Assembly (NCBI RefSeq): GCF_006345805.1
Contig: NC_043009.1
Location: forward strand, 57,226,001-57,290,000
DNA: 64,000 nucleotides
Reading direction: 5' to 3'
Origin: Octopus sinensis
Taxonomy: Eukaryota
Shown: one piece after another, positions 1 to 64,000 of the stretch
Numbering within the stretch: the stretch's first letter is position 1
Layout: every line of letters begins with the position of its first letter
Made by a program: the position numbers and the translations under genes
Notes under the pieces: model-generated
Told to the model about the DNA's origin: nothing
Databases searched by the model: none
The model's input: only the letters and a program-made list of their open reading frames with translations

Positions 1-474
1 GTCTACCAAATCCACTCACAAGGCTTTGGTCGGCCCGAAGCTATAGTAGAAGACACTTGCCCCAACTTTTTTTTGGGGGGGGGGGTGTTAAATTTTCAAA
101 ACATTTTTGCGAGTTTGTATTTTACACGGAATTTATACGATTATGTAAAAAAAAAAATGTTTAAGTGTTTGATTTAAGGGTGATTTAGCTGTTGTTTTTA
201 GAACATCCCATGACCACCTGGTATGACCGGTTACGCGGTGTGCTTCAATCCAGGATCCACAACAGGTCGAGTGTATGCACGAATATTTTAAACTTTTTGA
301 ATTTGGATTCCGAAGGATTTCAAAAATTATTCTAAAATTATAAACAGAAACAAGCGACAGATTCGGACTGTCCGTATTTTAAACTCTAATTTAAATACTT
401 CGGAAAAGAGTGAAAATTTTAGAATTTATGAGGGAGAGGAATTAAAAATCAAAACTAAGAATTCATTATTATTA

Positions 475-509
<35 letters not shown>

Positions 510-2216
510 GGGTTGCTTAAACCAGAATTTTACCTTTTGCTGTGCTGCTGTTTTGTAAACAACCTCTGACTGGCTCCCGTGCTGGTGGCACATAAAAAGC
601 ACCATGTGAACGTGGCCGATGCAAGCGCTGCCTGAATGGCTCCTGTGCCGGTGGCACGTAAAAAGCACCCACAACACTCTCAGAGTGGTTGGCGTTAGGA
701 AGGGCATCCAGCTGTAGAAACACTGCCAGATCAGACTGGAGCCTGGTGCAGCCCCTGGCTCTTCAGACCTCAGTCAAACCGTCCAACCCATGCCGGCATC
801 GAAAACGGACGTATATGTGACGGGGCTTCTTTCAGTTTCCATCTATCAAATCCACTCACAAGGCTCTGGTCGGTTCAAGGCTATAGTAGAAGACCCTTGT
901 CCAAGGTGCCATGCAGTGGGACTGAACCCAGAACCATGTGGTTGGGAAGCAAACTTCTTACCACACAGCCACGCCTATCTTTACGTTCTGAGTTCAAATT
1001 TCGCCGTAGTCGACTTTGCTTTTCATCCTTTTGGGGTCAATAAAATGAGTAACAGTTGAGTACTGGGGGTTGATGTAATCGACTATCACCCCCCACCACC
1101 ACCACCACAAATTTCAGGCCTTGTGCCTATAATAGAAAGGATATTAAATGTTAAACTATTTTCTTAATCAATTAAAATTTGCCAAGTGATAAATGTTCAT
1201 ACACATACACACATATATACACGCACACATGCGAACACACTCACTCTCTCTCACACACACACACACACTGGGGCATATATACGTGGAATTTTGTCAGTGA
1301 AGAGGTCGCGGTCTCAAAGCGACGAAAATATTTTGGCAAATTAAATTTAAATGTTGAAATGAATCTAATGGTTTTTGTGTGTTTCTTAAATGGCTTACAA
1401 ACACCTTCCACGCTGCAATTGTTTTCGTTCCAGCACACGATCTCAGATCAGGTCACTTGCTATGCAAGTACATCTCCGTAAATATTTTCTTAATTCTGTA
1501 TGAAAATGTTTTTTTTTTTTTTTTTTTTTACCAAAATGACCAGCAACTGTTTTCATGTCTGTCCAGTTGAATGAATGTCATCTGCTCGTTTCATTTTAAA
1601 CACTGTTCTTATTCTTTTATACTTTTCCTTTTATTAAACTATTTCCCTTGTGTATTGCAATAAATAAGTGAATACGAGTAAGAAGATAAACAAAAACAAA
1701 AAAAAGCAAGTGTTACAATAAACATTCTCTTCCCTCTGCTCAGTACAATAAGCATTCTATTCACTACAATCGTCCTGTTGTTTGACGCTATCATAAAGTG
1801 TATTGAATATATGCCTTAGTGTGTATGTGTGTGAGTGAGTGTGTTTGCACGCATGCGTGTACGTATGTGTGTACGTGTATGAACATTTATCCCTACAATA
1901 AATACAGTATTTCAGTTTGTTTGATTTAAAAAAACTCAAAACTTTGTGGCTGTGTGCTAAGTAGCTTGCTTACCAACCACATGGATCCGAGTTCAGTCCC
2001 ACTGTGTGGCACCTTGGGCAAAGCCTTTTTGTGGATTCACTTGACAGAAACTGAAAGAAGCCCATTGCGTGGTGTGTGTGTAAAACAGGTAGAACATATG
2101 GGCTAAATGGGGCCAATTTAAATGCTAAAGGGTTAATTGACAAAATACAAAACCATCTGTAAATATAACAGTATGTACAGACATTGATATTTGTTTATTC
2201 CTGTTACACTCTGCAG

Positions 2217-4974
2217 GTCCTAATCATGCCTGACAGCCATGATAAATGCCAAGAACTGTTGAAGAAGATCCAAGATGAGTGTAAAAGCAAAGGTCTTCCT
2301 GATTTTATGAAAAGGGAGTTCACCATGTTGCCAGCAACTACTGAGCAAAACAGTTCAAATATTCCCAAGATACGACTGCTGCAATGGAATGTTCTAGCAC
2401 AAGGTAAATAAAAATTCTCTATTAGCTTCTGTCTTATTTTGTTCTTTATTGAAATTACTCTTGCGCTCCATACTTTTTTTTAACTTAAATTAACCCTGTA
2501 TTATCTTGTAGTTTTGAGATTTCAAAGTTGTGATTGTATATTTTTAGAATGACATTGCAGTTAGAATGACAAGAGTTAAGTATACTTAAAATTAGATGGC
2601 CCGAACACATAAGCAATATGGAGCTATGGCAAAGAACAAATCAAGTTTCGATTAGGGAGAAAATATTTAAGAAAAAGTGGAAGTGGATTGGTAGCACAAT
2701 TAGAAAAGAAACACCAAATGTAGCGAAAAGTGCTTTACAGTGGAATCCTGATGGATATAGAAAGAAAGGTAGGCCTAAGAACTCGTGGCAAAGATCAACA
2801 CAAAAAAAAATTCAGAAGCTGGCTACCTGCATGGTTCTTGGTCTCAAGCATTTGCCTTATGAAGAAAGGCTGAAGACGCTCGACCTTTATTCTCTAGAAA
2901 AACGATGACGCCGTGGTGATCTCATTCTTGCTCACAACATCATAAGCGGAAAGTGTAACCTCTTAAAAGAGCTGTTCTTCACTCCTGCTCCAGAGCGTCG
3001 GCTGTAGGGTCACTCCGAAAAGCTCTATCTGCAATGATTTCATCTCAATCGAAGGAGAGGGGCTTTCTCCATCCGGGTTGCAGATCCGTGGAATAAGCTG
3101 CTGGACGAGATAGTGAAGATGCCGACGACCGCTCGGTTCAAAGTCTCTCTTGACCAGAAATGGCCTGAACTCTTTGCATGAACACCCTCCCTATACATAC
3201 TCCATGTCCCCCTACATAGCCTTGCTTTTTGCTTTTTGAGCCAAAAACTTAACTTAACTTAACTTAACTAAAAGGAACTAGAGAAAGGGGGACATTCATA
3301 GCAGAGTATAAGTACAGAAGCGAAAAATTATGCGACATGGAATTCTACTATAAGTGGCCTATACTTATATAAGTTGGAGGGTTAAAGGCAGGGAAAAAAA
3401 AATTAGCTTCTGTTTCTCTTTTGTGTGTCTGTTTCATTAGGCTGTAAGGACATCACTGCCAGCTTCTTTACAATAGTTTGATAATTTTAGGGTGGATGTT
3501 ATTGTTGTTTAGCCCCAGGTCAAAACCTGACCCAACACCTCTTTGATTGAAAGTGTTCCAGCTATGTTATTATTGCCTTCTCCACCCACCCCCAAGACTA
3601 CTGTATCCTGGTTTTTAGAATAGAAGCATTATATCCCTGTGTATTGTAAGACATAACCAAAAGGGTCTCTCTCTCTCTCTCTCTCTCCTGTACTTTCCTT
3701 CTTGTTGCCACAACAGCTAATCTAAACAATATTCTTTTCTATTCTAGGCGCAAGGCCTGAAATTTGGGGGAAGGAGCTAGATGATTAGATTGACCCTAGT
3801 ATGCAACTGGTACTTAATTTATCGACCCTGAAAGGATGAAAGGCAAAGTTGACCTTGGCAGAATTTGAAACTCAAAACGTAAAGACAGATAAAATGCCGC
3901 TAAGCATTTCACCCAGTGTGCTAACATTTCTGCCAGCTCACCACCTTACTAATATAAACAGTATTGTTAGCCTGGCGTACTAACAGAGAGCTTATAAAGT
4001 ATTTTACCTGGATTAATAATGACTCTGTTTTATGTATATATAGATAGACAGACAGGGATATAGACTCGGACAGATAGCTAAGAAAGATTGAGTTGTTTTT
4101 ACTGTTACATAATTCTGTAATCACGTTATTTTTCTCTCTTTCAGCATTGTCAGTAGGAACAGACAATTTCATCCTGTGTCCTATGAGTGCACTTTCTTGG
4201 GATACAAGAAAACTTCGCATCCTTGAAGGTATTCTAAACAACAATCCAGATGTTATCTGTTTAGAAGAAGTCGATCACTACGACTATTTATCCTCACATT
4301 TGACATCTGTTGGGTATTCTGGTATTTTTCAGCCTAAACCAGATTCTCCTTGTCTGTATTTAAGCAACTCTATGGGACCTGATGGTTGTGCCTTATTTTA
4401 CCGAAAAGATTACTTAAAACTGTTGGATTTCCAGAAAATTGGTCTTAAAAGGAAAGATGGGCAGCTGATGAACCAAGTAGCCATTCACTGCTTGTTGAAG
4501 ATTATTTCTGGTGCTGAAGAAGGCAAAGACAAATTCTCTGTAATTGTCACTCATTTGAAAGCAAAAGAAGGCTTTGAGAAACTACGTTACGAAGAGGGTA
4601 ATTTCATCTTGGAGTATATCCATGAGAACGCCAAATCATGGCCAGTTATTGTCTGTGGAGACTTCAATGCAGATCCCATGGAGGAAGTCTACAAATCTTT
4701 CTCAAAGAATGATCTTCAACTGTTTAGTGCCTACACAAAATTGTCAGACGAAGGCAGTGAACCATCATACACAACGTGGAAAGTGCGTGATTCTCCGACA
4801 GGACCAGTAGAAATTTGTCGGACAATTGACTACATATGGTGCAGTCAGAAGTCTTTAGAAATTCTTTCATTGCTCGATCTCCCCAAAGACGAAGATGTTG
4901 GACAAAACCGTCTGCCTTCACATTCCTACCCATCTGATCATCTTTCTTTAGTTTGTGACTTCCAATTGATCTAA
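2217..4974 (+). CDS. NOCT: Nocturnin (EEP-family NADP(H) 2'-phosphatase, CCR4-like); two coding exons seen, any upstream exon not identified
   Basis: Exons 2217-2403 (ctgcag| ... CAAG|gtaaat) and 4145-4974 (ttcag|CA ... TAA) join in phase 1 to give RLLQWNVLAQ-ALSVGTDNFILCP...PDVICLEEVDHY...VTHLKA...VIVCGDFNADP...TIDYIW...YPSDHLSL, the nocturnin/EEP motifs. In-frame ATG at 2226. Confidence 0.95.
2600..3395 (+). mobile_element. RTE-like LINE 3' fragment interrupted by a CR1-like LINE 3' fragment (about 2810-3270) with an (AACTT)n tail
   Basis: KWKWIGSTIRK...ALQWNPDGYRKKGRPKNSWQRS resumes after 3270 as KELEKGGHS*QSISTEAKNYATW (RTE C-terminus). The insert reads LKHLPYEERLKTLDLYSLEKR*RRGDLI...FSIRVADPWNKL (CR1 C-terminus). 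Confidence 0.8.
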
Positions 4975-5814
4975 CATCTTCATTGATTCATCATTGCCTT
5001 CTTCTTCTTCTCTTCCTTAACATTTCTCCTTCTTCATTACCTCTTCTGCCTCATCTTCATCATTAATTTGTTTTTCTATTCCTCATCTTCTTTCCTACTT
5101 TTTTTCCCTTTCTCTTCCTTCTTCATTTCTCTCCTTTATTTTGCCTTCTTCATCTCCTTTTTGAATCTCACCGTCTCCCATTTCTCCAAATGTGATATAC
5201 ATATATTTTACAAGAAACAAATTCTAACAACACAAAATTACACAGAATTAATTTAAACAATTGAAATCACTGACACAAAAATAAAATTAAAGTAACATAA
5301 AAAAAAAATATGAAAAAATACTCACCTAAACTCTCCTGTACAGTTTAACACAAACAATTTTATCAAGTAAATATATACTGTACATTTCTAATCATATTAT
5401 TCAGAAATTTATAAATTTTAACTTTTGACTCCTATTTTGCTTGTCTATTTTTATTATTTATCTTAAAATTTACCCATCATTCTATTGCAGAGTTTATCTT
5501 TTTTTGACAAGAATTTTGTGTGTTTGTAGTTGCTTGTTTGTTGTTGTTTAAACCCATATCAGTTCTGATTCAGCAAACTGCTTATGTTGACACTTGTGGG
5601 GTATGATGCCTTGTAAAATTAGATTTGATTTGGTGGAGCCATTTGATATATATATAGATTAATCAAATAGAAGCACATGTATGAACTGCTAATTTAACAG
5701 TAACTGCCACAATAATAGTTATAGATAAAATTTCTTGATATATATATATTGGTGAAAATGGTAAGATAACAAAAGAAAGAAAGAGACCTCAATATTATGT
5801 AAATAGAGGAATTT

Positions 5815-6010
5815 ATCTGTAAAATAATATGTGACAATTATTCAGTAGCCAAGATAAAACTCTGAGTTTTGGATGCCGAGGTGGAAATCCACACCACCAT
5901 CTCTTCGGTGAGATAACCCAAGAGATGGTGGTGAGGATTTCCACCTCGGCATCCGAAACTCAGAGTTTTATCTTGGCTACTGAATAATTGTCACATATCA
6001 TTTTACAGAT
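5815..6010. repeat. Near-perfect inverted repeat, 91-bp arms with a 14-bp spacer
   Basis: 5815-5905 is the reverse complement of 5920-6010 with few mismatches. A single arm of the same family occurs at about 56050-56225. Confidence 0.9.
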
Positions 6011-6069
6011 ATATATATATAGATATATATTTTAAGCACGTGTATTAAATGTTCATTTAAGGGTTAATA

Positions 6070-6380
6070 TGTAACTGTAAATACCTTGCAACTGCTGCGA
6101 TAATTATTAACTGGTAATTGAACGGTAAATGTATATTTTTATATACCTTGGTCTCTGTGTTATCACATTATGTCTTATCACATAAAATGAAAGAATATTC
6201 ACTTTTGACATGTAACACTGAACCAGTCTAAAAGATTGCTCCAGGCCTGCATTAGGCTCCATGTACCCTAAGTAATGCACATGTAAAATTTGAATGAAAT
6301 TGGTTGGGTAGTTCTCAAGTTTTAGGGATTCACACATACAGACAGACACACATACACAATCTCAGTTTTATATATATATG
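6070..6380 (-). mobile_element. Helentron/DINE-1-like non-autonomous element fragment
   Basis: Minus strand begins ATATATATAAAACTGAG followed by a (TGTC)n-like microsatellite and CCAATTTCATTCAAATTTT, the typical DINE-like layout. Confidence 0.45.
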
Positions 6381-6768
6381 ATGGTATCATGATATCAACA
6401 CCAGATGTTGTGTCAGCTGCTGTGATTGTAACTAGCTTAATGATAACAGAGTTCAGAATTAGATTAGCTTTAAATAGTATGATTTACTGTTAAAACAGCA
6501 TCGTAACATCTTTGATGAATACTTGCAAGTCATCTTACTTACTTTAAAGACTACATTTACTTAGTTTAGATGGCTTTTGATTAGAAAAAGCAAAAAATAA
6601 ACCACAGAGGTCAGCCAGGCTATGAGTCGGTAATGAGGTATAAATAATGCTGAAGAACTATTAACGTAATTGGCTTTCTCTCTCTCTCTCACTCTCTCCA
6701 TATCATAAAAGGAGATAACTCTAATTTTATTAGGTTTGTCTTCTTTGGTTACAATATATTAACTAGAG

Positions 6769-6997
6769 CAGTGGTTTTTCAGCCATATTTTGCCCATGGA
6801 CCCTCTCTGATTCAAATTTTACTCTGCTGGGCTCCCATAGTTAAAAAAAAGTCTCATTATATTTTTGTCATTAAATATTATTAGGAATTATATTTAAAAA
6901 TTGTTGAAACATTTTGTGTACTGCAAAAGCATAAACAATTTATTGTAGGTAAATTTTAACAGCAAAATCTTATGTGAACCCTAGTTGAGAACCACTG
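6769..6997. mobile_element. hAT-type MITE
   Basis: Termini CAGTGGTTTTTC / GAGAACCACTG; flanks AACTAGAG / AATTAGTG resemble a decayed 8-bp TSD. Confidence 0.65.
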
Positions 6998-7855
6998 AAT
7001 TAGTGTTACCTGTCACATGACAGTTACGGTTGAGGACCTACTTTTAGCACTGTAGGTGGTATCAGGTATTGGTATATATATATATATATATACATATATA
7101 TATACACATACATACTGTGTTGTGTTGTGACCCCTTTGGTCATGAATGACCATGGGATTGCACCTAGTAAGTTACCCTCCGAGGCACAAGTCTGGGCAAG
7201 GTTGTTTTTTTAAAGAAGACCAGCAGTCGCCTAAGCATACCAGTCTCCCCTCTCAACGACACCGATGTTATCCAAGGGAAAGGCATAGGCCAATACAGCT
7301 TGGCACCAGTGACATCGCAGCTCATTTATTAACGTGCAAGTGGCTGAACACTCTACAGACACATGTTACCCTTAACGTAGTTCTCGGGGAGATTCAGTGT
7401 GACAAGGCTGGCCCTTTGAAATACAGGTACAACAGAAACAGGAAGAGTGAGAGAAAGTTGTGGTGAAAGAGTACAGCAGGGTTCACCACCAGCCCATGCC
7501 GGAGCCTCGTAGAGCTTTAGGTGTTTTCACTCAATAAACAATCACAATGCTCGGTCTGAGAATTGAAACTGCAATCAGGATTTATTATTCTTTGTAAACC
7601 TAGTATTTATTCTATCAGTCTCGTTTGCCAAACTGCTAAGTTACGGTTATGTAAACAAACCAACATTGGTTGTCAAGTAATGGTGGGGGAGACAAACACA
7701 GGCACAAGGACACACACATTCATACAACAGGCTTCTTTCAGTTTCCATCTACCAAATCAACTCACAAAGCTTAGGTCAGCCTGAGGCTATAGCAGAAGAC
7801 ACTTGCCCAAGGTACCACATGGTGGGACTGAACCCAGAAGAGATATATATATCTG

Positions 7856-8160
7856 GAGCGCAAAGGCCCAGTGGTTAGGGCAGCGGACTTGCGGTCATAG
7901 GATCGCGGTTTCGATTCTCAGACCAGGTGTTGTGGGTGTTTATTGAGCGAAAACACCTAAAGCTCCATGAGGCTCCAGCAAGGGGTGGTGGCAATCCCTG
8001 CTGTACTCTTTCACCACAACTTTCTCTCACTCTTTCTTCTGTTGGCCTGCTCGCTTAGCCAGCGGGGTGGCGTCATTTGAAGACTAAAACAATGTAAAGC
8101 GCATTGTGACCAGCGATGTGTGGCAACATCTGATAACCTGGTCGGTCACATGATCACGGC
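7856..8160 (+). mobile_element. tRNA-derived SINE (family also at about 34253-34535, 42550-42810 and 51150-51440)
   Basis: A-box TGGCCCAGTGG-like and B-box GGTTTCGATTC head, followed by a shared body in several copies. Confidence 0.8.
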
Positions 8161-9243
8161 GATATATATATATATATACAAAAAAGTAACAAATTTTCAA
8201 GGTTTTTTTTTTTCAAATTTTATATGTAAAATATATTTAAACAAAAAAACAAGAACAATAACAATTATACTTTTTCTTCTTCCATCCTTCTTCTCCAATT
8301 TCTTTCAGCAAGTAAAATAAAAGTTTGTTCTGTATATATAAATCTTTCAAGTTAATAGGATCATTGATATCAGCAGAAGTTAAAGTACCACAGACAACAA
8401 CACACCAAAATACAGTCACCTCAGTTGCAGTTCATTTCGGATATATATACCAAAATAATATATTTATATCCTTGAGGTTTAAAAGGGAGGTAGTGGTGGT
8501 GGGCCCTCATTTTTGGCAAGAAATTGGTGTGTGTATGTGTGAGGAGGGGTTGTGTCATAAGGAATTTCATACAAGAAAAGTTACCCTTTTTTTTTCTTTG
8601 CTTTTCACTGGAAGAATAATTTAAATAAATTTTCGTTTCTTTGGTAAAAGTAGAGAGTTGTGAGAGTGTGTGTGTGGTTTCACACAGACTCTTGGGAGAC
8701 CAACAAAGATCTGAAGAAAGCCCAAATTTGAGTGAAGGGTAAATATTAAGTGTGAGCACATTTGTGTGTGTGTATGTTTGAGCTGCCTTAAGGTTACACA
8801 TTCAAGATATCAGTAAAGATATGTGATGAAAGCTTGTTACTCGAGTGAGAGTGAAGTTTAACTGTCTCTCTAAGCTGTGCGATGCTCACACTTCTTGGGA
8901 CATCAACGAGCAAAGAGACACAAGGAAACCTTGACACTTGAGTGAGAGTGAAACCTATCTGTGTTGTTAGCTGTATGATACACACTCTCACTGGGAATGA
9001 AAGACCTGAGAAAAGTCACATGCTTAAATAAGAGTGAAGCTTAACTATCTGCTTGCACTTACACTCAAAAGATAACAGAGATAACAATTAATATGAGGTA
9101 AGCATGACATTTGAGTGGGAGTAAACGTCTGCATATATATATATGTTTAATAGTCACACTCTTGGGAAGTTGGTGAGTAAAAGGAAACACTTGAGTGTGA
9201 GGAGTGGTTTGTGTCCAGAGGTTTAACAATGATGGTGACAGTC

Positions 9244-12200
9244 TCATGATATATGCGAAGCAGGAGTTGTGGGCGATGGTGACATCTGGGGAAAGGACGA
9301 AGTTACACTGGGGTTCTGCTGGATAAGTTCTCTGTGGCAGGAATAGCTGTGAGGGCTGATTTGAATTGGAATATGGTGTATCAGTGTTGGGTCCATCACT
9401 TGGAACACAAGCTGTTAAGTAAAGAAAAATAATTGATTTATTAATTAATAAACAATTAATTATAGCAAAACATTTTCTTTAGCCTGATATAAAATCAACC
9501 AACAAGAACTATAGTTAAAGAAGGGTCTCAAGACAAATATAAATGTTGAGGGCTTATTATCAAACCCTAGGTCTGCCTGGATTGAGCTGAACTATAGTTA
9601 GAGTCTACGTTACTCCTTAGGGGCTCATAGGGCCAGTTTTCTGGTTTCCCAGGTGTAGGTATTCCTTCCTGGAAGGGGATGCCAGTCTGTCATAGGATTA
9701 CTCATTCTTACCAGCTGAGTGGACTGGTGTGATGTGAAATGAAGAGTTTTGCTCAAGAACACAATGGATCACCCAGTCTAGGAATTGAAACAACAATCTT
9801 ACAATCGTGAATCCCAAACCCTAACCACTGGGCCATGTGCCTCCATGACCTGAACTATGATAAACAGCAATTCAGCCATGTACATCCAATCTTTTATTCA
9901 GGTATAGTGTATGCCTATGACTACAACAACCAGTATGTCCTTCTCTGTTTAAGATAGTAGTGTGTGCCTTGAAAGAGATTTGGCTGTTATTTCTAGCACA
10001 AGTTTCTTGCATTAGCTGGTAATATTGGGTGGTAGGTCTGACACATTACTCAATTTAGCACCTCCACTTAGACTTGCATGACTGTAGCGGGAAGGATTGA
10101 AGGTAAAATTAGAATTTTAACTTAAATGTTAGATCAGTGGTTCTCAACCAAGGGTCCATATGGCCCTTGTGGATCCATATAAGATTTTGTTGTTAAGGTT
10201 TATGTGCAATAAATTAATTAAACTTCTACAATACAGAAAACAATTTTTATACAATTCCTAACAAAAATATTATCAGGAATTATAATTCTAAAAATATAAT
10301 TATAAATATATAATATAGTTCTAAAAATATATTATTGTGTCTGGGGAGAGTCATTCTCTTTTAGTGCTTTATTCTATAACACACTCATTGGTTTGATTTC
10401 CACTCATTTACTTAATTATTTATTTATTTATTCTTAAAATTTCTGTTGCATCTTGCATCTTCTCAATAGTTGTTGACTCTGTCCGTTATCCGAGCTGTGT
10501 TCTTTTTGTTTGTTTGTGCGCATATGTGTGGGTGTGTGTGTGAGTCAGTGACTACTGAAAAGGTTGCAAGACGCAATGAAAATTTTAGAAAAAATAAATA
10601 AGTAGAGTGGAAATTGAACTGGTGAGTGTATTAAATAACAAGGCACTAAAAAAGAATGACTCTCCCCCAGACACAATAAAATATGCTTCAACACACAAAT
10701 TCACATAAAGAATCTTGCAAACCAAATCCCAAAACGATCTAAAAATATAATTATAAAAGATGATGGTAATATTACTACAATTCTAAAAATATAATTATAA
10801 ATCATCATCATCATCATCATCATTTAGTGTCCGTTTTCCATGCTAGCATGGGTTGGACGGTTCAACTGGGGTCTGTGAAGCCGGAAGGCTGCATCAGGCC
10901 CAGTCAGATCTGGCAGTATTTCTATGGCTGGATGCCCTTCCTAACGCCAACCACTCCGTGAGTGTAGTGGGTGCTTTTTACGTGCCACCCGCACAGGTGC
11001 CAGACGGAGCTGGCAAACGGCCACGAACGGATGGTGCTTAATATATAATATAATTCTAAAAAAATGGTGCTTGGTGACAGGAAGAGCATTCGACTGCAGA
11101 AAATCTGCATCAACAAATTCTGTCCAAGAAGTGGACGATAAAGCAGTGATGATGATGGTGATGATTTCTGACACTACACCATTGTATTGTAATGTTTAAT
11201 ATACTCTGTTTCACTACTTATGGTTCATCATATGCATGCACACATGGACATCTATGCCCAAAGAATGGAGACCCTAAGGCAGCGAGCTGGCAGAAACGTT
11301 AGCACGCCGGGTGAAATGATTAGCGGTATTTCGTCTGCGTTACGTTGTGAGTTCGAATTCCGCCGAGGTCGACTTTGCCTTTCATCCTTTCGGGGTCGAT
11401 AAATTAAGTACCAGTTATGCACTGGGGGTCGATGTAATCGACTTAATACCTATGTCTGTCCTTGTTTGTCCCCTCTGTGTTTAGCCCCTTGTGGGTAATA
11501 AAGAAATAAGTATTTCATCTGTCTTTATGTTCTGAGTTCAAATTCTGCCAAGGTCGACTTTGCCTTTCATCCTTTTGGGGTCGATAAATTAAGTACCAGT
11601 TACGCACTAGGGTCGATGTAATCGACTTAATCCCTTTGTCCTTGTTTATCCCCTCTATGTTTAGCCCCTTTTGGGCAATAAAGAAATAAGACTGGAGACC
11701 CTTACCTCAATGTAGGGATAAAAAGCTGACTGGTCTGTGATTTTGAAATAAGACTCTGTATCAAACAGTAGCTTATACACTGTTGTCTTAACGATTTTTT
11801 GTCCAGCAAGGAATGCAACATGACCATCAATGCTACTGGCACTGTAATTAAAGAAATACAAACATGTCAAAAAACAATCAGAACCATCACTACCGCACTG
11901 ATCCTTTCTTCTAAAACATGATAAGCCATGTGGTTCCTCAACAAGAAATCTGTTCTGCTTTGGCCCTCTTCTTTTATACTTCAATCCAGCACTGGATTAA
12001 CCTTTAACCCTTTAGTATTTGCATTATTCTATCAAAAGTAATGCTTATTTATTCACATTCTTTTAAATTAATCCTGCATTATCTTGTAGCTTTGAGATTT
12101 TGATGAAGTAACTGTTAATTTTTAGAATTACATAGTAGGGCTGGTGTGAGAGGCCAGATCTGGCCAATTTGAACATAAAACAGGGGAGAATATTTTGGCT

Positions 12201-13735
12201 GGATATGGTCGGTTTAAATGCTAAAGGGTTAAGCAAAATAATCATGTGCTTAGGGAATCAAGGAAAGGAGGGCACCACAGAAAGGGTTAATGGTTTATTG
12301 TACAAAAGAAATAACTCTAACCTTACTAAAATAATATTCCAAGTGATTTATATGATTGAAATATAATTTTGAAGTGTTCATGGTGTCATAGAGAGGATCT
12401 GATCAAAGTAGGAGAAAACTTGTTAAATATAAATAAAGTGGAAGAAAACAAAAATAAACGTTATTTTCAATCTGTTAGTTTTGTTTCATTTTGAAAAATA
12501 AAAATATATTTTATGGTTTATTATTGTTTATATTCTGAATTACATATATATGGTGGGCACCAAAATCTTTTAAGTGCTCAGGACCTCTGTGGATCTTGAT
12601 CTGATCCTACTTGAAACACTCCTTTCCTAGTATAAAACCACCTCTCTTGGGGACCATAGTATTGCAAACTGCCTTGTGACCCCTCTAGTGCTTGTGGTAT
12701 GAAAAACACACCTAATACACACCAAAATGGCTGGTGTTAGGAAGGGGATCCAGGCATAGAAACCATGCCATAGTAGAAAGTGTAACACACGCAGTTCTTG
12801 AACCCATCGGATCCTGTCAGTGTCCAACCCATGCCAGCATAGAACAAGGACGTGAAAAGATAATGATGATGATGTAACTTATTGATATTAACTGATATTT
12901 AAGGAGAGTGTTGTTATTGAGGGAACAGAGTAGAGATACAGTTGACAGAAACAACTTGTATTGTATAACAGCCCTTTTTCTTTTATTCAGGCCCCAACTT
13001 CATCTTTTTTCCTTCTTCACAGAATGAAGGGTTAAAGTAGGAAAAAGTTGAAGTGAGGAAGTATAGTCTAAACTATCCCCTTGTAGTTTAGACTATGAGC
13101 ATCATAATCATCATCATATTATCTTAACCACTGCTATATTTTTTTGCCTATTCTACATACTTGTGGGTTAAGATGGTTGGCATCTCTTACTGACACAAGT
13201 ACAATGTCTTTGTAAAAGAGAACAATTTTTTTTAACCATTTCAATTCTGAGCAATTAGGGAAGAACATGAGGTGAAGTTACAGTGTTTAGCTTTCAGTTT
13301 ATTTGACTTAATTCAATTCAAAAGCAAAGTCTAGACATGTATGGACTAGCAAAGACCAGTTCAGACTAAGCCAGACAAATATGAACCAGTCCAGACTAAT
13401 CTAGACCGGTACGAATCAGTCCAAACTAAACTAAACTGGAACGGACCGGTCCAAACCAAACTAGTTCTGAGTAGATCAAACCAGTATGAACCAGTCAAAA
13501 CTCAAACTAAACAAAACAATGAGTATTTTTTTTTTTACTTAGAATGTTCAACTCTTTTTTTGTTTTGTTTTGTTTTTCAGAAACTGCACTTCAGTGTTAA
13601 ACAAGTTTCTTACCTTTTCTGAAGCAGTTTCCAAGATCGCTTCTCAATCTGAATAAATAATAAGACAGGTACACCAGTTGCAGGCAGACCTTTGGAAATA
13701 TCAAATACATGGCTAGAAATTGGTGAAGTTATTTC
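9244..13735 (-). CDS. Transthyretin-like / 5-hydroxyisourate hydrolase (URAH)-like domain, divergent; 3 exons with no start codon of their own
   Basis: Exons 13735-13614, 11841-11706 and 9411-9244 with canonical AG/GT and matching phases (2, 0). Translation: EITSPISSHVFDISKGLPATGVPVLLFIQIEKRSWKLLQKSASSIDGHVAFLAGQKIVKTTVYKLLFDTESYFKITDQSAFYPYIELVFQVMDPTLIHHIPIQISPHSYSCHRELIQQNPSVTSSFPQMSPSPTTPASHIS*. It aligns end to end with the HIUase pattern SPLSTHVL..G.PA...DGR...YK..F.T..Y...FYPYVEIVF....HYHVPLLLS..SYSTYRGS. Confidence 0.9.
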
Positions 13736-16700
13736 CTGCAAAATAATGTTGTTATGTAAGGGAATTAATGAGAATTGTAATGGGAGAAAAAAACAAAACA
13801 AAAGGAGATATATGAAGAACTGAGAGGGAAATGAACAAAAAGAGAGAGAGAGAGAAAAGGGGAGGAGGAAAGGATGGAGAGAGAGCAGAAAAACAAAGAG
13901 AGGGGTGAAAATTGAAGTCTAAAAGATAGAAAAAGAGAATTAAAAATGAAAGAAATGTCATTTATATTTCTTTTACATCCATTTTCCCCAATCTTTTTAT
14001 CCAATCTGAATTGGTTACAACGGGTATTTTTATAACCATTCTTTGCTGGGATAATTGGATACGACAACCTAAAACACATTCGACCATGAAATAGCAGTGG
14101 AGCCTGTTTAGGTTTGGTTTGCTATCAAGGTGAAACAGAGTTATCTACCTTGCTCAGGGATATAACACAAGCTGTCGTACAGTTTCATATACCTATTTCT
14201 TTACTACCCACAAGGGACTAAACACAGAAGGGACAAACAAGGACAGACAAACGGATCAAGTCGATTATATCGACCACAGTGCGTAACTGGTACTTAATTT
14301 ATCGACCCCGAAAGGATGAAAGGCAAAGTCGACCTCGGCGGAATTTGAACTCAGAACGTAGTGGCAGACGACATACTGCTAAGTATTTCGCCCGGCGTGC
14401 TAACGTTTCTACCAGCTCCATCGTCATCGCATCAATATCATAATCATATCCACTTTTCCACGCTTGCGTGAGCTGGAAGGAATTTGGTGAGGCAGATGCC
14501 CTTCCTGTTGCCAGCTTTCACTTGTTTCCAAGCAAGATTAAATTTCCCCATGGCCAGACATATTTTCACAGAAGACTAGACACGAAATAACAGTGACACG
14601 TGTGTACAGTTATTGAGCAATGTCAAAACACACACACACATACAACAGGCTTCTTTCAGTTTCCATCTACCAATCCACTCACAATATATCAACATCGTTT
14701 TCACGTCCACTCTTTCATGCTTGCATGGATTGGACAAATTTTTTCAAGGTAGATTTCTATGACCAGATTCCATTCTTGTTACCAATCCTCATCCGTTTCC
14801 AAGTAAGATAATATTTCCTCAAGTCTGCCGAGCACAATCAGCACGAGCGCCAGACATGATTTCATTAAAGGTTGCAAAGGAATTACACTACTTGTATCGA
14901 TATTATGAGAATAATTTCCTCTCTTCTATCCATTTGCTCACCCCTAAATTGTCTCCAGACAAGGGACCAGGCCTGAATATTTGCAACAAAGTAGATTATA
15001 TGAATGGCACCCAAGGACCAAGTAGTGGTGTTAAACCAGGGGTTACAGACAGGAGCGGGCATAACTGTTTACCAGGCCCCTTTGAATGTGTTAACATATA
15101 GAGTGCAGGCCCCTCAGGCAGTGCCCGATTGACCGACTGCTCAGTCCAGCCCTGGTTTCAGATGAAATTTACCAGCCAAGAACAAGGAATGTTTCTTATC
15201 ACAGACTTGCACAGTTTTTGTCCAGTAAATTTCAACCATGGGGTCTTGCTTTACCTATAGTTATGGCAGAAGACAATTACTTATAGTGCCATACAATGAG
15301 ATTGAACCTGAAACCATGTAGTTCCAAGGCAAACTTCTCAACCACACCTACTGCCATTACCTCTATTTATCCCCCAGTTTCCCACCACCCCTGTACCTCT
15401 CACTTAATCCCTGTCACTGTGCATCTCTCTTGCATTCTACCTCTGCACATTTTGTATCATCTGTACTGCCACTTTTTACCCCTGCCTCCAACTGATATTT
15501 GACTGATCACACCTCTGCCCGTGTTCACCACTCACTGCATTCCTCTCTATCCCCATTTCTAACCATCTGCCACTCTCCTTTCACACTCACACAAACCTAC
15601 TTAGCTACCCATTTACCCTGTCCAATCCTCTGAATCACTCCTCTTACATTCGCTCTTCCAGTAACTTCTCTCTTTTCCAACTAAGGTAACCATGTATCTC
15701 CCCTGCATCAAGACACCTGATCCTGTCTTTCTATCATACTTTAACTTCTCATCACCTGGCATAAAGCCACCTGCTTCAATTACAACACCTCCCTCATTTG
15801 AAAGGCGGTCTCTTGCAAGTTCTTGGTGACCTTACTGGTACCAATGTCACGTAAAAAGCATCTACAACTCTCTGTAAATAGGTTGGCATTAGGAAGGGTA
15901 TCCAACCATAGAAACCATGTCAAAGCAGTCACTGGAGCATGGCACAGTCCTCTGGCTTGCTAAGTCCTGTCAAACTGTCCAGCGTATGCAAACATGAAAA
16001 AGTTATGTGCTGTGGAAGGATTCTGGTCCCCGCAAATAACTAAAAGGTGGACTGACTCATTGTTATAAAACAAAGAACTGTGTGCAATTAGCAGTTGGTG
16101 TTGGTAGCAGTTCATTGTGAGTCTCTGATATAGTGTTGAGTCTTGTGTAATAGTAATAGTAGTGTGGTGTCTAAATACTTTCTCCCTCCTGCTTCATAAA
16201 AAGCACCATTTGAGCATGGTCATTGCCACTGCCATCAGAGTGGTCCTATGCTGGTGGCACGTAAAAAGCACCATTCGAGCATGGTCGATGCCAGTGCCAC
16301 CTGACTGGCCTCGTGCTGGTGGCACATAAAATGCATTTACTATACTCTTGGAGTGGTTGGTGTTAGGAAGGGCATCAAACTGTAGAAACCTTACCAGATC
16401 ACATTGGAGCCTGGTGCAGCCTCCTGGCTTGCCAGTTCTCAGTCAAACTGTCCAACCCATGCCAGCATGCAATGCAGACATTAAACAATGATGATGATGA
16501 TGATGAATACAAGGATATAAAACTATGTTAAATGGTGACGACGATGATGATAGTGATGACAACCAGGCCTATCACAGATCTGCTGATATTAAAGGACCAA
16601 AGGAAAGCAAAGCGGAAGAGAACCAGAAGCACAAAAATGTTAGTATACCATATCTCGTGTCCCTCGTTTCTTTTTCTTTGTGTGGCCATCATTACAGTTG

Positions 16701-19700
16701 ATGATGTTGTTGTTATTATTGATATTGTTATTATTATTATTATTATGAATGTTGTTGTTGTGGTTAACCATGTTGCTGGTGTTGTGATTAAGTGGAGGGC
16801 TGAGTTCTTTTTTGCGTTTGGCTTTCAAGTTGTTAATGTCCCTCGTTGTTAACTGTTTGCCAGTCACATTGCATATATACTCTCGGATGTTCTTGGTCTT
16901 CATTCCAATGTCTATTAGCCGGTATGTCTCCGTGAGGACGTTGGGTGACAGAGACTGCCTGCGGTTCTCAGGGTACATGTGACCCAGCATCTGATGCGAG
17001 TGGTTTAAATTGATGGATCGTATCACCATTCTCTGCTTCTCTCGGTCAACTGATGCAGCAATTAGAGCAGGACATCCAGTTTTATATGTTCTGAAATTCA
17101 AAAGGGAAAACAGGTTATTATTATTATTATTATTATCATTATTATTATTAAGGCAGTGAGTTGGCAGAATTGTTATCATGCTGGACGAAAAGCTCAGTGG
17201 TATTTCACCCATAGCCACATTCTGGTTCAAATTCTGCTGAGGCTGACTTTGCCTTTCATCCTACATGATAAATTAAGTACCAGTGAAACACTGGGGTCAA
17301 TGTAATCAACTCGTCCCCTCCCCCAAAATTTCAGGCCTTGTGCCTTTAGTAGAAAGGATTATTATCATGTTGTTATTATCATTATTATTGTTATTCAGTA
17401 GTCTGTGATTATTGCAAATGAGTATTTCCAATATTCTCTGAAAACCGTCTGGCCATGGGGAAATATTACTTTTTTGGGGAAGTAGGTCGGAGTTGACAAG
17501 AACTATATAAAAAAATCAATAAAGTCTGTTCGACCCATACAAGCAGAGAAAAGAAGGTGTTAAAACGATGACGATTCATATTACACTTGCATGGAGTTGA
17601 GTGCAATGCAGTGGTTGAGAGAGGAAATCTCTTTTATGGTTTACTGTCTGAACTACTTTTGTAACTTGAGAAGTTTTCACTACGATTGTAGCAGTTGAGA
17701 GAATGAGTTGAATATGGTTCATATGCTGAGGTGGCGTTTTCTTAACAGTATAACTCAAACTCCAGATTGGAGACATGCAGTAACAATTAAGGTCGGATGG
17801 AAACTTTATACATGATAATTGGTTACAAATTTTGGCTCAAGTCCAGCAGTTTCGGGGAGGAGGCTAAGTTGGTTACATCGACCCCAGTACGCAACTGGTA
17901 TTTATTTTATCGACCTCGAAAGGATGAAAGACAAAATCGACCTCGGCGGAATTTTAACTCAGAATGTCCAGACGGTCGAAATGCTGCTAAGCATTTCGTC
18001 CGGCGTGTTGACGATTCTGCCAGCTCGCCGCCTTGTTTATATATGATAATTAAGATCCCTTTTTTTTTTTTTTTAACATTAAACACAAACTGAAGACAAG
18101 TGTGGTAACAGACCAGGTTTAGTGAAACGAGAGTTCACGTAACTAGTAGCCTTTCCTCACACAAAACCCAGGCTAAACATTAGGCGAGGATCAGGACGAA
18201 AATGAATGAAAGATTATCAAATATGCCGATCTTTCCAAACATTAACGCTAGAACGAAGAGAATGGTGATAACGCAACGTGAAACAAATCAAGCCAGAATC
18301 AACATACCTAGGATCAAACACATCTAGAACCATTCCGTCGCTCACATTATTTAGACATAGTGTGTACAGGACTACGTTATCGTACTTGTCCTCTTTTTTA
18401 AAATAATTCCATTTTGCCAACGTTTGTATTTACTATTTGATAACACAGATAACAATTAGTTTCTTTCAATTTACTGTTTCACTTCTGTATGTATGGTAGC
18501 TATCTGTTTACATACCTGCGTATCTATGTACTAATCATAAAGAATATCCACCAGTCTTTCTACACATATAGCAACATGTCAAAATGATAATAAATGTATC
18601 TGCCTATCTACATAACTATAGATTACACATACACACACAACAACAACACATAACTATCTACAACATTTGAAACGTATTCGTAGAAAATTTCATCAAAACA
18701 AATATCCATTTTTTTCAGAAAATTATTAGAAAACAGTGTTGGGTGTGAAGAACACACGTCTGTAATCACACACACACAGTATTGACAATAAAACCTTATA
18801 TTGACATCCATGCATCGTTTTAAGGGTAAAGTCAACAACGAGTGATTAACAAGTGAGAGAGAGAGAGATAGGGACAGAGAAAGAGAGACAACAACAGACA
18901 GATATAGATTGATCAAGAAGAAGAAAACACCACATGAGACATCTCCCACTAAAAAGAAAAAAAATCGTTTGAGTTGCAACTACATGATTCCAGGTTCGAT
19001 CCCACTGCAGGGTATTTTAGGCAAGTGTATTCTGTTTGATACAGCCTCCGGGTTCACCAACACCATCGAATGAAATTTGCTAAACGAAAACTGCGTCGGA
19101 ACCCATCGGAGGAACCGTTCTTGTTTTGTATGGAAGTGTGTGTGTGTGTTTATGTTTACGTTAGTCTAAAACCGGTGTTGCTTATGTTGTGTCGCTTTAT
19201 GTTCCGTAACTTAGCAATTCAACAATAGGGATTGATAGACGAAGTACAGAGGTCGATATGATAATTGAAACCAGTAAAAGAAAAGAATATAAAGAAATGG
19301 AGGAAATACTTTTGGTTGGGTCGTATGCCAGGCACAGTCCGTCGTCTCGAGTAACCAAACTGTTTACAAACATATTTGACGTATTTGTATTTGAACTTCT
19401 CGTCTAAAGGTTCGACTTTGACACATCGGGATCGGTTAGCTTTGGCAATTGTTTGACAGTCATGGATGGTGAACACAGCATTTGTCAGCTTGCAGACAGC
19501 TGCTATAGCAGAAGACAGGGCAGAAAAGTCTTCGAACTCGTCCCCAGCATTGAGTAAATCTCGACAGGCTTCGTTTGCCCCAATCTCAATCAGGGCTTTG
19601 CTCACAAGTAAATCCTCGCTGATTTTGTCCGAGCACTGCTCGTGTTGATGTTGTGGTTGATGGTGGTATTGCTGTTGTTGATGATGATGTTGGTATTGTT

Positions 19701-19917
19701 GCTGTTGCTGCTGTTGTTGTTGTTGTTGTTGCTCTTGTTCGAGTGTGGTTGTAGTCAGGACAGTGGCCGCCAGAACGTCAGCGGCCGAGGTGGATGACAG
19801 TTGCTGTTGTGGTATGACCACCAGTTCGGTGACTGCTGTTGGAGTTGCAGTCGACTGTTCGGTGGTGAGAAGGCTTACACTCTCAGCCACTACATCTTGC
19901 TCACCTGTCGTTGCCAT
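9244..19917 (-). CDS. Predicted 5-exon, 491-aa fusion gene: ZSWIM3/FAR1-like DNA-binding domain + HIUase/transthyretin-like domain
   Basis: Exons 19917-19310, 17090-16649, 13735-13614, 11841-11706 and 9411-9244 total 1476 nt with an open frame. The link uses ATG|gtatac (phase 0) to ttttgcag|GAA (phase 0). The donor is weak and has no transcript support here. Confidence 0.65.
10800..11040 (-). mobile_element. Abundant retroposon 3'-end family with (GAT)n tail (GGAAGGGCATCC core); other copies at about 570-810, 16200-16505, 30140-30420, 37230-37545, 48790-49030, 49480-49850, 53480-53715 and 57592-57752
   Basis: Near-identical CCACTACACTC..GGTTGGCGTTAGGAAGGGCATCCAGCTGTAGAAAC...CCAACCCATGCCAGCATGGAAAACGGACGTTAAACGATGATGAT blocks recur many times. 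Confidence 0.85.
11275..11690 (+). mobile_element. Tandem copies of a second SINE family (GGCAGCGAGCTGGCAGAA head); other copies at about 14200-14420(-), 33610-33830(-), 43130-43500, 51860-52230(-) and 58660-58875
   Basis: Repeated TGAGTTCAAATTCCGCCGAGGTCGACTTTGCCTTTCATCCTTTCGGGGTCGATAAATTAAGTACCAG core. Confidence 0.85.
13325..13515. repeat. Degenerate tandem repeat (CCAGTCCAGACTAA-like units) in an intron of the HIUase-like module
   Basis: Recurring accagt(c/t)ca(g/a)actaa motifs about every 30 bp. Confidence 0.55.
16640..19917 (-). CDS. ZSWIM3-N/FAR1-like (MULE transposase-derived WRKY-GCM1 zinc) DNA-binding protein module with poly-Q and poly-N tracts; no DDE catalytic domain
   Basis: Exon 19917-19310 (ATG ... 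CAA AA|gtattt) joins exon starting at 17090 (tttcag|A) in phase 2, giving GDEFEDF...YKYVKYVCKQFG...RPNQK-TYKTGCPA...LNHSH...YPENRR...LTTRDINNLK. This has the C..C..HxH ligand set. The exon reads to TAA at 16640 unless spliced at 16649. Confidence 0.85.
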
Positions 19918-20088
19918 CTTTGCTTGGCCAGGGTCCAGGAAGAGCCCTGGTCAAGGTAATGCTTCCACTGAAGGTGCAAATAAGTGGCCTGGCTGTGAAA
20001 CTGCTCCAATGATCAACCGGTGTGGAACAGGGATGAAGAGTTCCTCTTAAAGACATTAGAGAGAGAAAACAAGAGTTATCCCACGTTT

Positions 20089-20096
20089 ACTTCCGG
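20089..20096 (-). promoter_or_regulatory. ETS-type CCGGAAGT motif in the likely promoter of the minus-strand ZSWIM3-like/HIUase-like gene
   Basis: Exact CCGGAAGT about 170 bp upstream of the ATG at 19917, in a locally CpG-containing stretch. Function is inferred. Confidence 0.4.
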
Positions 20097-21146
20097 TCCG
20101 TTTACAGCGCAACGTAACCGGGTCATTTCATCCTCGTTGTTTATTTTCTCCTTTTCTTCGTAAATTATTTTATTTGTTTGTAAGTTTTTATAAATTACTT
20201 TTCTTTTTGCTTCTAAATTGGTTTGTTTAAGAATTTTGTTTGTAAATTTTATTTAATCAGTGTGTGTGTGTGTATTATGTTTATAGATGTTGGTTCGAGT
20301 CGCACGGACGGCCTTCAATTTTTTTCTATCCAAAAGGACTTTTGACGCAATATTTACACTATTGTTTATAGTTTTATGTGATTTGAGAGCCACCATTCCC
20401 AATGATAATTAAAATAAATTACTCATGAAATTAACAAATTAATTCTACTTAACATGTTTGAAATTAATAAAATTAATTAATCGAAATCAGCATTTAATTT
20501 TTTTAAATTAATAAATCGAATTCATATCAGTAGGGAGAAAATACCTACGGTGTATAAAGTGTATATGAATTTATATTTACGCAAAAGGCTTACCTAGGCT
20601 AATAACTTGAATAACAAGACGTGCGTGTGTGTCGTACTTATTCATGTACTGGTGAAGACTGCTTGGCTGACGAAATCTAAAAAAGACTGAAACACGTCTA
20701 GAGTTGTCGCCTTTCTGCTCAAATCACCATTTCGTTGCCCATATTCTATACTAGCTGAAACAACCGGAGTTACCTGAGTTAATGACTTAGGGAATTAACA
20801 GTAACATCACAAAGCTCTTTATTTGACTTATCTTTTCGAAAAAGAAAAAAAAAACACTCGGCGAAATTTCGGACTAAAAACACTTTGTACACCTTTTTCT
20901 TTATCTTTTAAGAATATATTTTTGTTTCATATATAAATTCCAAACATTTGTTGGTTCAATTCTGTAAAAATTTGTCCTCAAATTCAAATTTTTTTAATCC
21001 CTTTTCAGTTTCTGCTTAAACGTAATTCTTACTCTAACTCAAAATTGTAATCCTATGTGCTCACACGAAACCCTAACATTGAATGCTAACCTTCAGCGGA
21101 ACGAGAATGAGTGTGATATGAAAGATGTATGTGTGTGTGTGAAGAG

Positions 21147-21347
21147 TAGTGCTTTTCAACCGTTTTGCTGGAGCAGAACCCCAAGGAAACATTCCACTGG
21201 CTCGAGGAACCCCTGTGCAATAATTTAATAGTCTTATACATACATATCTGCACAGGAGAATTAAAAATTACTGCCGATTTTAACAATTTTGTAACGTCTT
21301 GCGGAACCCCTGGACTGTACTGGCGGAACCCTGGTTGAAAACCACTG
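21147..21347. mobile_element. hAT-type MITE, about 200 bp, copy 1
   Basis: TIRs (T/C)AGTGCTTTTCAA / TTGAAAACCACTG; exact 8-bp TSD GTGAAGAG on both sides. Confidence 0.9.
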
Positions 21348-21779
21348 GTGAAGAGAGAGAGAGAGATGAGAAAAAGAATGAGTTTGGCTTAATCACAAAC
21401 AAAGTTGTAGGATTAAGTTACCGAACGATGGGGAGAAACCTTAATTCTGAACAGCACAGCACGACGAGAAGGACAAGGAACCAGACAAGTTTTAAGTGGG
21501 AATGGAATGACGAGAAGGAGGTTGAATTCCTACCCATTACATCAATGTCTGAATCAATCACAACCCAGAGATTGAACTCCCATCCATTTCTTATACCCAC
21601 CATTTAACCAACACTTATCTCCACTCACTTATTTATCTGTATCGCAATTGGAAGTGAAAATTAAGACTCTTAAACTTAACTTTCCTACTGTTTTGTTGCA
21701 AGAGCAATACGCTACATGCACGTCGAATAATATGGACAGTTTTATGGTACAAAGTTTTTGTAGCGCTCTGGTGTTTTTT

Positions 21780-23400
21780 CACGGTTCTGCCTGATCTTGT
21801 GATTCTTTTGAAGGCTGGCGTGGAGCACTTCTCATGCGTCTGGCCATTATTTTGTGCTTCTGCATTTTATCAGGAGAAGCATTTGTGATTTCTTTCCTTG
21901 AGTCAAGTTGAGTAACATGTTCTATGGAGTTTGTAGGGTCTGTAACTTGTTTCCTGGAGTTTGTAGGGTCTGTTGGATGGTTGTCTGTCTCTATATTGTT
22001 GGGCGATCTGGCAGGCATTTCCATCTGAGTGGTCTGTTTATACTATCTGTCTGTGCCTATGCTAGTATCTCTCAGTTCCTTTTGTTTCTCCGCAAATCTC
22101 CATGTGTTGTTTTCACACTGAAAGACCTCGGTTCTTTACATTGTCTTGCTTTTTCTCCAGGTATTCAACGTTTGTTGCTTTTTGTCAAGGACCCGTACAG
22201 CTTGTCCTTTGTGCGACGGAGGTATTTCCATCTTTGCGTACTAATCATATGTAGTTTTCATTTGTATTTTCAATTCTTCAAGACGTTTTCTCTGTCTTTG
22301 AGTTACATGAGAATAGCTCCAGCATAATGGCACAAGTGTTGTGATCGGTCTGCTCAACAGGATCTCGACGGGCGGCGGCATCTTTGAGTTTAATGGTGTG
22401 GCTCTTAGATTCAAAAATGCATTGTTTATGTCTTCTTTGCTTTGTTCACATTTTTGGATTGTCTTTTTAATTGTTTGTACCTGTCTCTCTATGAATTCGT
22501 TTGATTGGGGTATCTTGGTGATGTTGAATTCCCCATTTCTGTGTGAATTGTCGATATGGTTTTCGTGTATATTGAGGACCATTGTCGCTAAAAATTTCAT
22601 CATGTCTGACGAAGAGAGACACAGTCTTTTTGAATTCCTCTGCGAGATTTCGGGTTGATGAATGTGGCATTTGTCCGAGTTGAATACCAATCCAGATTCC
22701 TTTGCTTTTTTCATGAGTCTTTGTAGATTTCTTTCATGCTCTTCTTCGTCTTTGCCATGGACAGTGATGTCATCAGTTATTCCAGCAACCCTTGAGAGTT
22801 CTTCAATGATTTCGTCCATTCTAGCTTGAAAGATATTTTGAGATACCTTTAGACCAAATGGCAATCTAGTCCAACAATATCTTCCAAATGGGGTCCTGAA
22901 GCTTGTGAGTAGCTGACTTTCTTCATCCAGATGAACAGATCGCTGAAAGTGCTAGAACCAGCAAACTGAGGGTTCAAGCTCTTCCACCGATGGAATTTTG
23001 TGGGGGCATCTTTTCAATGCTTGATTAAGTTTTTGTGGGTCGATGCAGATGCGAAGTGATCCATCTTTTTTTTATGGAATATGCCATGCTTGAACACCAA
23101 TCTGTATATTGTTTCACAGGCTTGATGACACCCGCCCCTATTTCTTCCATCTTCTGGAGTTCAATCTTGGGCTTATGTTTCAGGTGAACTGAGCATTTCC
23201 GAGGTGGTTCAAAGAAGGGTTCCAAACATGCTTTTATGTATAATTATGCGGGTTCTTTGAAGCTGCCCAGGCTGTCGAAAAGATTTCGGTATGTTTCTTT
23301 CAAGCCTTCGATTGTTCTGAAATCAGAGTTGAATCCGTGACATGATCACAACGTATTGCGATTAATTTCATTGTCTTACATGCTGGTAATCCGATTAATT
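21780..23400 (-). mobile_element. Decayed Ty3/Gypsy pol fragment (RT joined to integrase core, internally deleted)
   Basis: RT motifs LRICIDP, WTRLPFGLKVSQNIFQARMD and GITDDITV; integrase motifs IFSDNGPQY, PQSN..IER.VQTIK and LNLRATPL. Frameshifts are present. Confidence 0.9.
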
Positions 23401-23589
23401 TCGATTCGATATATTTATCTTGTTTTACCGCTGTCACCATATCGTGCCATACAAGCACTCCAATAATGCGATGCAGAGTGGTTGGTTGTCTACTTGATTG
23501 CTGCTCCCTTAGCCACCGAGCTGACTCTCTTTTATCCGCGACAACGTATTTAACAATGTGAAACTAAGTTCATTTAGTTTCATATCATT

Positions 23590-24235
23590 ACAAGTTCAAT
23601 GCCAACTTGCTAAAGCGGTTATGAAAGGCTATCAAGACCAAACACCCAGAAAAACTGATGAATGGGGGTCTTGTTTCATTAGGACAGTGGTTTTTCAACC
23701 AGGCTTCCGCCAGTACAGTCTAGGGGTTCCGCAAGACGTTACAAAACTGCTAAAATCGGCAGTAATTTTTAATTCTCCTGTGCAGATATGTGTGCATAAG
23801 ACTATTCAATTATTGCACAGGGGTTCCTCGAGCCAGTGGAATGTTTCCTTGGGGTTCCGCTCCAGCAAAAAGGTTGAAAAGCACTGCATTAGGACAATAC
23901 TTCAGCACACAAGTCCTTGGTTTCAATGGCTGCTGTGACTGGCTTTGAACTGGTTGATCACCCTCCCTATGTCAGTGATTTGGTTCCATCTGGTTATCAT
24001 CTGTTTCCCAATATAGAAAAACACTCATCTAGGCACCAGTATCACTGTGATGATGACGGCTTATCTGCTTTTTGACCAACAGAATAGCTTCTTTACCAGT
24101 GCAACCCAAACATTGCATCTACTTATGGAAGTGTGTGGACAGCAAGAAGATCTACGTTAAAAAATGAACTTCATTTGGTCACATTCCATTGAGAGTGTCT
24201 TGCTCAGATTATGAACAATTCAGCCGACCCTCATA
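23590..24235 (+). mobile_element. Mariner transposase C-terminal fragment, split by hAT MITE copy 2 (23685-23886)
   Basis: NLLKRL*KAIKTKHPEKL..VLFH*DN|TSAH...GFELVDHPPYVSDLVPSGYHLFPN. The MITE has an exact 8-bp TSD CATTAGGA. Confidence 0.8.
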
Positions 24236-24454
24236 ATAATAAAAATTATTATTATACCTGCATTTGTTTTAATGTTAACATTGAAAATAATCCACATTTT
24301 CCACAATAAAAAAATTTGGACTTGGGTTTGCACCCCTCCTAAGCAAATTTTGTTGTTGGGCCACTGCATACACGTGCAACCTTTTTCAAGAAGCGAGCTG
24401 CATGAGACACCTCTCATCATCAAGAGAGTCGCACTACTGTAGAAGATTAAAGGC

Positions 24455-25090
24455 AATTTTGGATTTTTTCCTTTTGAACGGCAGACAATTTCTAGTTAAC
24501 TAAACACTTTAAAACTTCGTATACTGGTAGAATGTGTCAAAATAAAACATTTTTTTCTCTTGGCTTTCTTGAGAAAATTGTAATTTGTTTGTTTAACGTA
24601 GTTTAATTTTTCGAATTTTAACCAATCCTATGCTCTCTTTTGAGCTAAAATCATTTGCTGCGTCTAAAACTGAGACAACATCCTGTAACTAACCCTCAAC
24701 CTAAACCTAACCCTAAATTTTTTTTCTTAATTGTTACGCGTGTAAAAAAAAACTAAAGCAATGGAATTAAATTAATTTAACAATTAATAAAAAAAAATAG
24801 GGTTAGGGTTAGGGTTAGGGGGAGGTTTAGGGTTAGTTACAGGATGTTGTCTCAGTTTTAGACGCAGCAAATGATTTTAGTTGAATGGAGGTAATCGATT
24901 GGTTAAAATTGCCGAAATGCTCGGATTTTCAGTGGAAATATCTTACAAACTATTGAATTTTCTCAATAAAACCAAGAGAAAATGATGTTTCATAAGCACA
25001 TTCTACCAGTATACGAAGTTTAAAAGTGTTTAGTTAACTAGAAATTGTGTTGACATCTGCCGTTCAAAAGTAAAAGATCCGCAATTTTTC
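24455..25090. mobile_element. Foldback/MITE-like element with about 260-290-bp inverted arms ending internally in CCCTAA/TTAGGG runs
   Basis: TTTTGAACGGCAGA..TTTCTAGTTAACTAAACACTTT...TTTGCTGCGTCTAAAACTGAGACAACATCCTGTAACTAACCCT is mirrored in reverse complement at 24798-25090. Confidence 0.85.
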
Positions 25091-25192
25091 GTTAGACGTG
25101 CCATTCTGAAAGTACTGCAGGTCGCAGTCTACTCATGGTTGTCATACACGTTACACAGGTGATGTCATTCTAACACATCTGTTCATCTAGAT

Positions 25193-25393
25193 CAGTGCTT
25201 TTCAAACTTTTTGCTGGAGCGGAACCTCAAGGAAACATTCCACTGGCTCGGGGAACCCCTGTGCAATAATTTAATAGTCTTATGCACACATATCTGCACA
25301 GGAGAATTAAAAATTACTGCCGATTTTAGCAGTTTTGTAACTTCTTGCGGAACCCCTGGACTGTACTGGCGGAACCCTGGTTGAAAACCACTG
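25193..25393. mobile_element. hAT-type MITE copy 3, flanked by a 25-bp direct duplication
   Basis: Same body as copies 1 and 2; flanks 25168-25192 and 25394-25418 are identical except for one base. Confidence 0.9.
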
Positions 25394-26020
25394 TTCTAAC
25401 ACATCTGTTCATCTGGATGAAGAAAGAAACAGACAACGAAGTAAATAGTGACGTCATAACCACGTGTTCTGCACTATATGGTGGGAAGTCAACATTGACT
25501 TACATATTTATGCTTGTAGAAAAGAAAACCGTAAATATTTTATGCAGCATAACAAAGTAAAGGAAAATTACGTACGATATAATCGGAATCTACATCATTT
25601 GAAAAGTTTTAACAGAAAATTTTATTCAAAAATATCCCTTTTACTGGAGTTTAGGGGAGCGCACCTTCAGTAGGTATATACTTACAATTGTCTATCCGTG
25701 AGTGTGTGTAGAGCTAAAAAATATTTTAGCAGCGTAGAATCTACAATATTTTTGTTTTCCCTTTTCGTTGTACCTAGAAAACTTCTGAAACTCTTCCAAC
25801 TTCAGCATGCTTTATCCTAGTTTTGTTCCCCCCCCACCTCATTTCTTTCTAATACTGTTTTTTATGTCGTGTATAAGAAAATACGATGCCGAGACGAAGC
25901 TGGAAATGTTTATATATTACTCTTGGGCGATCTGCACACATTACTCTGTCTCTTCACACACACTAACAGAAGTACTTCACTTACACAACATACTGTCTGT
26001 CTCCCACACCCCATCAAACA

Positions 26021-26052
<32 letters not shown>

Positions 26053-26419
26053 TGTACATCAATGCTTTGATAACTTCAAAAGAAATTCCCTCGTCATAAA
26101 ATCGCTTCCTCTTAGTCTCTTTCGCTCTCATTACTTCAAAAGTTCCCGCAAGCCCATATGTAAAAAAAAAACATTTTTTACGGAAATCGACGGAAAGGTC
26201 TACTAGAGACGAAAGATTGCCTTACTCTTGTATACAATACTTAAACATACACACACACACACACATTGCGAAACCGTGTCGCTCAACGCGTGTAAAAGAT
26301 TACATCTTGTTCCTCCGAATCCGAAATATCACTCATCTTTCATTTGTGTGTTCGTTCAAACACACTTGTCATATAATTATGCCCTTCCTTAATTGTTGTT
26401 TCGTCTCAGATTACGATCA

Positions 26420-26900
26420 AAACAATCTCAGCCTTGACCGTTAAATGTTGTTAACGAGTCCTTTTCTAGTCTAATTCTGTAGTGCTGCTATTTCAGAGAA
26501 ATTTGGCTGCGCTTTTTAGCAGGTCAAGAAACCGCGTGCAACAAGGCTTGTGTCGACGTTTTACGAAAAGCGGGCCGAATAAAAAGAAACAACAGGTCGC
26601 ACTACTGAATAAATTGAAAGCAGTTTGCCGTTAGGTGCAGCATTCCGAAAATGCCGTGGACTTCCTGAATGGAACATCCGACGGTGTTGGAACTTCTTAC
26701 AAAATAATGGCATCGATATGTGGTTAAGATGCTCGCTTTGCAATCACTTGGTTTCGGGTTCAGTCCTATCGCGCGACACTTTAGGCAAGGGTCTTCTGCT
26801 GTCGCTCTGGGCCCCGTCACCGCTTGACACCCGTGTTGGTTTGTTTATCGACGAAAGTGACCGATAAGAATCAGTATCGGACTTAGAAGTAAGGGGCTAC
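26420..26900 (+). promoter_or_regulatory. CpG-rich, repeat-poor stretch; candidate promoter/5'UTR exon of the RRM gene
   Basis: Visible CpG enrichment against an AT-rich background, about 3 kb upstream of the acceptor at 29743. The TSS was not determined. Confidence 0.4.
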
Positions 26901-27808
26901 TTCTTCGGATCCCCCGCTCTTATAACTTTTGAACCAGTAATTATTAGGTTTTCCCAAAAGTTCGTAAACACTTGCGAAAATTGAATTTTTACTCGCCAAG
27001 TACTAACAAAAACAACAAAAATTATTCCTCAAAATAAAGACCATTATTTTCCAAGACTTTCTACGAACTTTTGGGACAACCTTATAAAAAAAAAAAAAAA
27101 ATTCAGGTTCATGTTTTCGATATCGGAGATTACGATTTAGTAAAAACAAAAAGAAATTAAATTTTAACCCATCCCCGCCAATTTATTTACAATTGACAAA
27201 AACGTGCTGTCACGCACAAAACGACAGCTTCCAAATCCTATTTCCTGTTTGGGTGAAAATTATCAAACTTTAAGCCTCGAACTTTTTAAAAACATTTTTT
27301 TTTTCCCGGAAAAAGTGAAACGACTCCAGCAATTTAGCTTTGGAAATGTATTTTATTGTTCCAAATTTTAAAAATTTTCGGTAAACTTCAATTCTTGACA
27401 TGCTGGTAGCCAAAACCAACAATATACATTAATAGAACCGCTAGAAGTTAGTGTCGAACATACAGCGAAGTTGATTTAAAAGGTATATAAAACACAATTT
27501 AACTTCATTATTTAATTACGAACTTTATTGATGTCAGTTGCTTGACTCAGCAGCAACAGTTGAATTGACAATTACGTTTTGCCAAGATTTTGAACTGTTG
27601 AGAAGTTTGTTGCACGTGTAACAGAAATATGAAATTGACAAAAGAAAGTTTGAGATGGAGATGTAGAAAGAAAAAAAGGAATCTTTTCGGTTTGAACGGC
27701 AGTTTTTTTCTAGGGGTGTCATATGAAATTGTCACCCATAATTCTGACCCTAGTATCGATCTATTGCGTTTCAATCTGTTTTAGGGTTAGAGGTGGGGGT
27801 GAAGGGGA

Positions 27809-28140
27809 TACTCTTTTACTTGTTTCAGTCATTTGACTGCGGCCATGCTGGAGCACCGCCTTTAATCGAGCAACTCGACCCCAGGACTTATTCTTTTGTA
27901 AGCCCAGTACTTATTCTATCGGTCTCTTTTGCCGAACCGCTAAGTGACGGGGACGTAAACACACCAGCATACATATATACGATGGGCTTCTTTCAGTTTT
28001 CGTCTACCAAATCCACTCAAGGCATTGGTCGGCCCGGGGCTATAGCAGAAGACACTTGCCCAAGGTGCCACGCAGTGGGACTGAACCCGGAACCGTGTGG
28101 TTGGTAAGCAAGCTACTTACCACACAGCCACTCCTGCGCC
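27809..28140 (-). mobile_element. Third tRNA-derived SINE family (GGAGTGGCTGTGTGGTAAG head); copies at about 1-60, 820-975, 1945-2070, 28842-29195, 30980-31385, 31543-31945, 36200-36545, 44615-44960 and 61855-62230
   Basis: Highly similar 330-400-bp units with A/B-box-like head and an internal (TA)/(CA) microsatellite. Confidence 0.85.
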
Positions 28141-29230
28141 TTTTTTTTTTCTTCAGAAATGTAAATATACCCATGCTGTTTCTTAAACGAGGAACATATT
28201 CATACGGCACAGAATGTTTCGCATGGCCTTTTTGGCGAAGTTTCAACCGAAACTGTGCCATGTTTTTTTCACCTCAATAGACGTTTTCAAAATTTTTGAT
28301 TTCTCCTCCTCGCCAAATTTTTTTATTTTTTAACTTATTTTCGTTTTTTTTTTTCAATCTATGTGGGAAAATACGTAGATTAAGAATATGGGGTGGGGTG
28401 GGGGGAACAATTTTTAATGAAAACCTCAAAAATTGATCCACACCCAATCCCGCTGTCTAAAAGTGAAAATGAACGGCTGTTTAGTCCGTTTTCGCATGCG
28501 TCAGTTTATAAGTGTAACAGCAAAAAGACCACAGCATGTGAAGCCCTCACCACGAAATTCGATATGCGAAAAATAACAGCTAAATGTCTGGAGAATTTTT
28601 AGTGCTTGTGGGTATGTTTGTGTGTATCCTCATCTTGCCATTAAGGTGACAAATTTTGTATATTTCCTATCTTGCTCTTCTTAAATTCCAGAGCACTTTC
28701 TCAAATTTCCTTCCCATCCTGCATTCTTCCCTCCTGACCACTTCAAGTTTCTCAGGTTTCCAACAAAAAATGTACTTCTGGCGTAGTATTGTATGTTGAT
28801 GACAAAAAAACTGTATTTTTTTTTTTTTTGCTAGAGATTACTCTTTTACTTGTTTCAGTCATTTGACTCGGCCATGTTGGAGCACTGCCTTTAGTCGAGC
28901 AAATCGACCCCAGGACTTATTCTCTGTAAGCCTAGTTCTTATTCTATCGGTCTCTTTTGCCGAACTGCTAAGTTACGGGGACGTAAACACACCAGCATCA
29001 ATTGTCAAACATACACACACACGTATATATATATTTATATATACGACAGGCTTCTTTCACTTTCCGTCTACCAAATCCACTCACAAGACTTTGGTCGGCC
29101 CGAGGCTATAGTAGAAGACACTTGCCCAAGGTGCCACGCAGTGGGACTGAACCAGGAATCATGTGGTTGGTAAGCAAGCTACTCACCACACAGCCGTATA
29201 TATATATATAACGGATGTTAAACGATGATG

Positions 29231-29266
<36 letters not shown>

Positions 29267-29770
29267 ATACACATACACACACATATGTGTGAGAGATTGC
29301 TAGCCACTTCACATTCTTTATGTTCTCTCCTTGTTCCTTTCTGTGGAAGAGTGTAGGCTCGAAACGTTACTGATTTTTTCACTTCCCGAGCGTTATACTA
29401 ATACATCTGTTTGTTATCTACACCACCTCTCTTCATCTTTTGTTTTTTTGTGAATTCTCCCCATATATGTATATATATGTCTATATGTATACTCACGTTC
29501 ATACATACATACATACATATTACTGAAGAGAGAGTGTGTGAGAGTGAAAGTTGCAAACCAAACTGGAAGTTATTTTACAAACTGATTTTTATAGCATTAA
29601 GTTTTTTCCAACTGTTATAAATGCTTTATTCTTTACACGAATCTCTGAGAGTATAGTTCCCTTTAGAACTACCCTCACTTCACATCTTGGCAACTCTTTG
29701 TACCTAACTAGTTCTGTTTTGTTCCTGGACATTTCTTTTGTAGAGTGTATTAGCAGTAAAAGACAAGATT

Positions 29771-31183
29771 ATGATGAACTCCAAACCTGAAGTGTATTCC
29801 TGCCATATTAAATATTTACCAATTTCTGTAACCAAGGTATTTATTTGAACACATTTGTTTTCTATTATCTTTTTCTTATTTCAGTCATTAGACTGTGGCC
29901 ACACGTACACAAACATACATATATATATATATCTGACTGGCACCTGTGCGAGCTCTCGCCAGCTCGCACAGGTGCCAGTCAGAGCTGGCGAACGGCCACA
30001 AACGGATGGTGCTTTTACGTGTCACCGGCACGGGGCCAGGTGATGCTGGCAACGGACACGAACGGATGTGCTTTTACGTGCCACCGACACGGACCAGACA
30101 GAGCTGGCAAACGGCCACGAACGGACGGTGCTTTTACGTGTCACCCGTTCGTGGCCGTTTGCCAGCTCTGTCTGGCCCCGTGTCGGTGGCACGTAAAAGC
30201 ACCATCCGTTCGTGGCCGTTCGCCAGCTCTGACTGGCACCTGTGCAGGTGGCACGTAAAAAACACCCACTACACTCGCGGAGTGGTTGGCGTTAGGAAGG
30301 GCATCCAGCCATAGAAACACTGCCAGATCTGACTGGGCCTGACGAAGCCTTCCAGCTTCACAGACCCCAGTTGACCCGTCCAACCCATGCTAGCATGGAA
30401 AGCGGACGCTAAATGATGATGATATACACACATACACGACAGGCTTCTTTTAGTTTTCATCAACCAAATCCATTCACAAGGCTTTGGTCGACTCAAGGCT
30501 ATAGTAGAAGACACTTGTCCAAAGTGCCATGAAGTGGGACTGAACCTAGAACCATTTGGTTGGGAAGCAAACTTCTTACCACACAGCATACAAACTGATG
30601 TAGTACATAATGTAAACATTCAAACATTGCTGTGAATCTTTCCAAATCCTTCTGCGTTTCACATGCAGTTTTTGGTCTTCCGAATTTGTCTTGGAGTATA
30701 AGTCGACCTACCTTATTTGACTGTAAATTTTGATCTGCAAAATTTGATTTGTATGCTGGAAAATATAGTTTTTGTTTTAAAATTCTTTTACTCTTGTAAC
30801 TCTGTAATTATGCTGAGACATTATCTTGAAGGGCTTTACTCTGTTGTATCCACCCTGTATTAGCATCTGTTTATGAAAGTGGCAGGTCCCTACAGGAAAT
30901 GACTTAGACCATGACAACCCTTACCAGCATAGAAGGAAGGGGTAAATGATGGTTCTTATTTTACCTATTTTATTTCTCTTTTACTCTTTTACTTGTTTCA
31001 GTCATTTTGACTGCGGCCATGCTGGAGCACCACCTTTAGTCGAGCAAATCAACCCTAGGACTTATTCTTTGTAAGCCTAGTACTTATTCTATCAGGTCTC
31101 TTTTGCTGAGCCGCTAAGTTACGAGGACGTAAACACACCATCGGTTGTCAAGCGATGTTGTGGGGACAAACACACACACACAA

Positions 31184-31227
<44 letters not shown>

Positions 31228-34200
31228 GACAGGCTTCTTTCAGTTTCCGTCTACCAAATCCACCCACAAGGCTTTGGTCGGTCCGAAGCTATAGTAGAAG
31301 ACATTTGCCCAAGGTGCCACACAGTGGGACTGAACCTGGAACCATGTGGTCAGTAAGCAAGCTACTTACCACACAGCCACTCCTACTGTTTATTATTATT
31401 ATTATGGCTAGGTTCCAACCTGGGCCACAGCAACAAAGTCCTCAGTCCATCATCTCTGCCTTGCAGCCCTGGATACATTCCAGGCCAGTGTCTGCAATCA
31501 AGTTGGTGATGTGTGACAATATTTTTCTCATCTTACATCACTAGGCGTAGGAGTGGCTGTGTGGTAAGTAGCTTGCTTACGAACCACATGGTTCCGGGTT
31601 CAGTCCCACTGCGTGGCACCTTGGGTAAGTGTCTTCTACTATAGCCTCGGGCCGACCAAAGCCTTGAGAGTGGATTTGGTAGACGGAAACTGAAAGAAGC
31701 CCATCGTATATATGTGTATATATATATATATATGTATGTGTGTGTTTGTGTGTCTCCCCTGCAACATCGCTTGACAACCGATGCTGGTGTGTTTACGTCC
31801 CCGTAAGCTAGCGGTTCGGCAAAAAAGAGACCGATAGAATAAGTACTAGGCTTACAAAGAATAAGTCCTGGTGTCAATTTTATCGACTAAAAGGCAGTGC
31901 TCCAGCATGGCCACAGTCACATAACTGAAACAAGTAAAAGAAAAGAAAGAACTATGAAGTGGGTTCCAGAAAACTAATTTGGGTGCTTCCAGTGTAGGGT
32001 GACGTACATAGTGAGCAGATAGTCGCAGCCACCAGTTCCTTGATCTTGCTGACTTTTGGTAGGTCTCTATAAAGGCATTCATTTGTTATATGTTGCTACT
32101 ATTTCACATTTAGGGCCATTTGTAGCATCCTTGTGTATCATCCATTTAGCCTGTTTGATAATTTCTTAATCATGAGCACTGATTAGTGAATGGTTTAGTT
32201 ACCTTTTTGACACAATGCGATGCAACAAGACATACAAACTTACAGAGAGAAGCAAGACTTCTGATGCATATGAAAGATGATAGTTGAGTGAAGAAGTATA
32301 AAGGAATCCAAGTTGAGGAAGCCTATGGAAGAAAGAAGCTATGGGAAGATGTGGTGAAAGCTAATGACATTGGTGAAACTACAGGAGTTGGAAGTTCTTC
32401 ATCATCCACCATACTCACCTGAACTTGCCCCCACTTTTGCCATTTCAGCTGTAGCTTGTCCAGCCTGGAACTGTAAAAGTCTGGCAATCTAGAGTCAATA
32501 AAATCTTGCAAGGCCTGTTTTACAGCATTGTCGGAATTAAATTTTTTTCCCATCAAAAAGTTATCCAAATTCTGGAATGAGTGGTAGTCAGTGGGGACAA
32601 GATCAAGTGAGTATGGTGGATTAAATCCTTTTTAAATCCTTTCTGGTAATTTTCAAAAGGAATAAATTAATACTGTTCAAAATATTGTTTTATCTCAGAA
32701 ATTTTAGCAACAGTTGATTCATTCATTATTTGATTCACAGAGTTTTTCTTGTCAAAAGCATCGAACAGAGGTAGGGGACACATGCTATGTTGCTGAGTGA
32801 AAATGACAGTCAAGAAGCCCTTGCATCATGTGAACAGGTTAATTTCTTTTGATTGTTTCACATGAGGTGCCCAGCAATAATGAGAGCAGCCAGTATAATA
32901 TATTTTTGTTTTTTTGCAATGGTTCTGATATTCCATTTGGTGGAATTTTGGTGAATGATCACCAGACCAAAAGTTCTTTCATTACAAAACATGAGATTAG
33001 TAGCCTGAAAAATTGTTATCCTCCTCATCATCATCATCATTTAATGTCTGTCTTCCCTGCTGACATCAGTCAGATGGTTTAACAGGAGTTGGCCAGGCAG
33101 GGGACTCCACCAAGCTCCACTCTTTTGGCATAGTTTTTACAGTTGGATGCTCTTCCTATTATTAAGAACAGTTTGTCAGAGACGTTTGGATAGATTAAAT
33201 ATTGCATTTGATTGTGAAAACTATTGTTATGTTTATTTCAGAGTCAAGTTGCAGATCTCTTCTCAGACTATGATGATCTTTTTGAAATCTATATCAGTGA
33301 AAGAGTGATGGAACATAATTACACGTTTGGGTGAGAGAAACACTCTTTATTTAAAGATGGGGAACTTTATGTATTTATTGAGGTTTGTTAGTAAATGTTG
33401 GACAGATGGTTCAAATTGATCCATTTTGATATGGAGCATAGATTGGTTGAGAGGGTATATATATATATGTAGGGTTACAGCGGTTACTAATCATTGCAGT
33501 TGAAACATATGTAGGTCTATGTAAAGCTGTATATATTATTATTATTGTTGTTGTTGATATTATATACTCCAGGAAACTTGTATGGTTATGGTAATATATA
33601 TTTCTTTACTACTCACAAGGGGCTAAACACAGAGGAGACAAACAAGGACAGACAAAGGGATTAAGTCGATTACATCGACCCCAGTGCGTAACTGGTACTT
33701 AATTTATTGACCCCGGAAGGATGAAAGGCATAGTCGACCTCGGTGGAATTTGAACTCAGAACATAACGGCAGACGAAATATGGCAACGCATTTCGCCTGG
33801 CATGCTAACGTTTCTGCCAGCTCGCCGCCTTATGGTTATGGTAATATATTCAGAATTATCCAATGGAATATATCTATAAATTCTTATCTTATGAGAATAT
33901 TATTGTATCTATTAACTGTGGAATAACCTATTTTGAATACCTAACTGAGAGCAAACTGGTAAAGGTTTGGAGTAATCCCTTACTATTTACAAATATATCT
34001 GTAGAAGAGATATCATATGGTTCAAAGTTCTATAAAAAGCAACAGCCAGAAACAGGTGAGGGGAAAAACAAATAAGGTGTATTAATTTGACACTGAGGAA
34101 AAATGAAAGAAATCTTAGATGTTTTAAGCCTTCACACTTCTACAGAAAAAAATGAAGAAAGAAAATGTATAAAGAGAAAGAAAACCAAGAAAAAAAGCAT

Positions 34201-37200
34201 GCCTGGATTAACAGCTGTGCATGTTGAATTGTTATATATATATATATATATGGAGGCGCAATGGCCTAGTGGTTAGGGCAGCGGACTCGCGGTCATAGGA
34301 TCGCGGTTTCGATTCCCAGACCGGGCGTCGTGAGTGTTTATTGAGTGAAAACACCTAAAAGCTCCACGAGGCTCCGGCAGGGGGTGGTGATCCCTGCTGT
34401 ACTCTTTCACCACTCTTTCTTCTGTTGGCCTGCTCGCTTGGCCAGTGGGGTGGCGTCATTCGAAGGCTAAAACAATGCAAACGCATTGTGACCAGTGATG
34501 TGTAACAACATCTGATGGTCTGGTCGGTCACGTGATAGATATATATATATATATATATATATATTGTCCAAATTTACAGAAAACAAAAGATGAAGACAAG
34601 TGTAGGAACAACAAGCAGGGGTATTAGTTTAAGGTCGCTTGGGAAGAATGGGAAAATCTTTTACGTTTTGAGCCTATGCTCTTCTACAGAAAGGATTATG
34701 AGGTAAAAAATGTATGTATGTATATGTATATGTATAAAGTGACAGAGAAATAGTTTGATGAAATTTTATTTATAGTTTTGCAGTGTCTGTGCTACTACAA
34801 TGTCCTCAAGATGTCAAGGATATCAACACCAGACTCTTCTAATTGTTTTATTTCACAGTTTTGTCAGGTTTAAGAGCCAAGAATCAGCCAACCATGCAGT
34901 GAAGTCTGTATCGGGAAAAATGGTGAATGGACAAAAATTGCTTGTCTCTCATGCCAAATCTTCAGGTAAATATTCAAACACCTTTACACATCTATCCCCT
35001 TCCCTGTCTTTCTCTTTGCATCCTCTTAGCAAGACAATTATCTCTCTCCCTCTTTTATACTTTTTAACCTTCTCATAAACTGGTACAAAGCCACCTCCCT
35101 CAATACTACTCTCCTCACCCATCAATTGAGGGGTCTTTGTATTGCTAGTTATATGGTGACCCCTACTCGTGCTGGCACCACGAAAAAAAGCACCTACTAC
35201 ACTCTGTAAAATGGTTGGTGTTAGGAAGGGTATCCATCTGTAGAAATCATTCCAGAGCAGACAACAGATCTTGGTACACTTCCTTGGCTTACCAGCTTCT
35301 GTGAAACTGTCCAACCCATGCCAGCATAGAAAGCAGGTGTTAAATGATGACAATGATGATGAATCTTTTGTTTTATTTGTTTGAATTATCAGTCTGCTGT
35401 CATAATGTAGCATTGCTTTCAAAAGCTTTTAAAACATTATATGCACTCCACCATTTACCGTAAATCCTCGAGTATAATCCGCATTTTTTTCCCAAAATTT
35501 AAAGGTCAAAATCTCTAGTGCATACTATATACGAGGTTAAGAATGAAAAATATTTTCTAAGCAATGTCCGAGTCTCTATTTGCTGTCCGGCAATGTTTAT
35601 TCAGACGCATTTGGTGATGCCGGGCGCGAAAATACCTTAAGCTAAGCCTGAAAGCAATGAAGTCATAAAAGAATCATCCATAACTTGCAGTAAGCAACAT
35701 TTATTAAACGTTATTACTGTTATTTTTTTATTTTCTGCAAACAAAATGCACAAAAAAGCTACACATTTGCATTATGTTATATATACAATAATAATAAAGG
35801 ACTTTACTGTATACAGTTTTACAAACCAAGGACGTTATATAGACCTCCTTGACTCAAGTTAGAGAAGGGGTGCATATTATACACAAGGTTTAGGTTTTTC
35901 AGAAGTACAGGCCCCTAAAAATCCCCTACGTATTATACTCAATGATTTACAGTATCTCTTCTTAGTGATGTAAACATCTTCTTTCATTTTGCAAGCTGGA
36001 TTTGATGAATAAAGTAGATATCACAGGCCAGATGGGCACAATTATCCCTAAAATCGTTACAATATAGGTCTAAGTAAATGGATAAAAGGGTCAATACATA
36101 ACTTTTATTAACAATAAAGGAAGGAAAGACTGTGAGGCATTAGTAAAGTTTGTATGCAGAGATGTGTAGAATCTCATTCACATGGTAACTATGCAGTCCT
36201 CTTTTCACTCATTTGACTGTGGCCATGCTGGAGCTCTGCCTTTAATTGAGCAAATAGACCCCAGGACTTATTCTATCGAGTTTCTTTTGCCAAACCGCTA
36301 AGTTACAGGGATGTAAACACACCCGCATCTGTTATCAATCGATGTTAAGGGGACAAACACAGACACACAAACATATACACACACATACATATATATGATG
36401 GGCTTCTTTCAGTTTCTGCCTACCAAATCCACTCACAAGGCTTTGGTTGGCCTGAGGCTATAGTAGAAGACACTTGCCCAAGATGCCACGCAGTGGGACT
36501 GAAACTGGAACCATGTGGTTGGTAAGCAAGCTACTCCTACGCCTATAAAGTCCTATTAAGTAAAAATCCTTGGAGTGAGAATTGAGATAGAAATTATTCA
36601 AATAAATGCATACAGTTCCAGAGAAGACCCAATGCTTTCATTATTATTGATATCATTAGAATCCATTCAGACGAACAAAATCTTTAAAAAGATCTTCTGT
36701 ATGGTTTGGTGTTAAATGAAAGGGAAAATAGGTCACATGTTTTAGTACATGAATTTATAAGTTTCTATTCTATTGGTTAAAATAACAAAAGTTCCCTAAA
36801 TTTAGAAGTCAATCCATTCACAAACCCTAGGGTTCATTGTGTCCAGTCTTTGATCCTGCTTCACCTTGGGAAGTTTTTGGTGCTAGGAAGTACATCAAGC
36901 CATTGAAACCATGCTAAATAAAATGTATGAGACATTGTCTCTGATCCATGTAAGAAGGCAGTAATAAATGTCAACATAAAGTCACTGATTTTTAATACCG
37001 GATCAGCTGACCCTGTCAGCACAGTAATTGATTGGTATTTATTATATAAATATTTGCCAGGATGAATAAGGTCGATTGTAGCGGAACCTGAACTTCAGCT
37101 GTATAGAGAAGGGAGGTGAATATAAAACACTGTAGCTTATTTACTCTGGGAAGGGCATCCAGCTGTAGAAACCATGACAAATCAGACTAGAGTCAAGTAC

Positions 37201-40200
37201 ATCAAAATCAAATGGAAATTGTTGTTGTGATCCTCGTGCTGGTGGCACATAAAAAGCACCATCCGAAATCCGAACATGGCTGATGCCAGCGCTGCCTTGA
37301 CTGGCTTCCGTGCCAGTGGCATGTAAAAAACACCAACCGATTGTAGTTGTTGCCAGTGCACAGGTGGCATGTAAAAAGCACCCACTACACTCTCGGAGTG
37401 GTTGGTGTTAGGAAGGCACCCAGCTGTAGAAACACTGCCAGATCTGACTGGAGCCTGGTGCAGCCTCCTGGCTTCCCAGACCCCAGTCGAACCGTCCAAC
37501 ACATGCCAGCATGGAAAACGGACGTTTAAACGATGATGATGATGATGAGTCTGGTGCTGCCTTCCAGCTTGCTAGCTCTGGTCAAACCATCCAACCCATG
37601 CTCAGCATGGACAATGGATGCTAAGTGATGATGATGATGTTACACTATCTCTGCTACTCCACTGTCATCAGTATTGTAACAAACTTTTGCCTTTCTTGTT
37701 TTAGCAGTAGCGACCGACTCTGACCCTTCCAGTTTAATAGTCAGTTCCATTAAGAAACAACTTAAAGAAGAGTTTGGTAAGATTTTCTGTTTTACTACTT
37801 TTGTTTAACCCTTTCATTACCGTATTTATTTTGAGATGCTCTGAGTTTCTTTCAATTGTTTTAAATATGATAAAGAATTTAGTAAAATAACTTAGTTACA
37901 ATTTAGATAGTTTTATGAACATAAATTGTGACTAAGGTTTGGTGGAAGATTTTAATTCAAAACTTATGAAAACAAGCCATTTGTACTACAGAGCCAGATT
38001 CAACTGGGTTGGTAACAAACTGGTTAAGTTTTAATTTAAAAGAAGATATTTTCTGAAGTTTTTACAAATCAATATTTACTTCAAACCAAAAAAAAAAAGT
38101 TATAAAGACTTGTTGATGGATTTTTAAAGATTAAGTTGGATACATATGTAAAGCTGTTGATGATGATGATTGCAGTGACATTGAAGAATTCATTCATGCA
38201 TTTGTTTGTTTCTTTAATGTCTGTTTATTTGTGGGTTGGACAGGTATTTGCTTCATGCAGCATTCTATAACCAGCTGCTCCTATTCTTTTATTTTTACTT
38301 AATTCCTTAAGCCCAACTGATTTGCTAACCCATAGCTGGTCCCTTGACAGATGCTACTACTCCAGGTCAGTGTAGACCTATGAACAATAGTGTCTTAAGA
38401 GGTAGTTCCATATTCCTCAAAACCCTGGAACTTCTAATACCGGATGCAGTTTAATGTCATACCAACACACACACACACACTCTCTCTCTCACACATGTAT
38501 ACGTACGCATACGACAACCTTGGTATAGTTTCTGTTTACCAAATGCACTTATAAGGCATTATTCAGCCCAGGACTACAGTAGAAGACAACGACCCAAGAT
38601 GCTGCCAAGCAGGACTGAATCCGAAATTTTAACATTCTTGTGTGGTTAAGAAATTTACTTCTCTGCCATCAGAAACTGTACAAAAGCAGTTGTATACATG
38701 TATACATGTGTGTGTGTTGGTATGACTTCAAACTTCATCCAGTACTAGGACCCTGGCTTAGGAATTCCAGGGTTTTGAGGATTGTGGAACCAGGGTTGGT
38801 GACAGGAAGAGCATCATGAGAAATGGACACTATATGAACGAACAAACACATGTACCACCACTCTGTGTGCATGTGTGTGTGTAAATATGCATCTCCAATC
38901 ATAAAATCCTGCTTCGAAATCAATTCCTGTTCAAGCTTTGCTAGGATGAACAAATGGATATTGAAGAAACAAATGAATGCACACACACACACACAGATAC
39001 TTATATATGTATGTACATTATTTACATTTGACGGATATTTGTCCTTGTCTTGTTTGTTGTTAACACAATGTTTTGGCTGATATACCATTCAGCCTTCATC
39101 AGGTGTCTTGGGGAAATTTTGAACCAGGGTTCTAATTCCTAAGATATTTTTCGATGTTATTATTATTCAGTTCACTGCCATATACCCACGGGCATTTGGC
39201 ATAGTGGTTAAGAGCACTCCGAGTTCAATTCCAGGCAGTGACCTGAAAAACAATAATAATAACAACAACAACATCGAAAAATACCTTAGGAATGAGAACC
39301 CAGGTTCGAAAGTTCCCCAAGACACCGTTCCTCAAGGCTGGATGGTATATCAGCCGAAATGTGTTAACAACAACCAAGATGAGGACAAATATCCATCAAA
39401 TGTAAATAATGTACATAATTCCTCATCTCTTAAATATAGAACTATATTATATATGTTTGTTGTTTACAGCTTCAACAGATAAGGAAATTAATGAACTTCT
39501 GGAGGAGGCTTCTTCTAAAAGGTGGACGAAAACGCATCACTCGGCCTCAGAATGTGCTTTTTCTTTGGAACTGACCGATATTCTTACAGACACAATGGAC
39601 TACAAGTAAGGAACCAAACAGCTCTAATTGATTAATTGATGTTGTTGAGCCCCAGGTCAGCTCTGATCCAGCAGGCCAATAAAGACATTCCAGCTGTGAC
39701 CATTCCTTTTATTGAAGCTCATTATCTACAACTACATTATGCAACGTCTTTTTTTTTTTACTACTTTTTACTTAAGTTGGGTTGAGGGATATTGGCTGCT
39801 ATTTCTAGCAGGTCTAGCGACCATGTAGAGGTACTCTCATTGGGTGGAAAGCTTGTGGTCCCCAGATCTAGTGCTAATATGGAATTGTGCAATAGGTCAG
39901 TGAACTGGCAGAATTGTTAGCATGCTGGGCAGTGGTCAGTGGTATTTTATTTGTCTTTATGTTTTGAGTTCAGATTCCACTGAGGTTTACTTTGCTTTTT
40001 GTCATCTTGGGGTCAATAAAATAAATATCAGCTAATCACTGGGGCTGGTGTAATTGACTTACTCAGCTCCCACGAACATGCCGGCCCTGTTCCAAAATGT
40101 GCAAATGGCAGACACACACACACATATGCACAGACATACACACACACACACATATGCAGACATACACACTCATGCATGCACACACACACTAGTGTAAAAG

Positions 40201-41520
40201 GCCAAAATGCTTTTGCAGCTCTTAGTTCTTTTACATTCTGAGTTCAAATCCTCCTCATGAATGCTTTTTTTTTTCTTTTCCCCATTCATTCTTTGAGATT
40301 GATGAATACCTTGTATGTACTGGCATCAATTTAATCAATTGTATTCTTTCGCCAAGAGTTCAATACTAGTCAGAGCCAGTTTTCTTCCTTTTATTTATCT
40401 GTTAGCATAAGTGTGTGTTATATACTGGAGTTAAGTTCCAGTGAGTTTACTTTTCCTTTATGAATGTGAAATTCTGGAATTTAATCTAACTGGTCTGTTC
40501 TGAGTTCAATCTCTGATGGAATTGCATTTGTGTTTCATTTTTTTTCTAGGGTGTTTCTATCCCTTTGTCACACTCTAACCTCTCATCACTTGGCACAAAA
40601 CCACCTCCTCCAATGCAAAGGATCTTTGCCTTGCAGGTGATTTAGTGACCCTGCCATTGCTGGTGCATCCAGTCCACACTGTAAAGTGGTTGGTGTTTAG
40701 AAGGGCATCCAGCTGGTAAAAACCATGCCAAAACTGGCCTTGCTGGTGTCATGTAAACTGCATTCAGTCCACTTTGTAAGTGGATGGTGTTAGGAAGGGC
40801 ATCCAGCTGTAAACCCCCTGCCAAAACAGTGAAGCCTGATGCAATCTTTTTCCTAGCCAGCCCCTGTCAAACTGTCCAACCCATGCCAGCATGGAAAACA
40901 GACATTAAATGATGATGATGATGACTTCTGAGTTAATGGTGGTGATTGTGTGACATCAACTTCCATCACTTATACCTCTTCTTTGATTGACATTGATCCC
41001 TGTTATAGGACAACTAACTTCACCTCCTTTGTTTTACAACAAAGAGAATGTCAATCCCTCGTTGATTCTTTTAGAAAAATCTATATGTAAGAGAATATTG
41101 TAACAGGTGTGACAAATTCACATCTAGGAATTAACATATGTCATATTTTATCATAACTCTGGTCACATAAGATTGGTCTTTGATGTTACAATTAAAAACT
41201 GACTATTAATGTTATTCATGATGTATAAGTCATTTAAATATTATTGTATATGTCGTTATAATGCAGTAATACTAACTTCATAAGCAATTCACTAAGGTTC
41301 TAAGTAAAGTCAAACTCAGTAACCAAAGTCATAAGTAAAGTAATAATTTAGTAAAATAATGATCTTAGTAATAAGTAAAGAGTTATTTTCTTTTGATGTC
41401 TAATTTTTGTTTCTATTTTCTTCCAACAGATACTGGAATGAATTTTTCTCAAGACAGAAGGAAATCTCGCGGAAATTGAAGATGATTCAAATGCAAACGT
41501 CAGCTAATGGTTCAAGATGA
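29771..41520 (+). CDS. Single-RRM RNA-binding protein, 186 aa, with an unassigned helical C-terminal half
   Basis: Six exons 29771-29836, 33242-33330, 34859-34965, 37705-37776, 39470-39605 and 41430-41520, all GT-AG with consistent phases (0,2,1,1,2). RNP2-like CHIKYLP, RNP1-like YTFGFVRF, then ESANHAVKSVSGKMVNGQKLLVSHAK. The first coding exon has an acceptor at 29743, so an upstream (probably 5'UTR) exon exists. Confidence 0.88.
32420..33010 (-). mobile_element. Decayed mariner transposase fragment
   Basis: PPYSLDLVPTDYHSFQNLDNFLMGKKFNSDNAVKQALQDFIDSRLPDFYSSRLDKLQLKWQK matches the mariner C-terminal motif. Confidence 0.8.
35458..35952. mobile_element. Tc1/pogo-type MITE with TA target duplication; second copy at 63638 to window end
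   Basis: TA|CCGTAAATCCTCGAGTATAAT ... ATTATACTCAATGATTTACAG|TA; the body is closely similar to 63638-64000. Confidence 0.8.
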
Positions 41521-44500
41521 AGGAAAGAAATGATGATGGAACCGTGGAAAATAACAGATTGGCCTGTTGTTGTTGAGAGGGCAGAGAGAACCCGAGATTG
41601 TCCTATTGTCTCAGAGAGCATAAGAGACTAATTGATTTTCTCTATGAGGACAAAGAGAGTATAACAGATTCATTGACCTGAAAAGAAAAAAGAGAGAATG
41701 ACAAAGTGATTCTTTGTTCCAAAGAAGGAAGAGAGAATATTAACAGATTGAACCATTGTTCATAAGAGGAGACAGAGCATAAATCTGATCTGTTGTACTT
41801 CAGAGAGAATATGATAGACACAGCAGTTCTTCCAAAAAGAGAGAGAACGTATTATAGACTGACCTTTTACTCCTGAAAATGGAGAAAATATAACGGATTG
41901 AGTCATTGTCCCCAAAACAGAGACACAGAAAACAAGCTCACCAAGTGTAGCATGACCTGCAGCAGTACCATGTCCCACAGAAGTAGACTGAGCTGAGAGA
42001 CAGCAGAAATGTAATAAAGCTGAAGTTAGACGTGGCTGTGAGGTTCTTCATCGCAAATATGCAATATCCCAGATACTTATAATGGTGAGGATTAGTGACT
42101 GTTTAATGTGGTGGAATATTGCACAGGAGAAACTGTTATATTGTGACGATACCCAGAAAGTTGTTGAAAACTTGAGTCCAGTCTATTTTCATCACAAAAG
42201 TGACCATAAGTGAACAGTTTTGTGTTAAATAGTAATAAATATATTGTTCATTCCAAACCTCTGTTCTCTGTGCGTTATATTTTCATTAAGCTAAGACAGC
42301 ATGGAGTCAGTTCTAATCCATTTATTGTTGATCATAATGGAGTTAATCATGTGATATTTACTAACTACACATGCTAGCTTGAATTGGATACATCTTCAGC
42401 ACGACATCTTTCCATTTATTGAAGTCCTTTGTCACCTCTTCATGCAGTTGAGCCTCTTGAGGTCAACTTGTATCATTTTTATTTCCATCTTCCTCTTGGA
42501 TTGCTTGGCACATTTTTTTATCCAATCGTCATCATTCATACACTTCAGTGTGGTGGCACATGGCCTAGTGGTTAGAGTAGTGGACTCGCGAGTTCAAATC
42601 TCAGACTGGGTGATGTGTGTGTTTATGAGCGAAATACCTAAGCTCCACGTGGTTCCAGCAGAAGGTAATGGCGAACTTCTGCTGACTCTTTTGCCACAAC
42701 TTTCTCTCACTCTTTCCTCCTACATCTTGCAGCTCACCTGCGACGGACTGGTGTCCTGTTCAGGTGGAACCTATACGCCAAGAAAACTGGCCCTTATGAG
42801 CTAGGCATGGCTCGAATAGGAACAAAAATGCACTTCACATGTCCATACCAGCTCAGTCTTCTCTCTTGCCCATTACACAGCTAGTTCTACTAATACTCAG
42901 GTTGTGCTTGTTCACACATCTTGTGGAACATGCCTCATTTTCTTTCCACCCTTTACTTATGTGCCACTTTCAAAACCATGTGTTTCATAACCATGGAATA
43001 TCATAATTGGTACAGAGGTGTCATACAATCTACATTTCATTCGCAAACAGAATCTCTTCCTTACCAGCATCAGTATTAGTTTCCAGGAATTTCTCCACTC
43101 CATTCTTACTCTGGCAGCTATAATTTGTGAGCAGCGAGCTGGCAGAATCCTTAGCGGTATTTTGTCTGCTGCTACATTCTGAGTTCAAATTCTGCCAAGG
43201 TCGACTTTGCCTTTCATCCTTTCAGGGTCGATTAAATAAGTACCAGTTATGCACTGGGGTCGATATAATCGACTTAATCCATTTGTCTGTCCTCTGTGTT
43301 TAGCCCCTTGGGAGTAGTAAAGAAATAGGTATTTCGTTTATCTTTACATTGCGAGTTCAAATTCCGTCGAGGTCGACTTTGCCTTTCATCCTTTCGGGAT
43401 TGATTAAATAAGTACCAGTTACACACTGGGATCGATGTAATAGACTTAATCCCTTTGTCTGTCCCCTCTATGTTTAGCCTCTTGTGGGCAATAAACAAAT
43501 ATAGAAATACATATTTTGTGACACTGATCTTTTACTGTTGATTTGATCATCAACTACTAAATAACCTTCCAGCATATTTTGGAAACTCCTCTTGAATTCT
43601 TTGATTCAGTGAAAGGTTTAGGTTGTCTTGTGTCTACAATACACAAAATATTTTAATTTCATTTTTTTACACAATTCCAAATATTTAATTATAAAAATAG
43701 GATTTTTTAAAACATAAAATGGTTATGAGGATCCACCTGAATGAAATAAGAATCATAGGGATCCCATAGGTAACGAAATGGTTTGAGAACCACTGGTTTA
43801 GTTCTTATTCTATTACCACTAAGTTCTATTACCGATCAAAGCCTTGTGAGTGGATTTGGTAGACGGAAACTGAAAGAAGCCCGTCTACCATATATATATG
43901 TGTGTGTCTGTCACTCCAACATTGCTTGACAACCAATGCTGGTGTGTTTACATCCCCATAACTTAGCAGTTCAGCAAAAGAGACCAACAGAATAAGTACT
44001 AGGCTTACAAAGAATAAGTCCTGGGGTCAATTTGCTCAACTAAAGGCGGTGCTCCAGTCATCCATCAAAAACTTTCTCTCCATGACCATCCTGCCTTTCA
44101 TACATTACTATACCTTGGGATACATTATCAAGTGTTTCTAAGACAGGATATTTTGCTGCTTCTTCACCAGGTCTGCTCAGATTAGGAGCATTTACAATCA
44201 AAATTATTCTAGCTTTGACCATTTCATCTTCTTATGTTGAAACATATTGTATTTTGATCTCTATCATCAAGTATTTTTTAAAGACAGTTGGAATATAAAG
44301 GAGATGTGGCTGCTAGAAATAACAGCTGCTGAATGAATTTTATAGAATAGTAATGGTGAATCTAGAACATGCCACAGATTTCTGAATAACGATGAATGTA
44401 CTTGGAAAAAAAATCTCCCTGCAATCATCATTTGATGTCCATTTTCCATGAGCTGGATGGTTTGACAGGAACTGCACCAGGTTCCATTGTTTTTATATGG

Positions 44501-45731
44501 TTTCTATAGCTGGATGCCCTTCCAAATGCCAACCACTTCAGAGAGTGCACTAGATGCCTTTTATGTGGCACCAGCACCAGTGGTTTTCACATGGCAATAT
44601 CAAGTTATAAAAACTTTAGCTTGCTAACCAACCACATGGTTCCGGGTTCAGTCCCACTGCGTGGCATCTTGGGCAAGTGTCTTCTGCTATAGCCCCGGGC
44701 TGACCAATGCCTTGTGAGTGGATTTGGTAGACGGAAACTGAAAGAAGCCTGTTGTATATATGTATGTGTGTGTTTGTCCCCCTAGCATTGCTTGACAACC
44801 GATGCTGGTGTGTTTACGTCCCCGTCACTTAGCGGTTCGGCAAAGGAGACCGATAGAATAAGTACTGGGCTTACAAAGAATAAGTCCCGGGGTCGATTTG
44901 CTCGACTAAAGGTGGTGCTCCAACATGGCTGCAGTCAAATGACTGAAACAAGTAAAAGAGTAAAATATGTATATGATATTTCAAGAACAGGATTATTAAT
45001 GAAGTTAGTAATTATTAATAATCTAATGATAGAAATTGAAATTTCAACAACACCCCCGGCTAAAAAATGGTTTGCCATAACTAATGTAGAAGTATCCTTA
45101 TTGGTTCATTTCATAGATATCATTTTCTTGTGTTTCATTGTCTAGTTGCCTGACAGCTTACCTTGCTGACTATTTCTGCCTCTTTATCATTGTATTAACA
45201 TTCCACATATCTATTTGTCTATCAATTTCATTTTCTTTATAATGCTTTTTATTTCTTCTGTCCCTTTCTCAGCAGAACCACTGCTTTCCCATTCCACATT
45301 ACTACAGAATGACAGAAAATGGGAAATAAGCAAGAAAGAAAAAAAAATAAAAGACATATGACTAGGTGTTTTATAGAGATAAGGACAGGTGTTTAAGTGG
45401 ATTATCAAGATAATCACCCTAGAAATAGACAACTATAAAGTACAAAACAATTATCCATCACATTTTCACCTTTCAAGACAAGACATTTTAATGTTGTCTG
45501 GTGTTTTATTAACATAACAATATTAGTACAGCTCCCTTACTGTCATCTCTTGCTTGACTCCATCTCCACCAACTGCTCCTCCTTCTCGGTGCCTCGGACA
45601 AAATACTAATTAATAGGGCACAAGATATTTTGGAGAGTTTGTTTTGGGTTGTTTTTTTTCTATTTTATTTAAAAAATGAAATTATTGTCTTTAAATAATA
45701 GTTATCTTCATTATTATCTTCCTCCACTTCT

Positions 45732-48700
45732 TCATACAGCATCTTTCTTGTTCATAGGTTCACTATCGTCATCATGCGAGTTGCTGAGAACCTCTCTAAT
45801 GCGGCTAACCAGACCATCGTCGTCGTACATTGATCGGGACCCTACAGAAAAAAAGAAAAACAAAATAAACAAATAATAAAGTAATAAAAAAAACTGTACG
45901 CACAGCATAATTAATACCCCCCACCACCGGCTTCTGTAACATCACCATTCTCCCACTAATACTGAAGTTACCTTCAATAAACTTAGCCTGACTACAACAC
46001 TTAGGTATCCACCACCTGATACAAGTGCTAAACGAGAGAGAGAGAGAGAGATAACTAGTAAACTTCCATAGGGGCCACCAATACCAGCAGAAATCTGATA
46101 TATAATGTAGTAGTCTAATAATACCAGGCACAAGCAGAATGAGCAACAGATAGTAGCCTCATCTCACTGAATGTCCAATAAATAACATAATATTCTAATC
46201 ACAGCAGGTGTCAATGAAATAACAAATGTTACATTGAGGCTTTACTATTTAAAGCAGTGGTTCTCAGCTGGGGACCATATGGCCCTTGTGTGTGTGTGAG
46301 AGAGTTCTAGATACTATTCTTAGTTAAAGTTTATGAGCAATAGTTTATATTTCTACAATACACCAAATATTTTTTGAAATTTTTTCCCTAATACAATTCC
46401 TAATAAATATTCTTTTCTACTGGATGCACAACACCTCAAATTTGGGGGAAGGGATTAAGTCTATTACATCAACCCTACTGCATAACTGGTACTTATTTAA
46501 TCAACCCCGAAAGGATGAAAGGCAAAGTCGACCTTGGCGGAATTTGAACTAGAAATGTGAAAACAGACAAAACATTTTGTCTAATGATTGTGCCAGCTCG
46601 CTGCCTTAATAAAAAAAAATATATATAATTAGATTAAAAACGGATATTTAGAGTGATTTTAGATATATTGTCTTAATGAAAGACAGGATGGTCATGGATG
46701 GAATATGTTTAATCATAAGCCTGCTGGGTAAGGATTTATCAGGGATTAAACAAATGAAACACTGGATTATGAAGTCCTAGGTACACTATGTTGGATAAAA
46801 GACTGGATGATTATTCATGGTTAATGAAGAACATGATGATGTGGTGTTCATGCTTTTTCCAAGGACATTAGTTATATCTGTAATGTCTGTAAATGAAGGG
46901 AAGCAGCTGTGACTGGGAGATGAAATTGGAAATGGTAAAGTTTGGTGATGAAGAATTTGGCATTTTGCTAAACTAAGTTTTCCAAAAGTTGATACTCTCT
47001 TTCACCACATCCATTTACACCCATCTCACTATACAAACCCACCCTATCACCATGGATACTACCATCTACAGACACACATACCCACAAATTAATTTCATCC
47101 TGACTTACAACCCTGTTTATTTTTCCTACGTCACACCTGTCTTATATGAAATACTGGAAAATTTTAGGTGTTAGGGAAGAGCTGTGACAGGGGCTAAGGG
47201 CTAACACAAAGCAATGACCGAAGGCCCCCTTATCAACAAGTGATAATGCTAACAAACAACAAGAGAGAAGGAGAGACTGAGGGCAAGAGTCAGAGAGAGA
47301 TGAAGTTTGAAGGTGAAAGTTGAAAACTAACCCGGGTATTGGAGGTCAGGCTAGGTAACATCTAGTTAACCAAATATTTTACGTTTCAATTTGCCTAGAA
47401 AACCATTATCATGATCATGATCGTCATCATTAGATGAGGGACTAGATTTAGGGGCTGATCCCTTTCCTGATATATTTTCTGTGTTTTCCTTCTTATCTGA
47501 AAAGAGAGGAAGTGCACAGAATTATTTGTATTATTGGTATTAATGAGAACAAGTTGGTGTTTAGTAATGGGAACAGGCCTTCAAAGGAGGAGGACTATAA
47601 AAAAAACAACAAAAAAATGTTAATCGTGCAAGGGGAAAGTGGGGGGAGGGGTATTGAGCACCTGATTGATTTATTGAGACAATGTGTGTGTGTGTGTGTG
47701 TGATGATCATAACATCTACTTTTCCATGCTTGCACAGGTCAGACAAGACTATATGTTGAGGGTAGAGTTTTCTAAGTCTGGATGCCTTTCCTGATGCAAG
47801 CGCTCACCTGTTTCCAAGCAAGGTAATAACCTTCCAGTCTAGTGAATAATGAACAACATGAATAGGGTTGCAATTAAGAACTGGAAACAAACGGCTGTTT
47901 AACATGTCAAGTGTATACACAACAGACTTGTTTAACTGAATGGTTTAGAAAACAGACTTATCAAAGACCACAAGATTGTCTAACTGACGGGCATAGACAA
48001 CAGATGTCTAACCAAATGACAAGCAGACAGCAGACTTGCCTCACTGAATGTTATAGATAATAGATGTCTAATCAAATGGTATAGACAACAGACTGCCTAA
48101 CTGAGTTGCATGAACAACAGACTTATTCAACAGGCTTCTCTAACTGAATAGTATAGGCAACAGATTTGTCTAAATGAATGATATAAACAGCAGATTTGTC
48201 TAAATGAATGGTATAGACAAAAGACTTGTCTAATCAAATGGATAGGCAACAGACTAGTCTAACTTAATGGTATGTAAACAGGCTTGTCTAACCGAATGAT
48301 ATAGACAACAGACATGTCTAACTGAATGTTACAGAAAACAAACATGTTCAATCAAATGTTGGAGACAACAGACTTGTCTAACTGAATGGTACATAAGCCA
48401 CTAAACCCTGACTTGTCTATATCAATACTAGACAACAAACGTCTCTAATTCAATTTCCAGTCCATATATTTACACTTCACCAACAAAATCGTAAGAAACC
48501 AGACCTTAAATGTTACCCAACTAAACAACAGAGTCCAAAGAAAGATAAAGAACCAGGGTACTTACCAGAGGTAGTTTTCACTACTTCATCAATGGTACCA
48601 TCAACACCTTTTTCATTTTCAGCGTAGGCAAGTAAGAGAGACTTTTGTGATTGAGTTAACGATCTGTAAGAGACAACAGTCAAAAATATTTTATTTAGAT

Positions 48701-51700
48701 ACAGGCACAAATGTTGGTTGTTTAATTATTAAGGTCTTCTACGCCTTCATCTACAGTACCAACAACAACAATAATAAGGATAATCATCTGTGCCGATGGC
48801 ACGTTAAAAGCACCAACCGATCGTGGCTGATGCCAGACTCCCCTGGCACCTGTGCAGGTGGCACGTAAAAAGCACCCACTACACTCGCGGAGTGGTTGGC
48901 GTTAGGAAGGGCATCCAGCTGTAGAAACACTGCCAGATCAGACTGGAGCCTGGTGCAGCCCCTGGCTTCCCAGACCCTGGTTGAACCGTCCAACCCGTGC
49001 TAGCGCGGAAAACGGACGTTAAACGATGATGAAATACTGTAAAACACTAGATCATGCATTCAATGTCACTACTTCCATCATAGATGTGAGCAGTGTGGGA
49101 GGCAAGCTGGATGTATGCATAAAGAGAAACTGTGGCTACTTAACACACAGCCACTTCTATGCTAAGTGAATATAATGAAACAACAATATAGCAAAACTCA
49201 ACTCTTCATATTGGTAAATGTAATTCCTTAATTCCCACCAGAGAATCTATTTTCAAATTCACTCAAATGAAGATTCGTGAACATTTTCCATTGACAGTCT
49301 CAACACTTTTCCAATTTTAATTATCGTCTTTTTTAAATGTATCAAGGATCATTTTGCTGATAATGGAATAAACTATAACAGAGTCTTTGTTCAATTCATG
49401 AGCATGGCTTGCAGGATGGCCTGCTGTGCTAACCTTGGATCGTAGAGTGACCCGCTGTTCTTGAGGAGACCTATTGAGTCAAGTACGTCAACACCAACAT
49501 CAAAATGAAAATCAAATGGAAATTGCAGTTAAGATACCTGTGCCGGTGACACATAAAAAGCACTGTCTGAATGTGGCAGATGCCAGCATCGCCTGACTGG
49601 CGTCCGTGTTGGTGACATGTAAAAGCACCAACCGATCGTGGCCGTTTGCCAGCCCTCTCTAGCCCCTGTGCCGGTGGCACGTAAGAAGCACTCACTACAC
49701 TCACAGAGTGGTTGGTGTTAGGAAGGGCATCCAGCTGTAGAAACACTGCCAGATCAGACTGGAGCCTGGTGCAGCCTCCTGGCTTCCCAGACCCTGGTCA
49801 AACCGTCTAACCCATGCTAGCATCGAAAATGGACGTTAAACAATGATGAATATCAACATGCACAACACATATTCCAGCAGAAAAACACTGGAGAATGGTT
49901 TTTCTGCCAGTAATAATAATAATAATAATAGTAAAATTTATGTATACTTACTTAGGTATAGAAATATGTATATGCACAATATGATCACCAAAGCCTGAAC
50001 TGTTCACTCTTGATATTCCTTTCCTTGGTAGTCTAATATAATCATGCGACTGTGTTCCTGCTGGGATCTGGGACAAGAAAAGAAGAGAACCTCAGGTGAA
50101 TCAAACGGGACAATAACAATGGTGAGTAAAGTGAATGGGAAGGTGGGTGGGAGCTAGTGGACATTCTGGTATTTTATCATGGTTAAGAAGAGGGTGGTTT
50201 CTATTGGGTTGGTGCATAATCATTGCAGCTTTTTTTCAACAAAAACAATAACAATATTTAGCAAAAACATCTTTAAATGATGGTCTGACAATCTACCAAG
50301 CAAATGGGAAGCAGTAATTGAAGTAGATGGTGAATATGCTCCAGAATAATTGTTTAAAGATGATTTTGTTACATGTTGCTATTGTTTTTGTTGAATAGAT
50401 TAATAGAAAGAAAGCTGCAATAATTATGCACCAATCCAATATATTATCCTTTCTCTTGCCATTCAGAGTGTCACCAATTCATTGATGAGCTAAACTATGA
50501 AAGACTTACACCATCAACCATAGACCTTCATCATTATCATCTAATGTCTACTTTTCCATGTTTGCATGGGTCAAATGAAATTCATTGAGGCAGATTTTCT
50601 ACAGCCAAATGCCCTTCTTGTCCTCAACCCTCACTTGTTTTGAAGCAAGATAATATTTCTCCATAGCTAGACATGTTTTTTCCAGAAGACTAGAAACGAA
50701 CAACCTTGCCTAGATGATGCTGCTGCTGCTTAATTATAACCATCAATGATGCCAAGACAAAGGCACACATGCATACACATCATATATATAAATGGGCTTC
50801 TTTCAGTTTCTGTTTGCTAAATCCAATCCCAATGCATTGGTTGAACTTGGACTATAGCAGAAAACACTTGTCAAAGGTGCTGTGCAGTGGGACTGGACCC
50901 AAAACATGGCTGGGATGCAAGCTCCTTAACCACACAGCCACCGCTGGGATGCAAGCTCCTTAACCAACAACCCCTCAAGTCAATGCAGGATGTTAGTGGC
51001 TGACATCCAGTCCTTAACTAAGGCACAGACACTCGTTTACCTAAAAAATTGCAAAAGTCTTACACTCAAGAAATATTGGTTGGGGCAAAGAGAATATCAC
51101 ACACATTAAAGAAAGTGATAAAATGGCTCTAGTAATCACTGGATGGTGGAGGCACAATGGCCCAGTGGTTAGGGCAGCGGACTCAAGTCAGAGGATCGCG
51201 GTTTCGATTCCCAGACTGGGCGTTGTGTGTGTTTATTGAGCGAAAATACCTAATGCTCCCCGAGGCTCCGGCAGGGGGTGGTGGTGACCCCTGTTGTACT
51301 CTTTCGCCCCAACTTTCTCTCACTCTTTCTTCCTGTTTCTTCGATGGACTGGCGTCCTGTCCAGTTGGGGGGAACACACACGCCACAGAAACCGGGAAAC
51401 CGGGCCCATGAGCCTGGCTAGGCTTGAAAATGGCACATAAATAAAAAAATCACTGGATGACTTACTTTCAGCGAGAGTTTCTCATAAATTCCTGCGATCT
51501 TCTTGGAACCACCTAGAACTGCCTGTGATAAACTGATGTGAACATTACTGTGAATATCAGCACCATCACGCCAAAACTGTTTACTTTTGGAAACCTGAAA
51601 CATAACATACAGACAAGAAGTAGTAGTAGTAGTAATAATAATAGAAGTGGTGGTAATTCTAATTCTAAGCTTTCCATGTTCCCAAATGATTAAGAAATTT

Positions 51701-54700
51701 GATTCCCAGCTATGAATCCCTTGGTCCCCCCCCCACCAGCAAGGTCAGTGCTTTGAGTTCATATCTTCCAACACAGCCATGAATCACATGATTCTAGATG
51801 CAAGATGAGGGAATCGTCGACTGAATTAAACCTGTAAAGTGTTGACATCTGTCACCATTTGTCACTGGTATTTAATTTATCGACTCCGAAAGGATGAAAA
51901 GTAGAGGCGACCTCGGTGGAGTTTGAACTCAGAACATAAACACAGATGAAATACCGCTAAGCATTTCACCCAGAGTGCTAACGTTTCTGCCAGCTCGCCG
52001 CCTTTAAAAACATTCTTTTCTCCTCTAGGCACAAGGCTAAAAAGTTTTGGGGAGGGGGCCAGTTGATTAGATCGACCCCAGTATGTAACTGGTACTTAAT
52101 TTATCAACCCCGAAAGGATGAAAGGCAAAGTTGACCTCGGCGGAATTTGAACTCAGAACATAAAGACAGACAAAATACTGCTAAGCATATCGTCTGGTGT
52201 GCTAATGTTTCTGCTAGCTCACCACCTTAACAATACCCAGTATTACTTCACTACAAGTGGTGCACACAGACCAAGGGTCATTAATATTAATTCTCTCTCT
52301 CCATCAAGAGTGACTAATGTCAAAAAACAAAATAAAAAGCAGAAAATTTATAAGTTAAAACAAAAGTTCCAATGAACTCACCTTAAATGTAATGAAAATT
52401 TCCTGAGTCCCAACTGACATCCGCACCGTTTGACCATCTTCCACACCTGAGGACAGACAAATACGTTAGTCATTTGTTTTGCTTTACATTCAGTTTTTTT
52501 CTGTGTTAGTGAAGAAGGAGCACGCCATCGGTTACGACGACGAGGGTCCCAGCCGATACGATCAACGGAACAGCTTGCTCATGAAATTAATGTGCAAGTG
52601 GCTGAGCACTCTACAGACATGTGTACCCTTAGCGTAGTTCTCAGAGAGATTCAGTGTGATACAGAGTGTGACAAGGCTGGCCCCTTTGAAATACAGGTAC
52701 AACTCATTTTTGTCAGCTGAGTGGACTGGAGCAATGTGAAATAAAGTGTCTTGCTCAAGGACACAACGCATCGCTGGGAATTGAACTCACAACCTTATGA
52801 TCGTGAAGTGAATGCCCTAACCACTAAGCCATGAACCCTCATATGTTAGTACAGGTTACATGAATATATATTAATGAGGAAGTGTTTTACAGCTGGTGAC
52901 CCTTCCTGTTGCTAACTCTTAATTGTTTTTCAAGTAAAGGATTCTGTTGACAGGGAAATGTCAATAAGTCTCAGTACTTGTAAACAGTCATTTAGGCACA
53001 CACACATACAAAAAAAAAGTGGGCTTTGTTCAGTTTCCATCTACCGAATTCACTCACAGACCATTGGTTAGTCTGAAGTCACAGTAGAAGGCACTGACCC
53101 AAAATGCAACTGAACCGGAAATCAAGCAGACTTCTTAAACACAGTCATACACGGAGCTCCAGCATGGTTGCAGTCAAATGACTGAAACAAGTAAAAGACT
53201 AAAAGAATACACACATATATAGGCAGACTTAAGTGGTAGAATTTGAAGTGATCTTTGTTGGCAAGATTCAGTTTATAAAATTCAAAAGACAGAAAATACT
53301 CAGTGTTAATATATGTTGATGGTAAGAAAACTAACATTATGGAGTTATGTCTTTTCTTTAGAGACTGAAATGTAAGCAGGCTGCAAAAAAAGACAGACCT
53401 GGTTAACCCTTTTCTAACCAAATTTCTACTGAAATACACAGCTTTTGCTTCAATTAAATTTGAAAATAATGAAGAATTTAGAAAAATAGTGATTGGTGTT
53501 TGGGCGTGGCCGTTGCCAGTACTGCCTGACTGGCCTTCGTGCCAATGGCACATAAAAGCACCCGCTACATTCTCTGAGTGGTCGGCATTAAGAAGGGCAT
53601 CCAGCAGTAGAAATTCTGCCAGATCAGCCATCTGGTTCACCAGACCTCAGTCAAATTGTCCGACCCATGATAGCATGGAAAGCAGATGTTAAACGACGAT
53701 GATGAATGATGATGATGTTTGGAATTTAAATTAACATGAAATTTTGGTAGAAAATTTTAATTCAGATCATTTTAAAAGAGAAAGCTTGTATATCAGAACC
53801 AGAGATAGTCTTGGGAAGGTTGGTATTAAAAGGGTTAACAGATGTTTGTAGGTTCTAATCAAAGACAGAACTAGTGAAACTTTTTAAATCACCACACTTC
53901 ATTTATTTTTTTTGTGTCAATTTTCCTATGCTAATATGGGTTAGGCGTAGGAACCCCTTAATTTTGGGGGCTTAAAATTTAGAAAGAAGGTTTTGCAAGG
54001 GATATAATACTATCTATGTGTATGAAACTCCCATATTTTTTTAACCTAATTTTTGACAAAAAAAGGGTTCCTTATACACATCAAAATATAGTACATATGA
54101 TTAAGGCATTATTTTAAAGCTGGATGCCCTTCAACTAAGGGATTATCTCACTTGTCTTTGAAAGGATAGAATTACTTGGTAATTTGTTAACTGGGAAATT
54201 CAACAAATGGGATCATCCAGACTGGTCAACTATCAATTCTTGAAGCCTAAAACAACTACTACTACTCTGCTGCTGTCACCACCATACTTACCCGCAGGTA
54301 CAGGAACTGTGAGCTTTTTCCGTAGAATCATCTGACCTTTGCCCCCACATTCTGTACAAGGATGGCTGATAAGGACCTTTGTACCATGACACTTCCGACA
54401 GGTAGTCTGCATTACAAATGGTCCAGTGCTAACCGTTTCCTGTTACAAGAAAGAAAGAAAGAGAGAGAATGGTGAAGAGTGGTATTACTCGAGGGTTCAA
54501 GGTCTGTAGCACCTCCAATATACAAGGCAAGGACTGAACACACAACTACATTCTCTAAAAGGGGAAGATATGAGGGTGTGCTGAAAAGTTCCTGGTTTTA
54601 AGGGTATATTGCAAAAGGCCTGGTTGGAGGCCCAGCATTTTGAGTTCTTTTACGAAGCCTAGAAAAACTGAAAGACTGCTGCAATAAGTGTGTGAACATG

Positions 54701-56966
54701 TGTGGGGAATATGTTGGATAAAATCATAATTAACTGGTCATACTGTATTTTCTTTACCTAAAGCCAGGGATTTTTCAGCACCACCTCATGTATAAATATA
54801 AATAGGTGTATATGTAGTAGGGGAGGGAACAAGGAGAGAATGTGAGAGAGAGAGAGTGAGAGAGAGAGAGTGAGAGAGAGAAAATTGGTGCTTGTAGATC
54901 TGTCACTCTGGTGGCCACACACACACACACAGTCAGAAACACATAGAAAAATAGAGACACAAAGAAGCACATACAGACACACACACACACGCACAGAGAG
55001 GCAGAAACACTTAGAAGCACACACACAAAGAGAAACACATAGAAGCACACACAAACACACACTGGCAGAAACACATAGATGCACCCAGAGACATATTCAG
55101 AAATAAAAGCTGCCTGTACTCACCACTCCAGTTCCGTTACAGAAATGGCACCTGACAGGTTTGGTGCCAGGTTCTGCCTTCTTACCACCACACTTTGGAC
55201 ATAAGTCTTTCACATTGACACTGATGTCTTTGTTGATGCCGCGTGCAGCCTCTTCAAATGATATATTCATGTAAAACTAGAGAATTAATAAAAAAAAAAA
55301 AGAAAAAAATCAGAAACAGATATCAACTAAAATACACGTTGTGACATTCATGCCATTTCCAATACATTAGTAAATAACAGGAAATAGGTGAAAAGGTTAA
55401 GAACTCCTTTGGTAGGTATCTTCTAACAAGTCTACAGATTGATTAATATCATGTCTTGTAAGTGGATTTGGTATATAGAACCTGTATAGAAGCCCAACCT
55501 ATATATATATTTATATATATACATATATATATATATATATAAAACTTATTACTTCCTAAAGACAGCACGTGCTTATACCTGTCTCCTCTCATAAGCTCGT
55601 CCTCCTAGCGTTCATAATAATTTTTCTATCGTCTTGGCTTAACAGCCCTCACCGTTTGTTTTTACTATCTTGTTCTCACTGTCCTGTTCTTGTTACCACT
55701 TTCACCCTCTGCAAAAAATCCCAAATTTTATTTAATTTGCTTTGCAGGAAGGACTGTTTCAACGAAGTCGCGTATTGTCCTTGCCTTCAAAACGCAGAGT
55801 AGATGAAACAGGAACAACTGATGAAGAGGAATATTCATTTTGTTGCATATCTCATTTCTCTGTTTGTTTTCTTCGTTGTTCCAAAAATTTTCATTTTCTA
55901 TGGTTTTACTTTTATGTTTTTGTTTCTCATTGTATTCAACATTTTTTTTAGATATCCTGTACCCATATATGCATGTATATATACATATACATGTAAGTAT
56001 GTACATATATGTATGTATATATGCATATATTTATATATTATTTATATTATTATTATATATTGATAAAAATGGTAAGACAACAAAAGAATGAAAGAGAGCT
56101 TGATATTATGTAAATAGAGGAATTTATCTGTAAATGTAATATGTGACAATTATTTGGTAGCCATGATAAAACTCTGAGTTTCGGATGCCGAGGTGGAAAT
56201 CCACGCCGCTATCTCTTCAGTTATCCGACCATCGGAAAAATACTATGAAAAATGACCGTTATACAAAGGGAAATTACTGTGTGATTGACCGTTATTAAGA
56301 CAAAAGAGCTATTAGAATGACCGCTAAGTGAGGGGAGGGAGTAAAGGTAAGGGGGTAAAAAGGTTCATAGTATTCGCGTAAGCGTGCATGTCCATACCTA
56401 CACAGGTCTATATGCGCACATACACAAGAAAAAACAAGGCTAAAGGCAAAAATACAAGAAAATGTGTAAAAAAAAAACAATGGATTAAAATATGTCTATA
56501 CACGCACATACTTGCATTAAGACTAAGAATAAGAAACCCCATATTTTTTTAAACTTAATTTTTGACAAATAAAGAGTTCCTTATACACGTTAAATATGGT
56601 ATATATATTCATTCCATGATAATGATAAAAGCAATATAGGTAGAACATCTCTCAAAATCTATCAAATGACAGACTCAACCTCAGTGGAAACTAAATTTAA
56701 AACAGACAATAAGACATCATTTACTTCTTTACTATCAATGGTGGTGATGATGATAATGATGATGATAAAGGCATTATAAATTTATTTTACCTCGGAAGCT
56801 GGTGCAAAACCGAATTTTGATTCTTCAAAATCTTGAAAATTACCAAAGCCAGACATTTTAAAGCCAGCATCACCAAATATTTTTCTGAACAGTTCTTCAG
56901 GGTTGATTGTACTTTGGAAATTCTCAAAACCTTAAGAGAGACAAGAAGACACAATATAAAAAAAAA

Positions 56967-57032
<66 letters not shown>

Positions 57033-57075
57033 AAGAGAAAGAGAAAGAAAGAAAGAGAGAGAGAGAGAGACAGAT

Positions 57076-57112
<37 letters not shown>

Positions 57113-60100
57113 TTGGAAATATAATTACTCAGTTCTAAAGGAAGAAGGAAGGATGTAGTGGCTGAAAGGTTGGGGTGGTGGACTATTGATGCAAAATAGA
57201 TGAAAAATGTTGAGAGTCACTGTTGTTCATCTGGAAGTTGAGGAATTCTATGTAGTGATGTGATCCCATCCACCAGGTGTTAGGCATCTCTTTCAGGAAA
57301 TCACTGTCCAACTCTTGTTAGATGGCTATTTATCTAAGCCATCAATCTACACCTCACAGTGACTACTAATCTGTTAAGGATTCCAACCAACCCCATCAGT
57401 GAAATGTAGAATATGGCTAAGATCAAAGTGTAGTATCTGTTCTTATCAGCTTAATATCTGATACGGTCCCTATTTGGGACCATCGATATTAAACTGATTT
57501 TAAGAACGAGGCGAAGAGTTAGGGGCTTGCACTGCTTTTGCCACGGGTTGGCCTGGTATAGCAGTACTTCCAGGATTCAGCCCATCTAAGCTACACTCTC
57601 GGAATGGTTGGCGTTAGGAAGGGCATCCAGCTGTAGAAACTCTGCCAGATCAAGATTGAAGCCTGGTGTAGCCATCTGGTTCGCCAGCCCTCAGTCAAAT
57701 CGTCCAACCCATGCTAGCATGGAAAGCGGACGTTAAACAATGATGATGATGACCTGACCAGACAAACTGACAGGAAGATGATGGTGTGAGACAGTTGATC
57801 AGATTATAGGTTCAACTTTATGAACAAGTTAATCTTGCAAGGTTAATACTGACACAACACAATACAGAAGGATTAATACCCAGTCTTTTAAAAGCTAAAT
57901 CTGCCAAAAACTGCCTGCCTGGTGGCACTATCTGTCTCATCTCTTGAACAGAAAGGCCTCCTGTCAAATCATACCATCATTGGTATTTATTTATGTATTG
58001 GATTAGACTGGATTGCCTATGTCCTGTCCACCGCAAGACAAAGGCCTCAGTATGTTCGATTATACTGGTTTGATGAGCCTACCCTGCCACACTGGCTCAA
58101 TGTGGCTTGACAGAGGGATACAGGTTTTATACTTTTACTCAAGAGTAGTTAAGTCAATTAAATCAACCCCAGTGCTCAAATAGTACTTACTTTATCGACC
58201 TTGAAAGGATGAAAAGCAAAGCTGACCTTGGCAGAATTTGAACTCAGAACATAAGGGTGAAAATACCACTATGCATTTTCCCTGGCATGCTAATCATCCT
58301 GCTGCCTTAGTATTTGCTTATGTATAAGAGATAGAATCTGGGGAATTTGCTTTCTTCTATTCACAGATGATCTACTTCCCATCAACTTGAACAATGTCCA
58401 TGCCTACATAGAAGATGCAACCCTTCACTTTCCTCCTGTATTCAAGTTTCATCCACAGACAGCACAATCATCTCAAGGTGAATTGGCGATGATTTTGTGA
58501 CCAAAAACCTCAAAAACATCTTCTATCTTACAACAGGGTTTGGTCAATCTTGTCTTCAACAACAAAACACACACACACATATAAACAGAACATTATCACA
58601 CCACTTTCTAAACATGAGCAGTAGTTAAGCAGAACCGTTGCGATTACTTCAAATGCTTAAAGGCAGCAAGCTGGCAGAATCGTTAGCATGCTGGGTGAAA
58701 TGCTTAGTGGCATTTCGCTTGCTGCTACATTCTGAGTTCAAATTCGGCCGAGGTCGACTTTGCCTTTCATCCTTTCAGGGTCGATAAATTAAATACCAGC
58801 TGCGTACTGGGGTCGATCTAATTGACTGGCCCTCTGCCCCAAAATTTTGGACCTTGTGCCTAGAGTAGAAAAGATTTCTTCAACTGCTAGGATTCTCTTA
58901 TCAATGAAGATGTCTCATAAGAAACGCACATACTTAACATAGTAAAGACCATGTTACAAGGATTTGTCTTTCCCTTCAGAGCCAGAAAACACTTTGATTC
59001 CCAAGAATGACTAAATACCTTCTACAAAGCTCAGGTGAGAGTCACAATGCAATACTATTTCCATAACTGGCATGATGCTACTGATACACATGCAAGCATT
59101 CTACACCGTATCTAAAGAAAAAAACCACCAATCAGATTGGCATGAACTTTCTCACAAGCACCCTCTATCTGGCTCACAGATGTGCTGTCCCCATTTTGCC
59201 TTTCCTGTCAGTATTTCAAAGGACCCTTTTTAGAGCTAACTGCTTTCTTGTCCCTTGCACTCGTCTCTCCTACTCTCCCTGCTCACATTCTGTCCAATTT
59301 ATTAGCGCCACATGAATCAAACTGAATAGATTTTTGTCTTTCCAGAACATTTCACCTCTGAGGATCTCCTCCAGTCTCCAACTTACAAACATTCAAGTGG
59401 GATGTTAATGGTATCAATCTCCTTACCTGATTGCGTACTACCGAATCCATGTGATCTTTGACTGCCACCAAAACCACTCTGTCCAGACATTCCAAACAAG
59501 TCATACTGTTTCCTTTTTTCAACATCTCCGATAACCTGTGAAGAAAAATACAATAAGATTTCATTTATCTTTGACACAAAGATATGTTTCGCAGGCAGGG
59601 TGACATAGATCCAACCACAGTAATTAACCACAACAGATGAGCATGCAGGGGCAAAGATTTATCACTAACTAGCAGTATCGCCTGGTGTTGCTTGGGTTTG
59701 TTTCGACCCTTTAGAATTGGAATTTTTGAAAAGTAAAAATTTTGCATTATGTAGCTTGTTATTCTCTTTAAGTGAACATTTTTCTGGTTGAAATACAACG
59801 AAAAATGGTGACACAGCAGTAAAAAAGTCGTAAAAATAGGGATTTTCATAGAAGCAAAGCACCTTTTTGATGTAAATCATTTTTGGTGTTAACATGGTCC
59901 GATTTGAATTTTATCTTCTACGGAATGAAGAGCAAGCCTTCTTCTATCATACTCTCAATTTTGGTCAACTTGCGCCATAGGGTCTCGGAGGAGAGTGTTA
60001 GTTGAAGGCTACCAAACCTGCCACACACAGACAACTTCAGCTTTATATATAGAGATTAGTTTATCATCTCTAGCTGTTATATTCACTCAAGGTATAACCC

Positions 60101-62639
60101 AGGGGTCTCCAAACTTTTTAGACCATCGATCCCTTCATGGAATCCTTGACCTCCACCTCGCATCAACCCCCCCCCCCAGGCATGTACAAGAAAATAAATA
60201 ATAATAATTAAGTAGATGTGCATTTATTGACTACTTGAATAGTTCCATTGACCCCCAGGGGTTGATACTGACCACTTTGGAGACCCCTGGTTTAACCCTT
60301 TAGCATTCAGATTATTCTGTCAAATGTAATGCTTTTGCGTTCACATTCATCATCATCGTCATCATCATTTGACGTCCACTTTCCATGCTGGCATGGGTTA
60401 GATGGTTTGACATGGACCTGACTAACAGGGAGCTGTCTAGACTCCAGTTGTCTGTTGTGGCATGGTTTCTACAGCTATAATAGAAGACACTTGCCCAAGG
60501 TGTCACACAGTAGGACTGAACCCAGAATCATGTGGTTGGGAAGCAAGCTTCTTACCATACAGCCATGCCTGTATATTTTTAGAATGGCATTGAAGGGTAG
60601 GTGTGACAGGCTGGATCTGGCTGGTTTGAACATAAACACAGGTAGCCTATTTGGGCAGGATATGGCCGGTCTGAATGCTGAAGGGTCAATAGGCATTGAT
60701 TTAACATGACACAACGTAATATCACATCAAGTAAATTGTGTAAGAACTTACCTCATAGGCTTCGGAGACTTCTTGAAATTTCTTAGCAGCGGTAGGATCG
60801 TTCTTGTTGACATCTGGATGATATTTCTTGGCCAACTGCACAGTAGATAGAACAAGAAATGAAGGACATTTGTGCATATGTGCATGTTGAATGAGTGTGA
60901 GTGCGTGTCTGTGTGTGTGTGCGTGCATGCATATGGTAACCTGAGAAATTATGACTGTTCCCATGAAGTTAACAGCATTCACTTAGGCTCTTTACACCTC
61001 CCCTTTACAGTGATCATTTATGATTTTGGTGAGAAAGAAAGACAATAAAAACAATATCTCTTTTGATCATATCATATCACGATTCTCTCTCACACACAGT
61101 CTTGCTGGTGTTTTGCAAATTTAAAACAAATAAATTAAGAACTTATTAAATATTGAAACACTTTTGTGACTTTTAGCCCACTCTGTATATATATATATAT
61201 ATATGGATACAAGCATCCCCCCCCGTCCAATGGACGGTGCTGAGTTGTCAAATATTTAAACCAAATTTACTCAAAACAACTTGCCCGACCGTCCCATAGG
61301 CCTCCCCTTTGAGAAACACTGATCTAACCTAAAATTGAGACACCAGCAAAAGAAGAAATATCTCTTTTGTATCTTACTTTTTTGGTCTCTTAAATATACT
61401 GCCTTTTGTGGCATTATTTCAAGCCAGCCGGCTTTGTTTGCGCAAGCTGCACCTGCATTTTTCACATGTATGCATAGTTTCGATCGCAACAGCTGATGTA
61501 CTTGCATGTACAAATGCACACTCCCACGGCTTTATCGATCGCATTCTCAACTGGAATCGATTTTTGTAATGTTTTCAAGATTTATACACGGTATCTACAT
61601 ATCAAATTTGAACGCAATTGGATGGAGGATGCCCGAGATCCTAGAAGACACACACGCAGACAGACAGAATGGATTTTATATAAAAGATGTGCGTGCACGC
61701 ATGTGATTGTGTGTATTTAATCATCAATAAGTGTGACTAAGGATTCCAAAGCACAATTAAATTTTTTCCTTAGTGGCACTCTTAGTGACAAATTTTTCCT
61801 TTATAGTTTTACATTGTGCCTAGTTGGTTACCTTCATTTTTATATTTTTCTCTTTCTCTTTTACTTGTTTCAGTCATTTGACTGCGGCCATGCTGGAGCA
61901 CCGCCTTTAGTCGAGCAAATCGACTCCGGGACTTATTCTTTGTAAGCCCAGTATTTATTCTATCAGTCTCTTTTGCCGAACCGCTAAGTGATGGGGACGT
62001 AAACACACCAGCATTGGTTGTCAAGCAATGCTAGGGAGATAAACACAGATACACAAACACATACATATATACGGCTTCTTCAGTTTCCGTCTACCAAATC
62101 CACTCACAAGGCATTGGTCGGCCAGGGGCTATATAGCAGAAGACACTTGCCAAGATGCCATGCAGTGGGACTGAACCCGGAACCATGTGGTTGGTTAGCA
62201 AGTTACTTATCACACAGCCACTCCTGCACCTATATATGATATATATGTATATATCTATAGATAAGTTGCTATTTCAAATACGACAGCAGAATAAAACAGA
62301 AGATGGAGTTTGTCATTTTATAACGACATAAATTAGATAATCTCTATATGTGTTTTACTAGCATTCACTAGTATGTAATGAGGTAATTGTTATATAGACA
62401 ATTGCATAATCACCGTACAAAGCCAGATCCTGTGAAGAAAAACAGTAATTTATGTTATAATATAAAATTTAACTGAATCTTATTTTATTCTACTCTTGTG
62501 TATATATATGCATATATATGTGTGTGTGTTCATGTATGCATGCATGTATATCATGCATACACACACACACACATTGGTAATTAGTAAGGGATTTCTTCAA
62601 ACGTTTACCAGTATGTTCACAGTTAGGTATTTGAAGCTG

Positions 62640-62683
<44 letters not shown>

Positions 62684-64000: not shown

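What the first reader, a model, noticed from the sequence alone, without database searches (positions are those of the whole stretch)
9244..19917. Candidate new system: transposase-derived zinc DNA-binding domain fused in frame to a transthyretin/HIUase-like domain
Seen: the HIUase-like exon at 13735 has a clear acceptor but no start codon of its own. The nearest upstream coding exon on the same strand offers a phase-0 donor (ATG|GTATAC at 16649) that joins it in frame (...KKKKRGTRDM-EITSPISSHVFD...). This gives a 491-aa ORF: poly-Q N-terminus, WRKY-GCM1 C/C/HxH domain, helical LTTRDINNL segment, poly-N linker, basic KKKKR NLS-like patch, then the TTR fold. By eye I found no minus-strand AATAAA/ATTAAA between 16640 and 13736. 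Known: HIUase/TTR domains tetramerise and bind small aromatic ligands, and MULE-derived FAR1/FHY3 proteins are transcription factors. I know of no described protein with this architecture. Inference: a ligand- or metal-responsive, oligomeric transcription factor built by exon capture. Caveats: the donor is non-optimal; competing models are termination at TAA 16640 or removal of a 66-nt mini-intron (16648-16583).
Basis: partly seen in the sequence, partly recalled or inferred. Interest (0 to 1): 0.92.

Follow-up and report, generated by a model that had tools for sequence, protein, structure and literature searches.

The report
Transposase DNA-binder fused to transthyretin-like domain
This octopus gene really does join a DNA-binding domain taken from a Mutator-type transposon to a catalytically altered copy of a uric-acid-pathway enzyme (the fold that became transthyretin in vertebrates); the fusion is conserved across octopuses, argonauts and cuttlefish and is seen in spliced cuttlefish mRNA, but nobody has studied what it does.

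Summary
Five minus-strand exons (19917-19310, 17090-16649, 13735-13614, 11841-11706, 9411-9244) give a 491-aa ORF. Its N-terminal half is a MULE-type WRKY-GCM1/FAR1 zinc domain (Pfam ZSWIM3_N) plus helices. Its C-terminal half is an HIUase/transthyretin domain (PF00576).

The donor sits after the same codon in all of them. Three independent cuttlefish RNA contigs are spliced across all exons.

Only the five coding exons are conserved between lineages. Both domains are under strong purifying selection. The HIUase-like exons have no start codon of their own.

The HIUase signature is altered in a fixed way: the catalytic Arg is His, and the C-terminal YRGS is CHREL plus a tail. Enzyme activity is therefore probably lost.

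The best reading is a host-transposase fusion gene encoding a nuclear, probably tetrameric DNA-binding protein. Ligand or metal sensing remains speculative.

The architecture already sits uncharacterised in databases, including one in the annelid Capitella. I found no paper describing it. I rate it a new variant of a known kind, of moderate-to-high interest.

The parts
19310..19917 (-). Exon 1. Start codon at 19917 in the context AAAGATGG. Encodes a Gln/His-rich low-complexity N-terminus (aa 1-98) and the first half of the WRKY-GCM1/ZSWIM3_N domain, up to ...GIRPNQK. The donor CAAAA|GTATTT splits a Lys codon (phase 2).
   Evidence: The donor position is conserved in Argonauta and Acanthosepion. 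Exon-level DNA conservation was seen.
16649..17090 (-). Exon 2. Encodes the second half of the zinc domain (C209, H233, H235), three helices (...KQLTTRDINNLKAKRKKE), a poly-Asn linker and the basic KKKKR patch. It ends ...RDM with the weak phase-0 donor ATG|GTATAC.
   Evidence: The donor follows the same codon in O. bimaculoides (GTATAT), Argonauta (GTAATC) and Acanthosepion (GTAAGT).
16640..16648 (-). Start of intron 2. Read-through adds only Val-Tyr before the stop TAA (16642-16640). If the intron is retained, the product is a 352-aa protein with the DNA-binding part only.
   Evidence: The read-through tails in Argonauta (20 codons) and Acanthosepion (16 codons) are unrelated.
13614..13735 (-). 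Exon 3. First HIUase/TTR exon (EITSPISSHVFDISKG...LLQK). It has no ATG and contains the conserved catalytic-site His359.
   Evidence: It is 83-86% identical at DNA level to Argonauta and Acanthosepion.
11706..11841 (-). Exon 4. Second HIUase/TTR exon (SASSIDGHVAF...FYPYIE). His398 replaces the family's catalytic Arg.
9244..9411 (-). Exon 5. Last HIUase/TTR exon (LVFQV...HHIPIQISPHSYSCHREL) plus a 26-aa Ser/Pro-rich tail and the stop at 9246-9244. CHREL replaces the TYRGS end of the family.
9146..9151 (-). ATTAAA, the first canonical poly(A) signal on this strand after exon 2. It lies 92 nt after the stop codon.
   Evidence: Whether it is used was not tested.

Best explanation
This is one protein-coding gene of the host-transposase-fusion type. 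Its N-terminal half derives from the DNA-binding end of a Mutator-like (MULE) transposase. That half holds a Zn-chelating WRKY-GCM1/FAR1-type domain (C184, C209, H233, H235) followed by a three-helix segment. The transposase catalytic core and SWIM finger are gone.

A phase-0 donor after the codon ...RDM splices this half to exons 2-4 of a duplicated 5-hydroxyisourate hydrolase gene. The gene is single-copy, lies in conserved synteny, and has been kept under purifying selection since before octopods and decapods split.

The most likely mode of action is inferred, not shown:
- The protein enters the nucleus (KKKKR and KRKK patches) and binds specific DNA through the WRKY-GCM1 domain.
- The TTR-fold domain assembles it into the dimer-of-dimers tetramer typical of this family, which makes the DNA binder multivalent.
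- The Gln-rich N-terminus provides an effector surface.

HIUase activity is probably lost, because four of the positions that define the enzyme are replaced in a fixed, lineage-wide way. The remodelled channel (His398, Cys461, His462 added to His359 and His449) could have become a small-molecule or metal site. That part is speculation.

In Octopus the weak donor, with a stop two codons into the intron, may also allow an isoform with the DNA-binding part only.
For: Gene structure and ORF:
- Established.
- Domain assignments: ZSWIM3_N 6e-13 and Transthyretin 3e-24; HIUase chains in the PDB at 3e-20.

The junction in other species:
- The same junction appears in independent models: O. vulgaris, Argonauta and Acanthosepion and O. 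bimaculoides XP_014779890.1.
- The donor follows the same codon in four genomes, and the Argonauta intron is only 502 bp.

Transcript evidence:
- L004 (SRR30931881) is 100% identical to the A. pharaonis genome in five blocks that match the exons.
- L003 (ERR12374249) and L007 (SRR29271464) are also spliced across E2-E3.

Conservation and selection:
- Only the five exons are conserved between lineages.
- pN/pS is 0.08-0.14 for the DNA-binding part and 0.12-0.17 for the HIUase part, with pS 0.64-0.93.
- The gene order RRM gene / fusion / Exo_endo_phos gene is shared.

Transposase origin and fold:
- The closest relatives of the N-terminal half are MULE transposases carrying RNaseH-like, MULE and SWIM domains.
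- C..C..HxH is invariant in 24 relatives.
- The AF2 model has pLDDT 86.7, with four strands plus helices.
- The top Foldseek hits are Aft2-DNA and WRKY18.

Catalytic positions, against 131 other HIUase domains:
- Arg is present in 117 (His here).
- Thr in 127 (Cys here).
- Tyr in 128 (His here).
- Gly in 125 (Glu here).
Against: - No RNA evidence was available for Octopus itself. Its donor (GTATAC/GTATAT) is weak.
- The two O. vulgaris models skip exon 4 and end after 40 residues of the HIUase domain. In Octopus the full-length isoform could therefore be a minor one.
- DNA binding, nuclear localisation, tetramer formation and loss of enzyme activity are all untested. Three catalytic-site residues (His359, His449, Arg463) are retained.
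- The Foldseek matches to the WRKY-GCM1 fold are weak (E 0.01-0.6).
- HIUase exons get attached to unrelated upstream genes in other gene models, such as cadherin and integrase. Predicted fusions alone would therefore not be convincing.
Confidence: 0.72

Rival explanations
1. These are two adjacent genes. The first is a DNA-binding-only gene ending at TAA 16640. The second is an HIUase-like gene with its own undetected first exon. On this view the fusion is a read-through (conjoined) transcript or a gene-prediction artefact.
For: - The Octopus donor is weak and a stop follows two codons later.
- Canonical HIUase genes have a tiny first exon that is easy to miss.
- Gene models elsewhere chain HIUase exons to cadherin or integrase genes.
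- Unspliced contigs that read through into intron 2 exist for cuttlefish (P0006, P0159). They also retain the end of intron 1, so they look like genomic DNA or pre-mRNA.
Against: - The donor position and phase are conserved in four genomes across the octopod/decapod split.
- There is no ATG for E3-E5 in Octopus or Argonauta.
- Nothing conserved lies in intron 2, which is only 502 bp in Argonauta.
- No poly(A) signal follows 16640.
- Three full or near-full spliced cuttlefish transcripts carry the junction.
- No HIUase-only protein of this type was found among 1.84 billion representatives.
Confidence: 0.07
2. The fusion is real, but the C-terminal domain is still a working 5-hydroxyisourate hydrolase. 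It would act in purine catabolism, and the N-terminal part would serve only for localisation or regulation.
For: - His359, His449 and Arg463 are kept and the domain is strongly constrained.
- The copepod BrkDBD-HIUase proteins keep the full canonical set including YRGS. An active enzyme attached to a DNA-binding domain is therefore not absurd.
Against: - The catalytic Arg is His.
- The C-terminal TYRGS is CHREL followed by 26 more residues. Cys, His and Glu at these three positions occur in 0 of 131 other family members.
- The YRGS end is the recognised signature of HIU hydrolases (PMC3646786). By established knowledge of TTR evolution, losing it is what opened the channel in transthyretin.
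Confidence: 0.1
3. The fusion is real and the TTR-fold domain is a sensor. Binding of a purine catabolite, another small aromatic compound or a metal in the remodelled His/Cys-rich channel controls DNA binding or activity.
For: - The substitutions are fixed across Octopus, Argonauta and Acanthosepion. They add His398, Cys461 and His462 to the retained His359 and His449.
- The family's channel binds 5-HIU in the enzymes and thyroxine in TTR (established knowledge).
- DNA-binding domains of three different kinds are found fused to HIUase domains in protostomes.
Against: - There are no ligand data of any kind.
- Simple oligomerisation explains the constraint equally well.
- The Capitella fusion has different residues at these positions (Leu, Gln, Val).
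- No tetramer model was built.
Confidence: 0.2
4. It is an active or recently active transposon (Pack-MULE-like) carrying a captured host gene fragment, not a host gene.
For: - The N-terminal half is most similar to MULE transposases.
- A reverse-transcriptase fragment and SINE copies lie nearby.
Against: - There is no transposase catalytic or SWIM domain.
- The locus is single-copy and syntenic in Octopus spp. and Argonauta.
- Purifying selection has acted on both halves over a long divergence.
Confidence: 0.01

Closest known systems
Host-transposase fusion genes of tetrapods (e.g. KRAB-transposase fusions such as KRABINER, SETMAR, GTF2IRD2; Cosby et al., bioRxiv 10.1101/2020.05.07.082677)
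   Same: A transposase DNA-binding domain and a host domain lie on separate exons, are joined by splicing into one ORF, and are then kept by selection.
   Different: The partner here is a metabolic-enzyme/TTR fold rather than KRAB or another chromatin domain. The transposase part is N-terminal and supplies the start codon. The host is a mollusc and the fusion is old, predating the octopod/decapod split.
FAR1/FHY3 of plants and ZSWIM1/ZSWIM3 of vertebrates (domesticated MULE transposases)
   Same: They share the same N-terminal WRKY-GCM1-type zinc DNA-binding domain (Pfam ZSWIM3_N above cut-off; FAR1 weak). FAR1 and FHY3 are transcription factors.
   Different: Those proteins keep the transposase RNaseH-like core and the SWIM finger. 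This one keeps only the DNA-binding end and adds an HIUase domain.
Vertebrate transthyretin
   Same: It is an HIUase paralogue that lost the YRGS end and the enzyme activity and took on a non-catalytic role, while keeping the fold.
   Different: TTR is a secreted hormone carrier with a signal peptide and no DNA-binding domain. The substitutions here (Arg to His, TYRGS to CHREL plus a tail) are different and arose independently.
Capitella teleta ELU04385.1 (CAPTEDRAFT_223509)
   Same: It has the same two-domain order (ZSWIM3_N/FAR1 then HIUase) and also lacks YRGS. Its linker and the start of its HIUase domain share one exon.
   Different: Identity is only 25-31% per domain. The domains are not reciprocal best matches of the cephalopod ones, and the introns in the DNA-binding part differ. 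Common origin is unresolved.
Plant TTL / bifunctional allantoin synthase (OHCU decarboxylase-HIUase fusion)
   Same: It is a known natural fusion of the HIUase domain, and was also recovered here (P0071, P0128).
   Different: The partner is the next enzyme of the same pathway, and the HIUase part stays catalytic.
Yeast Aft1/Aft2 iron-responsive factors
   Same: Aft2 is the best structural match of the modelled N-terminal domain (4lmg, probability 0.98). It is a WRKY-GCM1-fold DNA binder.
   Different: There is no detectable sequence relationship beyond the fold, no TTR domain, and the match is weak (E 0.01, TM 0.29-0.46).

Membership tests
HIUase/transthyretin superfamily (PF00576) | Sequence match over the whole ~110-residue domain | tested here: met
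   Pfam 86.2 bits against a cut-off of 25.3, covering profile positions 1-108 of 109. PDB HIUases match at 3e-20 to 1e-15 over residues 2-113.
5-hydroxyisourate hydrolase (the enzyme) | Catalytic His, Arg, His triad | tested here: not met
   His359 and His449 are present. The Arg position is His398 in Octopus, Argonauta and Acanthosepion, whereas Arg is present in 117 of 131 other domains.
5-hydroxyisourate hydrolase (the enzyme) | C-terminal tetrapeptide YRGS at the very end of the chain | tested here: not met
   The end reads ...SYSCHRELIQQ plus a 26-aa tail. YRGS is terminal in 95 of 131 other domains, and Tyr is present in 128 of 131. The signature is described in PMC3646786.
5-hydroxyisourate hydrolase (the enzyme) | Hydrolysis of 5-hydroxyisourate; homotetramer | not testable with these tools
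   This needs recombinant protein.
WRKY-GCM1 / FAR1-type zinc DNA-binding domain (Pfam ZSWIM3_N) | Profile match above the curated cut-off | tested here: met
   ZSWIM3_N 49.6 bits against 27.8; DUF5575_N 38.6 against 24.1.
WRKY-GCM1 / FAR1-type zinc DNA-binding domain (Pfam ZSWIM3_N) | Four zinc ligands C...C...HxH on a four-stranded sheet | tested here: met
   C184, C209, H233 and H235 are invariant in 24 aligned relatives. The AF2 model shows four strands with pLDDT above 90.
WRKY-GCM1 / FAR1-type zinc DNA-binding domain (Pfam ZSWIM3_N) | Structural similarity to solved WRKY-GCM1 domains | tested here: inconclusive
   The top Foldseek hits are Aft2-DNA (probability 0.98, E 0.01) and AtWRKY18 (E 0.3-0.6). 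No hit has E <= 0.001.
MULE transposase (autonomous element) | RNaseH-like/MULE catalytic domain and SWIM finger | tested here: not met
   Both are absent from the 491-aa protein. They are present in its nearest non-cephalopod relatives.
Host-transposase fusion gene | Transposase-derived and host-derived domains on separate exons in one ORF | tested here: met
Host-transposase fusion gene | Fusion transcript exists | tested here: met
   Met for the cuttlefish orthologue: L003, L004 and L007 are spliced across all exons. For the Octopus of this window only gene models are available.
Host-transposase fusion gene | Purifying selection on both parts | tested here: met
   pN/pS is 0.08-0.17 in both domains, against 0.4-0.8 in the N-terminal region and C-terminal tail.

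The most novel reading that the evidence does not exclude
The HIUase-derived domain may be a ligand- or metal-sensing tetramerisation module that gates a transposon-derived DNA-binding domain. That would make the protein an animal 'one-component' regulator. It would also be one instance of a recurrent, so far unnoticed class in protostomes: MULE-DBD+HIUase in cephalopods and Capitella, BrkDBD+HIUase in copepods, and zinc-finger-like+HIUase in Hymenoptera and Coleoptera. In this class a purine-catabolism enzyme fold has repeatedly been recruited to transcription control.
Probability: 0.15. Interest if true: 0.85.

Novelty: new variant of a known kind. Interest (0 to 1): 0.62.

Why it matters
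This would be a second, independent case of the HIUase fold leaving enzymology for a new role. The first is vertebrate transthyretin, a textbook example of neofunctionalisation. Here the fold is attached to a DNA-binding domain.

It also extends 'transposase capture', so far documented systematically only in tetrapods, to an old gene of cephalopods with an unusual host partner.

Cephalopod-specific regulators are of interest for the origin of their nervous system and body plan. This one is single-copy, strongly conserved and easy to test.

Similar DBD-HIUase architectures in an annelid, copepods and insects suggest a general design principle. One candidate is that a small tetramerising domain with a phase-compatible second exon is easy to capture. 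That idea could be examined across genomes.

Tried and rejected
- **Word-index homologue search with the HIUase part alone.** It returned nothing: only 11 candidates were collected, which is a tool limitation and not a biological result. The first search was swamped by poly-Q/poly-N words. I compensated with the exhaustive HMMER search and a trimmed alignment.
- **Exact look-up of the 491-aa model.** No transcript contigs could therefore be retrieved for this Octopus.
- **The 66-nt mini-intron model (16648-16583).** It gives ...MQICDRPGCHHYHHRRHHLT*. In O. bimaculoides the equivalent intron is 59 nt and the tail reads on into a repeat. Nothing similar exists in Argonauta or Acanthosepion. Rejected.
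- **A conserved alternative first exon in intron 2.** blastn against Argonauta and Acanthosepion found only SINE fragments. Rejected.
- **Orthology of the Capitella fusion.** Its domains are not reciprocal best matches of the cephalopod ones: the HIUase domain ranks 140th of 140 and the DNA-binding domain 42nd of 48. The intron positions also differ. Left unresolved.
- **Read-through short-isoform contigs in cuttlefish (P0006, P0159).** They also contain the unspliced end of intron 1, so they are genomic DNA or pre-mRNA and not evidence for a short mRNA.
- **Pfam assignment of the insect N-terminal CxxC...H...H motif.** Only sub-threshold hits were found (zf-C17orf113, zf-U1).
- **Literature searches for the architecture.** Nothing relevant was found.
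- **Second structure job and tetramer modelling.** Not run. The tool gives monomers only, and the sequence evidence for the TTR fold is already decisive.

Full report
**1. What is in the sequence**

| Exon | Coordinates | Donor / acceptor context |
|---|---|---|
| E1 | 19917-19310 | donor CAAAA\|GTATTT, phase 2 |
| E2 | 17090-16649 | acceptor TTTCAG\|AAC; donor GATATG\|GTATAC, phase 0 |
| E3 | 13735-13614 | acceptor TTTTGCAG\|GAAATA |
| E4 | 11841-11706 | |
| E5 | 9411-9244 | stop included |

Joined, they give exactly the 491-aa ORF described, with the junction ...KKKKRGTRDM-EITSPISSHVFD....

If intron 2 is not removed, the frame closes two codons later (MVY*, TAA at 16642-16640). That gives a 352-aa protein.

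E3 and E4 contain no Met. There is also no ATG in frame between the nearest upstream stop and the E3 acceptor. The HIUase-like exons therefore cannot be translated on their own from this DNA.

No AATAAA or ATTAAA lies on the minus strand between 16640 and 13736. The first one is ATTAAA at 9151, 92 nt after the final stop.

**2. The two halves**

The N-terminal part:
- Pfam places residues 123-235 in ZSWIM3_N (6e-13, 49.6 bits against a cut-off of 27.8) and in DUF5575_N.
- Its nearest relatives outside cephalopods are Mutator-like transposases. They carry ZSWIM3_N + ZSWIM1-3_RNaseH-like/MULE + SWIM, sometimes with a Ulp1 protease. One example is a shrimp 'ZSWIM3-like' protein.
- In an alignment of 24 such domains the invariant columns include C184, C209, H233 and H235 (numbering of the 491-aa model). 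This is the C...C...HxH zinc ligand set of the WRKY-GCM1 superfamily described by Babu et al. (PMC1702500).
- An AlphaFold model of residues 95-300 has pLDDT 86.7. It shows four strands followed by three helices, the last being the 'LTTRDINNLKAKRKK' helix.
- Its best PDB matches are the Aft2-DNA complex (4lmg, probability 0.98, E 0.01) and the AtWRKY18 DNA-binding domain. These are weak, but they are the expected fold.
- None of the transposase catalytic core is present.

The C-terminal part:
- Residues 356-463 match PF00576 (HIUase/Transthyretin) end to end at 3e-24.
- They match solved HIUases at 3e-20 to 1e-15.

**3. Is the fusion real?**

Four lines of evidence say yes.

(a) Independent gene models use the same junction.
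- O. vulgaris CAI9732081.1: ...RDM|EITSP.
- O. bimaculoides RefSeq XP_014779890.1 (480 aa, both domains): ...RDM|EVTSP.
- Argonauta hians Ahia01_000453700 (555 aa): ...QEM|EFPSP.
- Acanthosepion pharaonis 'uraH' (397 aa)...KEM|EMSSP.

(b) In the genomes the donor follows the same codon in every lineage.
- The donors are GATATG|GTATAT (O. bimaculoides), GAAATG|GTAATC (Argonauta) and GAGATG|GTAAGT (Acanthosepion).
- The sequences that would be read through into the intron are unrelated: 2, 20 and 16 codons.
- In Argonauta intron 2 is only 502 bp and is largely a SINE fragment.
- blastn of the whole locus against Argonauta and Acanthosepion finds only the five coding exons plus repeat fragments. 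There is no conserved alternative first exon.
- Gene order is conserved in the window, O. bimaculoides and Argonauta: RRM gene, fusion gene, then an Exo_endo_phos gene on the opposite strand.

(c) Transcripts exist.
- Three short contigs from independent public sequencing runs contain the coding sequence as one uninterrupted ORF.
- L004 (SRR30931881, 1860 bp, 398 aa) is 100% identical to the A. pharaonis genome. It matches in five blocks whose ends are the exon borders, spread over 25 kb of genome.
- L003 (ERR12374249, 2264 bp, 422 aa, full length) shows the same splicing.
- L007 (SRR29271464, 265 aa) starts in intron 1 but is spliced across E2-E3-E4-E5.

(d) Selection acts on both halves.
- Between Octopus, Argonauta and Acanthosepion the DNA-binding part has pN 0.05-0.13 against pS 0.67-0.93.
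- The HIUase part has pN 0.08-0.15 against pS 0.64-0.90.
- The poly-Q N-terminus and the C-terminal tail are much freer, with pN/pS 0.4-0.8.

A caution applies. HIUase exons are attached to unrelated upstream genes (cadherin, a retroviral integrase) in other gene models. Predicted fusions alone would therefore not have been enough. The case rests on conservation and transcripts.

For the Octopus of this window itself I could retrieve no RNA. Its donor is weak. The two O. vulgaris models skip exon 4 and terminate early (...LLQKSLCSK*). Isoform proportions in Octopus therefore remain open.

**4. State of the HIUase domain**

I aligned it with 131 other HIUase domains from the exhaustive search. 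The cephalopod proteins keep the two catalytic His and the Arg of the C-terminal motif:
- His359: His in 125 of 131.
- His449: His in 130 of 131.
- Arg463: Arg in 117 of 131.

They replace the other defining positions:
- The catalytic Arg (117 of 131) is His398.
- The final T-Y-R-G-S has become C-H-R-E-L. In the other domains Thr occurs in 127, Tyr in 128, Gly in 125 and Ser in 106.
- A 26-residue Ser/Pro-rich extension follows.

Cys, His and Glu at those three positions were seen in none of the 131. All of these replacements are identical in Octopus, Argonauta and Acanthosepion.

The terminal YRGS is the accepted signature of HIU hydrolases (PMC3646786). By established knowledge of TTR evolution, its loss is part of what turned the enzyme into a binding protein in vertebrates.

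I therefore file the domain in the HIUase/TTR superfamily but not as an HIU hydrolase. Loss of activity is inferred, not shown.

**5. How it most likely works**

Shown:
- One gene and one ORF.
- A transposase-derived Zn DNA-binding domain plus a TTR-fold domain.
- Conservation across coleoid cephalopods.
- Expression as a fused mRNA in cuttlefish.

Inferred from family properties:
- Nuclear import through the KKKKR and KRKK patches.
- Sequence-specific DNA binding by the WRKY-GCM1 domain.
- Assembly into a tetramer by the TTR fold, giving a multivalent DNA binder.
- The Gln/His-rich N-terminus acting as an effector region.

Speculative:
- The remodelled channel now has His398, Cys461 and His462 next to His359 and His449. 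It may bind a small molecule or a metal and make the protein a sensor.

Origin:
- The origin fits the 'transposase capture' route described for tetrapods (bioRxiv 10.1101/2020.05.07.082677).
- A MULE DNA-binding exon pair with its own start codon came to lie upstream of a duplicated HIUase gene. Its donor was spliced to the acceptor of HIUase exon 2.
- Exon 2 normally receives a very short first exon. It begins at about the fifth residue of a canonical HIUase.

**6. Distribution and related architectures**

The exhaustive profile search of 1.84 billion representatives and the word-index searches found the fusion in these taxa:
- Octopus (three species or assemblies), Argonauta, and Acanthosepion with close relatives.
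- One annelid protein, Capitella teleta ELU04385.1 (428 aa; ZSWIM3_N/FAR1 + Transthyretin).

In Capitella:
- The acidic linker and the start of the HIUase domain lie in one exon.
- A separate 136-aa HIUase gene sits immediately upstream on the same strand.
- The Capitella domain has also lost the catalytic His, the Arg and YRGS.
- However, neither of its domains is the reciprocal best match of the cephalopod ones, and its introns differ.
- I cannot say whether this is one ancient lophotrochozoan fusion or a second, independent one.

Other DNA-binding-domain + HIUase proteins also surfaced:
- Copepods have a Brinker-type HTH + fully canonical HIUase, including complete ORFs from transcriptome assemblies of Neocalanus and Calanus.
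- Parasitoid wasps and a longhorn beetle have a CxxC...HxxxxxH zinc-finger-like N-terminus + HIUase, in RefSeq models.

The MULE DNA-binding domain is likewise found fused to nucleoplasmin (paddlefish) and to KRAB (newt).

**7. Comparison with what is known; novelty**

It works like a host-transposase fusion transcription factor. Its N-terminal domain belongs to the same family as FAR1/FHY3 and ZSWIM3. Its C-terminal domain parallels transthyretin as a non-enzymatic HIUase derivative.

It is not a MULE transposase, because it has no catalytic core. By the signature residues it is not an HIU hydrolase.

The proteins are already in public databases under uninformative names ('putative protein DDB_G0292252', 'uraH', 'hypothetical protein'). 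The architecture is therefore not undiscovered data. I found no paper that mentions it.

I rate it a new variant of a known kind and score interest at 0.62. The structure of the finding is solid and unusual. The attractive functional idea is untested.

Noticed in passing
P0038 and cluster (copepods Neocalanus flemingeri, Calanus glacialis); P0039/P0175 (Diachasmimorpha longicaudata), P0056 (Copidosoma floridanum), P0130 (Anoplophora glabripennis): Other DNA-binding-domain + HIUase proteins exist in arthropods. Copepods have a Brinker-type HTH (BrkDBD, 5e-14) + canonical YRGS HIUase, including complete ORFs from transcriptome assemblies. Wasps and a beetle have an unassigned CxxC...HxxxxxH zinc-finger-like N-terminus + HIUase. 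The HIUase domain seems to be a recurrent partner of DNA-binding domains.
   Followed up: partly
L005 548-5455 and 6001-8510 (Capitella teleta KB302363.1): The annelid fusion gene lies directly downstream of a separate 136-aa HIUase gene on the same strand. This arrangement is expected if the fused copy arose by tandem duplication. In Capitella the linker and the start of the HIUase domain share one exon.
   Followed up: partly
P0011 (Polyodon spathula XP_041088089.1), P0012 (Pleurodeles waltl XP_069063569.1): The same MULE-type ZSWIM3_N DNA-binding domain is fused to a nucleoplasmin core (a pentamerising domain) in paddlefish and to a KRAB box in a newt. These are further candidate host-transposase fusions.
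   Followed up: no
window 13614 / 9411 (E3-E5 join); P0001 and P0003 of O. vulgaris: Both O. vulgaris gene models skip exon 4 and splice E3 directly to E5. This shifts the frame and ends the protein at ...LLQKSLCSK*. It is either an annotation error or a real isoform that removes most of the TTR-fold domain.
   Followed up: no
window 22241-22864 (-): This is a 207-aa ORF fragment of a retroelement reverse transcriptase (RVT_1, 1e-12) about 2.3 kb upstream of the gene. The O. vulgaris model P0003 has a retroelement-like N-terminus spliced onto the DNA-binding exons, probably a chimeric prediction.
   Followed up: partly
window 4093-4974 (+): This is a large exon of an Exo_endo_phos family gene (1.6e-20) on the opposite strand downstream of the fusion gene. 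The order RRM gene / fusion gene / Exo_endo_phos gene is the same in O. bimaculoides (L006) and Argonauta hians (L001).
   Followed up: partly
window about 17931-17876, 14350-14195, 11642-11557, 11507-11341 (introns 1, 2 and 4): There are several copies of a tRNA-like SINE, and of a second repeat that begins with (ATC)n followed by ...GCTGGCATGGGTTGGAC.... They cross-match repeats in the Argonauta locus. They account for most of the size difference of intron 2 between this window (2913 bp), O. bimaculoides (about 1.5 kb) and Argonauta (502 bp).
   Followed up: no
P0057, P0069 (cadherin + HIUase), P0053 (Integrase_H2C2 + HIUase): Gene models in other animals attach HIUase exons to clearly unrelated upstream genes. 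This is probably because the true first HIUase exon is tiny and gets missed. It is a warning that predicted HIUase fusions need transcript support.
   Followed up: no
window 16648-16640; L006 about 6176-6184: In both Octopus species the intron 2 donor is weak (GTATAC, GTATAT) and is followed by a stop after two codons. The cuttlefish donor is consensus (GTAAGT). This could allow regulated production of a DNA-binding-only isoform in Octopus.
   Followed up: no

What the first reader, a model, noticed from the sequence alone, without database searches (positions are those of the whole stretch)
9244..13735. HIUase/transthyretin-like domain with a rewired, histidine-rich pocket and loss of the YRGS signature
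Known: HIUases use a conserved His (THVL), Arg (DGR), His (HYHVP) and C-terminal Tyr-Arg-Gly-Ser; loss of these features marks the switch to hormone-binding transthyretin in vertebrates. Seen: both His are kept (SSHVF, IHHIP), but DGR is DGH, TYRGS is CHREL, and 26 extra Ser/Pro/Gln-rich residues follow. The frame is intact across three exons. Inference: probably not an active HIUase, but an independent invertebrate neofunctionalisation. Four His plus a Cys per subunit at the tetramer channel suggest metal, pH or small-ligand binding.
Basis: partly seen in the sequence, partly recalled or inferred. Interest (0 to 1): 0.8.

Follow-up and report, generated by a model that had tools for sequence, protein, structure and literature searches.

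The report
Zinc-finger protein with disabled HIUase domain
The altered urate-pathway (HIUase/transthyretin) domain is real and strongly conserved, but it is the tail end of a larger cephalopod-only gene that joins it to a transposon-derived zinc-finger domain, so it most likely serves a putative DNA-binding protein as an assembly or sensing module rather than working as an enzyme.

Summary
Three minus-strand exons (13735..13614, 11841..11706, 9411..9244) encode a transthyretin/HIUase-fold domain (Pfam E=3e-24) with SSHVF, DGH, IHHIP, SCHREL and a 26-residue tail.

Exons 1-2 (19917..19310, 17090..16649) encode a Gln/His-rich N-terminus, a ZSWIM3_N/FAR1-like zinc finger (C..C..HxH) and basic clusters.

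The fusion is found in Octopus bimaculoides, O. vulgaris, Argonauta hians and Sepia pharaonis. A spliced Sepia transcript carries all five exons.

Intron positions and phases in the domain match a canonical bivalve HIUase gene. So the peroxisome-targeting first exon was replaced by the zinc-finger exons.

The derived residues (Arg->His, Tyr->His, Gly-Ser->Glu-Leu plus extension) are invariant across octopods and cuttlefish. dN/dS is about 0.04-0.06, so this is not a pseudogene.

Most likely it is a nuclear DNA-binding protein that uses a catalytically disabled TTR-fold domain for tetramerisation, and possibly metal or ligand sensing. That function is inferred, not shown.

The gene is in databases as an uncharacterised prediction. 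I found no paper describing it.

The parts
19310..19917 (-). Coding exon 1 (608 nt, aa 1-203). Holds the start ATG at 19917, a Thr/Gln/His-rich low-complexity N-terminus (aa 1-95), a conserved helical stretch, and the first half of the ZSWIM3_N/FAR1-like zinc finger including Cys184 (19368..19366). Donor GTATTT.
   Evidence: ORF; tblastn to orthologs; splice model; Pfam ZSWIM3_N; orthologs start MATT.
16649..17090 (-). Coding exon 2 (442 nt, aa 204-350). Holds the second half of the zinc finger: Cys209 at 17074..17072 and His233-x-His235 at 17002..16994. It also holds a confidently modelled three-helix segment, the basic cluster KAKRKKEL (16825..16802), an Asn-rich linker and a second basic cluster KKKKRG (16678..16661). 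Acceptor TTTCAG; donor ATG|GTATAC in phase 0.
   Evidence: The junction RGTRDM|EITSP is identical in the O. vulgaris and O. bimaculoides proteins.
13614..13735 (-). Coding exon 3 (122 nt). This is the first exon of the TTR/HIUase-like domain. It starts at acceptor TTGCAG in phase 0 with no Met. It holds SSHVF with the retained catalytic-type His359 (13711..13709). Donor GTAAGA, phase 2.
   Evidence: The bivalve HIUase gene has an intron at the same position and phase.
11706..11841 (-). Coding exon 4 (136 nt). Holds DGH, with His398 at 11822..11820 replacing the invariant Arg, and the FYPYIE strand. The O. vulgaris gene models skip this exon, which gives a frameshift and the ending 'SLCSK*'.
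9244..9411 (-). Coding exon 5 (168 nt including the stop). Holds IHHIP (His448-His449, 9378..9373), Gln453, SPHSYS, CHREL (9339..9325, replacing TYRGS), and then a 26-aa Ser/Pro/Gln-rich tail modelled as disordered (9324..9247), followed by TGA.
   Evidence: A candidate AATAAA/ATTAAA signal lies 92 nt downstream, at about 9151.

Best explanation
The region is the 3' part of a cephalopod-specific fusion gene (491 aa, five coding exons, minus strand 19917..9244).

Origin (shown by gene structure). An ancestral metazoan HIUase gene lost its first exon, which encodes the PTS2 peroxisomal signal. In its place it acquired, by phase-0 to phase-0 splicing, two exons of an upstream transposase-derived gene. 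Those exons encode a Gln/His-rich N-terminus, a ZSWIM3_N/FAR1-type zinc finger and basic, NLS-like clusters.

Changes to the TTR-fold domain (shown). It was altered at sites that are near-invariant in HIUases: L->F361, R->H398, Y->H448, L->Q453, T->C461, Y->H462, G->E464, and the terminal Ser was replaced by Leu plus a 26-residue tail. It has since been held almost unchanged across octopods and cuttlefish.

Function (inferred).
- The protein is nuclear and binds DNA through the zinc finger.
- The TTR-fold domain no longer hydrolyses 5-hydroxyisourate.
- It provides the homotetramer scaffold typical of the fold, bringing four DNA-binding domains together.
- Its polar, His-lined inter-subunit pocket (His359, His398, His449, Gln453, His462, Glu464) may bind a metal ion or a small polar ligand that modulates the protein.
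For: Architecture and reality of the fusion:
- A representative search finds the domain only at the C-terminus of larger proteins in cephalopods.
- The five-exon model has canonical splice sites and gives 491 aa.
- The same exon structure is present in Argonauta, O. bimaculoides and S. pharaonis.
- A 2264-nt contig with UTRs carries the uninterrupted 422-aa ORF. It aligns to the S. pharaonis genome in five exon blocks.

N-terminal domain:
- Pfam ZSWIM3_N scores 52.9 bits (cut-off 27.8).
- DUF5575_N scores 41.1 bits (cut-off 24.1).
- FAR1 scores 25.8 bits, E=1.8e-5, just under its cut-off.
- The ligands Cys184, Cys209 and His233-x-His235 are conserved.

Origin:
- The Mya arenaria HIUase gene has exons of 63/119/133/90 nt with intron phases 0, 2, 0. 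The introns sit at the same positions as around the cephalopod exons of 122/136/168 nt.
- The PTS2 consensus RLxxxxxH of metazoan HIUases is absent.

Loss of the canonical catalytic set:
- Derived residues are shown.
- TIGR02962 scores 84.6, below 87.45, while the bivalve enzyme scores 134.8.
- Published mutants show the YRGS Tyr is needed: Y108F kills the Salmonella dublin enzyme's activity, and Tyr->Thr abolishes it in the zebrafish and amphioxus enzymes (PMC4324301).

Selection:
- NG86 dN/dS for the TTR core is 0.038, 0.063 and 0.039. For the zinc-finger region it is 0.03.
- The stem branch is long and the branches inside the clade are short.

Fold and interfaces:
- Fold intact.
- Interface motifs G-x-P-A and S-P kept.
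- The canonical His pocket can bind zinc: PDB entry 2g2n is titled 'E. coli transthyretin-related protein with bound Zn'.
Against: - No direct evidence for DNA binding, nuclear localisation, tetramerisation or ligand/metal binding.
- The AF2 model of the N-terminal domain is poor (pLDDT 51) and its fold search found nothing significant. The zinc-finger assignment therefore rests on profile matches and the Cys/His pattern.
- Both catalytic-type His and the Arg of YRGS are retained, so a changed enzymatic activity is not excluded.
- Copepod Brinker-DBD+HIUase fusions keep every catalytic residue. This shows that fusion to a DNA-binding domain does not by itself imply loss of catalysis.
- Invariance of the pocket residues is not beyond expectation.
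- O. vulgaris gene models skip exon 4. If that reflects real transcripts, some product lacks most of the TTR domain.
Confidence: 0.55

Rival explanations
1. The domain is still an enzyme, tethered to a DNA-binding region. It would be either a weak HIUase or a hydrolase with a changed substrate or a metal-dependent mechanism that uses the new His cluster.
For: - His359, His449 and Arg463 are retained.
- Very strong purifying selection acts on the pocket.
- Copepod Brinker-DBD+HIUase proteins keep the full catalytic set, so DBD-enzyme fusions of this fold exist.
- The score is only just below the TIGR02962 cut-off.
Against: - Arg->His at a site that is 224/224 Arg.
- Tyr->His at the position where Y108F or Y->T abolishes activity in three tested enzymes (PMC4324301).
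- The terminal Gly-Ser is replaced and extended, so there is no free C-terminal Ser at the site.
- There is no PTS2, so the protein would not be delivered to the peroxisome, which is where most metazoan HIUases are predicted to go.
Confidence: 0.15
2. The TTR-fold domain is only an oligomerisation module with no ligand. The pocket substitutions simply removed an unwanted activity and are now conserved for structural reasons.
For: - The fold and interface motifs are conserved.
- Conservation of the pocket residues is no stronger than that of the rest of the core: 73% of core positions are invariant.
- The domain sits at the C-terminus after a long flexible Asn-rich linker, as expected of a clustering module.
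Against: - Replacing hydrophobic or neutral channel residues with His, Gln and Glu (L->Q453, Y->H462, G->E464) is not what simple inactivation requires.
- The same derived residues are fixed across octopods and cuttlefish, although dS between them is saturated.
Confidence: 0.25
3. One reading: a stand-alone three-exon degenerate HIUase paralog that acts as a soluble metal or ligand binder, like an invertebrate transthyretin.
For: - The three exons are in frame and encode a complete TTR fold.
- As in TTR, the YRGS Tyr is lost and the C-terminus is extended.
Against: - The exon at 13735 begins at an acceptor and has no Met.
- The Sepia transcript and three complete gene models (O. bimaculoides, Argonauta, S. 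pharaonis) join it to the zinc-finger exons. The two O. vulgaris models do the same but skip exon 4.
- There is no signal peptide and no PTS2.
- Ile363, equivalent to zebrafish Ile16 and to TTR Ala19, is not changed, so the second channel-opening TTR substitution is missing.
Confidence: 0.04
4. A decaying pseudogene or an annotation chimera of two neighbouring genes.
For: - O. vulgaris models skip exon 4 and end prematurely. One of them (P0052) is chimeric with a retroelement fragment.
- Other HIUase gene models in databases are merged with cadherin or transposon pieces.
Against: - dN/dS is 0.04-0.06 over the TTR core.
- Reading frames and splice sites are intact in five genomes.
- Exon 4 is intact in O. 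vulgaris.
- The spliced Sepia mRNA carries all five exons.
Confidence: 0.01

Closest known systems
5-hydroxyisourate hydrolase (HIUase, EC 3.5.2.17; Pfam PF00576, NCBIfam TIGR02962), for example zebrafish 2H1X and the bivalve enzymes
   Same: - Same fold (TM 0.91-0.93).
- About 30-40% identity.
- Same intron positions and phases as a bivalve HIUase gene.
- Retains the two catalytic-type His, the Arg of YRGS, and the G-x-P-A, FYP and S-P motifs.
   Different: - Arg->His, Tyr->His, Thr->Cys, Gly-Ser->Glu-Leu plus a 26-aa tail, and L->F and L->Q in the pocket.
- Below the equivalog cut-off.
- No PTS2.
- Fused behind a 350-aa zinc-finger region.
Vertebrate transthyretin (the thyroid-hormone distributor that evolved from HIUase)
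   Same: A parallel route: loss of the YRGS Tyr, loss of the active-site Arg, a C-terminal extension, and the tetramer fold kept.
   Different: - Independent origin: a separate clade that is not within vertebrates.
- Different replacement residues: His/His/Glu here, where TTR has Glu54/Thr119/Val121 (TTR numbering from my own knowledge).
- Ile at the Ala19-equivalent position is retained.
- Not secreted; it is part of a putative DNA-binding protein.
FAR1/FHY3 and ZSWIM1/3-type proteins (transcription factors or domesticated proteins derived from Mutator-like transposases, with a WRKY-GCM1-type zinc finger)
   Same: The N-terminal domain matches ZSWIM3_N and DUF5575_N above their cut-offs and FAR1 just below its cut-off. 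It has the C..C..HxH ligand pattern.
   Different: No MULE transposase core and no SWIM zinc finger was detected. The C-terminal partner is a TTR-fold domain instead. That FAR1/FHY3 are transposase-derived transcription factors is stated in PMC13306707 (abstract).
Other multi-domain HIUase proteins: plant TTL (OHCU decarboxylase + HIUase), copepod Brinker-DBD+HIUase, and Hymenoptera CxxC..H..H-motif+HIUase proteins
   Same: The HIUase/TTR domain is at the C-terminus behind another module. In the copepod and Hymenoptera proteins the partner looks like a DNA-binding domain. Some Hymenoptera proteins also degrade DGR and extend YRGS.
   Different: The partner domains differ. Plant TTL pairs two enzymes of one pathway (PMC2834698 abstract). 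The copepod proteins keep the full catalytic set. None of them has ZSWIM3_N.

Membership tests
HIUase/transthyretin superfamily (Pfam PF00576 fold) | Significant profile match and the beta-sandwich TTR fold | tested here: met
   PF00576 E=2.9e-24, 86 bits against a cut-off of 25. AF2 core pLDDT about 95. Foldseek target-normalised TM 0.91-0.93 to 2H1X, 7KCN and TTR.
Functional 5-hydroxyisourate hydrolase | Score above the NCBIfam TIGR02962 equivalog cut-off | tested here: not met
   84.6 bits against a cut-off of 87.45. The Mya arenaria HIUase scores 134.8.
Functional 5-hydroxyisourate hydrolase | N-terminal catalytic His (T-H-V-L) and second catalytic His (Y-H-V-P) | tested here: met
   His359 and His449 are kept in all cephalopod orthologs. 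The corresponding canonical sites are His in 223/224 and 224/224 sequences.
Functional 5-hydroxyisourate hydrolase | Active-site Arg of D-G-R | tested here: not met
   His398 in all orthologs, against Arg in 224/224 canonical sequences.
Functional 5-hydroxyisourate hydrolase | C-terminal Y-R-G-S with Ser as the last residue | tested here: not met
   H-R-E-L followed by 21-26 more residues in all orthologs. Tyr mutants are inactive in published work (PMC4324301).
Functional 5-hydroxyisourate hydrolase | Peroxisomal targeting (PTS2 in exon 1 of metazoan genes) | tested here: not met
   The RLxxxxxH consensus is present in metazoan HIUases and absent here, because that exon is replaced by the zinc-finger exons. 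The C-termini (HIS, GAH, RLS) are not conserved and are not SKL-like.
Functional 5-hydroxyisourate hydrolase | HIU hydrolysis activity; homotetramer | not testable with these tools
   Needs an enzyme assay and SEC-MALS or multimer modelling. Only monomer prediction was available.
Vertebrate transthyretin | Descent from the vertebrate TTR duplication; secretory signal peptide; the channel-opening pair of substitutions (Ile16->Ala and Tyr116->Thr in zebrafish HIUase numbering) | tested here: not met
   The cephalopods form a separate clade with 100% bootstrap. There is no N-terminal signal peptide; the domain is internal. Ile363 is retained and Tyr is replaced by His, not Thr.
ZSWIM3_N / FAR1-type (WRKY-GCM1-like) zinc-finger domain | Profile match above the curated cut-off | tested here: met
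   ZSWIM3_N 52.9 bits (cut-off 27.8) and DUF5575_N 41.1 bits (cut-off 24.1). The same families are precomputed for the orthologs.
ZSWIM3_N / FAR1-type (WRKY-GCM1-like) zinc-finger domain | Match to the FAR1 DNA-binding domain PF03101 and the C..C..HxH zinc ligands | tested here: inconclusive
   FAR1 scores 25.8 bits, E=1.8e-5, below its cut-off of 28.1. Cys184, Cys209 and His233-x-His235 are present and conserved. The AF2 model is too poor to check the fold (pLDDT 51).
Full FAR1/FHY3 or ZSWIM1/3 protein | MULE transposase-like core and a C-terminal SWIM zinc finger | tested here: not met
   No such Pfam matches anywhere in the 491-aa protein, even at E<=1.

The most novel reading that the evidence does not exclude
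The protein is a cephalopod-specific transcription regulator that is gated by a ligand or a metal. A former urate-pathway enzyme has become the tetrameric sensor domain of a transposase-derived DNA-binding protein. It is one of at least three independent animal inventions of a 'DNA-binding domain + TTR fold' architecture (cephalopods, calanoid copepods, Hymenoptera). If so, the TTR fold is a recurrent and so far unrecognised regulatory module of transcription factors.
Probability: 0.25. Interest if true: 0.8.

Novelty: new variant of a known kind. Interest (0 to 1): 0.6.

Why it matters
The HIUase-to-transthyretin transition is a textbook case of an enzyme turning into a binding protein, and it is known from vertebrates. 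This would be a second, independent exit from HIUase catalysis. It changes the same key sites (active-site Arg, YRGS Tyr, C-terminal extension) but with a different outcome: the domain is recruited into a putative nuclear zinc-finger protein by exon replacement.

It offers a natural experiment on which features of the TTR fold are reusable, such as the tetramer scaffold and the inter-subunit pocket. It is also a clean example of a lineage-specific gene built from a transposon-derived DNA-binding domain and a metabolic enzyme, in a clade known for lineage-specific regulatory novelty.

The look-alike fusions in copepods and Hymenoptera suggest that the theme may be general.

Tried and rejected
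- **Word-indexed homolog search with the 141-aa domain:** found nothing. The exhaustive representative search was needed.
- **Hand search for an upstream Met exon in 13736..16640:** only weak candidates in the wrong phase. Orthologs showed the true upstream exons instead.
- **tblastn of the domain against the whole window:** no second TTR/HIUase copy in these 64 kb.
- **Canonical cephalopod HIUase paralog:** a profile of nine metazoan HIUases returned 7995 hits. The best 120 include many bivalves, a brachiopod, annelids, echinoderms, crustaceans and fish, but no cephalopod and no gastropod. This is inconclusive because only 120 were listed.
- **AF2 of the N-terminal domain with a 4-sequence alignment:** failed (pLDDT 51). 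Its Foldseek search gave nothing below E=0.5. Only non-significant 45-50-residue overlaps with transposase-type HTH domains appeared. I treat these as a lead, not evidence.
- **PDB sequence and profile searches with the N-terminal domain:** no hit.
- **Pfam on the three-helix segment alone:** no hit.
- **Literature searches** for cephalopod HIUase, transthyretin-like + octopus, urate oxidase + octopus, HIUase + zinc finger, and ZSWIM3 N-terminal domain: nothing relevant.
- **Pocket-residue invariance as a test for ligand binding:** not informative.
- **Structure job whose first row began in exon 2 (GTRDM...):** It was rerun with the 141-aa version.
- **Locus look-ups:** no gene with exactly the product P0005 or P0048 is on record.


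Full report
**1.

The finding lies on the minus strand. Three ORF pieces (13735..13614, 11841..11706, 9411..9244) are each bounded by canonical AG acceptors and GT donors. They join in frame to 141 residues.
- Pfam assigns residues 6-113 to PF00576 (HIUase/Transthyretin) at E=2.9e-24.
- The best solved-structure sequence matches are a reconstructed HIUase-TTR ancestor and zebrafish HIUase.
- An AlphaFold2 model built on 22 sequences has pLDDT about 95 through residue 117 and a disordered tail.
- The model superposes on HIUase and TTR crystal structures with target-normalised TM 0.91-0.93 and rmsd 1.4-1.6 A.

In an alignment with 224 canonical HIUases, the Arg of DGR is 224/224, the Leu of HVL 223/224 and the Thr before YRGS 223/224. 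The YRGS columns are invariant by construction of that set. The cephalopod sequence differs at each of these sites.

**2.

The exon at 13735 begins at an acceptor (ttttgcag|GAA) in phase 0 and has no start codon. An exhaustive HMMER search of 1.8 billion representatives found only four close relatives. In all four the domain sits at the C-terminal end of a longer protein.

Cluster look-ups and a second search identify the orthologs:

| Species | Accession | Length | Source's name |
|---|---|---|---|
| Octopus bimaculoides | XP_014779890.1 | 480 aa | 'putative protein DDB_G0292252' |
| Octopus vulgaris | CAI9732081.1 / CAI9732080.1 | 394 / 442 aa | 'Hypothetical predicted protein' / 'DDB_G0292252' |
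| Argonauta hians | GAB1601753.1 | 555 aa | 'hypothetical protein Ahia01_000453700' |
| Acanthosepion (Sepia) pharaonis | CAE1234312.1 | 397 aa | 'uraH' |
| unnamed (Logan assemblies) | - | up to 422 aa | - |

Guided by these, the window yields a five-exon model: 19917..19310, 17090..16649, 13735..13614, 11841..11706, 9411..9244. All splice sites are canonical and the product is 491 aa. The exon 2/3 junction RGTRDM|EITSP uses the donor ATG|GTATAC at 16649 and is reproduced in the Octopus proteins.

The window is 93-96% identical in DNA to the O. vulgaris assembly. It therefore comes from a close relative of that species.

**3. The fusion is transcribed and old**

A 2264-nt Logan contig (run ERR12374249) carries an uninterrupted 422-aa ORF with 5' and 3' untranslated sequence. 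It aligns at 94-99% identity to the S. pharaonis genomic locus in five blocks spread over about 25 kb. The blocks correspond exactly to the five exons. It is therefore a spliced mRNA that joins the zinc-finger exons to all three TTR exons and ends in CHREL plus tail.

The same five-exon structure, with TTR exons of 122, 136 and 153-168 nt, is present in Argonauta, O. bimaculoides and S. pharaonis. The fusion therefore predates the split of octopods and decapodiforms.

**4. How it arose**

A canonical bivalve HIUase gene (Mya arenaria) has four coding exons of 63, 119, 133 and 90 nt with intron phases 0, 2, 0.
- Its first exon encodes the PTS2-like N-terminus.
- Its three introns fall at the same alignment positions and phases as the introns before, within and after the cephalopod TTR exons.

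The simplest reading is that the first exon of an ancestral HIUase gene was replaced, phase 0 to phase 0, by the two coding exons of an upstream gene.

In an NJ tree the cephalopod domains form a 100%-supported clade inside metazoan HIUases. The clade sits on the longest internal branch (0.29) and has short branches within it. Its exact sister group is unresolved.

**5. The N-terminal half**

Pfam places residues 123-235 in ZSWIM3_N (52.9 bits, cut-off 27.8) and DUF5575_N (41.1 bits, cut-off 24.1). The FAR1 DNA-binding domain scores just below its threshold (25.8 bits, E=1.8e-5).

The sequence shows the C..C..HxH pattern: KYVC184KQFG, TGC209PALI, NH233SH235Q. It is conserved in every ortholog that covers the region. 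That pattern is the zinc-ligand arrangement of FAR1/WRKY-GCM1-type fingers; this point is from my own knowledge.

The finger is flanked by several other elements:
- upstream, a Thr/Gln/His-rich low-complexity stretch that evolves fast;
- downstream, a confidently modelled three-helix segment;
- an invariant basic cluster NNLKAKRKKEL;
- an Asn-rich linker of variable length;
- a second basic cluster, KKKKRG.

No transposase core and no SWIM finger is present. Structure prediction of this half failed with only four near-identical sequences (pLDDT 51), and the fold search was uninformative. DNA binding and nuclear localisation are therefore inferences.

**6. State of the TTR-fold domain**

Retained:
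- both catalytic-type His (His359, His449);
- the Arg of YRGS (Arg463);
- the G-x-P-A, FYP and S-P motifs that shape the fold and its interfaces.

Derived and fixed in all cephalopods: F361 (Leu), S393 (Thr), H398 (Arg), H448 (Tyr), I452 and Q453 (Leu-Leu), C461 (Thr), H462 (Tyr), E464 (Gly), and L465 plus a tail in place of the terminal Ser.

The first His of the canonical H-x-H is lost and variable. So 'histidine-rich' means four rather than three pocket-facing His. The core holds 6-7 His against a median of 4.

Other evidence against HIUase function:
- The domain scores 84.6 bits on the NCBIfam HIUase equivalog model, under the 87.45 cut-off. The bivalve enzyme scores 134.8.
- A review of the family reports that H6A, H95A and Y108F abolish activity in the Salmonella dublin enzyme. 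It also reports that Tyr->Thr at the YRGS Tyr abolishes HIUase activity and permits thyroxine binding in the zebrafish and amphioxus enzymes, together with Ile16->Ala in zebrafish (PMC4324301).
- The cephalopod domain has lost that Tyr and keeps the Ile (Ile363).

By mapping onto TTR numbering (my inference), the channel-lining set becomes His359, His398, His449, Gln453, Ser460, His462 and Glu464. That is a polar, titratable pocket. A PDB entry of the E. coli homolog with bound Zn (2g2n) shows that even the canonical pocket can take a metal.

**7. Selection**

Nei-Gojobori dN/dS values:

| Region | Comparison | dN/dS |
|---|---|---|
| TTR core | vs O. bimaculoides (dS 0.10) | 0.038 |
| TTR core | vs Argonauta | 0.063 |
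| TTR core | vs Sepia (dS saturated) | 0.039 |
| Zinc-finger region | - | about 0.03 |
| Low-complexity N-terminus and C-terminal tail | vs Argonauta (Sepia similar where defined) | 0.26-0.37 |

The gene is under strong constraint, so the pseudogene reading is excluded. Of 112 core positions, 82 are invariant among four orthologs. All seven pocket positions are invariant, but chance alone gives about 0.11, so this cannot separate 'sensor' from 'scaffold'.

**8. Most likely mechanism**

- **Shown:** the architecture, its origin by exon replacement, its transcription, its age, its constraint, and the loss of several defining HIUase features, including peroxisomal targeting.
- **Inferred:** the protein is a nuclear DNA-binding factor. 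The TTR-fold domain supplies the homotetramer typical of the fold and so clusters four zinc-finger domains. Its rewired pocket may bind a metal or a small polar ligand.

Rivals:
- A retained or altered enzymatic activity. The copepod fusions keep the catalytic set.
- A pure oligomerisation role.
- A stand-alone paralog. This is contradicted.
- A pseudogene or annotation chimera. This is contradicted.

**9. Comparison with the known, and novelty**

It is a member of the HIUase/TTR superfamily by fold. It is not a member of the functional HIUase family by four tested criteria, and it is not a transthyretin. Its N-terminal domain belongs to the ZSWIM3_N/FAR1-like group, but the protein is not a FAR1/ZSWIM-type protein as a whole.

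The gene exists in public databases only as automatic predictions. Its names range from 'DDB_G0292252' to 'uraH'; the latter would be misleading. Full-text searches found no paper that describes it.

I rate it a new variant of a known kind. It is an independent, TTR-like exit from HIUase catalysis combined with a domain architecture that I did not find described.

**10. A parallel seen in passing**

Among the other long hits:
- Calanoid copepod transcripts combine a Brinker DNA-binding domain with a fully canonical HIUase.
- Several Hymenoptera proteins combine a conserved CxxC..H..H motif with an HIUase domain. In some, DGR and YRGS are degraded or extended: ADGM/YRDILR, TAGK/YRGMDS, and STYVID in place of STHVLD.

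If these are real, DNA-binding-domain + TTR-fold fusions arose repeatedly in animals.

Noticed in passing
proteins P0015 (copepods) and P0103, P0104, P0109, P0113, P0137, P0018 (Hymenoptera and unnamed); not in the window: Other animals have long proteins with a C-terminal HIUase/TTR domain behind a likely DNA-binding N-terminus. Calanoid copepods have a Brinker DBD (PF09607, E=5e-14) plus a canonical YRGS HIUase. Hymenoptera (Copidosoma, Athalia, Diachasmimorpha, Polistes) have a conserved 'AYCxxCxKxLHAHRLSLLKHxCTxKH' motif plus an HIUase domain; in several of them DGR is degraded and YRGS is extended. This may be recurrent evolution of the same architecture.
   Followed up: partly
window 11706..11841 (exon 4); L006 (O. 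vulgaris OX597826.1) 14454..14606: Both O. vulgaris gene models (CAI9732081.1, CAI9732080.1) skip exon 4. That shifts the frame in exon 5 and ends the protein at 'SLCSK*'. Exon 4 is intact and encodes the identical peptide in that genome. This is either real alternative splicing that removes most of the TTR domain, or an annotation error.
   Followed up: partly
window 22241..22864 (-) and 20794..20902 (-): A reverse-transcriptase fragment (RVT_1, E=1e-12) lies upstream of the gene. The O. vulgaris model P0052 takes its N-terminus from this retroelement remnant, so that model looks chimeric.
   Followed up: partly
L002 (S. pharaonis) 13823..13936: The S. pharaonis protein named 'uraH' lacks 38 residues of the zinc finger, including the HxH. 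The annotation places an intron inside exon 2, but the transcript L003 is contiguous across it. The name 'uraH' also implies an enzyme function that the sequence does not support.
   Followed up: yes
window 11276..11690, 14189..14418, 17150..17311, 17865..18034, 33593..33831, 43151..43501, 51864..52228, 58149..58827 and others: A SINE-like repeat of about 240 bp occurs in 15 full or partial copies (74-90% identical) on both strands. Several copies lie in the introns of this gene, and two are in tandem in intron 4.
   Followed up: partly
window 4093..4974 (+): A long ORF of 293 aa matches the endonuclease/exonuclease/phosphatase family (PF03372, E=1.6e-20). It is probably the large last exon of a CCR4/nocturnin-type deadenylase gene, lying beyond the 3' end of the fusion gene and on the opposite strand.
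   Followed up: no
window 34800..35078 (+) and 63337..63630 (-); L004 1..960 (-): There are exon-sized ORFs with an RRM_1 match and with the start of a DnaJ domain. In O. bimaculoides an RRM_1 gene lies head-to-head upstream of the fusion gene, so local synteny seems conserved.
   Followed up: no
window 19690..19735 (-), aa 62-76: The poly-Gln run in exon 1 differs in length between the window, O. vulgaris and O. bimaculoides, and the Asn-rich linker is greatly expanded in Argonauta. The low-complexity tracts evolve by length change while the two folded domains are nearly frozen.
   Followed up: partly
proteins P0003, P0093 (JGI metagenome contigs of 1.2-1.4 kb): These proteins carry two tandem TTR/HIUase domains joined by a Pro-rich linker. 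The first domain ends YKGS or YQGS instead of YRGS, and the source organism is unknown. They were the best non-cephalopod hits to the query domain.
   Followed up: no
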